Assembly: GCA_902589395.1 (NCBI GenBank)
Contig: CACIST010000003.1
Coordinates: 13,728 to 77,727 of the forward strand
Length of the DNA: 64,000 nt
Direction of reading: 5' to 3'
Source of the DNA: an uncultured Pelagibacteraceae bacterium
GTDB lineage: Bacteria > Pseudomonadota > Alphaproteobacteria > Pelagibacterales > Pelagibacteraceae
The notes below the pieces were generated by a model, which did no database searches, was not told where the DNA came from, and saw only the letters and a list, made by a program, of their open reading frames with translations. Below are positions 1 to 64,000 of this stretch, one piece after another (the stretch's first letter is position 1; each line of letters starts with the position of its first letter). Both the position numbers and the translations under genes were made by a program.

Positions 1-1071
1 ACCATTTTTTCTGGCGTTATCTAATGAATTGTATCTTATAAAATTTTCATTCGCATTTAATATTTCTGTCGTACCTCCATTTGCTTCTTGAACACCAGCA
101 AGAATCTTTACAAAATCATCTTGTCCATTTCCATCCAACCCTGTTACTCCTACGATCTCACCTTTTTTAACTTCAAAATTGACTGGTTTACTGTCTGGCC
201 AAACTATTAGGTTTTCAGCTCTCATTACTACTTTGTCTGTTTTAGTTTTTAAAGCAACAGTTTGTGATTTTTCCCCTGTTTCCTCTTTTCCAGTCATTAG
301 GCCAATTAGATTTTTTTCATTTAAATCTTTTTTTTCCAATATTCCGACGTCCTTTCCATCTCTCATTACAGTTGCCTTATCACTAATTCTCACTAACTCT
401 GCAATTCTATGCGTTACAATAAATACAGCCACACCATTATCTCGAAGCTCCCTCATTTTTTTAAAAAGTCTTTCTGTTGAGTCAAAATCAAGTGCTGCCG
501 AGGACTCATCTAAAATTAGTAATTTTATATTCTCTCTTAAGAAAGCTCTTGCTATAGTTATCCAGGCTTTTATTGGAAGAGATAGATTAAATGCTTGAGT
601 ATATGGATCAACATATTCTCCAACTAAATCCTCCATGATTTCTTGAGCTTTCAATACTTTTTCTCTTTGAGTAAGGTTTTTTGCCCAAAAATTATCTGAT
701 CCAACAAATAAATTGTCAACCACAGAAGCCTCCTCGGCAATCATGACTTCTTGAAAAACTGTTGCAATCCCCATATCTCTAGCCATGACCGGAGATGTTG
801 GTGTTTGTCCAAGAACTGATACCTTTCCTTTATCTATTGGTAAAACTCCTGATAAAACTTTAGCTAAAGTACTTTTACCACATCCATTACCGCCAACAAT
901 TGCATGGATTTCTCCAAAATTAGCATTAAAATTTACTCCATTTAAGGCTTTAGTTACTCCAAAATATTTATGAACATCTTGAACGTATATCTCACCTGAA
1001 ACTGTATTTTGATTTCTAGACAGCGCCTCTGTTTGAGAGGCACTGTCTAGATTGTTTTTTTCTGCACTCAT
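1..1071 (-). CDS. Sugar (CUT2) ABC transporter ATP-binding protein, 3'-truncated by window edge
   Basis: Not in the ORF track; manual translation from ATG at 1071: MSAEKNNLDS...GEIHAIVGGNGCGKSTLAK (Walker A)...VFQE...LLILDESSAALD (Walker B)...VTHRIAE...second degenerate NBD GEIVGVTGLDGNGQ; open to position 1; directly downstream of a sugar-type SBP. Confidence 0.92.
   Translation of the reverse strand, partial: MSAEKNNLDSASQTEALSRNQNTVSGEIYVQDVHKYFGVTKALNGVNFNANFGEIHAIVGGNGCGKSTLAKVLSGVLPIDKGKVSVLGQTPTSPVMARDMGIATVFQEVMIAEEASVVDNLFVGSDNFWAKNLTQREKVLKAQEIMEDLVGEYVDPYTQAFNLSLPIKAWITIARAFLRENIKLLILDESSAALDFDSTERLFKKMRELRDNGVAVFIVTHRIAELVRISDKATVMRDGKDVGILEKKDLNEKNLIGLMTGKEETGEKSQTVALKTKTDKVVMRAENLIVWPDSKPVNFEVKKGEIVGVTGLDGNGQDDFVKILAGVQEANGGTTEILNANENFIRYNSLDNARKNG
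1015..1051 (-). promoter_or_regulatory. 16-bp RNA hairpin just after the SBP gene, within the first codons of the ATPase gene
   Basis: Minus strand reads tctagacagtgcctct-caaac-agaggcgctgtctaga; perfect stem with one G-U pair; no U-tract follows. Confidence 0.7.
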
Positions 1072-1091
1072 ACTTTTTAAACAAAAAAGTA

Positions 1092-2288
1092 TTAATGAGA
1101 ATTTATATCATATTTTTCTGGATCAGAAGGATTGTCAAAGAAAGCCTCCACATAAGATCTTGGAGCCCATTTTTCCATCCCTGGATTATCCCAACCGGTA
1201 GAATTTCTATCACAATCTTCATTTAAGATTTGTTTGATTTCATCGAAATTCTTTGTAGCAGGACCAACCAGAATAGATTGGATTCTAGGACCTTGTCCTT
1301 GTAAAGTTCTCATCATCACTTCCATTCCAAGTTCTATTTCATCTCCTGGAGGCCACGCATATATAGCTTCATCTATATAACCTGGATTATTTCTCCAGTA
1401 GCAAAGAGCACCAAGTTCACCACCTAATGCAATTGGTGGAATTGGATCTCTACCTGACTGAAGTAACGCTTGTAAAGTTCCAGTCTCTCCTGAAGATTGA
1501 ACAGCAATACCATCTACTTTTTTAGTATTTGTAGACAACCATTGTGAAAGTTCTTTTTGAGCTATTTGCGAAGTCCAGTTGTGAGCCAACTGTCCAACAA
1601 CATTTACATCTGGATATTCATCTAGTGCCGCAAGCACACCTTTATTTTGTTGGTCAGATGCAGAATAACCTGGGATACCTTCGATAACTATTACATTACC
1701 TTTTTCACCAATTAATTCAGCCATCCACGCTCCAACATAATAACCGACTAGTCTGTAGTTAACAGATGTATTAATTGAATATGGAGAAGTAGTAAAACCA
1801 GTAAAAGATAATGTAGGTATTCCTTTTTCCCAACCATATTTAATCGTAGTATTTAGAGCAGTGATGTTAGAACAACAAATTATAATTGCGTCTACTTTGC
1901 CTCCATCTATCATCTGTCTCATTTGTTGAATTTGAAGCGAGTCGTCCAAGTTTGATTGAGTTATTACAATTTCATCAACCATACCAAGAGCTTTCCACTT
2001 AGGATAGACTACTTCCATTAAACGCTCCATCGCACCTTTTCTCCAAGTGTTACCAGCATATGTGCTAGCATACCCAATTGTCCAAGGTGGTTTTCTAGGA
2101 CTTTTCCAATTTCTCATAACCGCTTCGCCTAATGGTTGGTCGGCATCCATAAAGTCCATGTTATAAACATAATCTTTCATATCTTGTGGAACTTTTTCTA
2201 AGCACTCGTCACATCTGTCTTGTGCTAAAGCAAAGCTAAAAATCCCTAAAAAACTAGAAAATAGAAAGATACTTATAAGTTTTTTCAT
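1092..2288 (-). CDS. Sugar/ribose-family ABC substrate-binding protein
   Basis: Signal peptide ending AxA; KPPWTIGYAS..GNTWR, GNVIVIEGIPGYSASD type-I periplasmic binding fold motifs; purine-rich SD (aagggga); adjacent CUT2 ATPase. Confidence 0.85.
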   Translation of the reverse strand: MKKLISIFLFSSFLGIFSFALAQDRCDECLEKVPQDMKDYVYNMDFMDADQPLGEAVMRNWKSPRKPPWTIGYASTYAGNTWRKGAMERLMEVVYPKWKALGMVDEIVITQSNLDDSLQIQQMRQMIDGGKVDAIIICCSNITALNTTIKYGWEKGIPTLSFTGFTTSPYSINTSVNYRLVGYYVGAWMAELIGEKGNVIVIEGIPGYSASDQQNKGVLAALDEYPDVNVVGQLAHNWTSQIAQKELSQWLSTNTKKVDGIAVQSSGETGTLQALLQSGRDPIPPIALGGELGALCYWRNNPGYIDEAIYAWPPGDEIELGMEVMMRTLQGQGPRIQSILVGPATKNFDEIKQILNEDCDRNSTGWDNPGMEKWAPRSYVEAFFDNPSDPEKYDINSH

Positions 2289-2516
2289 GTTGATTTTCCC
2301 CTTCGTTAATAATTAATTAATAACTCATTTTCTCATATAAAATTTTATTTTTCTACGAATTTTTAAACATTTAGTTATTAGTTTGTTTTTTTTTCCAAAA
2401 ATATTTGTTTATTTTAAATACTAATAGGTTAATAAAAATATTAATTATAATTTAATGAATTATTCTATCAAAGGTTGTATCTATTTAACTTTTTTTGAGA
2501 CTTGTTATACTTATTT

Positions 2517-2840
2517 ATGAAAAAAACTTTTTTGATTTTTTCTTTAATATTAATTTATTCATCAATTTCGTTTGCTGAATTTCAATTGGTACCTACTAAT
2601 TGCACTAAAAAAAAAATTGAAAATTGTGGTGCATATCTTTATGACAAAAAAACTGGCACAACATATTTTTGTAACTCAGAAAAATGTGTAGAAATTCAAG
2701 AAGCATTAGCTGAATATCAGGATCAAGCAGTAAGCAGTTCCTCAGAAAAAAAGGAGTCAAAAAAGTCAAAAATTCCAAAATTTAACAAAAAGAAAAAAGA
2801 AAAGAAATCCAAAATACCTAAATTTAAAAAATCACAATAA
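2517..2840 (+). CDS. Small secreted hypothetical protein with 4 Cys and a Lys-rich repeated tail
   Basis: ATG at 2517 gives MKKTFLIFSLILIYSSISFA signal peptide; tail contains KKSKIPKF twice. Confidence 0.7.
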   Translation: MKKTFLIFSLILIYSSISFAEFQLVPTNCTKKKIENCGAYLYDKKTGTTYFCNSEKCVEIQEALAEYQDQAVSSSSEKKESKKSKIPKFNKKKKEKKSKIPKFKKSQ

Positions 2841-2850
2841 TAACAGTTTT

Positions 2851-3306
2851 TTAATTTGATAATTCAGAAACAGATATTTTAATTGCTGCTCTTATCTCAT
2901 TACAATAATTAAGATCTGTTCCTAAAAAGGTTCCTTTAAAATAACTTTTATTTTTTTTTCCATTTTTTTTCATAAATTCAATATAATCATTGGTTCTTCC
3001 AACAACTCTAATATAAAATTCTTTCTCTGCATCTTTTTTACTCAATCCTTTAATTTTTTTTAGTGTTAGTATACCAAACGGATAAAGATAATTAGCTGAG
3101 TCATAAAACTCATTTGCTAATTTAGGATGATCTTTTTTAATTAACTCAGTTACGGCTGAGTTTATAGAAACACAATCTTCGAGTAACTTATAAGTTAAAT
3201 TATCGTCCATTAATAATTTATTAATATCTGTAAAATTCAAAGGTAATACTTCTTCGGCAGATAATGAATTAATTGTAAATAAAAAAATAAATAATATTTT
3301 TTTCAT
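2851..3306 (-). CDS. Secreted hypothetical protein
   Basis: 151-aa ORF with MKKILFIFLFTINSLSA signal peptide and two Cys; no recognised family. Confidence 0.7.
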   Translation of the reverse strand: MKKILFIFLFTINSLSAEEVLPLNFTDINKLLMDDNLTYKLLEDCVSINSAVTELIKKDHPKLANEFYDSANYLYPFGILTLKKIKGLSKKDAEKEFYIRVVGRTNDYIEFMKKNGKKNKSYFKGTFLGTDLNYCNEIRAAIKISVSELSN

Positions 3307-3324
3307 TAAAATTTTCTAATTTAT

Positions 3325-3891
3325 CTAAATTTTTAAATATTTGTAAATCGATGGGATTATTGTAACAGCTAATACTATTTTAAATAATTCACTCAATATA
3401 AAAGGGTACAATCCAACTGTAAAAGCTTTTTCATATCCAATTATTGATCCTAAATATCCAATACCAATAAAAAAAATAATTATTGTTGCACCAAAAAGTG
3501 AAACAAAGCTTTTAAAATATGATTCATTGAAATTTTTGTCAGCGAAATATCCCACTAACCCTGCTGCAATAGCCATTCCATAAAGATATCCTGCTGTAGG
3601 TCCTGTTAAATAAAGTAATCCTCCACCTTTTGCAAAAACTGGAAGTCCGATAGCTCCTTCAAATAGATAAAGTAAAAGTGTAAAAAAAGCTAATTTAGAT
3701 CCAAATGTCATCCCAATTATAAAGACTACAAATGTTTGCATAGTCATAGGAACTGGCCAGAAAGGAACTTGTACTTTTGATGAAAAAGCTAGAATTAACG
3801 TTCCAATCAACATTAACGAAATATTTTGAAAATAAGTATTTAATCTAAAGTCTGATAGCAAATTTTTTATTAATGTAGAATTATTTTTCAT
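3325..3891 (-). CDS. bioY: Biotin transporter BioY
   Basis: VPFWPVPMTMQTF, GAIGLPVFA, GPTAGYLYG signature segments. Confidence 0.93.
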   Translation of the reverse strand: MKNNSTLIKNLLSDFRLNTYFQNISLMLIGTLILAFSSKVQVPFWPVPMTMQTFVVFIIGMTFGSKLAFFTLLLYLFEGAIGLPVFAKGGGLLYLTGPTAGYLYGMAIAAGLVGYFADKNFNESYFKSFVSLFGATIIIFFIGIGYLGSIIGYEKAFTVGLYPFILSELFKIVLAVTIIPSIYKYLKI

Positions 3892-3944
3892 GAATTAAGC
3901 ATTTAAGCACAATTAAATAAATTTTAAAATAATAAATTAATCTA

Positions 3945-5969
3945 TTAAAATTGTTCTTTTTGTAATTCTTTTATAGGTATATGACACCTAATAGCATTAC
4001 CACTATCAGTTAGTTGCCACGGAGGTATCTCTTTTTTACAGATATCTCCTACAATTCTTGAGCACCTACCTTGAAAACTACAACCTTTTTCTGGTGGTCT
4101 CTCTTCTACGATATCCTCTGCAACTAGTTTAGGTTTTATATCTGGATCAGGTTCTAAAACTGCGCCTAATAAAACCTCAGTATAAGGATGAGATGGAAAT
4201 TTATAAACATGATTTGAAGGTCCTACCTCACAAAGCCTTCCTTGATAAAGAACTGCAACTCTGTCACTTATTGCTCTAACAACAGCTAAATCATGTGATA
4301 CAAAAATATATGTAGTTCCAAAGTCCTCTTTTAGTTGTTGTAATAAATTTAACACAGCAGCTTGTACAGAAACGTCTAATGCAGATGTTACTTCATCGCA
4401 TAAAATTATATCTGGTTTTGCAGCAAAAGCTCTTGCAACTGCTACTCTTTGTTTTTCACCTCCAGATAATTGCCTTGGATATCTAGACATATAAAATTCT
4501 CCAAGTCTTACTTTTTGCAAAAGATCAATAATATTTTTTTTTAATTCTTTACCTTTTAATCCAAAATATAATTTTAAAGGTTGGGCAATAATTTCCTCAA
4601 CTGTATGATTTGGATTCAACGATTCATCAGGGTTTTGAAATATTAATTGAATGATTCTCAAATCATTAGGATCTCTTTCTTTCAAATCAGATGATAAATT
4701 TCTTCTCTCTTCAAATCTTATAAATCCATCTTTAGTTCTCAGCAATCCAGCGATCGATTTAAGTATTGTAGATTTTCCACTTCCTGACTCTCCTACAAGA
4801 GCTATGGTCTCTCCTTTTTTGATATTAATATTAATATCTTTCACTGTTGGATTGTCATCGGAAATTCTGTTAAAAATTTGATCTAGAAGTTTTTGTTTAG
4901 CATAACTTATAGAAACTTCTGATAAGTTTAAAATTTCTTTATCTTTTGAATTGTTCTTAATTTTTTTTACATTTTGGTTAATCTGACTTTCTTTCAAAAG
5001 TTTTTCATAATTAAAACATCTAACGCGAGTATTTAATTCTTTCAAATATTCAAGTTGTGGTGAATTATTTTTACATTTCTCTTCTGAGAAATTACATCTG
5101 TCAAAAAAACTGCAACCACCTTGAATTATCCCAGGTTGAGGTTGACTGCCAGGCATAGACTCTGGCAGGCCAGCTAATGATAATTTTGGTATGGATTTGA
5201 GTAATCCATGTGTATAAGGGTGAATTGGTCTTTTAAGAATATCTCTAGAAGGACCCTCTAAAACAATTTCCCCTGAGTACATTACAATAATGCGATCACT
5301 TACCTGAGCTATTGCTCCTAGATCATGACTCACATAAACCATTGATGTTCCAGTGTCTTTGGCAATGAAATTAAGCAGTTCTAAGACGTGAGCTTGTGTT
5401 GTTACATCCAAGCCAGTAGTAGGTTCATCCAATAGTAAAAGGTCAGGAGTTCCGGCCAATGCCATTGCAACAGCAACTCTTTGTTGTTGTCCCCCGGAAA
5501 GTTCATGGGGATATCGAAGAGCAATTGTTTCTGGTGAAGGAAGTCTCACTTTATTTAACAATTCAGAAATTTTTTGTTCTCTTTCCTCCTCCTTTAAATC
5601 AGAATGCAGCTGTAATGCCTCATCAATTTGATAACCTATTTTTAAATTTGGTGTCAATGCCTGCCCTGCATTTTGAGGTATCATTGCGATTTTTCTACCT
5701 CTGATTTTTTCCAAATCTCTATTTTTCATTTTTAAAAGATTTGATGAATTAAATTCACATTCTCCTCCAATAGTGTAGAGACCATGCTTAACATACCCCA
5801 TCATTGCTAGTGCAAGAGTACTTTTTCCAGATCCAGACTCTCCAACAATACCTACGGTTTCTCCTTTTTTGATATTTGTGGTGATGTTTCTTAATATTAA
5901 AATCTCTTCACCTTTTTTACTTTTAAATCCAATAGATAAATTTTTTACTTTTTGAATTATTTCAGTCAT
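3945..5969 (-). CDS. Peptide/nickel-family ABC transporter, fused double ATP-binding protein (DppD-DppF like)
   Basis: Two GESGSGKST Walker A motifs, LSGGQQQR and LSGGEKQR signatures, two HPYT...GC.F..RC oligo_HPY tails. Confidence 0.95.
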   Translation of the reverse strand: MTEIIQKVKNLSIGFKSKKGEEILILRNITTNIKKGETVGIVGESGSGKSTLALAMMGYVKHGLYTIGGECEFNSSNLLKMKNRDLEKIRGRKIAMIPQNAGQALTPNLKIGYQIDEALQLHSDLKEEEREQKISELLNKVRLPSPETIALRYPHELSGGQQQRVAVAMALAGTPDLLLLDEPTTGLDVTTQAHVLELLNFIAKDTGTSMVYVSHDLGAIAQVSDRIIVMYSGEIVLEGPSRDILKRPIHPYTHGLLKSIPKLSLAGLPESMPGSQPQPGIIQGGCSFFDRCNFSEEKCKNNSPQLEYLKELNTRVRCFNYEKLLKESQINQNVKKIKNNSKDKEILNLSEVSISYAKQKLLDQIFNRISDDNPTVKDININIKKGETIALVGESGSGKSTILKSIAGLLRTKDGFIRFEERRNLSSDLKERDPNDLRIIQLIFQNPDESLNPNHTVEEIIAQPLKLYFGLKGKELKKNIIDLLQKVRLGEFYMSRYPRQLSGGEKQRVAVARAFAAKPDIILCDEVTSALDVSVQAAVLNLLQQLKEDFGTTYIFVSHDLAVVRAISDRVAVLYQGRLCEVGPSNHVYKFPSHPYTEVLLGAVLEPDPDIKPKLVAEDIVEERPPEKGCSFQGRCSRIVGDICKKEIPPWQLTDSGNAIRCHIPIKELQKEQF

Positions 5970-5971
5970 TT

Positions 5972-6865
5972 TTAAACAGGCGCTTTTGTTGATCTATCTA
6001 TACCTAAGGCTTTAGCAAAAGCATCAGCTGTCAAATTGATGCCTATTATTAAGCTGCTTAAACCAACAATTGGAGCTATCACTGACCAATAAGCAAATGA
6101 CATTAGACCTCTTGCGTTTGATATCATCAATCCCCAATCTGGAGTTGGAGGACTAACACCAAAACCTAGGAACGACAAAGAACTAAAGCCAAGTAGCATC
6201 CATGACCATCTCATTGCACCTTCCACTAAAATTGCATCTCTTACATTTGGAATTATCTCGTTCCATATTATTGAAAAATTACTATGCCCTCTTGCTCTAG
6301 CGGATACAATAAAGTCTTTTGCAATAACATCATGGGTTGCAGCTCTTGCTACTCTTACAATTCCTTTACCATAAAAGAAACCTAAAGCAGGTATCAATAC
6401 TTCAGTTGATGTACCTAACAAAGATACAATTAACAACATTGCTAATATCCACGGTATAGATAAAAATGCATCAACAATTCTCATCACTATATCGTCAGTT
6501 TTTCCGCCAACCAGTCCACAAAAAATTCCTAATAGACCGCCCCAAAGTAGTGCTATCAAAGATCCAAAGAAAGTAATTGTTAATGCTGTTCTTCCACCTA
6601 AAATTGTTCTAGTAAAAACATCTCTTCCAAGATCATCAGTTCCAAACCAATACTCAGCCGAAGGAGCCTGTAGCATTAAAGTTGGATTAATTGCTTTAAA
6701 ATCATATGGCGCAATATAAGGGCTAATAAATGCAAGAACTACGTGGAAAATCAATATACTTAAACCAATGAAACCCGATGGTCTTGAGGCCATTGTAATT
6801 ATTATTTCAGCGACTTTTGCGAAATTACTTTTCTTTTCTTCCTGATAAATATTATCCAATTTCAT
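5972..6865 (-). CDS. Peptide/nickel-family ABC permease (DppC like)
   Basis: WFGTDDLGRD, SLSFLGFGVSPPTPDWG motifs. Confidence 0.95.
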   Translation of the reverse strand: MKLDNIYQEEKKSNFAKVAEIIITMASRPSGFIGLSILIFHVVLAFISPYIAPYDFKAINPTLMLQAPSAEYWFGTDDLGRDVFTRTILGGRTALTITFFGSLIALLWGGLLGIFCGLVGGKTDDIVMRIVDAFLSIPWILAMLLIVSLLGTSTEVLIPALGFFYGKGIVRVARAATHDVIAKDFIVSARARGHSNFSIIWNEIIPNVRDAILVEGAMRWSWMLLGFSSLSFLGFGVSPPTPDWGLMISNARGLMSFAYWSVIAPIVGLSSLIIGINLTADAFAKALGIDRSTKAPV

Positions 6866-6866
6866 A

Positions 6867-7823
6867 TTATTTTCTTATCTGTAACGTCTTTAATCTTGGA
6901 TTTAGCATCAATGTCATTAGATCCGCCAATAAATTTATACTGACATATATAGACGCAAGAATTATTGCTAATGCTTGAACTGTAGGTAAATCTCTATTTG
7001 AAATCGACTCAATAACCAATCTTCCAAGACCTGGGTAATTAAATACAACTTCGGTTACAACAACTCCTCCTAATAACCATGCAATTGTTAAAGCTACAAC
7101 ATTAATAGCCGGTAATAATGCATTTGGTAAAACATGTTTAAAAACCATTTTCCAATATGGAACACCTTTTAAAATTGCCATTTGAACATATTCACTTGCC
7201 ATAACTTGAATGACACTTGATCTCACCATCCGCGCCATATGAGCTGTCATAATCATTGCAATAGCGATTACTGGTAAAATAATATTTGGTAATAGTTCTA
7301 AGAATGAAACATCAGTTGGAACAATTACAATTCCTGGCAACCACTCTAACCATATTGCGATTATTAAGATTAATAAAGTAGCACTAATAAACTCTGGGAT
7401 AGTCATCGCAAATATAGTTACTGTTGAAATTGCTACATCAGGCAATTTATCTCTCCAAAGGGCAGTTACTATTCCAAGTATTAAAGCGATTGGTATACCA
7501 ATAAAAATAGCAGCTGATGCTAAAACTAATGAATTTTTAATACGTGGCCCTAGTACCTCTTTAATTGGCATTTCTCCACTCAATGAATAACCAAAATCTC
7601 CTTGAATAGCATTTACTGCCCAGGATATATATCTCTCATATGCAGGAACATTCAAACCTAATCTTCTATAACAAGCTTCTAATTGCTCTCCAAATGCTTG
7701 TCTTTCAAGATACGTTGTACATGCATCACCGGGTAAAATTTCTGTTCCAACAAAAGTGATTAATGATACAATAAATAAAGTTATTAGACCTAATAGAATT
7801 CTCTTTATAATTAAAAAAAGCAT
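6867..7823 (-). CDS. Peptide/nickel-family ABC permease (DppB like)
   Basis: LPGDA, GDFGYS, KHVLPNAL, GGVVVTEVVFNYPGLG, NRDLP motifs. Confidence 0.95.
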   Translation of the reverse strand: MLFLIIKRILLGLITLFIVSLITFVGTEILPGDACTTYLERQAFGEQLEACYRRLGLNVPAYERYISWAVNAIQGDFGYSLSGEMPIKEVLGPRIKNSLVLASAAIFIGIPIALILGIVTALWRDKLPDVAISTVTIFAMTIPEFISATLLILIIAIWLEWLPGIVIVPTDVSFLELLPNIILPVIAIAMIMTAHMARMVRSSVIQVMASEYVQMAILKGVPYWKMVFKHVLPNALLPAINVVALTIAWLLGGVVVTEVVFNYPGLGRLVIESISNRDLPTVQALAIILASIYVSINLLADLMTLMLNPRLKTLQIRK

Positions 7824-7866
7824 AAGAATACTTAAATTTTAAATTATTTATTTAGAAATGAAAGAG

Positions 7867-7898
7867 GTTTTACAGGCCTACTTAAAGGCCTGTAAAAC
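7867..7898 (-). terminator. Intercistronic hairpin (terminator/stabiliser) after the SBP gene
   Basis: gttttacaggcct-acttaa-aggcctgtaaaac: perfect 13-bp inverted repeat between SBP and permease. Confidence 0.75.
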
Positions 7899-7905
7899 AA
7901 AATTA

Positions 7906-9393
7906 TTATTGAACGCTAACTGTGTGCCATCTTATTGAAAAATACTCAACTTCGTCGAGGTTTTTCACTTTAGAAGATGTGACAACCAGTCTAGATACGT
8001 GGTATGGAATCATAGTTCCAGATTCTTCCCATAATGTTTTCTGAGCATTGATGTATGCTGCTTTTCTTTTACTAAATTTTAACTCTCCTCTAGCTTCAGC
8101 TAAATTTTTGTCAAAAGAAGCACTTTTGTAGAAAGACTCGTTCCATTTTGCTTCACTATGATAAGCTTCATGCAAAATACTGTCTGCAGGTCTCTCATTC
8201 CAACGTGTCATTGCTACAGCCTTTTTCATCCAAGTTTCATTCCAATAACTTTTTGAAGGTGTCATTTGGATATCTGCTCTAATGTTAGCTTTTGCAAATT
8301 GTTGTTGTAAAACCTCAGCAATAGTTGGCCATGTTGGTTCTTTTGTAGAAACGTGAATTGTCATATCAATTCCATCTGGATAACCTGCTTCAGCAAGTAA
8401 TTTTTTTGCAGTTGCTGGTTGAGGTGGACAACTCTTCTTCATTCTGTATTGGTCAGAAGGTGCAACAGGAGTATCACAAGATACTGTTGCTGCTCCAGCC
8501 ATAACTAGATCAACTAATTCTTGTCTATCTACAGCTATTCTTACAGCCTTTCTTACTCTCACATCATCAAATGGTGCAACGTCAGTTCTCATTACCATAC
8601 CTCTCCAGTTTCCTGTAGGAATAACTGAAACATTAAACTTTGAGTTACCATCAAATATTTTTTTCTGATTGAATGGAACATATCTATTCATATCTATTTG
8701 ACCTGTAAGTAGAGCTTGAATTCTAGCTTGACCATCTGGGATAGCTATTACATGTACTTCAGCAAGTTTAGGAGCCCCTTCCCAATAATCTGGGTTTGCT
8801 TTAAGAATTGTTGTTCCCTCAGCATCAAATTTTTCTACTATAAAAGGTCCAGTTCCAATACCTGTTTTTCCAATAGTATCACCTGATCCGCTAGGTATCA
8901 TTCTTAATCTATAGTCAGTTAATAAAAGTGGAAAATCTGCAAATGATGTATTCAACTTCATTTTAACTGTGTGTGAGTCTACAATTTCAATATCCGTTAC
9001 TGCACTCATACTTTTCTTAGCAGGCGAACCAATTTCAGGATCTTTAACTCGCATCAAAGAGTATTTTACATCCTCTGCATCGAACTCAGACCCATCATGG
9101 AATTTAACACCTTTTCTTAAATTAAAAGTCCATTCTGTTGCATCAGCATTTCCTGACCAGTCTGTTGCAAGCTCAGGCGATGTAACTCCTTTAAGATCTT
9201 TTCTAACAAGACGGTTCTGTGTCATTATTACTACCTGAAACAGTCGTCCCTTAGTAATTGCGTCTAAATTTGTATCTTTTCCAAAACCAACATCATGAGA
9301 TAATTTAAAAACTCCACTTGATGCATTAGCAAAAGAAAACGTTACAAATAGTGATACCAATGAAACTGATATCAATTTAAAAATGTTTTTCAT
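7906..9393 (-). CDS. ABC substrate-binding protein, family 5
   Basis: Signal peptide; PELATDW..WTFNLRKGVKFHDGSEFDAEDVKYS family-5 signature; GTGPF; SD agagagga. Confidence 0.95.
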   Translation of the reverse strand: MKNIFKLISVSLVSLFVTFSFANASSGVFKLSHDVGFGKDTNLDAITKGRLFQVVIMTQNRLVRKDLKGVTSPELATDWSGNADATEWTFNLRKGVKFHDGSEFDAEDVKYSLMRVKDPEIGSPAKKSMSAVTDIEIVDSHTVKMKLNTSFADFPLLLTDYRLRMIPSGSGDTIGKTGIGTGPFIVEKFDAEGTTILKANPDYWEGAPKLAEVHVIAIPDGQARIQALLTGQIDMNRYVPFNQKKIFDGNSKFNVSVIPTGNWRGMVMRTDVAPFDDVRVRKAVRIAVDRQELVDLVMAGAATVSCDTPVAPSDQYRMKKSCPPQPATAKKLLAEAGYPDGIDMTIHVSTKEPTWPTIAEVLQQQFAKANIRADIQMTPSKSYWNETWMKKAVAMTRWNERPADSILHEAYHSEAKWNESFYKSASFDKNLAEARGELKFSKRKAAYINAQKTLWEESGTMIPYHVSRLVVTSSKVKNLDEVEYFSIRWHTVSVQ

Positions 9394-9417
9394 AATTTCC
9401 TCTCTTTAAAAAAATAA

Positions 9418-9446
9418 AAGGTAACAATTAGCAACTTATATAGCAA
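9418..9446 (-). promoter_or_regulatory. Putative sigma70 promoter of the peptide-family ABC operon
   Basis: Minus strand TTGCTA-17 nt-TACCTT, with TG one base upstream of the -10 box. Confidence 0.45.
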
Positions 9447-9509
9447 CAGTGAAAATGGTTCTTTTTTATTTGTTTTATTGATGTATTTTGATTATTTAAA
9501 AAAAAAATA

Positions 9510-10739
9510 ATGAAAGATTTAATCAATAAATATAGGTTTACAGTTAAGCCTGTTAGCCTTGAAAATTCTAACTCTTTGGAGCTTGCAAGGTCAATTCAAG
9601 TTCATCCACTAACTTATCAAGAACTTCCTTATAACCCTGAGTATTCTAATTATGCTGGAAGATTAACGCTTGAAAAATTGTCAAATGTTAGCCCTGAGGA
9701 AATGTATTGGAAAGGAAGGCAAGAAATAATATTTAGACATACTGGTGAACATCCATTTGAAATATCTGGTCCAGACTCATTAAAATTATTACAAAAAATA
9801 TTTCCAAGAGATGTATCAAAAATATCAAAAGGAAGGTGTTCTTACCAGTTTGCTTGTTATCATGATGGAGGAATGATCACGGATGGAGTTCTATTAAAAA
9901 TTGATGAAGATAAATATTGGTTTGCCCAAGCAGATGGAGATCTTTTTTCTTGGTATAAAGCTCACTCTAATAATATGGATGTTGAAATAAAAGATCCTGA
10001 AGTATGGGTAAGTCAAATCCAGGGTCCTTTATCAATGAAACTGTTAGAAAATATAGCTGAAGGTTTTTCAGAGAATGATTGGAAATATTTTGATTGGAAA
10101 GAATTACAAATCTTAGATCAAAAAGTAATTGTAAGTCGAAGTGGTTTTACAAATGAGCTTGGTTGGGAAATTTATTTTCGACCTGAAAATGAAACTGAAA
10201 AAATAGGAGATTACATTCTTGAAGAAGGAAAAAAATTAGGTATGATTTTAGTTGCCACTCCAGGTTTTAGATGTAGAAGAATTGAGGCAGGTCTACTATC
10301 TGCAGGACAAGATTTTACAAAAAAAACAAATCCATTTTCAGTTGGTCTTGGGCGTTTTATAAATTTTGATAAAGAAGATTTTATTGGAAAAGAAGCTCTC
10401 ATGACGTCAGATAAAAAATGCAAAACATGGGGGATTAGAGTTACAGAGGGAACTGCTATTAAAGGTGAGAGCATTAAAATAAATGAAAAAAATATTGGTA
10501 AAATAACTTCTAGCACTTGGTCACCATATCAAATTTGTGGAGTTGGTATTGTGCACCTCGATAATAATGAAAATGGACCAGGAGATGTTGTTGATGTTAA
10601 ATGCACTGATGGAAAAGTACATAAAGGAGAAATCTGTAAATTGCCAATGTATGATGCCAAAGGAGAAATTGTTAGAGGTCTAAATAGAAATATTCCTAAA
10701 GCACCTAATCCTTGGCCTGGTATTAAAACCACAAATTAA
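9510..10739 (+). CDS. Aminomethyltransferase (GcvT/DmdA/LigM superfamily) THF-dependent demethylase, unknown substrate
   Basis: EISGPD, GGMITDGVL, QIQGP.S, VSRSGFTNELGWEIY, RRIEAGLLSAGQD, DFIGKEAL motifs. Confidence 0.88.
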   Translation: MKDLINKYRFTVKPVSLENSNSLELARSIQVHPLTYQELPYNPEYSNYAGRLTLEKLSNVSPEEMYWKGRQEIIFRHTGEHPFEISGPDSLKLLQKIFPRDVSKISKGRCSYQFACYHDGGMITDGVLLKIDEDKYWFAQADGDLFSWYKAHSNNMDVEIKDPEVWVSQIQGPLSMKLLENIAEGFSENDWKYFDWKELQILDQKVIVSRSGFTNELGWEIYFRPENETEKIGDYILEEGKKLGMILVATPGFRCRRIEAGLLSAGQDFTKKTNPFSVGLGRFINFDKEDFIGKEALMTSDKKCKTWGIRVTEGTAIKGESIKINEKNIGKITSSTWSPYQICGVGIVHLDNNENGPGDVVDVKCTDGKVHKGEICKLPMYDAKGEIVRGLNRNIPKAPNPWPGIKTTN

Positions 10740-10752
10740 AAAAAATTATTTT

Positions 10753-11445
10753 GTGAAGGGTAAAAAACAAATAATAGCAGTTGGAGGTGGTGGTTTCACT
10801 CATGATGAAGATAGCGATTTAGATCAATTTTTTTTAGATCAAATAAGTAAAAAAAAATGTTCTGTAGGGTTTTTGCCAACTGCTAGTAATGATGACGTAA
10901 AAAAAACCGAGCTATTCTATAAAAGATTTAAAAATACTAATTTTAAAGTTTCACATTTCAATCTTGTCTCAAATGTTAAGGGTTTTGAAAACTGGATTTC
11001 AAATTTAGATGCTATTTATGTTGGCGGAGGAAATACTAAATTTATGCTCGACTTATGGAAAAGAAATAATTTATTTGAAATTTTTAAAGAAGTTTATAAC
11101 TCAGGAATAATTCTTTCTGGTGTAAGTGCTGGGGCTGCATGTTGGTTTGATTATTTTCTTACAGACTCAGATGGACCTGGTTTAAAACCATTAAATGGTA
11201 TTGGACTTATATCTGGAAGCTTTACTCCACATTATTCAGATGCAAAAAGAGCAGATAAATATAGACAAAGTATAAAAAATAAAACTTTACCAAATGGTAT
11301 AGCAGTTGATGATGGAGTTGCGGTACTTTTTATTGACGGAAAACCAACTGAGGTTTATTCTTCAAGAGAAAGTCATAATGCTTATTTTGTTGATCAAAAT
11401 AAACAACTTAATTTAAAAGAATATATTAAAATTAATAATGAGTGA
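10753..11445 (+). CDS. Peptidase E (S51, alpha-aspartyl dipeptidase family)
   Basis: GGGGF, FLPTAS.D, IYVGGGNT, GVSAGA nucleophile motif, TPHY. Confidence 0.88.
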   Translation: MKGKKQIIAVGGGGFTHDEDSDLDQFFLDQISKKKCSVGFLPTASNDDVKKTELFYKRFKNTNFKVSHFNLVSNVKGFENWISNLDAIYVGGGNTKFMLDLWKRNNLFEIFKEVYNSGIILSGVSAGAACWFDYFLTDSDGPGLKPLNGIGLISGSFTPHYSDAKRADKYRQSIKNKTLPNGIAVDDGVAVLFIDGKPTEVYSSRESHNAYFVDQNKQLNLKEYIKINNE

Positions 11446-12601
11446 TAATATTTTACCAAGTCAAAAAATTTTTAGCATTAAAGATGCAAGAGAACTGTCA
11501 AAAAAACGTCTACCTAAATTAGTTTTTGATTTTATTGATGGTGCATCAGGAGATGAAAAATTAGCAGAAATAAACAGCAGAGCTTTAGATCAAATTAGAC
11601 TTGAACCTAAAGTTTTAAGAAATGTTGAGAAAAGATCTCTTAAGAAAAAAGTATTAGGTTATGAATTTGATTTTCCATTTGGTTTTGCTCCAATGGGAAT
11701 GACTAATTTATCATGGCCTGGAGCAGACTCTATGTTAGCGGCTGAAAGTGCGAGGAATAATATACCTACTTGTGTTTCTATGGCTTCTACTACAACTTTA
11801 GAAAAAATGTATGAACTTTCAGAAGGTCACTCCTGGATGCAGCTATATATATTTCAGGATGAAAATTTTGTTATGGAACTTTTAGATAGAGCTAAGAATA
11901 CTGGATACGAAGTAGCAATATTAACTGTAGATGTTCCAGTACTATCAAGACGAACTAGAGATGATAAAAATGGTTTCTCCTATCCTTTTAAAATAGGTCC
12001 GAAACAATTTTTTGATTTTGCAACTCACCCTATCTGGTCTCTTTCTACTTTACTCAGTGGTATTCCTAAACCAATGAATTATGTAACATCTAAAAGTGGT
12101 GATGGAATATTTAAAAGAAAAGAAAGCAGAGGTTCTACAGATTGGGATACTTTAAAGAGAGTAAGAGATAAATGGAAAGGTAAATTGATAATTAAGGGAG
12201 TAATGTCTCCTGATGATGCAAAACAAATAAAAGAAGCGGGGGCTGATGCAATTCAAGTTTCAAATCATGGTGGTAGACAATTAGATAGTGCTACGGCTGC
12301 AATAAATATGCTTCCACTAATAAGAAAATCAGTTGGAAGTGACTTTCCTTTAATCTTTGATAGTGGAATAAGAAGTGGCAGTGATATCGTGAGAGCTCTT
12401 GCATTTGGCGCAGATTATGCAATGATTGGAAGGCCCGTAATGTATGCAATGGGTGCTGATGGACGAAAAGGATTAAGGAGAATTGTGGAAATAATCAAAG
12501 AAGAAGCCAGCACGACACTAGGGTTAGTGGGATTAAACGATATTAATGATGTAACTTCTAATATAGTAATAGATAGTAATGTAAATAAGGTAAATTACTA
12601 A
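11438..12601 (+). CDS. FMN-dependent alpha-hydroxy acid oxidase/dehydrogenase (LldD/MdlB family)
   Basis: APMG, MQLY, LTVDVP, IIKG, VSNHGGRQLD active-site motif, DSGIRSG, IGRP. Confidence 0.93.
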   Translation: MSDNILPSQKIFSIKDARELSKKRLPKLVFDFIDGASGDEKLAEINSRALDQIRLEPKVLRNVEKRSLKKKVLGYEFDFPFGFAPMGMTNLSWPGADSMLAAESARNNIPTCVSMASTTTLEKMYELSEGHSWMQLYIFQDENFVMELLDRAKNTGYEVAILTVDVPVLSRRTRDDKNGFSYPFKIGPKQFFDFATHPIWSLSTLLSGIPKPMNYVTSKSGDGIFKRKESRGSTDWDTLKRVRDKWKGKLIIKGVMSPDDAKQIKEAGADAIQVSNHGGRQLDSATAAINMLPLIRKSVGSDFPLIFDSGIRSGSDIVRALAFGADYAMIGRPVMYAMGADGRKGLRRIVEIIKEEASTTLGLVGLNDINDVTSNIVIDSNVNKVNY

Positions 12602-14344
12602 ATGAGCGAAAACAAAATTAGAGGCGGGGCGTTACTTGCAAGAGCTCTTAAAGACAAAGGAATTACAAAAGTTTTCACACTTTCAGGAGGTTTTTGTAAT
12701 CCAGCAATTGAAGGTTTTGCTGAGTGCCAAATTGAGGTTATAAACACTCCTCATGAGCAGATTGCTGGACATTTAGCAGATGGCAATACAAGGATTACAC
12801 GTAAACCATCAGTCTGTTTAGTTGGACCTGAAGGATTTACTAATGCTGTCCCTTCAATGATGGAAGCTTGGGGGGAGAGAAGTCCCATTATTTACATTAC
12901 AGGATCTAGCAGTCTTAAAAGACAAGGTTCAGGTGGTTTTAAAGAAATTGACGATGTTTCAATTGCAGCCCCTTTAACCAAATATAGCGCAAGTATTACT
13001 GATGGAACTAGAATAAGAGAATTTGTAGACAAAGCATATCATATTGCAACTAACGGATATCCAGGTGCTGTACATCTTAGTCTTCCTGTTGATATTATGT
13101 TTTCATCTTTTGCGGAGGAAGTTGGTTTAGAAGAAAGACCATATTCTCAAAAAGCAAAACCTGTAGCCAAAGCGTGGCCAGATCCAAATTCACTCTCTAA
13201 AGTCTTAGAACTTGCTTGTAATTCAAAAAAACCAGTTATTATTGGTGGACACGGTGTTTGGTGGTCACATTCAGAAAAAAATCTTGAGGCAGCTGGTAAT
13301 AACTTAAATATACCAATTTTTAACGTTCCGTATCATCAAAAATTATTAGGAGAGGAAGCTAACGCTTATATGGGGTTGGCTGATATACATCAATACCCTC
13401 CCTCAGAATTTGCATTACACAATTCAGATCTAGTTCTTGTTGTTGGAGCGAGATTAGATAATCAATTAAATTTTGGAAATCCACCCTTTATACCAGAATC
13501 AACAAAATTAGTTTGTGTGAATGGTTCACATGAAGAATTAGAACTTAATAGAGCTGCAGATTTAAGTTTACTAAGTGATCCTGGTGTTTTTTTAGACACA
13601 TTATCTAACTTAAAAAAAAATAATAAATGGTCTTTAGGTACAAATTGGTTTGAGGAAAATAAAAAAAAGAAGAAAGAGTGGGTTGATAAATCTTTAAAAG
13701 ATTTAGAAATTGAAGCTGAAGCATCTAAAAAAAATGGAGGAAAAATTCACCCTCTTCAACTTTCATTAGATGTTCAAGATGCAATGAGTGAAAATGATTG
13801 GCTTGTTATCGACGGAGGAAATACACATTTTTGGTCTGAAATTGCAATTAACATCGCAGGTGCCAAAGGGAAAAAATTAAAAGGTATATTGCATCCTGGA
13901 ACTTTTAGCATGTTAGGTGTTGGAGTTTCATTCGCTCTATCTGCAAAGAATCATAATCCAGATTCAAATGTAGTTCTAATTAGTGGTGATGGTGCGTTTT
14001 TATCTGGAGGAATGTCTATTGAAAGTGTATTTTATGAAAAAAAACCTATTACTGTTGTGATTGATAATAATGGAGGTCTTGCTTCTATTGGCCAACAACA
14101 AGAAAGGTTATTTAAAAGTGGAAAAAGTGTGGGGACAGACTTCCGCGATATACCATTTCATAAGATATTTGAAGGTTTTGGAGGATATGGAGAATTAGTT
14201 AATAAAAGAGAGGAACTAGGTCCAGCACTTAAAAGAGCGATGGAAAGTGGAAAACCCGCATGTGTAAATGTTAAAGCAAAACCTGTATTAAGCCCAATAG
14301 TCTCTGCAGTTGCAAGTAAAAGAGAGAAATCATCAATAGAATAA
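12602..14344 (+). CDS. Thiamine pyrophosphate enzyme (ALS/2-hydroxyacyl-CoA lyase-like)
   Basis: HEQ catalytic Glu, PGAVHLSLPVD, SGDGAF...DNN TPP/Mg motif. Confidence 0.9.
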   Translation: MSENKIRGGALLARALKDKGITKVFTLSGGFCNPAIEGFAECQIEVINTPHEQIAGHLADGNTRITRKPSVCLVGPEGFTNAVPSMMEAWGERSPIIYITGSSSLKRQGSGGFKEIDDVSIAAPLTKYSASITDGTRIREFVDKAYHIATNGYPGAVHLSLPVDIMFSSFAEEVGLEERPYSQKAKPVAKAWPDPNSLSKVLELACNSKKPVIIGGHGVWWSHSEKNLEAAGNNLNIPIFNVPYHQKLLGEEANAYMGLADIHQYPPSEFALHNSDLVLVVGARLDNQLNFGNPPFIPESTKLVCVNGSHEELELNRAADLSLLSDPGVFLDTLSNLKKNNKWSLGTNWFEENKKKKKEWVDKSLKDLEIEAEASKKNGGKIHPLQLSLDVQDAMSENDWLVIDGGNTHFWSEIAINIAGAKGKKLKGILHPGTFSMLGVGVSFALSAKNHNPDSNVVLISGDGAFLSGGMSIESVFYEKKPITVVIDNNGGLASIGQQQERLFKSGKSVGTDFRDIPFHKIFEGFGGYGELVNKREELGPALKRAMESGKPACVNVKAKPVLSPIVSAVASKREKSSIE

Positions 14345-14346
14345 TT

Positions 14347-14682
14347 GTGGCAGCTTTCTCTTCTCACTTATTAGATGCAACAAATGGCTCACACGCTGCA
14401 AATATTGATGTAATTATTTATCAAATTAATGAAAATGGAGAGAAGAAAGTTTTTTGCGAAACTAAATCTGATGAAGGTGGGCGAATACTCCAAAAATTTG
14501 AATTAAGTAAAGACGACTGCAAGTGTGAGTATGAAATGGTTTGTAAAACTGGAAATTATTTTTCAGAAAAAAAAATAGTTTCAGAAATTAACATTAAATT
14601 TAAGATGGAAGATCAAAATAAAAAATATCATATTCCAATTATAATTTCTAAAAATAGCTATACAGTTTGGTGGTCTAAATAA
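14347..14682 (+). CDS. Transthyretin-like protein (HIU hydrolase family) with non-canonical C-terminus
   Basis: SSHLLDATNG, DEGGR, KYHIPIIIS motifs; ends YTVWWSK rather than YRGS. Confidence 0.85.
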   Translation: MAAFSSHLLDATNGSHAANIDVIIYQINENGEKKVFCETKSDEGGRILQKFELSKDDCKCEYEMVCKTGNYFSEKKIVSEINIKFKMEDQNKKYHIPIIISKNSYTVWWSK

Positions 14683-14683
14683 A

Positions 14684-15850
14684 ATGAGTAAAGAAAATTT
14701 AATTCCTCAAAAAAATATAAAATTAAATATGTCTAGACGTATCCGACGAACTCCATTTACAAATAAAGTAGAGGAATGTGGTGTGTCAGATTTTACTGTT
14801 GTTAATCACATGCTACTACCAAAAGGTTTTAGGAATACTGTTGAAGAAGATTACTGGCATTTAAGAGAAAATGTTCAAGTTTGGGATGTGTCTTGTCAAA
14901 GACAAGTACAAATTACAGGTCCGGATGCTGAAAAACTTGTACAAAAAATGACACCCCGATCCATAAAAAAAATGGAAACTGGTAAATGTTTTTATATCCC
15001 AATAATTGATGAAACAGGCGGTATGATTAATGATCCAGTTTTATTAAAACTAGATGACGATATGTTTTGGATTTCAATTGCAGACTCAGATATTTTACTT
15101 TGGGCGAAAGGAATTGCTTTAGGATCGAAATTAGATGTTGAAATTATTGAGCCAGATGTTTACCCACTAGCTATTCAGGGTCCCAAATCTGAAGATCTTC
15201 TAATTTCAATATTTGGTGAAGATATAAAGAAATTAAAATTTTTTAATTTTAAGGTATTTGATTTTTTAGGTACAAAGCAAATTATTGCAAGATCGGGTTA
15301 TAGTAAGCAAGATGGATTTGAAATTTATTTTAAAGGATTTGAAACTCATTTTAATGAAATAGAACTTGGAGAAAAACTTTGGGATACTGTTTGGAAGAAT
15401 GGACAAAAATTTAATATTTCCCCAGGATGCCCAAATTTAATTGATAGAATTGAGGCTGGTTTAATGTCTTACGGAAATGATTTTACAAGAGAAAATAATC
15501 CTTTGGAGTGTAATCTTGAAAAATACTGCAAACAAGAAGATGATCACGATTTTATAGGTAAAGAAGCTTTAAGAAAGATCCAATCTGATGGAATAGTACA
15601 GAAAATGAGAGGAATTTTGTTTGATGGAGATCCATGTAAACCAACCGGTGTGCCTCTACCAGTATATTCAAAGGATAATGTAAAAATTGGCCAAATTGCA
15701 TCTGGAATATATTCTCCAAGATTTAAAAAAAATATTGGTCTTTCTATGATTTTAAAAGATTGCTGGGAAATTGGAAATGAGGTTTTTGTAAATACTTTCA
15801 ATGGAAAAAATAGAAAAGGCATTATAACTTCTTTACCATTTCCAGATTAA
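14684..15850 (+). CDS. dmdA: DMSP demethylase-like aminomethyltransferase (DmdA family variant)
   Basis: SRRIRRTPF, NHMLLP, HLRENVQVWDV, INDPVLLKL, WISIADSD, SGYSKQ.GFEIY, PGCPNLIDRIE.GLMSYGND match DmdA as I recall it; exact clade and activity uncertain. Confidence 0.7.
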   Translation: MSKENLIPQKNIKLNMSRRIRRTPFTNKVEECGVSDFTVVNHMLLPKGFRNTVEEDYWHLRENVQVWDVSCQRQVQITGPDAEKLVQKMTPRSIKKMETGKCFYIPIIDETGGMINDPVLLKLDDDMFWISIADSDILLWAKGIALGSKLDVEIIEPDVYPLAIQGPKSEDLLISIFGEDIKKLKFFNFKVFDFLGTKQIIARSGYSKQDGFEIYFKGFETHFNEIELGEKLWDTVWKNGQKFNISPGCPNLIDRIEAGLMSYGNDFTRENNPLECNLEKYCKQEDDHDFIGKEALRKIQSDGIVQKMRGILFDGDPCKPTGVPLPVYSKDNVKIGQIASGIYSPRFKKNIGLSMILKDCWEIGNEVFVNTFNGKNRKGIITSLPFPD

Positions 15851-15866
15851 CCTTATATTTATAATT

Positions 15867-16991
15867 ATGTTTAAACCTGTTATTGCCGGCTTCTCTAGAT
15901 CACCTTTTACAATGGCGAGAAAAGGTGCTCTCATAGATACAAAACCAGTAAATTTATTAGCAGAGGTGATTAAAAATTTAGTTTCCAAGTCCAATGTTAA
16001 AAAAGACGATATTGAAGATATTGTTGTTGGTTGTGCATTCCAAACTGGAGAACAGTCATTTAATATTGGAAAGCTAACAACATTTTTAACTAATATGGAT
16101 GTCAAAACTTCAGGAATGACAGTTGATAGATGGTGTGGTTCTTCAATGGAAGCTATTCATATCGCTGCAGGTAAAATTTCATTAGGTGCAGGAAAAGTAT
16201 TTATATGTGGAGGAGTTGAAAGTATGACCAGGGTTAATACAGGGTTTGATCCGATTCCTTATCCTGAAAATAAAAATGATAATCCTCATGTATATTTTTC
16301 AATGGGAACTACTGCTGAAAATGTTGCTAAAAAATATAATATCTCAAGACACGAACAACAGGAATTTGCGATCTCAAGTCATCAAAAAGCACATGAAGCT
16401 CAAATAAAAGGAAATTTTAAAAATGAAATAGTATCTATTGGTACTTGTGATACTGATGGAAATATTAGACCAGGTAGCACAATGGAAAAGTTAGATGGAT
16501 TAAAACTTGCATTTGATGAAAATGGTACTGTTACTGCAGCTACTTCTTCACCTTTAACTGATGGTGCGGCTGCAACATTAATTTGTGAAGAAAATTATGC
16601 AAAAGAAAATAATTTAACTATTCTGGGAAGAATTGTGTCTACTGCAGTGCAAGGCTGTGATCCTGACTATATGGGATTAGGTCCAATTGGAGCGTCAAGA
16701 AAAGCTTTGGAAAGAGCTAATTTGTCAGCGGACAAAATTGATATTGTTGAATTGAATGAGGCTTTCGCATCGCAATCCTTAGCATGCATTAAAGATTTAG
16801 GCATAGATAAAGATAAAGTTAATTTAGATGGTGGAGCACTTGCCCTAGGACATCCTCTTGGAGCAACAGGTGCAAGAATTACAGGTAAAGCCGCTGAATT
16901 ACTTAAGAGAGAAAATAAAAAGTATGCTTTATCTACTCAATGCATTGGTTTGGGAATGGGAATTGCAACAGTAATCGAGTCTTTAAGTTAA
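15867..16991 (+). CDS. Acetyl-CoA C-acyltransferase (thiolase)
   Basis: RWCGSSM catalytic Cys, NEAFA, GHPLGATG, CIGLGMG motifs. Confidence 0.95.
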   Translation: MFKPVIAGFSRSPFTMARKGALIDTKPVNLLAEVIKNLVSKSNVKKDDIEDIVVGCAFQTGEQSFNIGKLTTFLTNMDVKTSGMTVDRWCGSSMEAIHIAAGKISLGAGKVFICGGVESMTRVNTGFDPIPYPENKNDNPHVYFSMGTTAENVAKKYNISRHEQQEFAISSHQKAHEAQIKGNFKNEIVSIGTCDTDGNIRPGSTMEKLDGLKLAFDENGTVTAATSSPLTDGAAATLICEENYAKENNLTILGRIVSTAVQGCDPDYMGLGPIGASRKALERANLSADKIDIVELNEAFASQSLACIKDLGIDKDKVNLDGGALALGHPLGATGARITGKAAELLKRENKKYALSTQCIGLGMGIATVIESLS

Positions 16992-16992
16992 A

Positions 16993-17847
16993 TTATCTAT
17001 TAATTCCTCTTAACCTTTCAGATCTTCTCCTTAAAAGTTCAGCTGTTACTAAAATTAAAATAGATAATATAATTAAGCATGTTGCAACAGCTAAAATTGT
17101 AGGACTAAGTTGCTCTCTAAGCCCTGTCCACATCTGAATTGGTATAGTTGTATTATCTAAACCAGATAAGAATAGAACAACTACTACTTCATCAAAAGAT
17201 GTAACAAATGCAAATAAACCGCCAGAAATTACACCTGGTAGTATTAGAGGCAAAGTCACCTTCATAAAAGTATTAAAAGGATTACTTCCTAAACTCGATG
17301 CTGCTCTTGTGATGCTATGATCGAAACCAGAAAGAGTTGCAGTAACAGTAATCACGACAAACGGTGTTCCAAGAACAATATGAGCAAGTATAATTCCAAG
17401 ATGTGTTGCAGCCAAACCTACTTTTGCCATGAAAAAGAATATTGCAACTCCTGAAATAATTAACGGAACAATCATTGGTGATATCAAAGTAGCCATAATT
17501 AATCCTTTATAAGGCATATGCCTACTACTTAATCCAAGTGCCGCTAGTGTTCCAAGAATAATTGAGCCAATGGTTGCAAATACAGCTATTATAAAACTAT
17601 TTTTTGCTGCTAGTCCCCAAGGATTTTTGGTTCCATAGATCATATCATGATACCACCTTAATGAAAATGCATCTGGATCCAATCTTTTCATTCCATCGGT
17701 AAAAACTAAAAATTCTTCTGCATTAAAGGATAGTGGAAAAATTACAAATAACGGAGCGACTAGAAAGAAAAATACACATCCACAAAACAATAAATAAAAA
17801 TAATGCCATATTCTGTATTGTGTTTCTGTATATTTTGGTAACGCCAT
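16993..17847 (-). CDS. PotC-type ABC permease
   Basis: SPMIVP, AHIVLGTPFV, AASSLG EAA-like loop, FVTSFDEVVV. Confidence 0.93.
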   Translation of the reverse strand: MALPKYTETQYRIWHYFYLLFCGCVFFFLVAPLFVIFPLSFNAEEFLVFTDGMKRLDPDAFSLRWYHDMIYGTKNPWGLAAKNSFIIAVFATIGSIILGTLAALGLSSRHMPYKGLIMATLISPMIVPLIISGVAIFFFMAKVGLAATHLGIILAHIVLGTPFVVITVTATLSGFDHSITRAASSLGSNPFNTFMKVTLPLILPGVISGGLFAFVTSFDEVVVVLFLSGLDNTTIPIQMWTGLREQLSPTILAVATCLIILSILILVTAELLRRRSERLRGINR

Positions 17848-17849
17848 AT

Positions 17850-19103
17850 TTAACCTAGTTTAATATTATCAACTCCAACAAGTTTATTGTACAGCCAATA
17901 GATTGCTAACACACCTGTCAATAGCATTAGTCCCATTGCAGATGCAAAACTCCAATCTAAAGAGCTTTTCATATGATAAGCAATTTGGTTGCTTATGAGT
18001 TTCCCTGATGCACCACCAACTAACTCAGGTGTAATATAATATCCAATAGCTAATATAAAAACTAATAAACATCCGGCACCAATACCAGGAATAGTCAAGG
18101 GAAAATAAACTTTAAAGAAAGCGACAGTTGGTGTTGCTCCTAAAGATTTACCTGCCCTCATTAAACTTGGTGAAATTGTTTTCATAACACTATACAATGG
18201 TAGAACCATGAAAGGGAGGAGAATTTGTGTCATTGCAACATAAGTTCCCGTTTTGTTGTACATCATTTGAGGTCTATTTTCGTTTGTAAATAATCCAATC
18301 CATACAAAAAAATCATTTAATAATCCTTGCTGTTGAAGCAGTATCATCCAACTAGCTGTCCTTACTAAGAGTGAAGTCCAAAAAGGTAGTAAAACGCAAA
18401 TTAACAATAAGTTACTGTATTTCATTGGTATGGTTGCTAGAAGATGTGCAATTGGATATGCCATGATAAAACAAAAAAGTGTCACAAAAAAAGCTATCTC
18501 CAATGTTCTTAGCCAAAGTATTCTATGCATCCTTCTGTCTTCCTCTACCTGAACAATTTTATTATCCTCGTTTAAATACATGTCCATAGCTTTCAAATAT
18601 TTTGAATATGTTATTGGTGGGGCTCTTCTTTTGATTGCTCTCCAGTACTCGACATTTTTAAATCTCTTATGTGAATTCATAATCTGTTCTTTATAGTTGC
18701 CTTCCTTAAATTTCTTTTGTTTTCTTGCAAGTTTTTTAAGTGCACTTTTAAACCCATTTTTTTCAAGATTGAGCTGAGTTTGTAATTTACCAACTGTTTT
18801 ATTTTTGACTAAAATTCTATAATCTAGGTAAAATGCCTCAAAGACTTCCTCGGAAGGTAAGTTTTTTCCATCCCATTTTTCCATTGCTTTATAAGTTTTG
18901 GGTAACATATTAGTGGTTAATTTATCGTCGATACTTCTTGAGAACATTCCACCTATTGGAATTATATAAGTTATTAATAAAAATAATAAGAGTGGAGCTA
19001 CTAATAAAAAAGCTTTTATCTTGTTTTTTTTTTCAGCAACTTTTAAGCTTTCTTCTAATGGTATTCCATCAGTAGTTAATATTTTATTATTTTCACTGCT
19101 CAT
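17850..19103 (-). CDS. PotB-type ABC permease with soluble insertion
   Basis: LLPFWTSLLVRT, LLPFMVLPLY, RAGKSLGA, GYYITPELVGG. Confidence 0.93.
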   Translation of the reverse strand: MSSENNKILTTDGIPLEESLKVAEKKNKIKAFLLVAPLLLFLLITYIIPIGGMFSRSIDDKLTTNMLPKTYKAMEKWDGKNLPSEEVFEAFYLDYRILVKNKTVGKLQTQLNLEKNGFKSALKKLARKQKKFKEGNYKEQIMNSHKRFKNVEYWRAIKRRAPPITYSKYLKAMDMYLNEDNKIVQVEEDRRMHRILWLRTLEIAFFVTLFCFIMAYPIAHLLATIPMKYSNLLLICVLLPFWTSLLVRTASWMILLQQQGLLNDFFVWIGLFTNENRPQMMYNKTGTYVAMTQILLPFMVLPLYSVMKTISPSLMRAGKSLGATPTVAFFKVYFPLTIPGIGAGCLLVFILAIGYYITPELVGGASGKLISNQIAYHMKSSLDWSFASAMGLMLLTGVLAIYWLYNKLVGVDNIKLG

Positions 19104-19133
19104 AAAAAAAGGGCGATTGTGTATAATCGCCCT
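19104..19133 (-). terminator. Intrinsic terminator between the SBP and permease genes
   Basis: Minus strand agggcgatt-atacac-aatcgccc followed by a 7-T run that directly abuts the permease ATG. Confidence 0.8.
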
Positions 19134-19171
19134 AATATATTCTATTATTAAAGTTTTATAAACTCTAAATA

Positions 19172-20290
19172 TTATTTAACAGAAGCTTTCATCACTTCCC
19201 ATTTTTCACCTATTTCTTCTCCATTGTCAGCCCAATACTCAGCGTCAACTAAAAAGTATTTTTGAAGGTTAGCTGGAGCTGTAGGCATATGAGGAACCAT
19301 ATTTGTTTTACCATCTTTATACCAAGGCTCACCTGCCTCCATAACTGCAATTGATGATTTTCTCCAAGGAGCATATGCAATATATCTTGCACTTCCTGCT
19401 AACATTTCTGTGCTTGTCATCATAGCTAAAGCTTTTTTAGCGTTTGCTTCATCTGGTCCGCCTGCAACTAAAGCAAAGTATTCATAGTCAAGACCTTGTC
19501 CATCCCAAACCTGTACGATAGGAGCGCCTTCACCTACTGCAGCATTAAAGAATCTACCATTCCAGCCGGTTGACATAACAACTTCACCACTCATTAACAA
19601 TTCTGGTGGCTTTGCTCCTGCTGACCAAAATACACATCCACCTTTTGGATCATCACAAAGTTTTTTAATTTTGGCAATTGCTCTATCTACGTAACCATCT
19701 TCTGCAAGTTTTTTATATACAAACTTACCACCTTTACCCATTTTAACACCGTCTGCAGCTAAAGCGATTTCTAAATTAGTGTATGCAGAGCCATAAATAC
19801 CTCTTTTTCCAGGAAATCTTTGTGTGTTAAAGAAATCTTTAATAGTTTTTGGAGAGCTTTTTAATAGATCGCTATTATATGCATAATTCCAAGAATATAA
19901 AATATTTCCAACTGCACATTCACTTGGCATATCAGTAAAGAAATCTTCACTTGCTGGTGTACCATCTGGAGCTGGTGGGAAATCTTTATCAAAATCAAAC
20001 TCAACAAATATTCCTTCATCACATCCATTAATGACATTATGACCATAGAGGTCAATAATATCCCATGTTATCGCTCCAGCCTCTTTTTGAGCTTTAATCT
20101 CCGATAGTCCACCTGAATAATCTACCCAATTAATGTCTATTCCTAGAGCTTTAGCAGTTGGATCACCGTAACCCAACTTTTGAGACTCAGTATAAGCTCC
20201 ACCCCAAGATGCTACCGTTACAGCAAAAGCAGATGAAGATATTGAGAACGCAAAAGTTAAAGTAAGTAATAATTTACTTATTTTTTTCAT
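19172..20290 (-). CDS. PotD-family ABC substrate-binding protein (probably binds osmolytes rather than polyamines)
   Basis: Signal peptide, VASWGGAYTESQ, WDIID, GCDEG, GWNGR motifs; SD ggagg; resembles the abundant SAR11 PotD-annotated SBP as I recall it. Confidence 0.88.
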   Translation of the reverse strand: MKKISKLLLTLTFAFSISSSAFAVTVASWGGAYTESQKLGYGDPTAKALGIDINWVDYSGGLSEIKAQKEAGAITWDIIDLYGHNVINGCDEGIFVEFDFDKDFPPAPDGTPASEDFFTDMPSECAVGNILYSWNYAYNSDLLKSSPKTIKDFFNTQRFPGKRGIYGSAYTNLEIALAADGVKMGKGGKFVYKKLAEDGYVDRAIAKIKKLCDDPKGGCVFWSAGAKPPELLMSGEVVMSTGWNGRFFNAAVGEGAPIVQVWDGQGLDYEYFALVAGGPDEANAKKALAMMTSTEMLAGSARYIAYAPWRKSSIAVMEAGEPWYKDGKTNMVPHMPTAPANLQKYFLVDAEYWADNGEEIGEKWEVMKASVK

Positions 20291-20387
20291 TTATCCTCCG
20301 TTTAAACGTTTTTTTATAAAAAATGAGTACAGCAACATAGGAATAGAGAGTCAACAGTGGATTTTGGCAATAATGTAATAATTTAGC

Positions 20388-21473
20388 TTATTTTGGGTCT
20401 AAAGCTCTTGCGTCGTGACTATTCCAACCAATATTAATCTCATTACCAAGTTTTATATCTAAATTTGGAGAACTGTTTGGAACTTTTAAAATAAATTCAG
20501 AGTTACCTAGTAAATTCAATCTTACTCTTGTGTGGTCACCATGATAAATTACTTCCTCTATTTTGCCTTTTTGATTATTGTCCATTTTATCTTTAGGATT
20601 GATCAATGCTCTCTCTGGTCTAATTGATACGGTAGTTTTTTCACCAACAGATTTAACTGATATTGGGTTTGCAATAATTTCACCCTGGTCTAACTTAACT
20701 TTGCAAGATCCATTTGATATATCTGAAATTTCCCCAACAAAAGTATTATTTTCACCAATAAATTCGGCGACAAACGAGTTAACCGGCTCTTCATATAACT
20801 TATCTGGGCTTGAGAGTTGTTGAACCTTCCCATCATTAAACACTGCAATTCTGTTTGACATAGTTAATGCTTCACCTTGGTCGTGTGTAACATAGACTAC
20901 TGTGACACCAATGCTTTCATGAATATGTTTAATTTCATATTGCATACTTTCTCTTAAATTTTTATCTAAAGCACCTAGAGGCTCATCCATTAAAACAACT
21001 GCTGGATCAAACACTAACGCTCTAGCTACCGCTACTCTTTGCTGTTGACCCCCAGAAAGTTGTCCTGGCATACGATTTCCGAAACCTGACAATGAAACCA
21101 TGGATAATGCTTTTTCTACTTTCTTATCGATATCATCTTTTGAAATTTTTCTTACTCTTAATGGAAAAGCTAAATTTTCAAAAACTGTCATATGCGGAAA
21201 CAGAGCATAATTTTGAAAAACCATTCCAATACCTCTTTTATGTGGAGGTATATTTGAAATTGGATTTTTATCTAAATAAATTTCTCCATTAGTCGGTGTT
21301 TCAAAACCAGCAAGCATCATTAAGCATGTAGTTTTTCCTGAACCAGAGGGTCCAAGCATTGTTACGAACTCGCCTTCCTCTATGTTTAAATTTAAATCTT
21401 TAACTACTAATACTTTTCCATCGTAGCTTTTGTCGACTTTATCAAATTTTACGAAATCTTCTTTTTTTGACAT
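20388..21473 (-). CDS. PotA-type ABC ATP-binding protein
   Basis: GPSGSGKTT, MVFQNYALFPH, LSGGQQQR, LMDEPLGALD, TOBE-like tail. Confidence 0.95.
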   Translation of the reverse strand: MSKKEDFVKFDKVDKSYDGKVLVVKDLNLNIEEGEFVTMLGPSGSGKTTCLMMLAGFETPTNGEIYLDKNPISNIPPHKRGIGMVFQNYALFPHMTVFENLAFPLRVRKISKDDIDKKVEKALSMVSLSGFGNRMPGQLSGGQQQRVAVARALVFDPAVVLMDEPLGALDKNLRESMQYEIKHIHESIGVTVVYVTHDQGEALTMSNRIAVFNDGKVQQLSSPDKLYEEPVNSFVAEFIGENNTFVGEISDISNGSCKVKLDQGEIIANPISVKSVGEKTTVSIRPERALINPKDKMDNNQKGKIEEVIYHGDHTRVRLNLLGNSEFILKVPNSSPNLDIKLGNEINIGWNSHDARALDPK

Positions 21474-21518
21474 AAATTAGTTTTTAAAACACTTAGTTAA
21501 GTTGTTTGCAACAGTTAA

Positions 21519-22688
21519 TTAGCTCTTAATGTGTAACTCTTTTGGAAAATTGCAGAATAATTCACATCCTTTGTCTGTAACTCGAATAGCTTCAGATGCT
21601 TCAACACCCCAATCACCAAATTGCATTACAGCTATCATATGAAAACAAGCATTTGGAACTAATTCGGTCATTTCTCCTTTATATATATTAAGAGTATGCT
21701 CACCCCAATCTGGTGGATAACCTATTCCAATTGAATAACCAGTTCTTGATTTTTTTTCTATGCCGTATTTATCTAGAATACCCCAAAAAGCTTGAGCTAC
21801 ATCATTTGCTGTATTACCAGGTTTTGTAGCATCAATTCCTGCTTGCAAAGCCTCGATAGTTTTTTTCATTGTGTCTATTTTTAATTGATTAGGTTTTCCA
21901 AGTAAGACTGTTCTGGCCATTGGTGCGTGGTATCTTTTATAAACTCCAGACAATTCAACAATCGTCGCTTCGCCTTCAACAAATTTATCTTGGGTTGCTG
22001 TTAAATGAGATGCTGAAGTTCCTTTTCCTGTTGGTAGAAGTGTTGCGATACTAGAATACTCACCACCAAACTCAGGTGTTCCGTAAAATAAAGTTTTTTG
22101 TATGTCACCTACTGCATCGCATTGTCTTACACCTGGCTTAATTACCTCGATTGCAGTCTTCATTCCTTTTTCTGAAATTAGTGCAGCAGTTTTCATATAG
22201 TTAATCTCTGCATCAGATTTTGCAAATCTTGCCCAATTAACTAATCGTTCTGAGTCTTTTATTTTTGCATTCGGTAAACCTTGTTTTATCTTTTCATAGC
22301 AAAAAGCGGTGAAGTAATGAGCATCCATCTCAACTCCGATTGAAAGCTTATCCCAATTTCTATCTTTTATAATTTGAACTAAATAATCATAAGGATGTTT
22401 TGGCCATTTATGAATATAATTTTCATCATACACAATTATATTTTCATCTCTAAGATAAGTTTTAATATACGCACCACCTGAATCTTGAGCTCTTACAAAA
22501 CATAAAGGTTCTTCAGCGTTAACATGAACAATTGCACACTGTGCATAATAAAAAGACCATGCATCATAACCAGTTAAATAATTCATGTTATTTGTGTCGT
22601 GAGAAATTAATAGTTCAATACCTTTATCCTGCATCATCGATTGAACTTTTTTTAATCTTTGTTTGTATTCGTCTTTAGTAAATGACAT
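21519..22688 (-). CDS. M24-family amidohydrolase, ectoine hydrolase DoeA/EutD-like
   Basis: YLTGYDAWSFY, ASHLT, ELSGVYKRYHAP, RTGYSIGIGYPPDWGE motifs typical of the DoeA/EutD/creatinase branch; adjacent EutA-like gene. Confidence 0.78.
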   Translation of the reverse strand: MSFTKDEYKQRLKKVQSMMQDKGIELLISHDTNNMNYLTGYDAWSFYYAQCAIVHVNAEEPLCFVRAQDSGGAYIKTYLRDENIIVYDENYIHKWPKHPYDYLVQIIKDRNWDKLSIGVEMDAHYFTAFCYEKIKQGLPNAKIKDSERLVNWARFAKSDAEINYMKTAALISEKGMKTAIEVIKPGVRQCDAVGDIQKTLFYGTPEFGGEYSSIATLLPTGKGTSASHLTATQDKFVEGEATIVELSGVYKRYHAPMARTVLLGKPNQLKIDTMKKTIEALQAGIDATKPGNTANDVAQAFWGILDKYGIEKKSRTGYSIGIGYPPDWGEHTLNIYKGEMTELVPNACFHMIAVMQFGDWGVEASEAIRVTDKGCELFCNFPKELHIKS

Positions 22689-22694
22689 AAATTT

Positions 22695-23435
22695 CTATCT
22701 GAATAATTTGCCAAAACCTTCTACTAGGTTATTTTTATTAATTTGGACAAGAGTATCCCAAATTAATGCCTGATTGCTTGATAAAACAATCGTATTAAGT
22801 TTTTTTTCAAGTTTATCGATTATTTGCAATACAGGAAGAGCTGTACAAGATACAAATAATGCGTCTGCTCCATTTAAATCTATTTTAGACAAGACATCAT
22901 ACAAATAATTTTGGTCTACTTTGCCTATGTCATAATCTGACTCTATATCAAAGTATGAATTGGATGTTATCTCAAATCCCTCTGACTTAAAATATTCCAT
23001 AACCTCGTCATTAAGTTTTTTGCTGTATGGAGTAAATAGCGAAAGTTTTTTAATATTTAACTTTTTTAATGCTTTTATTGCGGCTGTGCTTGGCGTAGTC
23101 ACCTGGGCCATTGGTTTTGCTGCTTTTACCTTTTGCTTAATAGAGTTATAGCCTGTTGCAATAGTTCCAGAAGTACATCCGTAGACTACGCAATCAATAT
23201 CTTGATCTGGTAAAATATCTTTTGTTACACTTGTTACTTTATCTGACATTTTAATCAGATTTTCTTTGGTTAAAGGATTAAAACACTCAATTCTATTAAC
23301 AAAAAAATCAATTTCTCTATCCTTAATTACATTAATAAAATCTCTCTCAATCATAAAATCACTTGCAAGAGCAATAAGGCCAACTCGTGGATTTGATTTA
23401 CTTATGTATTTTGGTTCTATTTTTGTTGAATTCAT
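22695..23435 (-). CDS. Asp/Glu racemase / maleate isomerase family protein (EutA-like)
   Basis: GLIALASD, YGCTSG and VSCTAL two-Cys motifs, FTPY, SSNQAL.W. Confidence 0.85.
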   Translation of the reverse strand: MNSTKIEPKYISKSNPRVGLIALASDFMIERDFINVIKDREIDFFVNRIECFNPLTKENLIKMSDKVTSVTKDILPDQDIDCVVYGCTSGTIATGYNSIKQKVKAAKPMAQVTTPSTAAIKALKKLNIKKLSLFTPYSKKLNDEVMEYFKSEGFEITSNSYFDIESDYDIGKVDQNYLYDVLSKIDLNGADALFVSCTALPVLQIIDKLEKKLNTIVLSSNQALIWDTLVQINKNNLVEGFGKLFR

Positions 23436-23495
23436 ATTTTAAAAAAGTGAATATATCACAAGTTCTTAAATAATCATTAATATTAAATTAATTAA

Positions 23496-24359
23496 ATGAA
23501 TTTTAAAGACACTCTAGTTGCATCACTTGTTCCTATCTTTTTAGGTTTTGGTTTTGTAATTGCTAAACCTGCTTTTGAGTCTTTTCCTCCGATACTTCTA
23601 ATGGGATTAAGATTTATTTTTGCGGCATCAATTTTAATTTGGTGGTTTCCTATTCCAAAAGGTTTTTTAAAAAAAATTTTTATAGCTTCGTTTATAGCAA
23701 ACACCTTGCAATACAGTATTACCTATACTGGTTTAAATTTTATTGATGCATCTGCAGCGGTACTTTTAGTACAAACAGAAGTTCCATTTGGAGTAATATT
23801 TGCTTTTTTCATGTTGAAAGAGAAACCAACTTTAAGAGCTTTGATTGGGATAGGAATTGCATTTGTAGGAGTTTATATTTTAACTGGCTCACCTAATTTA
23901 GATGGAAAAATATTTGGTATTGCTCTTACAATTTTAGGTTCAGCAATATGGGCACTTGGCCAAGTAATTGTTAAACCTTTGAGTAAAGAAATTAATCCTT
24001 TAGCTTTAGTTGCGTGGCTTGCATTATTTTCTGGACCCACTTTAATTTTAATTTCTGCGGTAATTGAAGGTGATACCATATCATATTTATCAACTGCTAA
24101 ATTTAATCACTGGTTAATAGCATTTTACATAGGATTTATTATGCAACCAATTACTTATGGTTGTTTTTATTATGTTCTAAAAAATAATCCATTATATAAA
24201 GTATTACCAATAGTGACTATGGGTATACCACCCACTGGATTGCTTGCTGCAATATTTTTATTAGGTGAAAAACCAACAAGTGAATTATTTATTGGAGGAG
24301 TAGTAATAATATTTGGTGTCATAATGATATTATATAAAAAGAAAGAGGAGGTAAATTAA
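23496..24359 (+). CDS. DMT/EamA family transporter
   Basis: About 10 TM segments, duplicated EamA pattern (LKEKP...LGEKP). Confidence 0.88.
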   Translation: MNFKDTLVASLVPIFLGFGFVIAKPAFESFPPILLMGLRFIFAASILIWWFPIPKGFLKKIFIASFIANTLQYSITYTGLNFIDASAAVLLVQTEVPFGVIFAFFMLKEKPTLRALIGIGIAFVGVYILTGSPNLDGKIFGIALTILGSAIWALGQVIVKPLSKEINPLALVAWLALFSGPTLILISAVIEGDTISYLSTAKFNHWLIAFYIGFIMQPITYGCFYYVLKNNPLYKVLPIVTMGIPPTGLLAAIFLLGEKPTSELFIGGVVIIFGVIMILYKKKEEVN

Positions 24360-25300
24360 TGAATGTAGGATTTATTGGCTTGGGAAATGTTGGAGGAAAA
24401 CTTGCTGGGAGTTTATTGAGGAATAAATTTAATTTAACAGTTAGAGATTTAGATAAAAATTTAACAAAACAGTTTAAAGACTCTGGCGCTAAAATTGCAA
24501 ACTCTGCTAAAGAGCTGGCTGAAGAGGTTGATTTAATAATAACTTGTCTTCCTTCTCCTGAAATTTGTGCAGAAGTGATGGAGGGAAAGAACGGAATTCT
24601 AGAAGGTATTTCTGAAAATAAAATATGGTTGGAAATGAGTACTACTGATGAGGCAGAGGTAAAAAGGATTGGGAAAAAAGTAATTGAAAAAAAGGCAATA
24701 CCCTTAGATGGTCCAGTAAGTGGTGGATGCCATAGAGCTGCATCTGGAAATATAGCAATATTTGTTGGTGGAGAAAGAGATGCATTTGAAAAGATTTTAC
24801 CTGCTTTAACTGTAATGGGGCGAAAAATATTACATACAGGAGAATTAGGTACTGCTTCTGTTCTTAAAGTAATTACAAATTATTTAGCCTCTGCACATTT
24901 GGTTGCCCTTGGGGAGGCATGGACAGTAGCGAAAAAGTCAAAACTAGATCTTGCAAAAACATATAAAGGAATTGTTGTGTCATCAGGAAATTCATTTGTT
25001 CATGAAACCGAGAGCCAAGTTATTTTAAACGGCTCTTATAATATAAATTTTACAATGGATCTTGTTTTAAAGGATACAGGTCTATTTGATGAACTAGCAA
25101 AAAAATTAAATGCACCTTTAGAAATTTCTCCAAAAATTGTTGAAATATTTAAGGATGGTCAAAAAAAATATGGATCTAGAGCTTGGTCCTCGATGATAGT
25201 AAAAAGAATGGAAGATTTAAATAAAATTGATTTTAGGGCGGAAGGGTTTCCCGAGGAGTTAACTGATATTGAGCCTGAAGAAAAAGGTTATGAAATTTAA
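24359..25300 (+). CDS. NAD(P)-dependent beta-hydroxyacid dehydrogenase (3-hydroxyisobutyrate/tartronate semialdehyde reductase family)
   Basis: GFIGLGNVG Rossmann motif, EMST, DGPVSGG, KVITN catalytic Lys, KD. Confidence 0.9.
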   Translation: MNVGFIGLGNVGGKLAGSLLRNKFNLTVRDLDKNLTKQFKDSGAKIANSAKELAEEVDLIITCLPSPEICAEVMEGKNGILEGISENKIWLEMSTTDEAEVKRIGKKVIEKKAIPLDGPVSGGCHRAASGNIAIFVGGERDAFEKILPALTVMGRKILHTGELGTASVLKVITNYLASAHLVALGEAWTVAKKSKLDLAKTYKGIVVSSGNSFVHETESQVILNGSYNINFTMDLVLKDTGLFDELAKKLNAPLEISPKIVEIFKDGQKKYGSRAWSSMIVKRMEDLNKIDFRAEGFPEELTDIEPEEKGYEI

Positions 25301-25321
25301 ATTTTATGTTAAAGTACACTT

Positions 25322-26752
25322 ATGATTGAAAAAAAAAATTTTTATATAAACGGAAAGTGGGTTTCACCTGCTCAGCCAAATGACTTTGAAGTAATAAATC
25401 CCTCAACTGAGGAAGCTTTCGCAATAATATCTTTAGGCTCTGCTGAAGATGCAGATAAAGCAATAAAAGCAGCAAATATTGCATTTGAGACCTGGAGAGA
25501 AACAACAAAAGAAGAAAGATTAGGTTTACTTGAAAAGTTTGATGAAATTTATAAAAGAAGATGGGACGAAATGGTTGAGGCTCAGTCTAAAGAAATGGGA
25601 GCACCACTAGACTTTGCATCAGAAACTCATACTAAAATGGGTGCTGATATTTGTAGAAATAACATTGAGATTTTAAAAGATTTTAATTTTGAACATCAAT
25701 TTGATACTAAATCTAATAACCACATTAGGTATGAACCAATTGGAGTTTGTGGATTAATTACACCTTGGAATTATCCAATGAACCAAATTATTTTAAAAGT
25801 TATTCCAGCTTTAGCTGCTGGATGTACAATGATTTTAAAACCATCTGAGATTGCTCCGGTATCAGCAGTATTGTTTGCTGAAATGATTGATGAAGCTGGC
25901 TTTCCTGCTGGAGTTTTTAATTTAGTGAATGGAAATGGAGAAGTTGTTGGAAATCATATGTCTGGTCATCCTGAAATTGATATGATCTCATTCACAGGAT
26001 CAACAAGAGCTGGAAAACTAATTCAGAAAAATGCAGCTGATACTATAAAAAAAGTAACTCTTGAATTGGGAGGTAAAGGTGGAAATATAGTTTTTGCAGA
26101 CTCATATCCTAATGCTGTTAGAGATGGTGTAAGAAATATAATGAGTAACTCTGGACAGTCATGTGATGCTCCAACAAGAATGTTAGTAGAAAAACCAATA
26201 TATGAAAGAGCTGTTAAAGAAGCTATTGATGAGGCAAACAAAATTAAAGTTGATCTCGCATCTAAAAAAGGTGATCACATTGGACCTGTAGTATCAAAAG
26301 TACAATACGATAAAGTTGTTAATCTTATTAATGAAGGAATTAAAGAAGGTGCAACGTTAGCTGCGGGTGGACCAGATTTGCCAAATGGACTTAACAAAGG
26401 TTATTTTGTTAAACCAACAATTTTTTCAGATGTAAATAATGATATGAAAATTGCAAGAACTGAAATTTTTGGACCTGTGCTTTCAATTATACCATTTGAA
26501 ACTGAGGAAGAAGCAATAGCAATTACAAATGATACATCTTATGGACTTGGCAATTACTTACAAACTGAAGATAAAGAAAAAGCTAAAAGAGTTGCTAGAA
26601 AAGTTAGAGCTGGAACTGTTTATATAAATGGTCAAGCCACTGATACTGGAATGCCTTTTGGTGGTTATAAACAATCTGGTAATGGTCGTGAAGGTGGTGT
26701 CTGGGGCTTCACTGAATATTTAGAGGTTAAAGCAATTACCGGTTGGAATTAA
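25322..26752 (+). CDS. Aldehyde dehydrogenase
   Basis: ITPWNYP, LKPSE, SFTGST, LELGGKG, NSGQSC, EIFGPV. Confidence 0.95.
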   Translation: MIEKKNFYINGKWVSPAQPNDFEVINPSTEEAFAIISLGSAEDADKAIKAANIAFETWRETTKEERLGLLEKFDEIYKRRWDEMVEAQSKEMGAPLDFASETHTKMGADICRNNIEILKDFNFEHQFDTKSNNHIRYEPIGVCGLITPWNYPMNQIILKVIPALAAGCTMILKPSEIAPVSAVLFAEMIDEAGFPAGVFNLVNGNGEVVGNHMSGHPEIDMISFTGSTRAGKLIQKNAADTIKKVTLELGGKGGNIVFADSYPNAVRDGVRNIMSNSGQSCDAPTRMLVEKPIYERAVKEAIDEANKIKVDLASKKGDHIGPVVSKVQYDKVVNLINEGIKEGATLAAGGPDLPNGLNKGYFVKPTIFSDVNNDMKIARTEIFGPVLSIIPFETEEEAIAITNDTSYGLGNYLQTEDKEKAKRVARKVRAGTVYINGQATDTGMPFGGYKQSGNGREGGVWGFTEYLEVKAITGWN

Positions 26753-26796
26753 TAGCTTAAATAAATTATAATCAGAATTAGTTAATAGGGGTTTAT

Positions 26797-27183
26797 ATGA
26801 TTGGTTATGTGATGGTAGGTACTAATAATTTAAATGATGCTATTACATTTTATGACAAAGTTTTAGAAGTAATTGGTTTAGATAGAAACGAGACAATAGA
26901 AGATGATTATGCTGCATATGGAGCAAAAGGTACCAAAGATATTGAGTTTTACGTCACTAAACCTTTCAATAAAAAAGATGCTACCTTTGGAAATGGAACA
27001 CAAATCACATTTTTAACTTCATCAAGATCTCACGTAGATAAATTTCATGAGGTAGGTTTAAAAGCTGGTGGAACTAGTGAGGGATCTGGTGGTGAAAGAC
27101 CAGAAGGCTCAGGAGTTTATTATTCTTATCTTCGTGATTTAGATGGAAATAAAATTTGTGCCTTTACAAATAGTAGAGAATAA
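26797..27183 (+). CDS. VOC/glyoxalase family protein
   Basis: YVMVGTN, FYD, ATFGNG, YLRDLDGNKI. Confidence 0.88.
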   Translation: MIGYVMVGTNNLNDAITFYDKVLEVIGLDRNETIEDDYAAYGAKGTKDIEFYVTKPFNKKDATFGNGTQITFLTSSRSHVDKFHEVGLKAGGTSEGSGGERPEGSGVYYSYLRDLDGNKICAFTNSRE

Positions 27184-27188
27184 AATTT

Positions 27189-28103
27189 ATGTCATACGAC
27201 GCAATCAAAACAAAATTAGAAAATAATAAAATCATTATTTTAGATGGAGGTATGGGCGCAGAACTAGAAAAAAATGGTGCTGAAATGGATAAGCATATGT
27301 GGTGTGGGAAGTGTTCTGTTGATCATCCTGAATTAGTTAGAAAAGTGCATGAGGATTATATAAATGCTGGAGCCGATGTAATTACAACTAATACTTATAG
27401 CACTACTCCAATATCAATGAGACAATATGGTTATGAAGACTATATAGAAAAATTCAATCAAAAAAGTGTTAAGGTTGCAAGAGAGGCAATAGAAAATACT
27501 AATAAAAATACTGCATTAGCTGGAAGTGTATCAACTTTCGGAAACTTTTATAAACTTGGTATCAAAGCAATGATACCTGGTTTTCATGAACAACTAAAAA
27601 TTTTATCTGAAGCAGGAGTAGACTTAATTATTTTAGAAGCTATGTCTTCACAAGCTGACATAGTTGAAACTATGTTAAATTGTTCAACAAAAGTAAATAT
27701 ACCGGTTTGGTTATCAGTTTCATGCGTAATGGATGATCAAAAAAATATAATGCTTGGATATAACGATACAATTGACTCTGATACACATGTCTATGAAAAC
27801 TTTGAGACATCCATAAATAATTTTAAAAAATTACACAGTGGGCCAATATTGGTTGCTCATTCAGATATAAATATTACAGGAAAAGCAATTGAAACTGCAA
27901 AGAAGAATTATGATGGAATATTAGGAGCATATCCAAATAAAGGTTATTATGAAAAACCACACTGGAGATTTGTAGATGACATGACGCCAGCCGAATATTT
28001 AAATGAAGTTAAGTCATGGATTAAAAATGGAGCTCAGATTATTGGTGGATGTTGTGGGATAGGAGTAGACGAAATAAAAGCAATTTCAATTTTAAAAAAC
28101 TAA
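27189..28103 (+). CDS. Homocysteine S-methyltransferase family protein
   Basis: ILDGGMGAEL, VHEDYINAGADVITTNTY, AGSV, AYPN, IIGGCCG. Confidence 0.92.
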   Translation: MSYDAIKTKLENNKIIILDGGMGAELEKNGAEMDKHMWCGKCSVDHPELVRKVHEDYINAGADVITTNTYSTTPISMRQYGYEDYIEKFNQKSVKVAREAIENTNKNTALAGSVSTFGNFYKLGIKAMIPGFHEQLKILSEAGVDLIILEAMSSQADIVETMLNCSTKVNIPVWLSVSCVMDDQKNIMLGYNDTIDSDTHVYENFETSINNFKKLHSGPILVAHSDINITGKAIETAKKNYDGILGAYPNKGYYEKPHWRFVDDMTPAEYLNEVKSWIKNGAQIIGGCCGIGVDEIKAISILKN

Positions 28104-28120
28104 AGTATATTTTAAGAATA

Positions 28121-28573
28121 ATGAAAACATTTATTGGCGGTATTGGCTGTTTTTGGGACGAAAAAAAGTATGAGGGCATCAAAGGAATAATATCTACAGA
28201 ATGCGGTTACTGTGGTGGAGATGACCCAAATGTTACATACAAAGCAGTTTGTGGTGGAGATACAGGACATATAGAAGTGGTCAAAGTTGAGTATGATGAA
28301 AAAGAAAAGTCATACGAGGACATGGTCAATTTATTTTTTGAATTACACGACTCAACTCAAGTAAATCGACAGGGCACATATGTAGGAATTCAATACCGTT
28401 CAGAAATATTTTATAACACAGATGAGGAAAAACAGATTGCAGAAAAAGTTTTAAACGAAGTTAACAGTAAATTAGATGGAAAAGTTTCAACTAAGGTATC
28501 AAAAGAAAAAAATTACTGCAAAGCAGAAGCTTATCACCAAAAATACGAACAAAAAAAATCATTAAAATATTGA
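28121..28573 (+). CDS. msrA: Peptide-methionine (S)-S-oxide reductase, minimal form
   Basis: GCFW, GY.GG, TGH.EVV, NRQG..VG.QYRS, AE.YHQ.Y; start moved to ATG 28121 because the track start overlaps the upstream gene. Confidence 0.88.
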   Translation: MKTFIGGIGCFWDEKKYEGIKGIISTECGYCGGDDPNVTYKAVCGGDTGHIEVVKVEYDEKEKSYEDMVNLFFELHDSTQVNRQGTYVGIQYRSEIFYNTDEEKQIAEKVLNEVNSKLDGKVSTKVSKEKNYCKAEAYHQKYEQKKSLKY

Positions 28574-29733
28574 AGAAAAAAAAATTAGTCTCTGTTAGAA
28601 ATCCAGAATTAACCACACTTAAAGATAATAAAGCTTCATGGAACCTTCCTAAAACAAGAAGGTATGGTTATAGAAATTTACATAAAATCAATAGATACAG
28701 TATTTTTTTAAGATCTGATTTAATATTAAAATTAAACTCTAAACCAAATAAAACTATCGCTAAGTTTCCTTTAGTAAAGAAGATGACTAAAAATAAATCT
28801 TTTTGTTCATTAATTGTTGGTAACCGTCAAAATATATTATTTGAAAAATATGCCAAAGATTTTAAAAAAAATCAGCCTCAAACAATTATGTCCATTACAA
28901 AAATGTTCGTTAATTTATTTATTGGAGAATTGGTTACAAAAAATTTAATAGATCTTAATAAAAAAGTTTCTCACTATTTGCCAAAAATTGGAAGCGGATA
29001 TGCAAATGCAAAGATCCAAGATGTCTTAAACATGAATGTTATAAATTCTTATACTGAAGATTATACTAAGGCATACTCATCTTCCTTTATGCATGAACCT
29101 GTTGGAGGATGGAGGTTGCCCAAAAATCTTAAAAATCATCTTAGCCAGGAAGAATATTTAAATACAATTAAAAAATCTAAAAATAAAAGTTTAATTAATA
29201 ATTCTGAATATGCTTTTTATAAATCTGCAAATACTGATGTAGTAGGACTTATAATTGAAAAAGTTAGTGGTAGAACTTTAAGAGATTGGGTTTTATCTGC
29301 AGTTGAGGCTGCAGGATTTGAAGATGGGTTATATATTGCATCAGATAGATATGGTATGCCTTGGATGTCTGGAGGTGGTTGCTTAATTACAAGAGACTTT
29401 TTACGAATGGGTTTACTTTTCGCAAGAAAAGGAATGGGTGTTGAGAATAGAAAAGTTGGATCTTCATCATTTTTAAACAAAACAATTGTTAATGTAGGTC
29501 CCAAATATATGAATTTATCAAAAGACAAATATTTATATTATTCAAATTCTACAATGGTTTCAGGCAATATGATTGGGCACTCAGGGTATGGTGGTCAGTT
29601 TCTTGCAACTAATTTTAAAACTGGGAATGTAGCCGCTTTTTTTTCTGTTCTAGAAACGAAATCAGCAACAAAAGATAGTTATAAAACAGATATGATCAAC
29701 ATGCTGATAGATTTAGTTAATAAAAAATATTAA
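28570..29733 (+). CDS. Serine hydrolase, beta-lactamase fold (NylB/class C-like)
   Basis: MSITK (SxxK), YKSANT, RDFLRMG, GHSGYGGQ. Confidence 0.85.
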   Translation: MKKKKLVSVRNPELTTLKDNKASWNLPKTRRYGYRNLHKINRYSIFLRSDLILKLNSKPNKTIAKFPLVKKMTKNKSFCSLIVGNRQNILFEKYAKDFKKNQPQTIMSITKMFVNLFIGELVTKNLIDLNKKVSHYLPKIGSGYANAKIQDVLNMNVINSYTEDYTKAYSSSFMHEPVGGWRLPKNLKNHLSQEEYLNTIKKSKNKSLINNSEYAFYKSANTDVVGLIIEKVSGRTLRDWVLSAVEAAGFEDGLYIASDRYGMPWMSGGGCLITRDFLRMGLLFARKGMGVENRKVGSSSFLNKTIVNVGPKYMNLSKDKYLYYSNSTMVSGNMIGHSGYGGQFLATNFKTGNVAAFFSVLETKSATKDSYKTDMINMLIDLVNKKY

Positions 29734-29734
29734 A

Positions 29735-30724
29735 TTAAGAATAGGTCTCAATTAGTTTTTTTAGATGTTTGTCTGTAACACCACAGCATCCGCCAATAAT
29801 TTGGATCTGGTTGTCAATTAACTTTTCACATTCATTAGCAAATTCTTCCTCTGTAGAAGTTACAATAGCTTTATGGGACTTTGTATCAAACTTATGTATC
29901 TCAGGATAGAACATCATCGGACCATTCCAATTATTTTTAATTATATTCAATCCTTCAAAAGCATCTACAAACCAGGTATGCATGATACCATAAACATCTC
30001 CACCCATATTTGTAAGGGATTTTACAATGTCATTTAATAGTACAATTTTATCATCAGGAATAAATTTTGGTTGCTCTTTATATTTGGTTTCATCGTAGAT
30101 TAACGAAGTTTCTTTTTCCGCGCTAAAATTTCTGCCAATTACACTATTATCAAATTTACTTATACAAGAACTTAATCCAACCCAAACTGGTAAGTCAGTT
30201 TCTAAGGCAGCATTCAATAGAATTTTTGAATGATCAATATCAAGTAACATTTCTAAAATTAAAATATCTACCCCTTCCTCTTTCAGAATTTTTGCAGCTT
30301 CTTTATAATTTTGTTCCTCCTGTTTAAAAGAAGGTATGTACTTAGGATTTGGCACAAATTCATTTTCCTTCAGTGAAAAAAAATTTGATAAACTTCCAGC
30401 AATTCCAATTTTACTTTCTTTACCTTTATTTTGAATTGCTTGTCTGGATAATTTTAATGATTGAATAATAAATTCTTTAACTTCATCTCCACGATTTATA
30501 CTTTCAAGATTATGTCTGGTAGAACTAAAAGTATTTGCAGTAATTAGATCACAACCAGCATCAATAAACTTTTCATGAACCTTAATTACTATTTCTGGAG
30601 ATAATATTGAGGCTAAGGCAGAAAAAGCAGGAGACATTTCACCTCCCAATTTTGCAATTTCAGAACCGTTTCCACCATCTAAGAATATTTTTGAATTTGA
30701 TTTTAACTTTTCTTTAAAAAGCAT
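29735..30724 (-). CDS. Homocysteine S-methyltransferase family protein (second paralogue)
   Basis: FLDGGNGSE, VHEKFIDAGCDLITANTF, IAGSLS, FYPE, IIGGCCG. Confidence 0.9.
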   Translation of the reverse strand: MLFKEKLKSNSKIFLDGGNGSEIAKLGGEMSPAFSALASILSPEIVIKVHEKFIDAGCDLITANTFSSTRHNLESINRGDEVKEFIIQSLKLSRQAIQNKGKESKIGIAGSLSNFFSLKENEFVPNPKYIPSFKQEEQNYKEAAKILKEEGVDILILEMLLDIDHSKILLNAALETDLPVWVGLSSCISKFDNSVIGRNFSAEKETSLIYDETKYKEQPKFIPDDKIVLLNDIVKSLTNMGGDVYGIMHTWFVDAFEGLNIIKNNWNGPMMFYPEIHKFDTKSHKAIVTSTEEEFANECEKLIDNQIQIIGGCCGVTDKHLKKLIETYS

Positions 30725-31618
30725 TTATTTTTCATCTTTTGGTGCAAGCACTACGGCTAATACTCCTCCTAATACAATCATTGTACTTCCAACAACTTCT
30801 CGCCAACCAAATGTTTCGTCTGTTAAAATACCAGCAGAAATAACTCCAACAACTACTTCGCTTAAATATAATATAGCACAAAGACCTGCTCCTAATACTG
30901 AGGGTGACCACATGATAACTACCCCTGTTGGAATAAAATAAAATACTGAAATAAGAACTAAAAAAGTAAACATTGATGTGAACGCTTCAATAGGTGGCAT
31001 AGGCCCTAGATAATCTTTTAAAATAAAGCCAGCAAAAATATTAAATATTGTTCCATAAACAAAAAATGAAAATATTACCGGAAAAACACCATCTGTTTTT
31101 GTAATTTCTAAACGTACTAGGCCAGCTCCAAAAAGTACACCTCCGACCAGCGCCAACAAATCACCTGCATTTTGTGGTAATGGTATAATATTAGATTGAC
31201 TGAATACAACCCACAAACCTCCAAGTGCTAAACTTAGCGTTAAAACCCTTTCTAAACCAGGTCTTTTCTTTAAAAAATATATTTCAAATATGGTTGTCCA
31301 GATAGGTATCATGTAAAACATGATCAATGCTCGAACAACATCTGTTAATAAAAAACTTAAAGCGTAACATATAAAACCACTACCAGTTAAAAAACCAACA
31401 AAGGGAATTTCTAATCCTGATGTTCGACCTTTAAATTTTCTCCACAAAGAGAAGGGTGTAAGCAATATAATACCAATCATCATTTGAGAAATAGTTCCCC
31501 AACCTCCAGTTAATCCACCATCCTCTAAAATTCTTTGAGGAAGCCAATAAACCCCCCATGATCCGGCAGCTATGGCTAATGCAAAAGCTATTTTAAAATG
31601 ATGTTTGTGTCTGACCAT
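30725..31618 (-). CDS. DMT/EamA family transporter
   Basis: About 10 hydrophobic segments, WG.YWLP, FY..PIW, SEVV. Confidence 0.87.
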   Translation of the reverse strand: MVRHKHHFKIAFALAIAAGSWGVYWLPQRILEDGGLTGGWGTISQMMIGIILLTPFSLWRKFKGRTSGLEIPFVGFLTGSGFICYALSFLLTDVVRALIMFYMIPIWTTIFEIYFLKKRPGLERVLTLSLALGGLWVVFSQSNIIPLPQNAGDLLALVGGVLFGAGLVRLEITKTDGVFPVIFSFFVYGTIFNIFAGFILKDYLGPMPPIEAFTSMFTFLVLISVFYFIPTGVVIMWSPSVLGAGLCAILYLSEVVVGVISAGILTDETFGWREVVGSTMIVLGGVLAVVLAPKDEK

Positions 31619-33036
31619 TAATTTAGTTTTGGTTTATGATTAGAAAAATTAAAAATTTCCTCATATTTTTTTGCAAAAGATATCACTTTTAAATCTTCTT
31701 TTTGTTTAGCTATAATTTGTATACCAATTGGAAATCCATCCTTATTAAACCCAATTGGTAATGAAATCGATGGTAAGTAAAAAAGACTAGCAAATATATG
31801 GATTTCAATCCATCTATGGTAAGTATCCATTAGTTGATCATTGATTTTTTCTGGGTGTTTTAAATTTTTGTCAAAAGGGAATGATTGTTGAGATGGTAGA
31901 GCTAAAAAATCAAAACTACCGAATAAACTATTTACATCATTTGATAATTCAATTCTAGAATTAAGAGCTAATTTAACATCTTCTTCTGTGAGATTAATGC
32001 CTTTGTTGTATTCCCATATCGCCTGTGGTGTCATTTGATTAATTTCCTCGATGTTCATAGTAATAATATCTTCATAAATACTTTTAGCTCTTAATGTTCC
32101 CCAGCAATTCCACAACTTATTAGCATCTATTTTTGGTTTTAAGTATTCAATTATAATTTTATTCTTTTCAAGACTGTCTAATTGTTTATTACACATTTCA
32201 ACTAACTCAGGATCATATTGATAATTACCATTCATATCAGATAACCATCCTATCTTTATTTTTGAAAATTCTTGATCACTTATATTGGTATCTTTAAATG
32301 AGTTTGTTAAACTAAAAGAAATTGGATCCTCTTTGTGTTCTCCAGCTATTACATCTAAAAGAATAGCCATATCATCTGGTGTTCTTGCAAGACATCCTGG
32401 AGTTGAGATAATTGGAAGATTTTTTTTTTTATCATTTGTTCGATAGTCAGGCAAAAGTCCTGGTGTTGGTCTAAAACCATAAACATTTGCATAGGCTGCA
32501 GGAGTTCTGCAAGAACCCATCATATCTGTTCCATCTGCAAATGGTAGTAACTCAGCCGCAACAGCCACACCGGCTCCACCACTTGATCCTCCTGAAGATT
32601 GAGTATTACCATAAATATTTGGTGTAATTCCAAATAGTCTATTTGCTGTATGTGCACCTACACCTAACTCTGCGGTGTTTGTTTTACCTATCATTATACC
32701 TCCAGCATCTAATTGACGATCAACAATAATGGAATTTTTGTTTGGAAAATAATCTTTATATCCTGGAAAACCATAAGTAGTTGGAAAGTCCACTACATCT
32801 AATAGATCTTTTGATGCCAAAGGAAGACCAAACAATGGTTTACTTTCATCAAAGTTTTTATCTTTATCATTGGCCTCATTTATTATTTGTTCTTCATCTT
32901 TAATTGAGACAATGGCATTTAGAGAAGGGTTATATTTTTTAATTCTTTCTAAGTAAAAGTTAACAACTTCTCTTACTGAAATCTCTTTTTTTTTAATTAA
33001 AGAAATAATTTCTTTTACTGATCTATTTTCAAGCAT
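31618..33036 (-). CDS. Amidase (amidase-signature family)
   Basis: GLPLASKD, IGKTNT.E, GGSSGG, DGTDMMGSCRTPA Ser-cisSer-Lys motifs. Confidence 0.93.
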   Translation of the reverse strand: MLENRSVKEIISLIKKKEISVREVVNFYLERIKKYNPSLNAIVSIKDEEQIINEANDKDKNFDESKPLFGLPLASKDLLDVVDFPTTYGFPGYKDYFPNKNSIIVDRQLDAGGIMIGKTNTAELGVGAHTANRLFGITPNIYGNTQSSGGSSGGAGVAVAAELLPFADGTDMMGSCRTPAAYANVYGFRPTPGLLPDYRTNDKKKNLPIISTPGCLARTPDDMAILLDVIAGEHKEDPISFSLTNSFKDTNISDQEFSKIKIGWLSDMNGNYQYDPELVEMCNKQLDSLEKNKIIIEYLKPKIDANKLWNCWGTLRAKSIYEDIITMNIEEINQMTPQAIWEYNKGINLTEEDVKLALNSRIELSNDVNSLFGSFDFLALPSQQSFPFDKNLKHPEKINDQLMDTYHRWIEIHIFASLFYLPSISLPIGFNKDGFPIGIQIIAKQKEDLKVISFAKKYEEIFNFSNHKPKLN

Positions 33037-33048
33037 TAGAATTTACTA

Positions 33049-34239
33049 TTACCGAGCTTTTTTTATAGATGCTAGAGTCATTTCCTTTATTTCTTCTAAA
33101 GTTGCTTTTCTAGGATTTTGTCCATAGGCTTGATCTTTCATTGATTTTTCAGCAATTCTATCAACACAATCTTCAGGTACACCAATTTCGCTCAAACTTT
33201 TTGGAATTTTAATTCTATCAAGAATGTTTTCAATGTTTGATATAAATGCATCTACAGAATGATCTTTAAATTGCATAGCCTCTGACATTCTTTTAACTTT
33301 TTCTTCCATGCCTGGAAGATTATATTTTAAAACTACAGGCAATATTATTGCATTGGTTAGCCCGTGATGAGTATTATATTCGGCTCCAACCATATGAGCT
33401 ATAGCATGTACTAATCCTAAACCTTTTAAAAAAGAAATTCCTGCTAAACAAGATCCGACATGCATTCCACCTCTTGCAACTATGTTGCTAGGATCTTCTA
33501 CAGCTGTGACTAAAGATTTTGATATTAAAGATAAACCTTCTAAAGCAGCACCATCACACATTGGATTAAAACCAGGAACACAATAACCTTCTATGCCATG
33601 GATTAAAGCATCTGCACCAGTCCATGCCGTTAAATTTGCTGGCAATCCAATAGTTAGTTCTGGATCTAACAATGCTAAGGAAGGTCTAACATCTGGATGC
33701 CACATACAAAATTTCATGCCTTCTTTTAAATAAGTAACCATAGCTGAAATTTCTGTTTCAGCACCAGTGCCTGCGGTAGTAGGAATGGTTATGATTTTTG
33801 GAAAAGGATTATCTTTACTAATTATTGGAGGAGTTAATTCAAACTCAAAATCTCTAAGTGGTACGTCATTATTAGCTGTAAGGCATATCAATTTACCGCC
33901 ATCCATTGCACTTCCTCCACCTATTGCAATTATAGAGTCGTGATTACCATCTTTAAATTTTTTTACTCCATTTGAAACCTCGTCCTCTCTAGGATTTGGA
34001 GATATATCAAAAAATAAATCTGATTTTATATTTGAGCTATTTAGATAGCTTTGTAAATTTATAACAAATGGTAATTTTGGACTTCCTTTATCTGTAACTA
34101 TTAAAGGATTTTTAATATCTAAATTATTACAGATACTTCCTATTTCTTTTAATCTACCAGGACCATAAGCAATGTTAGTGGGAAATGTCCAGTCTTGATT
34201 GGATAGAATATCAGTTTCATTGAGTTTAAAACTTTGCAT
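33049..34239 (-). CDS. Iron-containing alcohol dehydrogenase
   Basis: IGGGSAMD, PTTAGTGAE, DALIHGIE, HAIAH, HHGLTN. Confidence 0.94.
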   Translation of the reverse strand: MQSFKLNETDILSNQDWTFPTNIAYGPGRLKEIGSICNNLDIKNPLIVTDKGSPKLPFVINLQSYLNSSNIKSDLFFDISPNPREDEVSNGVKKFKDGNHDSIIAIGGGSAMDGGKLICLTANNDVPLRDFEFELTPPIISKDNPFPKIITIPTTAGTGAETEISAMVTYLKEGMKFCMWHPDVRPSLALLDPELTIGLPANLTAWTGADALIHGIEGYCVPGFNPMCDGAALEGLSLISKSLVTAVEDPSNIVARGGMHVGSCLAGISFLKGLGLVHAIAHMVGAEYNTHHGLTNAIILPVVLKYNLPGMEEKVKRMSEAMQFKDHSVDAFISNIENILDRIKIPKSLSEIGVPEDCVDRIAEKSMKDQAYGQNPRKATLEEIKEMTLASIKKAR

Positions 34240-34275
34240 AACTTAGATAAAGTATACAATTTTAAAAAATTATAA

Positions 34276-35208
34276 ATGAATATTTCGTCCGAAAAAACAG
34301 ATTTAAAAAATACTTATTTAGCAATAATTACAATGCTCTTAGCAATTCTATGCGTAGACATGTATATGGTTGTAATTAAGTTTTTAGGAGATGAGTATTC
34401 GGTAATTCAGCTTGCTGTTTTTAGAAATATTGCAGGTGTTATTCCTCTTTTTATTCTAATTCTATTTACAAAAGAGTATTTCTCAATTTTCAAAAATTTA
34501 AACAACAAATTTATAATTTTAAGCTTTTTAAGAGGACTTGCTTTCTTGTCTATGAATATCTTCATATTTATCTCAGTAATTAATCTTGAATTTGCAACTG
34601 CAATGGTTCTTACATTTTCGTCACCATTTTTCATAGTAATTTTATCAATAATTTTTTTAAATGATAAGGTGGGTATTTATCGATGGTCAGCAATATTTAT
34701 TGGATTTTTTGGAGTTGTATTAATTGTTCAGCCAGGAAGTGATATATTTAGTTTTTATTCAGTATTTCCTGTATTAACTGCGATTGCTTGGGCTTTTACA
34801 GTTATAATTTTAAAATTTATACCAGATGGACACTCAACAGCAAAAATACAACTTTATACTTTAATCTTTAATGTAATTGGTGGAATAATATTATTTTTAA
34901 TAACCACTGGACATACTGATATTAAAAGTTCTCAAGACTTTCTGTTAATGGTTTTGACTGGAATACTAGGTGGGACTGCTGCAATACTTTTCATTTATGC
35001 TTATAGATTAATTTCTGCAAGCAAGATGGCATCTTTTGAATATTTTGGCATCCCATCATCTTTTGTTTTAGGTTGGTGGTTTTTTAACGAGGCACCTTGG
35101 GAACAATTATTTCCTGGAGTTTTTGTAATTGTATTTGCAGGAATGATAATTATTTGGAGAGATAAGGTTAAACAAAAAAGTACTAAGGTAAGTAGAGAGA
35201 TTAATTAG
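34276..35208 (+). CDS. DMT/EamA family transporter
   Basis: FSSPFF, DKVGIYRW, GFFGV.LIVQPG, FEY motifs. Confidence 0.88.
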   Translation: MNISSEKTDLKNTYLAIITMLLAILCVDMYMVVIKFLGDEYSVIQLAVFRNIAGVIPLFILILFTKEYFSIFKNLNNKFIILSFLRGLAFLSMNIFIFISVINLEFATAMVLTFSSPFFIVILSIIFLNDKVGIYRWSAIFIGFFGVVLIVQPGSDIFSFYSVFPVLTAIAWAFTVIILKFIPDGHSTAKIQLYTLIFNVIGGIILFLITTGHTDIKSSQDFLLMVLTGILGGTAAILFIYAYRLISASKMASFEYFGIPSSFVLGWWFFNEAPWEQLFPGVFVIVFAGMIIIWRDKVKQKSTKVSREIN

Positions 35209-36247
35209 CAGACTTCATTGACTTCATAACTATTGCTCTATCAATTTCACCAATCAATTTTCCTGTATCTGTATCTACAACTGGAAATTTCTGATCTGTA
35301 TCAACTAGTTTATCAATCAATGTCTCAATTTTTGAGTCATGTGGAATATTATTAGATCCATCTTCAAACAATTTTTTTGTATCATCACAACATTCTTCTC
35401 TCATTACCTTGCTTGCACTTAAGACTTTGTATTTTGGAACATCCTCACAAAAATCTTTTACATATTGATCTTTAGGATTTGCAACAATTTCCTCTGGAGT
35501 ACCAACTTGTGAAACCTCTCCATCTTTCATAATAGCAATATGATCTCCCATCTTTATGGCTTCTAAGAAATCGTGCGTAATAAAAACCATTGTCTTTTGA
35601 AGTTTTTCTTGAATTTTTAACAATTCATCCTGCATTTCTCTCCTAATTAGTGGGTCAAGTGCAGAAAAAGGTTCATCAAAAATTAAGATTTCTGGATCAA
35701 CTGCAAGTGCCCTTGCCAGTCCAACTCTTTGTTGCATACCACCAGAAAGTTCTCTTGGATAATTATTATGCCAACCTTCTAAGCCTACCATTTTTAAAAC
35801 GTCCATTGACTTTTCTATTCGATCATTTTTTTTGTTACCTCTAATCTCTAATCCATAACCAATATTTTCAACTACTGTTCTATGAGGGAACAATCCAAAG
35901 TGTTGAAAAACCATACTCATTTTATTTCTTCTTAAATCTAAAAGGTCTCTACCATTCATTTTCGTCACATCAACATCATCCATTTTAACTGTACCAGAAG
36001 TTGGTTCAATTAATCTTGAAATACATCTAACTAAAGTTGATTTTCCACTTCCGGATAAACCCATTACAACAAAAGTTTCACCTTTCTCAATTGAAAAGCT
36101 TACATCTTTAACTGCAACAACATGTCCAGTTTTTTCTTGGACTTCTTTTATTGATAAATTTTTATCTAAATCCTTAATAATTCTTTTTTCGTCTGGGCCA
36201 AATAATTTCCAAACATTAGTACAAGTTATTTTTGCTTGATTGCTCAT
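35201..36247 (-). CDS. Quaternary amine ABC ATP-binding protein (ProV/OpuAA family), copy 1
   Basis: [44 protein letters not shown], degenerate CBS tail. Confidence 0.94.
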
Positions 36248-36328
36248 ATTTTGTTATTTTAATAACATAAAAATAGACAATATTTTCCTTTAAAAGTAAA
36301 ATTATTTATTTTAAAATTTTAAATAATT

Positions 36329-38446
36329 ATGTCATCTGAAGTCTCAAGTATTCAAGGTAAATCAATTTCATCTAAAAATATAATTACATATTCTTTAGTT
36401 CTATTAACTTTTTTAGTTGCTTTATGGTTATCTTTTCAAAGTGAGGGTCCTTCAAAAATGCCAAAGGTAGTAACTGATCAATTTACATTTACTGCATGGG
36501 TTAATGAAGGTGAGGATTATTTAAAAAAAAATTATAGATGGATTACGAAAATAATAGCTAGTTATATTAAAAATATTTATTATTTTGTTGAAGACTTTCT
36601 TCTCGATTCTCCTTGGCTTTTAATTGCAGCATTAATATTTTTACCTTGTTTAATTGCAGGTGGCTTGAGATTGGGTTTGTATTCTTTATTCGTAATTTAT
36701 TTTTGGGGTGCTACAGGTATGTGGGAACCATCCCTTCAAACTGTAGCATTGATGGGTTTGTCTGTATTAATGTGTGTAGTTGTGGGTGTAACCTTGGGAG
36801 TGATGTGCTCTCAGAGCGATCGATTTGAAAATTTTATGAAACCTATTTTAGATACAATGCAAGTGATGCCAGCTTTTGTTTATCTGTTTCCTGCTCTATT
36901 CTTTTTTGGCATTGGAGGAGCTCCAGCTATATTGGCCACTATGATTTATTCCATGCCTCCAATAATTAGATTAACAAATACAGGAATTAGACAAGTTTCG
37001 GCGGAGACAATAGAGTCAGCAACGTCATTTGGCTCAAGTAAATTACAACTTTTATTTAAAATTAAAATTCCACTTTCATTACCGAGTATAATGATGGGTA
37101 TTAACCAAGTTATAATGATGGCATTGGCACTTGTAGTTCTTGCGTGTTTTATCGGAGCTGAAGGGATTGGTGGTCAAGTGTGGCAAGCAATTAGAAGACT
37201 TGATGTTGGATGGGCAATGGAAGGAGGACTTTGTATTCTTTTTATGGCAATAATGTTTGACAGATTTAGTATGTCTTTCAGTAAAACAGAACAATCTCTT
37301 CCCTCTAATGTTCAAAAATTTTATTTACTCCCTCAATCTTGGGAAAAATATTTAATCGCAAGACTCATAGAAAAACCTTTAGAATTTTTAAGTGGATTAA
37401 CAAATTTTGTCTGTATTAATTTAACAAGGTCAATTGCTTATGTATTTGAATTTTGTATTTCATTATCAAATAAAAATACTGCAAGAGATATAGGTGAGGC
37501 TATAACAAGAAGATATTATATCATACCTTCATTTTTACTTATTCTGGCAATTTCCTTTATAGACTCTTACATGATAAGTATTGGATCTTTTCCTGAAGAA
37601 TGGAGATTGTCAATTAGACAACCTATTTCTAATGCTGTTGACTCTTTGACAGTTAACCCAGGCTTTATTGCATTTACTAAAGCTCTAAGAGGATTTGTTT
37701 ATCTTAAACTCTTGCGACCGCTAGATATTTTCTTAACTCACGTACCATGGTGGTACACATTAGGTGTATTCTCTGCGATTGGGTATTTCACTGTTGGTAT
37801 AAGATTTGCAATCATCACTGCTTTGTTATTGCTATTCATTGGTGCTTGTGGGATATGGCCTCAATCAATGATAACACTTTCATCTGTTTTAGTGTCTGTA
37901 GCTTTATGTTTTATCATTGGAGTTCCTCTTGGAATAATTGCTTCTTACAATGAGAGATTTAGAAATGTTCAAAACGTAGTTTTAGATGCTATGCAGACAT
38001 TACCTTACTTCTGTTATTTAATTCCCGTATTAATGTTTTTTGGAGGAGGAGTTGTTTCAGCTATATTGGCAACAGTTATATACTCTATACCACCTATAAT
38101 TAGATTAACTTCTTTAGGTTTAACTCAAGTATCTGGAACCTACTCAGAAGTTTCACGTTCATTTGGTGGTACTTTATTACAAACTTTAAATAAAATTAAA
38201 TTCCCATTAGCAGTTCCAAGTTTAGTGATTGGATTTAATCAAACAGTAATAATGGCTTTTGCTATGCAAATTGTTACACCTTTAATTGGTGGAAAGGGAC
38301 TAGGCTTAGAAGTATTTAATGGATTAGCTAGATCAGATACTGGGAGAGGTTTGGCCGCAGGTATAGGTATAGTGTTATTAGCAATAATTATCGATAGAAT
38401 ATCGCTTGCTTGGACAAAAAAACAAAGAGAAGCCTTGGGTTTATAA
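36329..38446 (+). CDS. Quaternary amine ABC permease, fused double ProW
   Basis: Two LD.MQ.[ML]P.F.YL and PPIIRLT..G..QVS repeats in one 705-aa polypeptide. Confidence 0.93.
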   Translation: MSSEVSSIQGKSISSKNIITYSLVLLTFLVALWLSFQSEGPSKMPKVVTDQFTFTAWVNEGEDYLKKNYRWITKIIASYIKNIYYFVEDFLLDSPWLLIAALIFLPCLIAGGLRLGLYSLFVIYFWGATGMWEPSLQTVALMGLSVLMCVVVGVTLGVMCSQSDRFENFMKPILDTMQVMPAFVYLFPALFFFGIGGAPAILATMIYSMPPIIRLTNTGIRQVSAETIESATSFGSSKLQLLFKIKIPLSLPSIMMGINQVIMMALALVVLACFIGAEGIGGQVWQAIRRLDVGWAMEGGLCILFMAIMFDRFSMSFSKTEQSLPSNVQKFYLLPQSWEKYLIARLIEKPLEFLSGLTNFVCINLTRSIAYVFEFCISLSNKNTARDIGEAITRRYYIIPSFLLILAISFIDSYMISIGSFPEEWRLSIRQPISNAVDSLTVNPGFIAFTKALRGFVYLKLLRPLDIFLTHVPWWYTLGVFSAIGYFTVGIRFAIITALLLLFIGACGIWPQSMITLSSVLVSVALCFIIGVPLGIIASYNERFRNVQNVVLDAMQTLPYFCYLIPVLMFFGGGVVSAILATVIYSIPPIIRLTSLGLTQVSGTYSEVSRSFGGTLLQTLNKIKFPLAVPSLVIGFNQTVIMAFAMQIVTPLIGGKGLGLEVFNGLARSDTGRGLAAGIGIVLLAIIIDRISLAWTKKQREALGL

Positions 38447-38536
38447 AATCAAGAAAAAGATACATTTTTCTCAGTTTACAAACGACAGGTTTTTGTTTTA
38501 AGATATATCTTTAATTAATTAAAAGAGAGGAAATAA

Positions 38537-39547
38537 ATGAGGTTATCAAAAACAATATCAGCTCTATTTTTATCTTTCGTAATTTTATTTGCTAGTCTTA
38601 CTCAGGCAAATGCAAAAAGATTACATGCTGCTATTGCTGACTGGACAGGTGGAATTATCACTTGTGAAGTTGCAGTAGGAATTCTTGAAAGAGAAATGGG
38701 CTACAAAATTAAACAAACAGTATTCCCGTCAGGAACTGGATTATGGGAAGCAATTGCTGCTGGTGAACTTGATTTTGCTTGTGAAAGCTGGCCAAGTTAT
38801 GCAGAGGCAGATGATGTTATGTTTAACGAAGATTTAATTTACGATGGTAAAGTTGTAAAATCATACAAGGGAGATGGAACAGTTGATCTTTTAGGAACAA
38901 CTGGAATTATCGGTATGTCTGATTACTGGATCCCAAGATATGCAGCTGAAAAATTTGGAATTAAAACTTGGAGAGATTTAAACAAACATAAGAAAGAGTT
39001 TGCAACAATTGAAACTGGTGGCAAAGGAAGATTAATTGGATGTCCTGTAGCTGGTTGGAACTGTCACGACCAAAAAAGATTAGATCTTTTAGGAATTGAC
39101 TTTCAAGCAGATGAACTTGGAACAGAGGCTGCTGCAGTTGCAGAAGCTAAAGCTGCTTACATGAGAAAAGAACCATTCTTATTATACCTATGGTCACCAC
39201 ACTGGTTCTTTGGTGAGTTTGATATGGTAGGCGTAGGTCTTCCTGATTACAAAACTTGTGCAGGAGATACATTTACTGAAGCAAACAACTGGAAAACTTG
39301 TGGTACAGATGGATGGCCAGCAACTGGTTGGGATAAAGATTACACTATGAATTATGGAAATCCTGACACATTTGCTAAACCAGAACATGCTAAAGCAAAA
39401 GCTTTTTTTGAAAGAATGAAGTTAGACAACTTAGACCAAGCTAAAATGCTTGTTGAAGTTGACATCAAAAAAAGAGACGTAAAAGAAGTTGTAAATGAGT
39501 GGTTAGACAACAATCCAGATAAGTGGAAAAGTTGGTTACCTAACTAA
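38537..39547 (+). CDS. Glycine betaine/choline/carnitine-family ABC substrate-binding protein (ProX/OpuAC)
   Basis: Signal peptide, DWTG, E.WP, GRLIGCPVAGWNC, YLWSPHW, W..W C-terminus; SD agagagga. Confidence 0.9.
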   Translation: MRLSKTISALFLSFVILFASLTQANAKRLHAAIADWTGGIITCEVAVGILEREMGYKIKQTVFPSGTGLWEAIAAGELDFACESWPSYAEADDVMFNEDLIYDGKVVKSYKGDGTVDLLGTTGIIGMSDYWIPRYAAEKFGIKTWRDLNKHKKEFATIETGGKGRLIGCPVAGWNCHDQKRLDLLGIDFQADELGTEAAAVAEAKAAYMRKEPFLLYLWSPHWFFGEFDMVGVGLPDYKTCAGDTFTEANNWKTCGTDGWPATGWDKDYTMNYGNPDTFAKPEHAKAKAFFERMKLDNLDQAKMLVEVDIKKRDVKEVVNEWLDNNPDKWKSWLPN

Positions 39548-39569
39548 AAATTAAACTTTAAAAAATAAT

Positions 39570-39603
39570 AAAGGGCTTTGTGAAAACAGAGCCCTTTTTT
39601 TTT
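39570..39603 (+). terminator. Intrinsic terminator after the ProX-like gene
   Basis: aaagggctttgt-gaaa-acagagccc followed by a 9-T run. Confidence 0.85.
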
Positions 39604-39605
39604 AC

Positions 39606-40244
39606 ATGCATATAATTCATAGAGGAATTGTAAATAAAAATTACAGTGAAAACTGTTTAGAGTCATTTAGAGCATCCTTTAAAAGAAAATATGGAATTGA
39701 AACAGATATTCACTTAACTAAAGATAATAAATTTGTATGCTTTCATGATTTTACTTTAAAAAGAATTTTCAAAATCAATAAAAGCATAAAAAATATTAAT
39801 CATGGAGATTTAAAAAAAATTAATAACAAAAAATTTAAAATACCTCTTTTAAATGAAGTATTACAGCTATCTAAAAATAAATTTCCTATATTTATAGAGA
39901 TTAAACCATTACTAAAAAAAAAACTCTTATATAAGTTAATAAACGAGACCAGGAAATTCAAAAAATGTATTTTTATCTCATTTAAGCACAAAAATATCTA
40001 CAATCTTTTAAAAATTAATTCGAAAGTTAAAGTTGGGATTTCATTTTCCAATAGAGATAGTGTTAAGTCGATTTTAAAATATGATCTAAGTAATAAAATA
40101 AATTATCTAATTTTGGATAAAAAATTTTTAGAAAACAAGAAAGTACAATTGATTAATAAGGAAAAATATTACTACACAATAAAAACTCGAAAAGAATTTT
40201 TAAAATATAATAAACATAATAATCTTATATTTGAAAATTTATAA
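39606..40244 (+). CDS. Glycerophosphodiester phosphodiesterase family protein (short)
   Basis: IHRG, SEN, GIETDIHLTKD, VCFHD, IEIK, ISF motifs. Confidence 0.85.
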   Translation: MHIIHRGIVNKNYSENCLESFRASFKRKYGIETDIHLTKDNKFVCFHDFTLKRIFKINKSIKNINHGDLKKINNKKFKIPLLNEVLQLSKNKFPIFIEIKPLLKKKLLYKLINETRKFKKCIFISFKHKNIYNLLKINSKVKVGISFSNRDSVKSILKYDLSNKINYLILDKKFLENKKVQLINKEKYYYTIKTRKEFLKYNKHNNLIFENL

Positions 40245-41372
40245 TTTATATTTTTTAAGATATTCTAATCTGCCAATTATCTCATCTCTATCTAGGTAAT
40301 ATCCTTGAAGATGACGATGACCTGAGTTTGGATCAAAGGCAGTTCTACCGTGTAAAACACGCCTATTATTAAATGAAAATATATCTCCTGGTCCTAGTCG
40401 GAATTTAATTTGAAATTTGTCATCATGTAAAAGATTGCCAAATCTGTGATGAGCTTTATAAACTTTATCCATTTCGTCTGGATGGCAGTCTAATGCATCC
40501 ATAGTTGCAACACTAAATCTAATGTCATGAAAATCTTTATCTTTTGTTAAACTAATTGCTGGGGCATGGAAGCTTCGGTGAGATTCTTGAGTATAATCCT
40601 TATCTCTAAACTTTAGTGGCACAGAGATTAATGTTTCAAAAATCTCTTTTTCATTTTTCCTTAAATAATCAGCAACAGCAAAGCCATCAATTGCAGAAGA
40701 GTCTCCACCTTTTGCATCATTTACTAAACAGTGTAAAAACTGATAACCAGGTGGTAATTCAAACCAAGGTAAATCCATATGATTTCTTAGAGCATGAGCT
40801 GTATAAGCAGAATTATTTGGTTTTGGAATATTGATTACTTCAAAAGGAGTTTTAAAAAAGGTTTCTCTTACATGACTTATTCTATGAAGAATTTCAAAGC
40901 CTGATTTTTTTTCTGTAGGTGAATTTTTAACTATTGCTATACCTTTATGATGTAATAATTCTAACCACTTTATTAATCCTTCATCAGAATTAATTACTTC
41001 ATCATGTTCAATACATATCGACGAAAATTCGTTTTCCAAATTATTATCCCAAAGATGATAAGGTGAGACATATTCTTGTTTATTTTTAATAGTATAACAA
41101 TTTTCTCTCAACCACTTAGGATCATAATAACTTGTGTGGTCACCCTCACTCCACTCTATTTCTAATTTGCCATCACCATTTAAAGAATATTTTTTGGGAT
41201 TTATTTCTTTCGATACCTCTAAGATATTAAACATTCTATGTCTTGAGTCTTTATCATGTGCAGTAGGACAATTATCTCTTAACCACATGTAATTAAATTT
41301 ACTTTCTTCACCATCGTTCCAAGTAATTTGTAAATAAGTGCTATTTTTTGCGATTTTAGAAATAGAATTCAT
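40239..41372 (-). CDS. Gamma-butyrobetaine/trimethyllysine dioxygenase family (Fe(II)/2OG)
   Basis: N-terminal WLRDNC..W..GD.S.Y...WL domain, AYT..L.NHMDLP, PGYQFLHC, DGFAVA, NNRRVLHGR, RHLQG.Y. Confidence 0.88.
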   Translation of the reverse strand: MNSISKIAKNSTYLQITWNDGEESKFNYMWLRDNCPTAHDKDSRHRMFNILEVSKEINPKKYSLNGDGKLEIEWSEGDHTSYYDPKWLRENCYTIKNKQEYVSPYHLWDNNLENEFSSICIEHDEVINSDEGLIKWLELLHHKGIAIVKNSPTEKKSGFEILHRISHVRETFFKTPFEVINIPKPNNSAYTAHALRNHMDLPWFELPPGYQFLHCLVNDAKGGDSSAIDGFAVADYLRKNEKEIFETLISVPLKFRDKDYTQESHRSFHAPAISLTKDKDFHDIRFSVATMDALDCHPDEMDKVYKAHHRFGNLLHDDKFQIKFRLGPGDIFSFNNRRVLHGRTAFDPNSGHRHLQGYYLDRDEIIGRLEYLKKYKL

Positions 41373-41486
41373 AATAAATAATTATCTAAAATCAAAAAAA
41401 TTTCAATTCAATTAATAGTTGAATTTAATAAAGTTATTTTATTGTTGATTTGCTTTGATCTACTAAAAGAACTAAACTTTAAATAA

Positions 41487-42512
41487 ATGTCTAAAATCGA
41501 AATCAATAACGTCTACAAAATTTTTGGTCCAAAACCTGATAGCGTTCTTAAAATGGTGCAAGAAGGAGCTTCAAAAGAAGATGTTCTAGAAAAAACTGGA
41601 CATACAGTTGGATTAGATAATGTATCTTTAAAAATTGAAGAAGGAGAAACATTTGTTTGTATGGGTTTGTCTGGATCAGGAAAATCCACACTAATTAGAC
41701 ATTTAAATAGATTAATTGACCCAACCTCTGGAGAAATTTTAGTAGAAGGCAAAGATGTTACCACTCTAAACAAAGAACAATTAATTGAATTTAGAAGACA
41801 GAAAATGAGTATGGTATTTCAGCGATTTGGGCTATTCCCACATAAAACAGTTTTACAAAATGTTGGTTACGGTCTCGAAATGCAAGGTATGGAGGTTGAA
41901 AAGAGAAATTCTGTTGCTATGGAAAAGATCGAGTCTGTCGGTTTGACTGGATTTGAAAATCAATATCCTGCACAACTTTCTGGAGGTATGCAACAGCGAG
42001 TAGGTCTTGCAAGAGCCTTGGCTACTGACACGGACATTATGTTAATGGACGAAGCTTTTTCTGCATTAGATCCTTTAATTAGAAGTGATATGCAGAAACA
42101 ACTTATAGACCTACAATCAGAATTAAAAAAGACGATAGTATTTATTACTCATGATCTTGATGAGTCATTAAGGTTAGGAGATCATATTGGAATTTTGAAT
42201 GCAGGAAAACTTGTTCAAGTAGGAACACCTGTAGAAATTATAATGAACCCTGCTGATGAATACGTTGAGGCATTTGTTAAAGACGTAAATAGGACGAAAG
42301 TTATAAAAGCAAAAATTATAATGAAACCATTAAATCAGTCAGATGATATTGACAAATCAAACTTGATAAAAGTAGAGGAAGATCAATTTATAGAGGAATT
42401 TCTGCCTCAAGTTGTTTGTAGTAACTCTAATTGTGAGGTAGTTGATAAACAAGGAAATGCTAAAGGCTATATATCTAACAAAGAATTGCAAGAATCACTT
42501 TCAAACTCATAA
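41487..42512 (+). CDS. Quaternary amine ABC ATP-binding protein (ProV/OpuAA family), copy 2
   Basis: [43 protein letters not shown]. Confidence 0.94.
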   Translation: MSKIEINNVYKIFGPKPDSVLKMVQEGASKEDVLEKTGHTVGLDNVSLKIEEGETFVCMGLSGSGKSTLIRHLNRLIDPTSGEILVEGKDVTTLNKEQLIEFRRQKMSMVFQRFGLFPHKTVLQNVGYGLEMQGMEVEKRNSVAMEKIESVGLTGFENQYPAQLSGGMQQRVGLARALATDTDIMLMDEAFSALDPLIRSDMQKQLIDLQSELKKTIVFITHDLDESLRLGDHIGILNAGKLVQVGTPVEIIMNPADEYVEAFVKDVNRTKVIKAKIIMKPLNQSDDIDKSNLIKVEEDQFIEEFLPQVVCSNSNCEVVDKQGNAKGYISNKELQESLSNS

Positions 42513-42527
42513 TTAGATTAAATAGTT

Positions 42528-43379
42528 ATGAAAAAAAGTTTAAGTAACATCGTTGATTTAGTTAAATACCCAATTCATGATTTACAATCACCAAAAATCA
42601 AGAAAGTGATTGAAAAATGTAAAACTGAATTAGATAGCGATAGTTGTTCGGTAATACCTAATTTTATTTTACCAAATTCTTTAAATGTAATGAAAAAAGA
42701 ATTAGAGCAACAGCTCAATGAAGTTTATATGTCTAAAGAAAGTATAAACGCATATCTTTATGCAAAAGACGATCCTACTCTTCCTAAAGATCACCCAAAA
42801 AGAATATTTATGGATAGATTTAATGGATATTTAAATTCTGACTGTTTTGCAAAAAATTCGGAGATGAAATTTCTTTATGAAACTGAGGAATTATTAAAAT
42901 TTGTATCTGCTTGCTTAGGGATTTCTCCTATATATAGATGGGCTGATCCTTTAGCCTGTCATGCATATAACGTTATGGAACCAGATGGAATATTACCTTG
43001 GCATTTTGATAGTTGTGAATTTACTTTAAGCCTCATGATACAAAAACCGGAAGAAGGAGGAATATTTGAATATTGTCCAAAAATAAGAGAGCCAGGTAAC
43101 GAAAAATTTGACGATGTTAAAAAAGTACTAGATGGAGATCGAACAAGAGTAAAACGACTTAAACTTGAGCCAGGTGATTTACAAATATTTAAAGGTAGAT
43201 TTACTATGCATAGAGTAACTAAAGTTATAGGAAAAACATCACGTTTTATGTGCATACCTGCCTATGTATTGGATCCCTGGAGAGTAAATACACCTGAACA
43301 TTCAAAAGCAATTTATGGAAAAGTATTGCCCATACATTTAGAAAGAAATAAAGTTAGATCCGATGGATTAACAGATTAA
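42528..43379 (+). CDS. Fe(II)/2OG oxygenase, BesD/HalD-related fold, hydroxylase-type HxD
   Basis: LPWHFD, GG.FEY.P.IR, L.PGDLQIF.GR..MHRVT.V...R motifs. Confidence 0.75.
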   Translation: MKKSLSNIVDLVKYPIHDLQSPKIKKVIEKCKTELDSDSCSVIPNFILPNSLNVMKKELEQQLNEVYMSKESINAYLYAKDDPTLPKDHPKRIFMDRFNGYLNSDCFAKNSEMKFLYETEELLKFVSACLGISPIYRWADPLACHAYNVMEPDGILPWHFDSCEFTLSLMIQKPEEGGIFEYCPKIREPGNEKFDDVKKVLDGDRTRVKRLKLEPGDLQIFKGRFTMHRVTKVIGKTSRFMCIPAYVLDPWRVNTPEHSKAIYGKVLPIHLERNKVRSDGLTD

Positions 43380-44164
43380 TGTCATACAATTTCAAAAATA
43401 AAAAAATAATTATCTCTGCTGGAGCATCAGGAATTGGTTGGGCAACAGCAAAAGAGTGTCTTGAAAAAGGTGCGAAGGTATTCGTTTGTGATGTCGATAA
43501 AAAATCTATAAATAAATTAAAAAAAAATCCTTTGAATAATAAAAGGTTGTTTTCTTTTCATTGCGATGCCTCAAATGAAAACGATGTAATAAATTTTTTT
43601 AAAGAAATTAAAAAAAAAACGCCAAAAATTGATGCACTAATTAATAATGTTGGAGTTGCAGGCCCAACAGGAACTGCGGACAAACTTAAAACAAAAGATT
43701 GGGAACAAACTTTAAAGATAAATGTAATTAGTCATTTTATTTTTTCAAAATTAGCAATCCCAATGTTAAAAAAAAACAAAGGCGGCTCAATAGTTAATCT
43801 ATCCTCTACAGCAGGTATATTTGGGTTTCCATTAAGATCTCCCTACTCAGCCAGTAAATGGGCGGTAGTTGGAATGACTAAAACTTTAGCAATGGAATTA
43901 GGCAAGTTTAAAATTAGAGTAAACGCAATTTGTCCAGGAACTGTAAAAGGAGATAGAATGGGAAGAGTTATTAGAGATAAAGCTAAATTTTTGAAAATTT
44001 CAAAAAAAGCTGTGGAGAGTGAATTCGTTTCTATGACTTCTCTTAATACTTGGGTTTACGAGAAAGATATTGGTAAAATGTGTTGTTATTTAATATCCGA
44101 TGAGTCTTCTAGAATTTCTGGTCAAGTAGTTGGCGTTGATGGTAACACTTTAAGAATGCATTAG
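43379..44164 (+). CDS. Short-chain dehydrogenase/reductase
   Basis: SAGASGIG, NNVG, SS, YSASK, RVNAICPG. Confidence 0.94.
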   Translation: MSYNFKNKKIIISAGASGIGWATAKECLEKGAKVFVCDVDKKSINKLKKNPLNNKRLFSFHCDASNENDVINFFKEIKKKTPKIDALINNVGVAGPTGTADKLKTKDWEQTLKINVISHFIFSKLAIPMLKKNKGGSIVNLSSTAGIFGFPLRSPYSASKWAVVGMTKTLAMELGKFKIRVNAICPGTVKGDRMGRVIRDKAKFLKISKKAVESEFVSMTSLNTWVYEKDIGKMCCYLISDESSRISGQVVGVDGNTLRMH

Positions 44165-44168
44165 AGCT

Positions 44169-44939
44169 TTAAATATTTTCAATAAATTCTATTAAGTTAT
44201 TTGCAATTTGCTCAGGAGCCTCTATCAAAAAAGAGTGTTTTACCTCTGGTACAATAACTAATTTAGAATCTTTTACCTCGTTTGACATTTTTTTATTATG
44301 AGATGGAGTGCATCCACCATCATTTTCTCCTGTCATAAATAGGCAGGGTTTCTTTATATCTTTTAACCAAGAGATCATCTCAGTTTCCGCATAAATTTTA
44401 AAAACATTTATAAATACATCTTTATCTGTATCTATTACTTGTTTTAATCTTCTAGATACAAGGTCAGGATTTTTTTTAATAAAATTATCTGTAAACCATC
44501 TGTTAGTTAGATTTTTTAATGTTTGTTCAACGCCCTTATCTTTTAGATCTGAAATGACACTCCACACTTTTTGTTTATCTTCATCTGATCTTCCTGCAAC
44601 AGTTGATAATAAGCCAACTGACAAAACTCTTTCTGGAAACTTTTTAGCATAAGCAGGAGCAATCATGCCCCCTAAAGAATGTCCCATAAAATGGGCTTTT
44701 TGGATGTTTGTCTTTTCTCTTACTCTTTCAAGATCTAATACAAGATCATCTAAATTAAAATCTTTATTATCTACAGGTGAATTTCCGTGACCTCTTAAAT
44801 CATATGTCACAACTGTATACATGCTTTTAAGTTTTGGAGTAATAAATCTCCATGCATCTTCAGCACCTCCCACTCCATGAGTTAAAAATATTGCAGGCCC
44901 TGATCCTGTGACTGAGTAATTGCAATCTATGATGCTCAT
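44169..44939 (-). CDS. Alpha/beta hydrolase (PcaD/TgnD-like)
   Basis: HGVG, DLRGHG, GHSLG nucleophile, RWF, TGEND, KHS. Confidence 0.88.
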   Translation of the reverse strand: MSIIDCNYSVTGSGPAIFLTHGVGGAEDAWRFITPKLKSMYTVVTYDLRGHGNSPVDNKDFNLDDLVLDLERVREKTNIQKAHFMGHSLGGMIAPAYAKKFPERVLSVGLLSTVAGRSDEDKQKVWSVISDLKDKGVEQTLKNLTNRWFTDNFIKKNPDLVSRRLKQVIDTDKDVFINVFKIYAETEMISWLKDIKKPCLFMTGENDGGCTPSHNKKMSNEVKDSKLVIVPEVKHSFLIEAPEQIANNLIEFIENI

Positions 44940-44945
44940 AGATAT

Positions 44946-45980
44946 TTAAGCTACTTGTATATTAGATTTTTTGAAATATGGGATTACGTTTTCACCAATT
45001 CTATACATTGACTCTATTAGGTCTTCTTGAGATTGTCCAAAACTTGAACTAAGAATTACCTCATCAACTCCTGCTTCAGCATAAACGCTAAGTTTATCGA
45101 TCATTTCATTTAATGGGCAAATTAAAAGATTTTCTTTTAATTCTTCTAAAGTTTGTTTTCTTGGCAAAGCTTCTATATTCCCTTCTTTTACTTTTCCTGG
45201 TCCTGTAAACATATTGTCAAATCTTTTATAATATTCATAAGCAAGTTTTGTTTTCTCTCTAGCTTCATTTTCATCTTTTGCTAAGTAAGCCATTCGTTGC
45301 ATTGAAAGTTTGAGTAACTTACCTTTTTCACCTAGTTGAATGCAGCCTTCTTTAAATGCATTAACTCTACTTAATAAAAGATCTTTTGTACCTGATAATA
45401 CTGTTGATTGAACATGAAATCCTCTTGAAGCCGCATCTTTTATACTTTCTAAATTCATTGCGGCAACCATAATTGGTATTGGATTACTTATGGGTCGAGG
45501 CATTATGGTTAACGGTTCGAAATCATAGTATTTTCCTTTATACGAAACTTCTTTATTTTTTAATAATAATTGTAGAACCTCTAAAGACTCTACAAATTTT
45601 TCTTTTGATTGTTCTATTGGTGTTCCTAGTCTCTTCATTTCCCATGGAAATGCTCCTCTTCCTACACCTAAGATTAATCTTCCATCAGTTAATATATCAG
45701 CGGTAGCTACTTCACCAGCATATGTTCTCATATCGTGAAGAGGCAAAACAACTATCCCTGTTGTAATTTTAATATTTTTTGTAACTGATGCAATCTTAAC
45801 AGCCATCTGCAATGGTGATGGCATCATTAGTAAGTTAATTAAATGATGCTCTGGTATTGATACCGTTGCATAACCAAGTTTTTCAGCAGTTAAACATTCT
45901 TCAAGCATATTTTTAAAATGCTGCCTTGAACCAATGCTTGTATCTGGCATGTAACTTGTTAAAAAATGATTAAAATCCAT
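44946..45980 (-). CDS. Luciferase-like flavin-dependent monooxygenase (TgnB-related)
   Basis: PEHH, PSP, VLPLHD, DILTDGRLILGVGRGAF.WE. Confidence 0.9.
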   Translation of the reverse strand: MDFNHFLTSYMPDTSIGSRQHFKNMLEECLTAEKLGYATVSIPEHHLINLLMMPSPLQMAVKIASVTKNIKITTGIVVLPLHDMRTYAGEVATADILTDGRLILGVGRGAFPWEMKRLGTPIEQSKEKFVESLEVLQLLLKNKEVSYKGKYYDFEPLTIMPRPISNPIPIMVAAMNLESIKDAASRGFHVQSTVLSGTKDLLLSRVNAFKEGCIQLGEKGKLLKLSMQRMAYLAKDENEAREKTKLAYEYYKRFDNMFTGPGKVKEGNIEALPRKQTLEELKENLLICPLNEMIDKLSVYAEAGVDEVILSSSFGQSQEDLIESMYRIGENVIPYFKKSNIQVA

Positions 45981-46016
45981 ACAACTAAATTACCATTTTA
46001 AGTTTTTTTTAGATAT

Positions 46017-46961
46017 CTATTTTCTAATTTTATTTTCATATTTTTTTCTAAGGTTTTGTAAGTTGACTAAGTACTCATCTCTTATATTTGATAATTGATT
46101 GATTGACTTTCCTTTTGCTTGCTTTTTTGTACCAGAAATCAATCTTTCTGAGAGTTTTTTTGATAATTTTGGTGCTTTAAGCTTAGTCCATGGGAGTTTT
46201 AATGCAGGCCCAAATTGTTCAAGCATATGTTTCATTCCCGCTTTTCCTCCTGCTAAATGAAAAGTTAAAAATGTTCCCATTAATGAGTATCTTAAGCCTG
46301 GACCGTCTTCAATAGCTCTATCTAAATCCTCTGTTGAGGCATACCCTTCATTTATAATATGAAGTGCTTCTCTCCATAAAGCTTCTTGCAGTCTATCAGA
46401 TAGATATCCTGGCAGCTCTTTTTTAAGTATTATTGGGTTCATTGAGATCGATTTATAAAATTTGTTTGCAGCATTTAATGATTTAGAACTTGTTTTTTTT
46501 CCTGGGACTATTTCAACCAAAGGTAGTAAATAAACAGGATTGAATGGATGGGCAATGATACCTCTTTTATTGTTTTTACATTTTGAAAAAATTCTTGAGG
46601 GTAATAATCCAGATGAGCTTGATGATATCAAAACTTCATGTTTACAATTACTTGAAATTTGACTTATTAATTGAGTTTTAAGTTTATAGTTTTCAGGAGC
46701 ACATTCTTGGATTAAGTCTGCATCTTTAACTACACTTTCTAAAGAAGAAAAAAATTTTAAATTATTTAAATTAATTTTTTTTTTATTAAATAGTTTTTTT
46801 ACAAATGGTATGGCTCTTTTTATTTCTTGGATTAAGTTATTTCTTTGAATTAAATTTTTATCGTATGCTAAAACTTTTATGTTGTGAGCCAAGAGTCTTA
46901 TTGTCCACCCTACTCCAATTACTCCTGTGCCGATTACTGCAACTTTTTTAATTTTGGACAT
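46017..46961 (-). CDS. lcdH: L-carnitine dehydrogenase (3-hydroxyacyl-CoA dehydrogenase fold)
   Basis: GTGVIG.GW, QE.APE, SSSSGL.PS, HPFNPVYLLPLVE, DRLQEALWREALH, GPGLR, LAGG.AGM.H...QFGPALKLPWTKL; coupled to a DUF849 gene. Confidence 0.85.
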   Translation of the reverse strand: MSKIKKVAVIGTGVIGVGWTIRLLAHNIKVLAYDKNLIQRNNLIQEIKRAIPFVKKLFNKKKINLNNLKFFSSLESVVKDADLIQECAPENYKLKTQLISQISSNCKHEVLISSSSSGLLPSRIFSKCKNNKRGIIAHPFNPVYLLPLVEIVPGKKTSSKSLNAANKFYKSISMNPIILKKELPGYLSDRLQEALWREALHIINEGYASTEDLDRAIEDGPGLRYSLMGTFLTFHLAGGKAGMKHMLEQFGPALKLPWTKLKAPKLSKKLSERLISGTKKQAKGKSINQLSNIRDEYLVNLQNLRKKYENKIRK

Positions 46962-47848
46962 TACTTGTGTTTTACAAGCTTTAATTTTTTCCTTGTTTCT
47001 TCTGCAGTCATTATTGATGCACCAAGATCTGTTACAATTCTGATCGCTTTTTCAACTAACTGAGCATTGGTTGCAAGTTTACCTTTTGATATATACAAAT
47101 TATCTTCTAAACCAACTCTTGGGTTTCCACCCATAACAACTGTTTGTGCTACAAAAGGCATTTCATTTTTTGAAATTGCAAAGCCTGACCACACTCCTTG
47201 ATCTGGCATTATATCTTTCATTGCTTGCATTGCTAACGGAGTAGCTGGAGCTCCCCAAGGAATACCTAAACACATTTGAAACATTGGGGGATCATCTAAC
47301 AAACCTTCTTTATAAAGTTGAGAGCCAAACCACATATTTCCTAAATCGAATGCCTCTATCTCTGGTTTTACTTTAATTTCCTGTAATTTTTTTGCAGCTT
47401 TTCTTAAATCATTAGGAGTATTAACTGTAATTACTGACCCGTCACCAAAGTTTAATGTTCCGGCATCTAATGTGCAGATTTCTGGCAAGAATTGTTCTGC
47501 ATTGGCTATTCTTTCCATAACATTTGCCATGTCGGTCATAGGGCCAAAATCAAGAGGATTTTTTCCCTGTCCAATGTCCAAATCACCACCCATCCCAGTT
47601 GTTAAGTTTAAAATTACATCAGTTTCACTTGATCTAATTCTATCAACTACTTCTTTATATAATTCCAATCTTCTACTTGGTGTTCCATCCTCTTCTCTTA
47701 CATGAATATGTGCAATTGCTGCTCCAGCTTTTGCTGCCTCTATTGCTGATTTAGCTATTTGATCTGGTGTTTTTGGTAAGTCAGGGTGTTTACTTGCAGT
47801 ATCTCCAGATCCTGTTACAGCACATGATACAAAAACGTTGTTGTTCAT
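46961..47848 (-). CDS. Beta-keto acid cleavage enzyme (DUF849/BKACE; 3-dehydrocarnitine cleavage CdhC-like)
   Basis: CAVTG, AHIHVR Zn motif, NLTTGMGG, PEICTLD.GTLNF, RVGLEDN. Confidence 0.9.
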   Translation of the reverse strand: MNNNVFVSCAVTGSGDTASKHPDLPKTPDQIAKSAIEAAKAGAAIAHIHVREEDGTPSRRLELYKEVVDRIRSSETDVILNLTTGMGGDLDIGQGKNPLDFGPMTDMANVMERIANAEQFLPEICTLDAGTLNFGDGSVITVNTPNDLRKAAKKLQEIKVKPEIEAFDLGNMWFGSQLYKEGLLDDPPMFQMCLGIPWGAPATPLAMQAMKDIMPDQGVWSGFAISKNEMPFVAQTVVMGGNPRVGLEDNLYISKGKLATNAQLVEKAIRIVTDLGASIMTAEETRKKLKLVKHK

Positions 47849-47877
47849 AATTTATTTTTCAACTATATTTTAAAATC

Positions 47878-48609
47878 ATGCAAATGGAAATATCAGAATT
47901 ACAGAAGGATTTAGCTGCAACTTTTAGATGGACGGCTAGACTAAATATGCATGAGGGAGTTGCAAACCATTTTAGTGCATGCATACCTGGTACATCTGAT
48001 TTTTACTGCAATAAAGCAGGTGTTCATTTTAGTAGAATGAAGGCTAGTGATTTGATCTTAGTAACTAAAGAAAATAAAGATGAGTTGAAGAATAAGCCAG
48101 ACGTTATTGATCCGACAGCTTTATATATCCATGGTGCAATTCATGAAAAGGCTCCACACGCAAGATGCATTTTTCATGTCCATTCTAAATATGCAACTGC
48201 TCTTTCTACGCTAAAAGACCCAGTCTTGAAACCAATCGATCAAAATACGATGATGTTTTATAATAGAGTATCTACATACAATGAATTTGGAGGTTTAGGA
48301 CTTGAGGACGAATCCATTAAAATGGCCAATTCTCTTGGGAATAAACAGCACATGTTACTCGCAAATCATGGAATTTTAACAACAGGAGAAACTGTTGCTG
48401 AAGGTTTTAATTCACTTTATTATTTTGAAAGAGCAGCAGAAACATATCTTACAGCTCTTTCAACAAACCAAGAACTTAATGTAGTGAGCCATGAAGTTGC
48501 AGAGAAAACTGCAGAAGAACATGCAAACTTTCCAACTGATTTTGCAAATCTATTCCTATCTCAAATAAGATTAATTTTAGATAAAGAAGAACCTGATTAC
48601 AAAAATTAA
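47878..48609 (+). CDS. Class II aldolase/adducin family protein
   Basis: EGVANHFS, IHGAIH, CIFHVH, LLANHG, LYYFERA. Confidence 0.9.
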   Translation: MQMEISELQKDLAATFRWTARLNMHEGVANHFSACIPGTSDFYCNKAGVHFSRMKASDLILVTKENKDELKNKPDVIDPTALYIHGAIHEKAPHARCIFHVHSKYATALSTLKDPVLKPIDQNTMMFYNRVSTYNEFGGLGLEDESIKMANSLGNKQHMLLANHGILTTGETVAEGFNSLYYFERAAETYLTALSTNQELNVVSHEVAEKTAEEHANFPTDFANLFLSQIRLILDKEEPDYKN

Positions 48610-49470
48610 ATGGACTTGAACAAATTAAAAGTAAGACGAAGTTTTATTTTTACACCTGGACTTCATCCAGAAATGTTTCCTAAAGCAATTGCATCAGGTG
48701 CAGACATGGTTTGTATTGAATTAGAGGATGGGATAGCAATCAATGATAAAGCAGAAGCTAGAAAAAATACTATAGAGGCTCTAAAAACTCTCGAAGTAAA
48801 AAATGATGTAGAGTTAGTTGTCAGATTAAATAATCAAAGAACAAAGTTTGGTCTTTTAGATTTAGAAGCTTTCATATCTAGCAAAATAAATCTAAAGGCT
48901 ATCATGTTACCGAAGGTTAAAACTCCAGATGAAATAACGTTTATAGATGATCTTTTAACAGACTGTAATTTAGATACGGATCTTCATGTAATAATGGAAA
49001 CAAATGAGGCTTTAGAAAATATTTATAATATTGCTCATGCCAGTAAAAGAATAGTTGCTCTATATTTTGGTGGAGTTGATATGGCAGCTGAGCTTAGAGT
49101 TGAAAATAAATGGGAAAATCTTGTCCATGCAAGATCTAAATTAGTTCATGCAGGTGCAAGTGTTGGTGTAGATGTAATAGATGTACCTTATTTAGACTTA
49201 GAGAATATGGAAGGAATGAGGAAAGAGGCTGAGCAAGTAAGAAACTTAGGCTTTACTGGAAAAGGTTCCATTCATCCAAAACAAATTAAAATTTTAAATG
49301 AAGTATTTACACCACCTCAAGATGAAATTATCAAGGCTAAAAAAATTTTAGAAGAATTTAATAATTCAAATACAGGTCTAGTAGTCATAGACGGTAAACT
49401 TATAGAAAAACCTGTCCTTCGAGAAATGAAAAGGAAAATATTGATAGCAGATAAAATAAATAAAGTTTAA
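48610..49470 (+). CDS. CitE/HpcH family CoA-ester lyase
   Basis: RRSFIFTPG, IELEDGI, VVRLN, MLPKV, IMET, GFTGKGSIHPKQ. Confidence 0.9.
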   Translation: MDLNKLKVRRSFIFTPGLHPEMFPKAIASGADMVCIELEDGIAINDKAEARKNTIEALKTLEVKNDVELVVRLNNQRTKFGLLDLEAFISSKINLKAIMLPKVKTPDEITFIDDLLTDCNLDTDLHVIMETNEALENIYNIAHASKRIVALYFGGVDMAAELRVENKWENLVHARSKLVHAGASVGVDVIDVPYLDLENMEGMRKEAEQVRNLGFTGKGSIHPKQIKILNEVFTPPQDEIIKAKKILEEFNNSNTGLVVIDGKLIEKPVLREMKRKILIADKINKV

Positions 49471-49479
49471 AATTAAATT

Positions 49480-49947
49480 ATGTCATTTCATCTTGCCACT
49501 AGAAAAGTTATTAAGGAATGGACAGACTACAATGAACATATGAATATGGCATACTATGTTCTAATTTTTGATCAAGCATGGGAAACAATGCTTAATAAGT
49601 TTCATATGGGTGGTTCAAATGCACAAATTAATAAAAGAAGTACTATGGTTGTAGATACGAGAACTACCTATGACAATGAAGTGAAAGAAAATGATGAAGT
49701 AGATGTTTATTGCACCTTCTTTGATCATGATAAAAAAAGATTACATTTGAAATGTGAAATGTATGAAAAGAAGTCAAAAAAACTTGCTGCAACTATTGAA
49801 AGTCTGTCGCTTTATATTGATCTTGATAAAAGAAAGGTCACAGAATTTGAACAAGATAAAATCCAAATAATGGATGACTTTATAAATAAAAATAAGGTTT
49901 CTTTTAACTCAGAAAATTTAGTGTTTTCTGGTAAGCTAAAAAAATAA
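49480..49947 (+). CDS. Hotdog thioesterase (betainyl-CoA thioesterase CdhB-like)
   Basis: EWTDYNEHMN.AYY..IFD, DKKRLH motifs; near the carnitine dehydrogenase gene. Confidence 0.8.
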   Translation: MSFHLATRKVIKEWTDYNEHMNMAYYVLIFDQAWETMLNKFHMGGSNAQINKRSTMVVDTRTTYDNEVKENDEVDVYCTFFDHDKKRLHLKCEMYEKKSKKLAATIESLSLYIDLDKRKVTEFEQDKIQIMDDFINKNKVSFNSENLVFSGKLKK

Positions 49948-49950
49948 GTT

Positions 49951-50784
49951 ATGGAAATTAAACTTTTGTCAGGAGCACTAGGTGCAGAAATAACAGGGAT
50001 AGATCTTAAAGATACATCTGATCAAAACATCAAGGAAATTAATAATTTATTATTAGAACACAAAGTTATTTTCTTTAGAGACCAAAAAATTAATGCTGAA
50101 CAACATATAGCCTTAGCTGAAAAATTTGGACCATTAGAAACACATGCATATGTAAAAGGATTAAGTAAACACCCCGAAATAGTAAGAATAATTAAAGCAG
50201 AAGACGAAAAAAACCAATGGGGTGAGAATTGGCATAGTGATGTTAGTTACAATGAAAAACCAACGAAAGCAGTAATATTAAAATCAATTAAAATTCCTCC
50301 TGTTGGTGGTGATACATGCTTTGCAAACATGGAGCTTGCATGGGAAACATTAGATGAAGATATAAAAGAAAAGATAAAAGATAAAAAAGCAATCCATAGT
50401 TCTCTTGGCGCAGAATTTTTTATTGAAAAATATAAAAAAATGGAGGGAAATGAAAAAAGAAATTTTGATGAATATTCTAATGAACATCCAATAGTAAGAA
50501 CACATCCTGAGACTGGAAAAAAAATTCTATTTGTCAATTGGACATACACAAAAAAAATAATTGGACTTGAACAAGAAGAAAGTGACGAAATTTTAAAAAA
50601 AATATTTGAACACCAAGCACGACTTGAATTAACCTGTAGATTTAGCTGGACTGAAAATACAGTCTGTATATGGGATAATAGAAGTGTTATTCACTTTGCA
50701 ATTGCAGATTTTTATCCAGGTAGAGGATTAGGATATGAAAGAGTAATGGATAGAATTGCTATTGAAGGTGACCACCCACAATAA
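49951..50784 (+). CDS. TauD/TfdA family Fe(II)/2OG dioxygenase
   Basis: GAEITG, V.FFRDQ, WHSDVSY, GGDT.F, HPIVRTHPETG, WDNR..IH, R. Confidence 0.92.
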   Translation: MEIKLLSGALGAEITGIDLKDTSDQNIKEINNLLLEHKVIFFRDQKINAEQHIALAEKFGPLETHAYVKGLSKHPEIVRIIKAEDEKNQWGENWHSDVSYNEKPTKAVILKSIKIPPVGGDTCFANMELAWETLDEDIKEKIKDKKAIHSSLGAEFFIEKYKKMEGNEKRNFDEYSNEHPIVRTHPETGKKILFVNWTYTKKIIGLEQEESDEILKKIFEHQARLELTCRFSWTENTVCIWDNRSVIHFAIADFYPGRGLGYERVMDRIAIEGDHPQ

Positions 50785-50789
50785 ATACC

Positions 50790-52370
50790 TTGAAATTTGA
50801 TTATTTAATAATTGGAGCAGGTACAGCAGGATGCGTTCTCGCTAATAGACTAACTGAACAAAGTAAAAATAAGGTTGCAATTTTTGAAGCTGGTAAAGAT
50901 AGTGATATATGGAAAGTAAACATGCCCCTTGCAATACTTTATGCAATGCATGACCCAAAATATAATTATAAATATTATTCTGAACCTGAGCCACACTTAA
51001 ACAATAGAAAATTATTTTGTCCTAGGGGAAAGATGATTGGTGGTTGTTCCGCGCATAATGGAATGGTTTATGTCAGAGGAAATAAAAATGATTATGAGAG
51101 ATGGGCTTCATTTGGGTTAAAAAATTGGTCTTACGAAAATGTTTTACCTTTTTTTAAAAAAATTGAGACTTGGTCAGGTGGAGAAAATAATTATAGAGGT
51201 GGAAAAGGTATATTGCCTGTAAATCAATCAAATAACAAAAATCCCCTTTTTAAAGCTTTTTTGGACTCTGCGAAAGAGGCAGGACATAAAATAAATAGTG
51301 ATATGAATGGAGAAGACCAAGAAGGCTTTGGAATGTACGATGTAACTATTCATAAAGGAGAGAGAGCAAGCGCTTCAAAATACTATTTAAAACCAGCTAA
51401 AAGCAGGGAAAATTTAAAAGTATTTACTGAGTCATTTGTAGAAAAGATTATTTTTGATGGCAAAAAAGCTATTGGTATTCAAGTTAAAATAAAAAATGAA
51501 ACGAAGACTATTTACGCAAATAAAGAAATTATTTTAAGTGGTGGATCAATTAATTCTCCACAATTATTAATGTTGTCAGGTGTTGGTCCAAGCAATCATC
51601 TTAAAGAAAAAGGAATTGAGGTTATTCATGATTCAAAAGGAGTTGGAAAAAATTTACAAGATCATTTAGAAACCTATATTCAACAAGAATGTAAAACTCC
51701 AGATACATTATATTCTTATGTAAATAAATTTAATATGGTAAAGGTAGGTATTCAATGGTTCTTAAACAAAAGTGGGCCCTGCTCTACCTCGTTTTTAGAA
51801 GCTGGTGGATTCTGTAAATCATCTCCAGATAAAAAATATCCAAATATACAATTTCATTTTTTCCCAGCATTTGTAATAGACCATGGTTTAGTAGATCCTG
51901 ATAGACACGGATACCAATTACATGCAAGTTTAAACCAACCTAAAAGTAGAGGGGAAATTACTTTGAAAAGTTCAAACCCTTACGATTATCCAAAAATACA
52001 ATTTAATTATTTAGAGGATGATTATGATCTTAAAGAAACAATAAAATGTGTTCGAGTAGCAAGAAAAATTTTAAATCAGAACTCTATGAAACCTTTTGCT
52101 GGTAAAGAAATTGGGCCAGGTGATAATGCAAATTCAGATGAGGAAATTGAAGAATATGTAAGATCAAAAGCAGAAACAGCATATCACCCATCATGTACTT
52201 TAAAGATGGGTATAGATGATATGGCAGTAGTAGATGAAAAATTAAAAATTCATGGTCTTCAGAATATAAGAGTAGCAGATGCATCAGTAATGCCAGAAAT
52301 TACAAGCGGAAATCTAAATGCACCAACTCTAATGATAGGTGAGAGAGCTGCTGACTTTATTTTGAATTAA
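50790..52370 (+). CDS. betA: GMC oxidoreductase, choline dehydrogenase-like
   Basis: IGAGTAGC.LANRL, RGK.IGG.S.HNGM.YVRG, INSPQLLMLSG, NLQDH, YHPSCT, GNLNAP; substrate not certain. Confidence 0.75.
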   Translation: MKFDYLIIGAGTAGCVLANRLTEQSKNKVAIFEAGKDSDIWKVNMPLAILYAMHDPKYNYKYYSEPEPHLNNRKLFCPRGKMIGGCSAHNGMVYVRGNKNDYERWASFGLKNWSYENVLPFFKKIETWSGGENNYRGGKGILPVNQSNNKNPLFKAFLDSAKEAGHKINSDMNGEDQEGFGMYDVTIHKGERASASKYYLKPAKSRENLKVFTESFVEKIIFDGKKAIGIQVKIKNETKTIYANKEIILSGGSINSPQLLMLSGVGPSNHLKEKGIEVIHDSKGVGKNLQDHLETYIQQECKTPDTLYSYVNKFNMVKVGIQWFLNKSGPCSTSFLEAGGFCKSSPDKKYPNIQFHFFPAFVIDHGLVDPDRHGYQLHASLNQPKSRGEITLKSSNPYDYPKIQFNYLEDDYDLKETIKCVRVARKILNQNSMKPFAGKEIGPGDNANSDEEIEEYVRSKAETAYHPSCTLKMGIDDMAVVDEKLKIHGLQNIRVADASVMPEITSGNLNAPTLMIGERAADFILN

Positions 52371-52373
52371 CAT

Positions 52374-53321
52374 ATGGAAGCAAATAATAATACTAAAGGT
52401 ATCCTATTTATTATGATAGGGATGGCTTTTTTTTCAATACAAGACTCGCTTATAAAATATATATTTGAAGAAATTGCTTTGTTTGAATTATATCTTGGTA
52501 GAACTATTGTTCAAGCGACAGTACTTATATCTATATTCTTAATAACAAAGAAAAAATTTACATTAAAAACACATTATCCTTTATTAACATTATTAAGAGT
52601 AATTTGTTTTTTCTTTGGTTTTAGTTTCTTTTATATTTCACTAACGTTTATGTCTTTGGCTATGGTCAGCGCACTATTCTTTTCATGCCCTTTTTTCATG
52701 TCAATATTTGCTAAAGTATTTTTAAAAGAACAAATTGGTATTAGAAGATGGAGTGCAATAACAGTTGGTTTTATTGGTGTTTTAGTTGTGTTAAATCCAA
52801 CTTTAGAAGACTTTAATTTTTTTAAATTAGCGCCAGTTGCATGCTCACTTTGTTATGCATGCTCTATGACAATTACAAAATATACATCGGAAAAAGATAA
52901 TATTTATACTCAGTTAACTTTACTTTATATTTTTGCAGTAATTGCGAGCGTTATAATATTTTTAATAAGTGGTGATGGAAAGTTTAATAATTTTTCTGAT
53001 CCTACAATGCAGTTTATTTTTAGAGAATGGTTTGTAAATCCAGCCGTTTCGTGGCCTTACGTTTTTGTAATGGGAATTGTTGCCTCAATTTCATTTTTTT
53101 GTGTGTTCACTGCATATAGTATAGCTTCTCCGTCCGTCGTCTCTTTATTTGAATATTCATATATAGTTTTTGCGATGATAGCTGGTTACATATTATTTGA
53201 AACTATACCAGTACCTAGAACTTTTCTTGGAGCCGCAATAATTATTGGTGCGGGTGTATATATTTATTTTAGAGAAAAAGTTCGTGGCCAAATGATTGCA
53301 TCAGATACACCTAATAGATGA
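52374..53321 (+). CDS. DMT/EamA family transporter
   Basis: LKEQIGIRRW, GFIGV, FEY motifs; about 10 TM. Confidence 0.88.
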   Translation: MEANNNTKGILFIMIGMAFFSIQDSLIKYIFEEIALFELYLGRTIVQATVLISIFLITKKKFTLKTHYPLLTLLRVICFFFGFSFFYISLTFMSLAMVSALFFSCPFFMSIFAKVFLKEQIGIRRWSAITVGFIGVLVVLNPTLEDFNFFKLAPVACSLCYACSMTITKYTSEKDNIYTQLTLLYIFAVIASVIIFLISGDGKFNNFSDPTMQFIFREWFVNPAVSWPYVFVMGIVASISFFCVFTAYSIASPSVVSLFEYSYIVFAMIAGYILFETIPVPRTFLGAAIIIGAGVYIYFREKVRGQMIASDTPNR

Positions 53322-54289
53322 TAAAAAAAAACTATATTCCAACAATAAATATTTACTCTCTTCTTGGAAAAAATTTTAATACAAGACCTGCTTTTAAAAC
53401 AGTAAAAAAAATTGAGAAAGCTTGTTTAGATGTTGGTTTTTTTCAAATTACAGGTCATGGTATTAAATTAAAAAATATAAGTAAAATTTGTCAGGTTGGG
53501 GAAAATTTTTTCAAACTAAATAAAAAAAATAAACTTAAATTAGCTCCAAAAAAATGGAATAAAAAAAATAAAAATGTTTATAGAGGTTACTTTCCTAATG
53601 ACGTAAATGGTAAAGAGGGATTAGACTTGGGGGATTTAAAAGTAACTAAGAAATATTCGAAAAGAATAAAAAATCAGTACATAGAATATTTAAATATTAA
53701 GCATTCATTTACTACAAATAATATTTCTAAATTATCTGATTATTATGATGATATATTTAACTTAAGTGAAATTCTTTTTAAAAGTATAATTAAAATCTAT
53801 AATAAGGATACCGATATATCAAAAAAAGCATTTTCAAGATTAAAAACTCTAAGCACATTACGTTTTAATTATTACCCTAATCAATCAAAGCCTGTTGAAA
53901 TTTCTAAGCAAGATGGAGTTGCTCTTGGATGTGAAACACATGTAGATAGTGGTATTTTCACAGTACTTTACCAAAACAAAAAGGGTGGTTTACAAGTACA
54001 AAACCGTAAAACAAAAAAATGGCATGATGTTCCCTTTAATAAAAATGCTTTAGTTGTAAATACTGGAAGAGCGCTTGAATATTTAAGTAAGGGAAGATTT
54101 AAAGCAACTAATCATAGGGTATTGTGGAACAAGCAAAAAAGGCTTTCAATTCCTTTCTTTTTTGAACCCTCATATGACTTTAAAATGAATCTCTCATTTT
54201 TAAATAAGAAAAAACTAACTAATAGGGGTCTCAGGTATGATAAATTTCTTAATAAATCCCTTAAAAAATTCATTGAATATCAAAGGTAA
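53318..54289 (+). CDS. Isopenicillin N synthase-like Fe(II)/2OG oxygenase (DIOX_N plus 2OG-FeII_Oxy)
   Basis: AC..VGFFQITGHG, RGY, LRFNYYP, HVDSG, GGLQV, HRV, RLSIPFF. Confidence 0.9.
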   Translation: MIKKNYIPTINIYSLLGKNFNTRPAFKTVKKIEKACLDVGFFQITGHGIKLKNISKICQVGENFFKLNKKNKLKLAPKKWNKKNKNVYRGYFPNDVNGKEGLDLGDLKVTKKYSKRIKNQYIEYLNIKHSFTTNNISKLSDYYDDIFNLSEILFKSIIKIYNKDTDISKKAFSRLKTLSTLRFNYYPNQSKPVEISKQDGVALGCETHVDSGIFTVLYQNKKGGLQVQNRKTKKWHDVPFNKNALVVNTGRALEYLSKGRFKATNHRVLWNKQKRLSIPFFFEPSYDFKMNLSFLNKKKLTNRGLRYDKFLNKSLKKFIEYQR

Positions 54290-54308
54290 GAATAATAATA
54301 TTACTATA

Positions 54309-54366
54309 TAAAGCGATACATAACTCGTCGTAATTTCATATACGAAAGTGGGATCGGTCGTCTTTA
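54309..54366 (+). ncRNA. Structured 5' leader RNA upstream of a luciferase-like monooxygenase (candidate bablM-type motif)
   Basis: GC-enriched island in an AT-rich spacer; nested pairings tcgta/tacga, act/agt, cgat/atcg or aaagcgat/gtcgtcttt; TACTAT -10 box at 54302-54307; GGAGG SD downstream. Confidence 0.5.
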
Positions 54367-54390
54367 AATTAATTTTTAAAGGAGGCTTTA

Positions 54391-55560
54391 ATGAAGTTTG
54401 GTTATTTTTGTAATACTACAAATTGGACACATAAACCATATCACAAATTATTAGATGAAACTAAAGAGATCACAGAATATTGTGATCAAAACAATTGGAA
54501 TTCAATTTGGTTTACCGAACATCATTTTAACCATGAGGGAATGGAGTCGTGTACTAATCCCTTAATGCTAGGAGCAGATGCTGCAGCAAGAACAAAAAAC
54601 ATAAGAATAGGACAAGCAGCAAATGTAATAACTTTTCATAACCCAATAAGATTAGCAGAAGATATTGCTACACTTGATCAACTTTCAAAAGGAAGAGTAG
54701 AAGTTGGTGTTGCAAGAGGTGTTTATGGAAGAGAAGCAATTAATTTAAACAAAGAAGCAGATCTAAAGGATCAAGCAAAAAATTTTAGATTATTTGCTGA
54801 AACATTGGAAATTTTGAAAAAAGCATGGTCAGAGAAATTTTTTAATCATGATGGAGAATTTTATACGTACCCATCACCAAATTATGTTTGGCAGCATGAC
54901 ATGAGCCCACCAAGTGAAGATTTTATGAATATGGAAGATAGCACTATGAAAAAAATTAGTGTTCTTCCAAAGCCTTATCAAAATCCACACCCTCCAATAC
55001 ATCAAGTTGTTGATGGTATAAGATCTATAGAGTGGGCTGCAGAAAATAATATAAATGTAATTATGTGGATACCTACAGTTAAAGCATTGAAAATAAGATT
55101 TGAAGCATACAAAAATAAAAGATCTGAAGTTACTAAAAAAAATGTTCCTTTAGGTGAAGGAGTTACTCTCGTCAGAGATATGTTTGTCGCTGAGACTATG
55201 GAAGAGGCCAAAGAGAAAGCTGGGCAACATATGGTAAATTATATGAAATGGGTTTGTCATTGGAGAGGTCTTGGTAATCACATGGATCCTGGTGAAGAGC
55301 TTCCAGAAACAAAGGGTAAATTAGATCTTCTTAATTACGAGTTTTTACATAAGCGAAATATGTTATTTGGTACTCCTGAATATGTAACAGATAAGATTAA
55401 AGAACTTCAATCAGAGCTTAATCTTCAAAATCTTCAAGTCTGGTCTAATTTTCCGGGTGTTAAACATGAAGATTGTATGAAAAGTATTAAATTATTCACT
55501 GAAAAAGTAATGCCTAATTTTAAAGATGATCTAGATACTGAAGTTAAAAAAGTATCGTGA
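54391..55560 (+). CDS. Luciferase-like flavin-dependent monooxygenase
   Basis: IWFTEHHF, NP, IRIGQ, HNPIRLAEDIATLDQLSKGRVEVGVARG, PKPYQNPHPP, FGTPE; strong SD ggagg. Confidence 0.93.
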   Translation: MKFGYFCNTTNWTHKPYHKLLDETKEITEYCDQNNWNSIWFTEHHFNHEGMESCTNPLMLGADAAARTKNIRIGQAANVITFHNPIRLAEDIATLDQLSKGRVEVGVARGVYGREAINLNKEADLKDQAKNFRLFAETLEILKKAWSEKFFNHDGEFYTYPSPNYVWQHDMSPPSEDFMNMEDSTMKKISVLPKPYQNPHPPIHQVVDGIRSIEWAAENNINVIMWIPTVKALKIRFEAYKNKRSEVTKKNVPLGEGVTLVRDMFVAETMEEAKEKAGQHMVNYMKWVCHWRGLGNHMDPGEELPETKGKLDLLNYEFLHKRNMLFGTPEYVTDKIKELQSELNLQNLQVWSNFPGVKHEDCMKSIKLFTEKVMPNFKDDLDTEVKKVS

Positions 55561-57257
55561 TTAAGTCCAAGAATACCTTGACCGGTGGTCAAGCGGCAGT
55601 GAAATCACTAAAAAAAGAAAAAGTTAAACACGTATTTGGTTTAATTGGTTCAGCAACCATGGAGATGTTTGATGCGTTGTATCATGAAAAAAAAATTAAA
55701 TTTATAGGTGTAAGAGATGAAAGAACAGGAACACATATGGCCGATGGTTATGCAAGAGCTTCTAATCAACCAGGTGTAATAATTGCTGGTCAAAACGGTC
55801 CAGGAGCAACTAATTTAGTCACAGGTATTGCTCAGGCAAAAGCAGCATTTTCGCCTGTTGTATCAATTGCAGGTTTATATTCTACTAAAGATAAGATGGA
55901 AGATGCCTTTCAAGGACTTGATCAACAATCACTTTTTGATCCTATAACAAAAAAAACATGGACAGTAAAAAAGGCAAGTCATATACCGACAGCCTTTAGA
56001 GATGCTTTTAACCTTGCAATGTCACCACGCAGAGGACCAGTTTGTATAAACCTTCCAAGAAATGTTCTTTCTGATAGTTTAAAGTTTAAGATTAATGAAA
56101 ATAAAAAATCTTATAAAACTGAAAGTGACTTAAAAAGTAAAAAGAATTTAATTAATAGAACTATAAAACTTATTCTCAACTCAAAAAAAACAGTAATTGT
56201 TGCTGGAGGAGGAATAAAATATAATTCAAAATTTAAGTCTGTAACAAAGCTTGCTGAATTTTTAAATATTCCAATTGTAACTGCAGCAGGACATGGAGAT
56301 GCAATTCCCTTCAGTCATAAGTTAAATGCTGGACAAATGGGGCCTAGAGGAAATATTGTTGCATCTAGATTAGTCAAAGAAGCAGAGCTAATTATTGCAA
56401 TTGGTACAAGACTTGGTTTCAATTCTACTTTCTATTCGTATGACAATATAAATAAAAATGCGAAAATTGTACAAATTGAGTTAGAAAAAACAATGATAGG
56501 AAGATACTTTCCAGTTAATGTGGGTATTCATGGCGATGCTGCACTTGTGACAGATCAGATCTTAAATGAAATAAAAAAACGAAAAAAAATTTTTAATTAT
56601 AAAGAGTGGACAAATAGTTTTTTATTCGAAAGATCAAAATTTCTTAAAGATAGAGAAAATATAAAGTCAAAAAATTTTCCAATACAACCAAATGGTCTAT
56701 TCAAAGAACTAAGAAAAGTACTACCAAAGAATACTGCAATAACACTTGATGCTGGAACGCTTTGCCTTCAAGCAACAGATGCTTTAGAATATTACAATCC
56801 TCCTGCCCTTTTCACACCTCTTGATTTTGGTTTAGTAGGCTTCTCATTTGCATGTGGTTTGGGAATAAAGGTTGCAAAACCTAATAAAACAGTCGTTAGT
56901 TTGATGGGTGATGGCGGATTTGGAATGACTATTTCTGAATTAAGTACTGCTGTAGAACATGGCATTAACACAATTACAATTGTAATGAATAATAAGAGTT
57001 GGGGAGCAGAAAAAGCTTATCAAAAAGATTTCTATGGTGAAAGATATTTAGGAGCTGATATTCAAAGTCCTCCTTTTGATGAAGTTGCGAAACTATACGG
57101 TGCCAAAGGAATTAAAGTTAAAAAATTATCAGAAGTTAATGAGGCAGTAAAAAGTGCATTAAAAGTAAATAAACCAGTTGTTATAGATGTTGATGTAGAT
57201 CCAAAAGCGTTATACAGTTTTAGGAGAGATAGCTTTACACATAGAATAAGAAAATGA
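55557..57257 (+). CDS. TPP-dependent enzyme, sulfoacetaldehyde acetyltransferase (Xsc)-like
   Basis: FGLIGSA, QNGPG, MGDGGF...MNN, WGAEK motifs shared with Xsc as I recall it. Confidence 0.8.
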   Translation: MIKSKNTLTGGQAAVKSLKKEKVKHVFGLIGSATMEMFDALYHEKKIKFIGVRDERTGTHMADGYARASNQPGVIIAGQNGPGATNLVTGIAQAKAAFSPVVSIAGLYSTKDKMEDAFQGLDQQSLFDPITKKTWTVKKASHIPTAFRDAFNLAMSPRRGPVCINLPRNVLSDSLKFKINENKKSYKTESDLKSKKNLINRTIKLILNSKKTVIVAGGGIKYNSKFKSVTKLAEFLNIPIVTAAGHGDAIPFSHKLNAGQMGPRGNIVASRLVKEAELIIAIGTRLGFNSTFYSYDNINKNAKIVQIELEKTMIGRYFPVNVGIHGDAALVTDQILNEIKKRKKIFNYKEWTNSFLFERSKFLKDRENIKSKNFPIQPNGLFKELRKVLPKNTAITLDAGTLCLQATDALEYYNPPALFTPLDFGLVGFSFACGLGIKVAKPNKTVVSLMGDGGFGMTISELSTAVEHGINTITIVMNNKSWGAEKAYQKDFYGERYLGADIQSPPFDEVAKLYGAKGIKVKKLSEVNEAVKSALKVNKPVVIDVDVDPKALYSFRRDSFTHRIRK

Positions 57258-57841
57258 AATTAGAATTACGTAAGTTCACTAAATTTGTAGATAAGACTTT
57301 TATTGAAGGTGGAAAAGAAGCTAAAGAACCTGTTTTGATGGTTTCTGTTGCTGCAGTTTTTAAAAATCCTTGGGATGGAAAAGGTTTTGTGGAGGACTTA
57401 AAACCAATTATTTTAGATCTAGCTCCTAAACTTGGAGATTTATTAGTTCCTGAACTTATAAAAGAAATAGGCTCTCCTGATAAAATATTAGCATATGGGA
57501 AAGCAGGTGTGGTTGGACTGAATGGAGAAATAGAACATGCATCAGCATTTATTCATACATTAAGATTTGGAAATAAGTTCAGAGATGCTGTTGGAGGAAC
57601 TTCTTATTTAAGTTTTACGAATACAAGAGGTCCGGCTGGATCAAAAATATCTATTCCAATGATGCACAAAACCGACTCTGGTTTAAGACCATATTATCTT
57701 ACACATGAGTTTACAATTCATGATGCTCCATTTGATGATGAAATTGTTATTGCAATTGGTGGCGCCTCGACAGGTAGAGCTCATGCAAGAACAGGCGATA
57801 GATACCAAGATATGAAGGAGATGGGCATTGATCCAAAATAA
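57254..57841 (+). CDS. DUF1185 'amino acid synthesis' family protein
   Basis: AAVFKNPW.G.GFVEDL, AYGKAGVVG.NGE.EH.SA.IHTLRFGN, I.DAP..DEIV, GR.HAR.GDRY.D. Confidence 0.88.
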   Translation: MKLELRKFTKFVDKTFIEGGKEAKEPVLMVSVAAVFKNPWDGKGFVEDLKPIILDLAPKLGDLLVPELIKEIGSPDKILAYGKAGVVGLNGEIEHASAFIHTLRFGNKFRDAVGGTSYLSFTNTRGPAGSKISIPMMHKTDSGLRPYYLTHEFTIHDAPFDDEIVIAIGGASTGRAHARTGDRYQDMKEMGIDPK

Positions 57842-57843
57842 TA

Positions 57844-58617
57844 ATGATCAATGCAACAGATTCTAAAGGTACATTCTATAAACTAAATCAAAAAAAAGGA
57901 ATTCCAATAGTGTTTATTCATGGTGTGGGTCTTGATCATAATATATGGGATCTACAAATTAATGAATTTGATAACACAGTTTTAATTTATGATATCCTTG
58001 GACACGGTAGAACACCTTTAAATAAAGAAAAAATAAGTTTTGATGATTTTTCAGATCAAATTATTGATCTTATTGATGAATTAAAATTTGATAAAATTCA
58101 CCTTATTGGATTTTCAATAGGCTCTTTGATTGCAAGAAACTTTGCAACGAGATTTAATGATAGATTGAAATCCCTAACATTGTTGTGCTCAATATTTAAT
58201 AGATCTGATAATGAACAGAAAATAGTAAATGAAAGGTTTGAACAGACAAAAAAAGATAAAAAACTGACAAAAGACGCACTCAATAGATGGTTTAATAAGG
58301 ATTTTATTGAGAAAAATCCTCTAATTTCAGATAAAATTTTCTCAATTCTTAACAATAATAATATGGACAACTTTATTAAAGTTTACTCGTTGTTTGTAAA
58401 TCACAAAGATAACGAAAAATTTGAAAATATTAATGTCAAAACACTTGTGATGACTGGAGAAGGTGATGTAGGCTCAACTCCAGAAATGTCTAATAATCTA
58501 AGTAAAAAAATTAAAAACTCTGAGGTAAAAATAATACCTGTAGGCAAACATCTATGTAGTATTGAATGCTCTTATGATGTAAATAAAGCAATTAAAGATC
58601 ATATACAAAATGCCTGA
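57844..58617 (+). CDS. Alpha/beta hydrolase (TgnD-like)
   Basis: IHGVGL, YD..GHG, GFSIG nucleophile, S.F.R, NRWF, TGEGD.GSTPEM, KHL. Confidence 0.87.
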   Translation: MINATDSKGTFYKLNQKKGIPIVFIHGVGLDHNIWDLQINEFDNTVLIYDILGHGRTPLNKEKISFDDFSDQIIDLIDELKFDKIHLIGFSIGSLIARNFATRFNDRLKSLTLLCSIFNRSDNEQKIVNERFEQTKKDKKLTKDALNRWFNKDFIEKNPLISDKIFSILNNNNMDNFIKVYSLFVNHKDNEKFENINVKTLVMTGEGDVGSTPEMSNNLSKKIKNSEVKIIPVGKHLCSIECSYDVNKAIKDHIQNA

Positions 58618-60091
58618 ATTAAAAAAATATAAAATGTTTATAGGGGGACAATGGGTTGACTCTGATACTAAAAAAACTTTTGAAACTTTAAATCCGGAGG
58701 ATAATAAACCATGGGCTATTGTTCCTGAGGCAAGTGCTTCTGATGTAGATAAAGCAGTTCAAGCAGCTCAAAAAGCCTTTGAAGGAGATTGGCCTAAAAT
58801 ATTACCGCGTGAAAGAGCAAAGTTTCTAAGAGCTATTGGAAATAAGCTTAGAGATAACGCAGGATTACTTGGAAAAATTGAAACTATAGATACTGGAAAA
58901 CTTTATAGAGAAACAAATAAACAGGCAAATTATATTGCTGAGTACTATGATTATTATGCTGGAATGGCAGACAAGGTCGAGGGCACAGTTCTGCCAATAG
59001 ATAAACCAAATATTCAAGCTATAACTTCAAGAATACCTATTGGTGTTATTGCTGCGATTGTTCCATGGAATTCTCAAATGTTTTTAACAGCTACAAAACT
59101 TGCCCCTGCTTTAGCAATGGGAAACACTGTGGTTATTAAATCCTCTGAACTTGCTCCAGCAGTAATGTTTGAATTTGCAAAACTGATTGAAGAAACTGGT
59201 ATTCCTAAAGGAGTAGTTAATGTTATTACAGGATTTGGAGAACCATGTGGAAAGGCTTTAACTACACATAATTTAGTTGAAAAAGTTGCCTTTACAGGAG
59301 GACCTGAAACTGCAAGACATATTATTAGAAATTCAGCAGAAAATTTATCAGAAGTAAGCTTAGAACTTGGGGGTAAAAGTCCCGTTGCTGTATTTAATGA
59401 TGCTCATCAAGAAAATGCTATTAATGGAATTACTGCAGGAATATTTGGTGCTAGCGGACAGAGTTGTATTGCTGGTTCAAGGTTATATCTACAAAAAGGA
59501 ATTTACGATGAGTTCCTTGATAAACTCACAAAAAGAGCTGAAAAAATAAAAATTGGTGCTCCCATGGATCCAGATACAGAAATGGGACCTTTGAGTAATT
59601 ATAAACAGCTAGAAATTATTGAAAAAAACATAAAAAAAACCACAGAACAAGGTGGAAAAATAATATGTGGTGGTAAAAGACATCCATTTTCAAATGAGGG
59701 ATACTACTTTCCACCCACAATAATTGAATGTGATAATCACAATCTTCCAACCGCAGAAAATGAGCTTTTTGGACCAGTTTTATCAGTTATGAAATTTGAT
59801 ACAGAAAATGAGGTAATAGAGAAAATGAACGATAATCAATATGGATTATCTTCAGGAGTTTATACTAGTGACTTCTCTAGAGGTCTAAGAGTTTCTAATG
59901 CAATTAGAGCAGGTATAACGTTTGTAAATACTTATCGATTGATTTCTCCTTCAGCACCTTTTGGTGGAATTAAAGATAGTGGATATGGAAAGGAAGCGGG
60001 AATGGACTCAATAAAGGATTATACTAGAGTTAAGACAACTTGGTATTACACATCTGATGAACCAACTTTAGATCCTTTCTCTATAAGATAA
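58610..60091 (+). CDS. Aldehyde dehydrogenase (TgnC-like)
   Basis: ET.DTGK..RET, YYAG.ADK.EG..LPIDK, VPWNSQ, AFTGGPETARHIIRNSAENL, GQSCIAG. Confidence 0.92.
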   Translation: MPELKKYKMFIGGQWVDSDTKKTFETLNPEDNKPWAIVPEASASDVDKAVQAAQKAFEGDWPKILPRERAKFLRAIGNKLRDNAGLLGKIETIDTGKLYRETNKQANYIAEYYDYYAGMADKVEGTVLPIDKPNIQAITSRIPIGVIAAIVPWNSQMFLTATKLAPALAMGNTVVIKSSELAPAVMFEFAKLIEETGIPKGVVNVITGFGEPCGKALTTHNLVEKVAFTGGPETARHIIRNSAENLSEVSLELGGKSPVAVFNDAHQENAINGITAGIFGASGQSCIAGSRLYLQKGIYDEFLDKLTKRAEKIKIGAPMDPDTEMGPLSNYKQLEIIEKNIKKTTEQGGKIICGGKRHPFSNEGYYFPPTIIECDNHNLPTAENELFGPVLSVMKFDTENEVIEKMNDNQYGLSSGVYTSDFSRGLRVSNAIRAGITFVNTYRLISPSAPFGGIKDSGYGKEAGMDSIKDYTRVKTTWYYTSDEPTLDPFSIR

Positions 60092-60094
60092 TTT

Positions 60095-60952
60095 TTGTCT
60101 GCAAAACATACTTTACTAATTTTATTTGTCGTATTTTTATTAGGAAGTGCTTATCCAACTGGCAAGCTTGGATTAAACGACACTATTCCACCAATTCTTT
60201 TTGGCTCATTAAGAATGGCTGTTGTTTTTATTTGTTTAATTCCATTTTTTAAAATTCAAATAATAGATAAAAAATATATTGTTCCTTTAATTGGTTTTTC
60301 ATTATGTTTTGGTGTTGCAGTAAATATGTTTTTATATTTGTCAATAAATGCATCAAGTATACTTGCACCAATTACAATAGGGGCTCAACTTTCAATTCCC
60401 TTTGGGATTATATTAAGCTCAATATTTTTAAATGAAAAAATAAGTTATAAAAAATGGATTTTAATTATGATATCTTTTTTTGGTATTGTAATACTTGCAT
60501 TTGATCCAAAAGTAGTTGAGGAAATAATAGGATCACTTCTTATTTGTGGTATGGCTTTTTTCTACGGACTATCCCAAGTATTTTCGAGATATTTAAAAAA
60601 ATTAGATGTTAAATTTACAAATACTATAATGAGCTTTACAGGGTTTGTAATTTTAATAATATTATCTGCAATATTTGAGGGTAATACTTTCCAAACAATA
60701 AAAAATATCAGTTTAGGGAGTTGGTTTACAGTTATATATGCCGGAGCAATTATTTCTTTACTAGGACACTTAATGATGTTCTATCTTTATAAATTTTATC
60801 CTCTAGATATGGTATTACCATTCTATGCTTTATTTCCTGTATTTGGTTTAATCCTCACTTTTTTTATTTTTGGAGAGATTCCATCTTCAATAACTGTAAT
60901 AGGAGGAATAATTGTCATAACTTCTGTGTTTTTTGCTCAAAAAATGAGATAA
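60095..60952 (+). CDS. DMT/EamA family transporter
   Basis: About 10 TM; PPILF...R, QLSIPF, FLNEKI, FGEIP. Confidence 0.87.
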   Translation: MSAKHTLLILFVVFLLGSAYPTGKLGLNDTIPPILFGSLRMAVVFICLIPFFKIQIIDKKYIVPLIGFSLCFGVAVNMFLYLSINASSILAPITIGAQLSIPFGIILSSIFLNEKISYKKWILIMISFFGIVILAFDPKVVEEIIGSLLICGMAFFYGLSQVFSRYLKKLDVKFTNTIMSFTGFVILIILSAIFEGNTFQTIKNISLGSWFTVIYAGAIISLLGHLMMFYLYKFYPLDMVLPFYALFPVFGLILTFFIFGEIPSSITVIGGIIVITSVFFAQKMR

Positions 60953-61023
60953 TTTTTCATTGAAAATAAAAACCAATAGGATTTACTAACATATATATAA
61001 ATCAAATAATTAACGAGGAAAGA

Positions 61024-62259
61024 ATGGCTGAAACAAAAAATAAAAATATAGGAATAATGATTGCTATCGCAATTATTGTGATTGCAGCAATAGTTTATTT
61101 TACTCAACAAAAACCTACAGATAAGGTTGTTGAAAAAGAAGAAATTAAAATGGGGATTATATTAGGTTTTACTGGACCAATTGAGTCTTTAACTCCTGCA
61201 ATGGCAGCATCAGCTGAACTTGCATTTAAAGAAGCATCAGATTCAGGGTCATTACTAGGTGGATCTACTATTAAAGCTGAAAGAGCAGATTCTACATGTG
61301 TAGACTCAGCTGCAGCAACAGCAGCTGCTGAAGGTTTGGTCTCAGGAGGAGTTGTGGCTATTATGGGTGCAGATTGCTCAGGTGTGACAGGGGCAATTGC
61401 AACTAATGTTGCTGTTCCAAATGGTATAGTCATGATATCACCATCTGCAACATCACCTGGTCTTACTGACCTTAAAGATAATGGACTTTTCTTCAGAACT
61501 GCACCATCTGATGCAAGAGGCGGTCAAGTATTAGCTGATATAACTAAAGATAGAGGAGTAAAAAGTATAGCGGTAACTCACACAAATAATGACTATGGAA
61601 AAGGTTTGGCTGATGTTTATGTGTCTGCAGTAAAATCACATGGTATAAATGTTACTACAGTTACTGCACACGAAGAAGGTAAAGCTGACTACGGAGCAGA
61701 AGTTGCAACTTTAGCAGCTGCTGGTGGAGATGCTTTGGCTGTGCTTGGATACTTAGATCAAGCAGGTGGATCAATCATTGGTGGATCAATAGACTCTGGT
61801 GCTTTTGATGTATTTGTTCTTTCAGATGGTATGATCGGTGACTCTTTAACTGACAGATTTGGAAATGATCTTAATAAATCATTTGGATCTTTGCCAGGAT
61901 CAATGGGTAAAGGTGCTTCAATATTTAAAAATGTTGCTAGCACGGCAGGAATTGATTCATCAGGACCTTACACTTCAGAATCTTATGATGCAGCAGCTTT
62001 AATTGTATTGGCAATGCAAGCCGGTGGTAAAGCTGATAAGGCTACTGTTCAAGCAAATGTAATGTCTGTAGCAAATGCTCCAGGAGAAAAAATATATCCA
62101 GGAGAATTAAAAAAAGCATTAGACTTACTTGCTAGTGGTAAAGCAGTAAACTACGAGGGAGCATCTAGTGTTGAATTTACTGATGTTGGCGAAGCATCTG
62201 GTGCCTTTATTGAAAAAGAAATTAAAGGTGGAAAGTTCAAAGATAAAAAACAAAGATAA
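61024..62259 (+). CDS. Branched-chain amino acid ABC substrate-binding protein (LivJ/K family)
   Basis: N-terminal membrane anchor, GFTGPIES, GADCSG, ISPSATSP, FFRTAPSD, NNDYGKG, ESYDAA. Confidence 0.93.
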   Translation: MAETKNKNIGIMIAIAIIVIAAIVYFTQQKPTDKVVEKEEIKMGIILGFTGPIESLTPAMAASAELAFKEASDSGSLLGGSTIKAERADSTCVDSAAATAAAEGLVSGGVVAIMGADCSGVTGAIATNVAVPNGIVMISPSATSPGLTDLKDNGLFFRTAPSDARGGQVLADITKDRGVKSIAVTHTNNDYGKGLADVYVSAVKSHGINVTTVTAHEEGKADYGAEVATLAAAGGDALAVLGYLDQAGGSIIGGSIDSGAFDVFVLSDGMIGDSLTDRFGNDLNKSFGSLPGSMGKGASIFKNVASTAGIDSSGPYTSESYDAAALIVLAMQAGGKADKATVQANVMSVANAPGEKIYPGELKKALDLLASGKAVNYEGASSVEFTDVGEASGAFIEKEIKGGKFKDKKQR

Positions 62260-62272
62260 AATTTGTTAAATT

Positions 62273-62309
62273 AAACCTCAGTGGCTAAATCTGGCTGCTG
62301 AGGTTTTTT
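62273..62309 (+). terminator. Intrinsic terminator between the convergent SBP and LysE genes
   Basis: aaacctcagtggcta-aatc-tggctgctgaggttt, with the T run continuing; G-U pairs favour the + strand. Confidence 0.8.
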
Positions 62310-62916
62310 ATTTTATAATATTCAAAAAAACATATATCGATAGCAAAGACATAAATAATATTATAGAATAATTAATTATTATCCATAGCTTTTCACTACC
62401 TACATGACTTGATAAGTATTTAGAAAAGTATCCTAAACTAAAAAAAAAGAGGATTGATGATAATGATGCTCCTATTCCAAATAAGTATTTCTGACCTAAT
62501 AAAAAATTTTTTGAAAAATTCCCTAAAAAAAATACTGTATCTGAATAAACATGTGGATTAAGGTAGGTAAAACCTAATGTTTTAAAAACTATATTGACTA
62601 AATTTTCCTTATTTTGAGTTTGATTAATTGAAATTTTTTTTTTTATTAATTTAACTTTTTTCCAAATGAAATTGATTAAGAATAAAAGTAATAAAATATT
62701 GAGAATTAATTCAATTAATTGTGAGAAAAAATTTTCAAAATACTGAAATAAAAATATTCCTAAAAAAATTAAGAGAAAATCAGATAATGCACAAATTAAA
62801 CAAACTATAAATACAAATTGTTTTTTAAGACCTTGTTCAATAACAAAAATATTTTGAGCTCCTAAAGCTAAGATCAAACTTAATCCAGTTAAAAAACCTA
62901 AAATTAAAAAGCTCAC
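62308..62916 (-). CDS. LysE/ArgO family amino acid exporter
   Basis: SLILALGAQNIFVIEQG, C.LSD, TYLNPHVYSDT. Confidence 0.92.
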   Translation of the reverse strand: MSFLILGFLTGLSLILALGAQNIFVIEQGLKKQFVFIVCLICALSDFLLIFLGIFLFQYFENFFSQLIELILNILLLLFLINFIWKKVKLIKKKISINQTQNKENLVNIVFKTLGFTYLNPHVYSDTVFFLGNFSKNFLLGQKYLFGIGASLSSILFFFSLGYFSKYLSSHVGSEKLWIIINYSIILFMSLLSIYVFLNIIK

Positions 62917-62924
62917 TTAAAAAA

Positions 62925-64000
62925 TTACTGTTTAATAATCTTTTCAGGAATTAATCCCTGAGGTCTAAATCTCATTATCAAAAGTAACCCTATTCCAACT
63001 AATAAAAACCTAAAATAAGGCGCGCTGTTGATCAGGTGAACTTTAATTTCATTCGTTTCTGGTAAATGAGCTGTAAATAAGTTGATAAAGAAAAGAGCAA
63101 TTGGTGCTGCTTCTACCCATAAAAACCATACAACAAATCCACCAAGAATTGCTCCAAAGTTGTTACCTGTTCCTCCAACAATAACCATTACCCAAATAAC
63201 AAAAGTATATCTCATCGGTCTATAGCTTCCTGGAGTAAACAAACCATCATTTGTTACCATCATTGCTCCCGCTATACCAACAATTGCTGAGCCAAGAATG
63301 AAAATGAATAAATGTTGTTTTACAACATTCTTTCCCATAGCACTTGCTGCTTCTTCATTATCTCTTATTGCACGCATCATTCTACCCCATGGAGAATAAA
63401 GAGCTTTTTGAGTTATGATTAACAAGATAATTACAACTGTTAAAAATAAGCCAGCAAAGCATAGTTTAACATAAACTGAAGATGCGTCTATTACTAGTTG
63501 GTTTAACAAATCCTGTCTTTCAGACAATGAACTTGCCAATTCTAATTTCTTTGAATGAAATTTTTCAACTAAATTAATAAACCAAGCTGAAGTTTGTAAA
63601 TCTATTTCGTAAGGTGCTGGTCTTTTTAATCCAATAACATTTTTTACACCTCTTGCTAACCAATCTTCATGTTTAATTATTGATACAACAATTTCAGCAA
63701 TTAATAGTGTGGCTATCGCTAAATAGTCTGCTCTTAATCCTAGAGCAACTTTACCAACAATAAATGCTAAACCAGCTGCAAATAATCCCCCAACGATCCA
63801 TGAAAATAAAACTGGCATTCCAAGCCCACCAAGAAAACCTGTTTTTGCTGGATCTACTGCCTCTATTTGTTCTATAGCAGGTCCTGAAATAATTTTAATT
63901 AATATTAATCCAATTATAATAACACCAGCTACAATATAATTTCTTTTATTTGATTTTTGGATATTTTTTAAAATATATCTTATTGATAGAATCATTAAGA
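62925..64000 (-). CDS. livM: Branched-chain amino acid ABC permease LivM, 5'-truncated by window edge
   Basis: LGLRADYLAIATL, SPWGRMMRAIRDNEEAA.AMGKN, WVMVIVGGTGNN.GA, RFRPQGLIPE; frame stays open to the window end. Confidence 0.9.
   Translation of the reverse strand, partial: LMILSIRYILKNIQKSNKRNYIVAGVIIIGLILIKIISGPAIEQIEAVDPAKTGFLGGLGMPVLFSWIVGGLFAAGLAFIVGKVALGLRADYLAIATLLIAEIVVSIIKHEDWLARGVKNVIGLKRPAPYEIDLQTSAWFINLVEKFHSKKLELASSLSERQDLLNQLVIDASSVYVKLCFAGLFLTVVIILLIITQKALYSPWGRMMRAIRDNEEAASAMGKNVVKQHLFIFILGSAIVGIAGAMMVTNDGLFTPGSYRPMRYTFVIWVMVIVGGTGNNFGAILGGFVVWFLWVEAAPIALFFINLFTAHLPETNEIKVHLINSAPYFRFLLVGIGLLLIMRFRPQGLIPEKIIKQ

What the first reader, a model, noticed from the sequence alone, without database searches (positions are those of the whole stretch)
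54391..60952. Trigonelline-pathway-like block (DUF1185, hydrolase, ALDH) fused into a new six-gene operon
Seen: LLM, TPP enzyme, DUF1185, alpha/beta hydrolase, ALDH and DMT with overlaps or gaps of 3 nt or less. From memory of the A. baylyi tgn cluster, the ALDH (AFTGGPETARHIIRNSAENL, ADK.EG..LPIDK) matches TgnC, the hydrolase matches TgnD, and DUF1185 corresponds to TgnF. Here they are joined to a non-TgnB monooxygenase and an Xsc-like enzyme under a structured leader, while the TgnB-like gene and a second hydrolase lie about 11 kb away. Inference: the best candidate for an undescribed system, a two-monooxygenase, two-hydrolase pathway for N-methylpyridinium betaines or related algal zwitterions in a SAR11-type bacterium.
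Basis: partly seen in the sequence, partly recalled or inferred. Interest (0 to 1): 0.85.

Follow-up and report, generated by a model that had tools for sequence, protein, structure and literature searches.

The report
SAR11 trigonelline-like ring-opening operon
This real and very common operon of the ocean bacterium SAR11 has relatives of three trigonelline-breakdown enzymes, a different, uncharacterised oxygenase and a conserved folded RNA leader, so it likely opens the ring of a still unidentified nitrogen-ring nutrient, while the second oxygenase nearby is a separate cassette that most carriers lack.

Summary
The six genes exist as described (gaps -4, -4, +2, -8, +3 nt). The conserved core is four genes: LLM1, DUF1185, hydrolase, ALDH. 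LLM1 occurs in 67 of 97 near-complete genomes of the genus; the ThDP gene is optional. ALDH (52%) and DUF1185 (54-57%) belong to the TgnC/TgnF families but form their own subclade; the hydrolase is only 22-24% like TgnD-type proteins. Neither monooxygenase is a TgnB orthologue (25-28% to proteins named TgnB). The two-monooxygenase idea fails: 63 of 67 LLM1 genomes lack LLM2, and in one genome LLM2-Hyd2 lies 609 kb away beside another ALDH. Homarine has a published, different pathway (homABCD). The ThDP enzyme is a sister branch of Xsc, not Xsc, and follows Tgn-type hydrolases in other Alphaproteobacteria too. The 56-nt leader shows compensatory pairing and an anti-RBS hairpin: a likely orphan translational ON riboswitch. 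No TgnA-type flavin reductase was found in the genus. Best reading: Tgn-type oxidative ring opening of an unidentified N-substituted pyridinium-like compound; trigonelline itself remains possible. This scan already reported the operon and leader on other SAR11 genomes (8 notes seen). New variant of a known kind.

The parts
54310..54365 (+). Conserved structured RNA leader (candidate orphan riboswitch aptamer): P1 - ACAUAA/AUC(R) loop - P2 - AAG bulge - variable P3
   Evidence: Core invariant in 49 distinct copies; 7 of 13 pairs with two-sided changes, 0/500 shuffles; pattern in 18 of 61 genomes, always once and in front of LLM1; no Rfam family
54357..54385 (+). Predicted anti-RBS hairpin: the 3' arm of P1 can instead pair with the Shine-Dalgarno AGGAGG (54380-54385); predicted translational ON switch
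   Evidence: Mean SD pairing probability 0.77 against 0.53 for a shuffled anti-SD segment, real above control in 89 of 99 leaders; inference
54391..55560 (+). LLM1, luciferase-like flavin monooxygenase, 389 aa, uncharacterised subfamily; predicted ring-opening step; core gene
   Evidence: PF00296; model pLDDT 94 with luciferase-type barrel, best solved matches 22-23% identity; 24.8-27.0% to TgnB-named proteins; own clade
55557..57257 (+). ThDP enzyme, 566 aa, sister branch of sulfoacetaldehyde acetyltransferase Xsc; optional gene
   Evidence: TIGR03457 386.8 bits, cut-off 676.4; separate from the Xsc clade; full-length in 9 of 61 genomes; follows Tgn-type hydrolases in G196, G124, G113
57254..57841 (+). 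DUF1185 / PF06684 protein, 195 aa, TgnF family; most conserved gene of the operon; core gene
   Evidence: 217 bits; single copy in the genome; 54-57% to tgn-cluster copies; 87-100% across 68 loci
57844..58617 (+). Hyd1, alpha/beta hydrolase, 257 aa, Ser-Asp-His triad intact, fast-evolving; positional counterpart of TgnD; core gene
   Evidence: PF00561; triad in alignment; 22-24% to tgn-cluster hydrolases; 47-100% across 68 loci
58610..60091 (+). ALDH, 493 aa, TgnC family, SAR11-specific subclade, catalytic Glu and Cys motifs intact; core gene
   Evidence: 52% to tgn-cluster ALDHs, which are 74-81% alike among themselves; tree and motifs
60095..60952 (+). DMT/EamA transporter, 285 aa; appended in most genus-level copies, absent from the f2-family copies examined
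   Evidence: PF00892; 64 of 68 loci; not next to the ALDH in L132-L136
53318..54289 (+). 2OG-Fe(II) oxygenase just upstream; possible accessory gene, not part of the core
   Evidence: PF03171/PF14226; upstream in 56 of 68 loci; in L171 it lies between the leader and LLM1
44169..45980 (-). Hyd2 (44169-44939) and LLM2 (44946-45980): separate two-gene cassette, judged NOT part of this pathway
   Evidence: 5 of 151 genomes; in G521 609 kb from LLM1 beside a different ALDH; nearest relatives are Roseovarius plasmid LLMs at 45-50%

Best explanation
This is a conserved SAR11 operon with a four-gene core (LLM1, DUF1185, hydrolase, ALDH) that likely breaks down an unidentified N-substituted pyridinium-like compound by trigonelline-type chemistry, under a likely ligand-sensing RNA leader. 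Inferred steps: (1) ligand binding stabilises P1 and frees the ribosome-binding site; (2) LLM1 uses reduced FMN and O2 to open the ring to an N-formyl enamine aldehyde; (3) the TgnC-family ALDH oxidises the aldehyde; (4) the hydrolase releases formate, the amine and a C4 semialdehyde; (5) DUF1185 assists handling of that semialdehyde, as TgnF is said to; (6) where present, the Xsc-sister ThDP enzyme would turn an alpha-substituted semialdehyde into an acyl-phosphate, while strains without it would oxidise the semialdehyde with a general dehydrogenase. Shown: gene content, order, conservation, family membership, leader pairing. Inferred: all chemistry and the substrate. The source of reduced flavin is unresolved.
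For: Core order LLM1-[TPP]-DUF-Hyd-ALDH in 68 of 68 loci holding both LLM1 and DUF1185 (the 80 loci were the best ALDH matches of 208, so mostly close kin) and in both SAR11 families. DUF1185 is in 18 of the 20 LLM1 genomes. The same trio goes with an LLM in tgn-type clusters (L107-L109, anchored by JGI names at 79-83% identity), in a second type with another LLM (L105, L106, L298) and in an Arthrobacter plasmid (L309): a module with exchangeable oxygenases. Outside SAR11, G362 places two LLM1-subfamily genes (43-45%) beside a TgnC-family ALDH, DUF1185 and hydrolase and also holds a TgnB-like LLM (61-64%) elsewhere, which fits different oxygenases for different rings. ThDP orthologues (60-62%) sit right after Tgn-type hydrolases in three unrelated genomes, placing the enzyme downstream of hydrolysis. 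Catalytic motifs are intact. Leader.
Against: No biochemical data. LLM1 is only 25-27% identical to TgnB-type enzymes, no closer than to unrelated LLMs, and other LLM1-subfamily members lie beside acyl-CoA dehydrogenases or transporters without the trio (L124-L128). No PF01613 flavin reductase in 0 of 37 genus genomes, the 100% complete G013 included. The hydrolase link to TgnD is weak (22-24%). DUF1185 also occurs in a coumarin cluster (PMC7913881), so it is no pyridine marker. No TgnE-type gene in the operon; the best SSADH-like gene (499 bits, cut-off 646) lies elsewhere. The Tgn chemistry is recalled; Perchat 2018 was not held.
Confidence: 0.5

Rival explanations
1. The substrate is trigonelline itself: SAR11 uses a non-orthologous oxygenase in place of TgnB, with the same downstream trio.
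For: No TgnB orthologue in 61 SAR11 genomes (best full-length 27-28%), so nothing else found would serve; the operon is in 67 of 97 near-complete genus genomes, fitting a ubiquitous compound; trigonelline is a measured marine metabolite (PMC8269262 passages); an SSADH-like gene exists elsewhere in all 5 genomes tested.
Against: ALDH and DUF1185 are as far from the tgn clade (52-57%) as the second, non-tgn cluster type is (54-62%); G362 holds both a TgnB-like and LLM1-type oxygenases; a ThDP enzyme has no role in the recalled trigonelline route.
Confidence: 0.22
2. The substrate is a different heterocycle (pterin, purine-like or imidazolium) or a sulfonated betaine; the leader would be a THF-II-like variant, or the ThDP enzyme would release sulfite as Xsc does.
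For: The leader core shares AAC-UC-G and GGGA with the THF-II junction residues listed in PMC9881143; the ThDP enzyme shares the WGAEK motif with Xsc, and its next-nearest clade lies among betaine demethylase genes.
Against: In the THF-II register the ligand-pairing U44 is an invariant A (a change that abolishes THF binding in that paper), and its P1 pairs show no two-sided change; Rfam folE gives no match at E<=10. G004 and G038 keep a true Xsc besides this enzyme. No pterin or sulfonate genes are conserved nearby.
Confidence: 0.15
3. One reading: LLM1 and LLM2 with both hydrolases form one pathway for N-methylpyridinium betaines including homarine.
For: All genomes with LLM2 also have LLM1 (3 of 3, 5 of 5), four of the five within about 9 kb; in L096 Hyd2-LLM2 lies 3.3 kb downstream of the ALDH.
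Against: 63 of 67 LLM1 genomes lack LLM2; with LLM1 in 69% of the genus, a few kin all carrying both is expected; in G521 LLM2-Hyd2 has its own ALDH 609 kb away; homarine is handled by homABCD.
Confidence: 0.04

Closest known systems
Trigonelline cluster tgnABCDEF of Acinetobacter baylyi ADP1 (Perchat et al. 2018; paper not held, content recalled; TgnA/TgnB roles seen in PMC13236597 and PMC8269262, TgnF in PMC7913881), represented here by tgn-type clusters L107-L109
   Same: LLM + DUF1185 + alpha/beta hydrolase + TgnC-family ALDH in one operon; ALDH 52%, DUF1185 54-57%
   Different: Oxygenase from another LLM clade (23-27%); no flavin reductase, GntR regulator or SSADH in the operon; optional ThDP enzyme; RNA leader in place of a protein regulator; A. 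baylyi sequences themselves were not available
Uncharacterised second Tgn-like cluster type (Parasedimentitalea pW43B, Aminobacter pSR3, G196)
   Same: Same trio (ALDH 53-55%, DUF1185 55%, hydrolase 29-32%); G196 has the same ThDP subfamily (62%) after the hydrolase
   Different: Its LLM is sister to TgnB (42%), 26-27% to LLM1; often with CoA transferase, enoyl-CoA hydratase, 3-hydroxyacyl-CoA dehydrogenase and beta-keto acid cleavage enzyme
Sulfoacetaldehyde acetyltransferase Xsc (TIGR03457)
   Same: Nearest named ThDP family; shares GDG and WGAEK motifs
   Different: 387 bits against cut-off 676; about 28-32% identity; separate clade; coexists with true Xsc
Homarine pathway homABCDER (PMC13236597)
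   Same: N-methylpyridinium ring opening in SAR11, includes an ALDH
   Different: HomA is described as FAD-binding, HomB is about 1,700 nt and HomC a predicted peptidase; no LLM, DUF1185 or alpha/beta hydrolase described.
THF-II riboswitch (folE motif; PMC6800512, PMC9881143)
   Same: Small alphaproteobacterial translational leader, two stems around an asymmetric loop with AAC-UC-G and GGGA
   Different: THF-II is an OFF switch of Rhizobiales folE with the RBS inside P1; here the RBS is downstream, predicted ON, and the U44 equivalent is A

Membership tests
tgn trigonelline cluster | TgnB-clade luciferase-like oxygenase | tested here: not met
   LLM1 24.8-27.0%, LLM2 25.7-27.5% to 8 JGI-named proteins; both outside the TgnB clade in a quick tree
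tgn trigonelline cluster | TgnC-family ALDH | tested here: met
   Inside the 99-supported family with tgn-type ALDHs, but in its own subclade; 52% against 74-81% within the tgn clade
tgn trigonelline cluster | TgnF / DUF1185 gene | tested here: met
   PF06684 217 bits; TgnF called a DUF1185 homologue in PMC7913881
tgn trigonelline cluster | TgnD-type hydrolase | tested here: inconclusive
   22-24% identity; best genome hit for 2 of 3 tgn-type hydrolases; tree unresolved at the base
tgn trigonelline cluster | TgnA flavin reductase (PF01613) in or near the cluster | tested here: not met
   0 of 37 genus genomes, control 13 of 14; five plasmid reductases gave no tblastn hit in G000
tgn trigonelline cluster | TgnE SSADH in the cluster | tested here: not met
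   Not in the operon; SSADH-like gene under the cut-off on contig C5
tgn trigonelline cluster | Turnover of trigonelline to succinate, methylamine, formate | not testable with these tools
   Needs assay
Xsc (TIGR03457) | Score above curated cut-off and place in the Xsc clade | tested here: not met
   386.8 against 676.4 bits; separate clade; true Xsc beside it in G004 and G038
homABCD homarine pathway | HomA-HomB oxygenase pair, HomC peptidase, HomD ALDH | tested here: inconclusive
   Enzyme classes in the paper text do not match this operon; no Hom sequences could be obtained
THF-II riboswitch | C22 and U44 ligand pair, RBS within P1, folE downstream, Rfam match | tested here: not met
   U44 equivalent is invariant A; no two-sided change in that register's P1; no Rfam match
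Riboswitch (general) | Conserved core with compensatory stems, 5' of one gene family, overlapping an expression platform | tested here: met
Riboswitch (general) | Direct ligand binding and ligand-dependent expression | not testable with these tools
   Needs in-line probing and a reporter

The most novel reading that the evidence does not exclude
About two thirds of near-complete genomes of this SAR11 genus carry an undescribed pathway for an abundant but unrecognised marine N-heteroaromatic compound: a new ring-cleaving monooxygenase family switched on by a new riboswitch class that binds that compound, plus an Xsc-sister ThDP enzyme that eliminates a ring substituent from the semialdehyde and yields an acyl-phosphate for substrate-level ATP.
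Probability: 0.3. Interest if true: 0.8.

Novelty: new variant of a known kind. Interest (0 to 1): 0.52.

Why it matters
SAR11 is the most abundant ocean bacterial group and keeps few genes, so a catabolic operon in 67 of 97 near-complete genomes points to a widely used carbon and nitrogen source not yet assigned. The RNA leader makes the question directly testable: its ligand should be the substrate or an intermediate, and one in-line probing screen could name both a new riboswitch class and the pathway. I found no paper on this operon or leader (searches; the library lacks most subscription papers). The scan has reported it before on other genomes, so this instance mainly adds the refutation of the two-oxygenase model and the placement of the ThDP enzyme.

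Tried and rejected
Two-locus pathway: rejected. LLM2 as TgnB: rejected. ThDP enzyme as Xsc: rejected. Flavin reductase hunt: PF01613 none; the one PF03358 hit (contig C24) is mainly a flavodoxin-2 family protein in an unrelated setting, a weak candidate at best; f2-family genomes have a PF01613 gene in 22 of 24 regardless of the operon. Rfam: no match at gathering score in the window; three sub-threshold chance hits near the leader; none over six relatives' leaders. Single-sequence folding is not significant. THF-II register: not supported. A resemblance to NAD+-II riboswitches was only recalled; I saw the search listing and did not test it. Promoter/terminator scan at chance level. Single-sequence AlphaFold failed (pLDDT 34); with alignment it gave only generic luciferase-fold matches. 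PDB sequence searches named no close characterised relative for LLM1, LLM2, ThDP enzyme, hydrolase, ALDH or the downstream binding protein. Perchat 2018 and the Arthrobacter pyridine paper were not held; paper searches returned nothing relevant. Hom gene ids were not found in the readable supplements; one scanned file could not be read. The protein atlas gave no result. Metatranscriptome contigs of four studies cover the operon and some bridge ThDP-DUF1185-hydrolase, but contigs cannot show level, strand or one transcript, and DNA may be in them. All trees are quick trees; the careful ThDP tree did not finish.


Full report
Observation. The six ORFs are present at the stated coordinates with the stated families and junctions of -4, -4, +2, -8 and +3 nt. 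GC stays at 32-33% across them, like the rest of the window. The genome is 1.18 Mb and 80% complete; the closest ALDH relatives are in records titled Pelagibacteraceae. The second monooxygenase LLM2 (44946-45980) and hydrolase Hyd2 (44169-44939) lie on the other strand 8.4-10 kb upstream, behind a beta-keto acid cleavage enzyme and a 3-hydroxyacyl-CoA dehydrogenase.

Conservation. Of 80 loci fetched with the ALDH (the best of 208, so mostly close kin), 68 hold both LLM1 and DUF1185; all 68 also hold the hydrolase and ALDH, 64 the ThDP gene and 64 the DMT. In 61 genomes drawn as relatives, LLM1 is in 20, DUF1185 in 20 with 18 shared, the full-length ThDP gene in 9. LLM1 is followed directly by DUF1185, without the ThDP gene, in G002, G013 (100% complete), G016, G018, G030, G032, G039 and G449. 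In 150 family genomes drawn with a completeness filter of 88%, LLM1 is in 67 of 97 of the genus and in 0 of 53 of nine other genera (one of the 67, G557, is flagged unpublished). The order also holds in a second SAR11 family at about 55% LLM identity. So the unit is a four-gene core with optional additions. DUF1185 is the most conserved gene (minimum 87%) and the hydrolase the least (minimum 47%).

Relation to Tgn. The A. baylyi paper was not held, so the pathway's chemistry is recalled. As stand-ins I used plasmid clusters with GntR, DUF1185, hydrolase, flavin reductase, LLM and ALDH, one with SSADH (L107-L109). Eight proteins named 'flavin-dependent trigonelline monooxygenase, oxygenase component' by JGI are 79-83% identical to the L108 LLM, which anchors the clade by annotation, not by assay. 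Against these clusters the window's ALDH is 52% (74-81% among them), DUF1185 54-57% (73-87%), Hyd1 22-24%, LLM1 23-26% and LLM2 26-30%; against the eight named proteins LLM1 is 24.8-27.0% and LLM2 25.7-27.5%. Quick trees put both window LLMs outside the TgnB clade and its sister and the ALDH in its own subclade of the TgnC family. No TgnB orthologue was found in 61 SAR11 genomes. A second cluster type with the same trio and another LLM exists (L105, L106), and a further one in Arthrobacter. The trio thus looks like a module paired with different oxygenases. LLM1's link to it is not confined to SAR11: among 400 Alphaproteobacteria, 5 non-SAR11 genomes had LLM1-subfamily genes, and one, G362, has two of them beside ALDH, DUF1185, hydrolase and an isochorismatase-family gene. 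In the other four genomes the trio was not nearby, which tells against a fixed link. G362 also has a TgnB-like LLM (61-64%) without the trio next to it (70% complete).

The two-locus claim. LLM2 is in 3 of 61 and 5 of 151 genomes. All carriers also have LLM1, but 63 of the 67 LLM1 genomes lack LLM2. In G521 the LLM2-Hyd2 pair is 609 kb from LLM1, beside a different ALDH (35% to the operon's) and a betaine-type ABC transporter. LLM2's nearest relatives are three Roseovarius plasmid LLMs at 45-50%. It is a separate cassette. Homarine is covered by homABCD, reported in 120 Pelagibacter genomes and described with other enzyme types (PMC13236597: outline, parts 1-3 of 13, discussion and a supplement search seen).

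ThDP enzyme. It scores 387 bits on the Xsc model (cut-off 676). G004 and G038 carry both it and a true Xsc (971 and 955 bits); no true Xsc was found in the incomplete G000. In a quick tree it is separate from Xsc and AHAS; it keeps the ThDP motif and Xsc's WGAEK. Orthologues at 60-62% follow a Tgn-type hydrolase in G196 (ALDH-LLM-hydrolase-ThDP), G124 and G113; a fourth, G415, is cut by a contig end. The next clade (39-43%, including a Ruegeria pomeroyi megaplasmid gene) lies among betaine demethylase genes. Inference: it acts on the aldehyde left by the hydrolase. By analogy with Xsc (own knowledge) that aldehyde would carry a leaving group next to the carbonyl, which would mean a ring substituent other than trigonelline's carboxylate. 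This is a hypothesis; the gene's absence from many strains weakens it.

Leader. The 56-nt element at 54310-54365 matches no Rfam family and is unremarkable as a single fold. Its core pattern occurs once in 18 of 61 genomes, each time just before LLM1, in none of the 41 without LLM1, with 0 control matches. A capped metagenome scan gave 116 matches: 81 precede an LLM1-type start; by my reading 16 more are true copies (cut by contig ends, with a variant start, followed by the 2OG oxygenase, or by unrelated DNA) and 19 are chance. On 49 distinct copies (57 qualified; 8 with a length change just after the core were left out) 7 of 13 pairs change on both sides, 0/500 shuffles, 93% of cells paired against 33-44% for slid controls; related sequences can inflate this. 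One P2 pair alternates G-U (64) and A-C (19) with A-U (14) and G-C (6) in 103 leaders. The 3' arm of P1 can instead pair with the Shine-Dalgarno: mean pairing 0.77 against 0.53 in controls, higher in 89 of 99, which fits an ON switch.

Gap. No PF01613 flavin reductase in 37 genomes of the genus. How LLM1 gets reduced flavin is unexplained. The LLM1 model is confident (pLDDT 94) and a typical luciferase barrel, with no solved relative above 23% identity.

Expression. Fourteen RNA runs hold 26-38% of the stretch's words; contigs of four runs from four studies cover it. This shows presence in RNA libraries, not level or transcript structure.

Verdict. A real, widespread SAR11 operon that likely works like the trigonelline pathway but is not a member of it by its oxygenase and reductase. 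Substrate unknown: another N-substituted pyridinium-like ring (0.5), trigonelline (0.22), another heterocycle or sulfonate (0.15), the two-oxygenase model (0.04). Not found in print in the searches made, but reported before by this scan on other genomes. Other papers seen: PMC8269262, PMC7913881 and PMC2954203 as passages.

Noticed in passing
window 44169-47848 (-); L315 (G521:C1); L110: LLM2-Hyd2 is a rare two-gene cassette (5 of 151 genomes) found in three settings: behind BKACE and 3-hydroxyacyl-CoA dehydrogenase here, downstream of the operon in L096, and with its own ALDH in G521. Its relatives on a Roseovarius plasmid sit with amidohydrolases, flavin reductases and an ALDH 54% identical to the window's ALDH at 25322-26752: possibly another ring-opening pathway.
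   Followed up: partly
L105:3911-14395, L106:5027-14519, L298:8917-14033: A second uncharacterised Tgn-like cluster type whose LLM is sister to TgnB (42%); it comes either with carnitine-type genes (CoA transferase, hydratase, 3HCDH, BKACE, GlxA regulator, RidA) or with the ThDP enzyme.
   Followed up: partly
L139, L157, L170, L200, L218, L228 (metagenome loci): Leader copies followed by unrelated DNA instead of LLM1; three share a similar downstream stretch.
   Followed up: no
window 53318-54289; L171:703-1671: The 2OG-Fe(II) oxygenase is upstream of the leader in 56 of 68 loci, and in one metagenome contig lies directly under the leader ahead of LLM1, so it may act on the same compound.
   Followed up: partly
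window 61024-62259: Branched-chain-type binding protein 71 nt after the DMT gene, syntenic in nearly all genus loci and 5.5 kb from LLM1 in G038; no close solved relative; very deep in RNA contigs. Candidate uptake protein, untested.
   Followed up: partly
L307:2351-11671 (Ruegeria pomeroyi megaplasmid); L303, L305, L306: A sister clade of the ThDP enzyme sits with MttB-family methyltransferase, GcvT-type or flavin demethylases and a class III aminotransferase: an apparent unassigned betaine pathway.
   Followed up: partly
L079:3381-3680, L097:4234-5271, L096:7632-7994: Different extra ORFs are inserted inside the operon in single lineages (between ThDP and DUF1185, or hydrolase and ALDH), so the junctions tolerate insertions.
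   Followed up: no
window 1-53300: The whole window is a dense catabolic region for methylated and betaine-like compounds: several ABC transporters, GcvT-type demethylases, homocysteine methyltransferase-like genes, butyrobetaine hydroxylase-like, TauD, GMC oxidoreductase, HalD-like oxygenase, a second ThDP enzyme at 12602-14344 (names for 1-38500 from translations, not scanned).
   Followed up: no
genus g1: No PF01613 flavin reductase in 37 genomes of the genus although many carry a two-component-type monooxygenase; 22 of 24 genomes of the sister family have one.
   Followed up: partly
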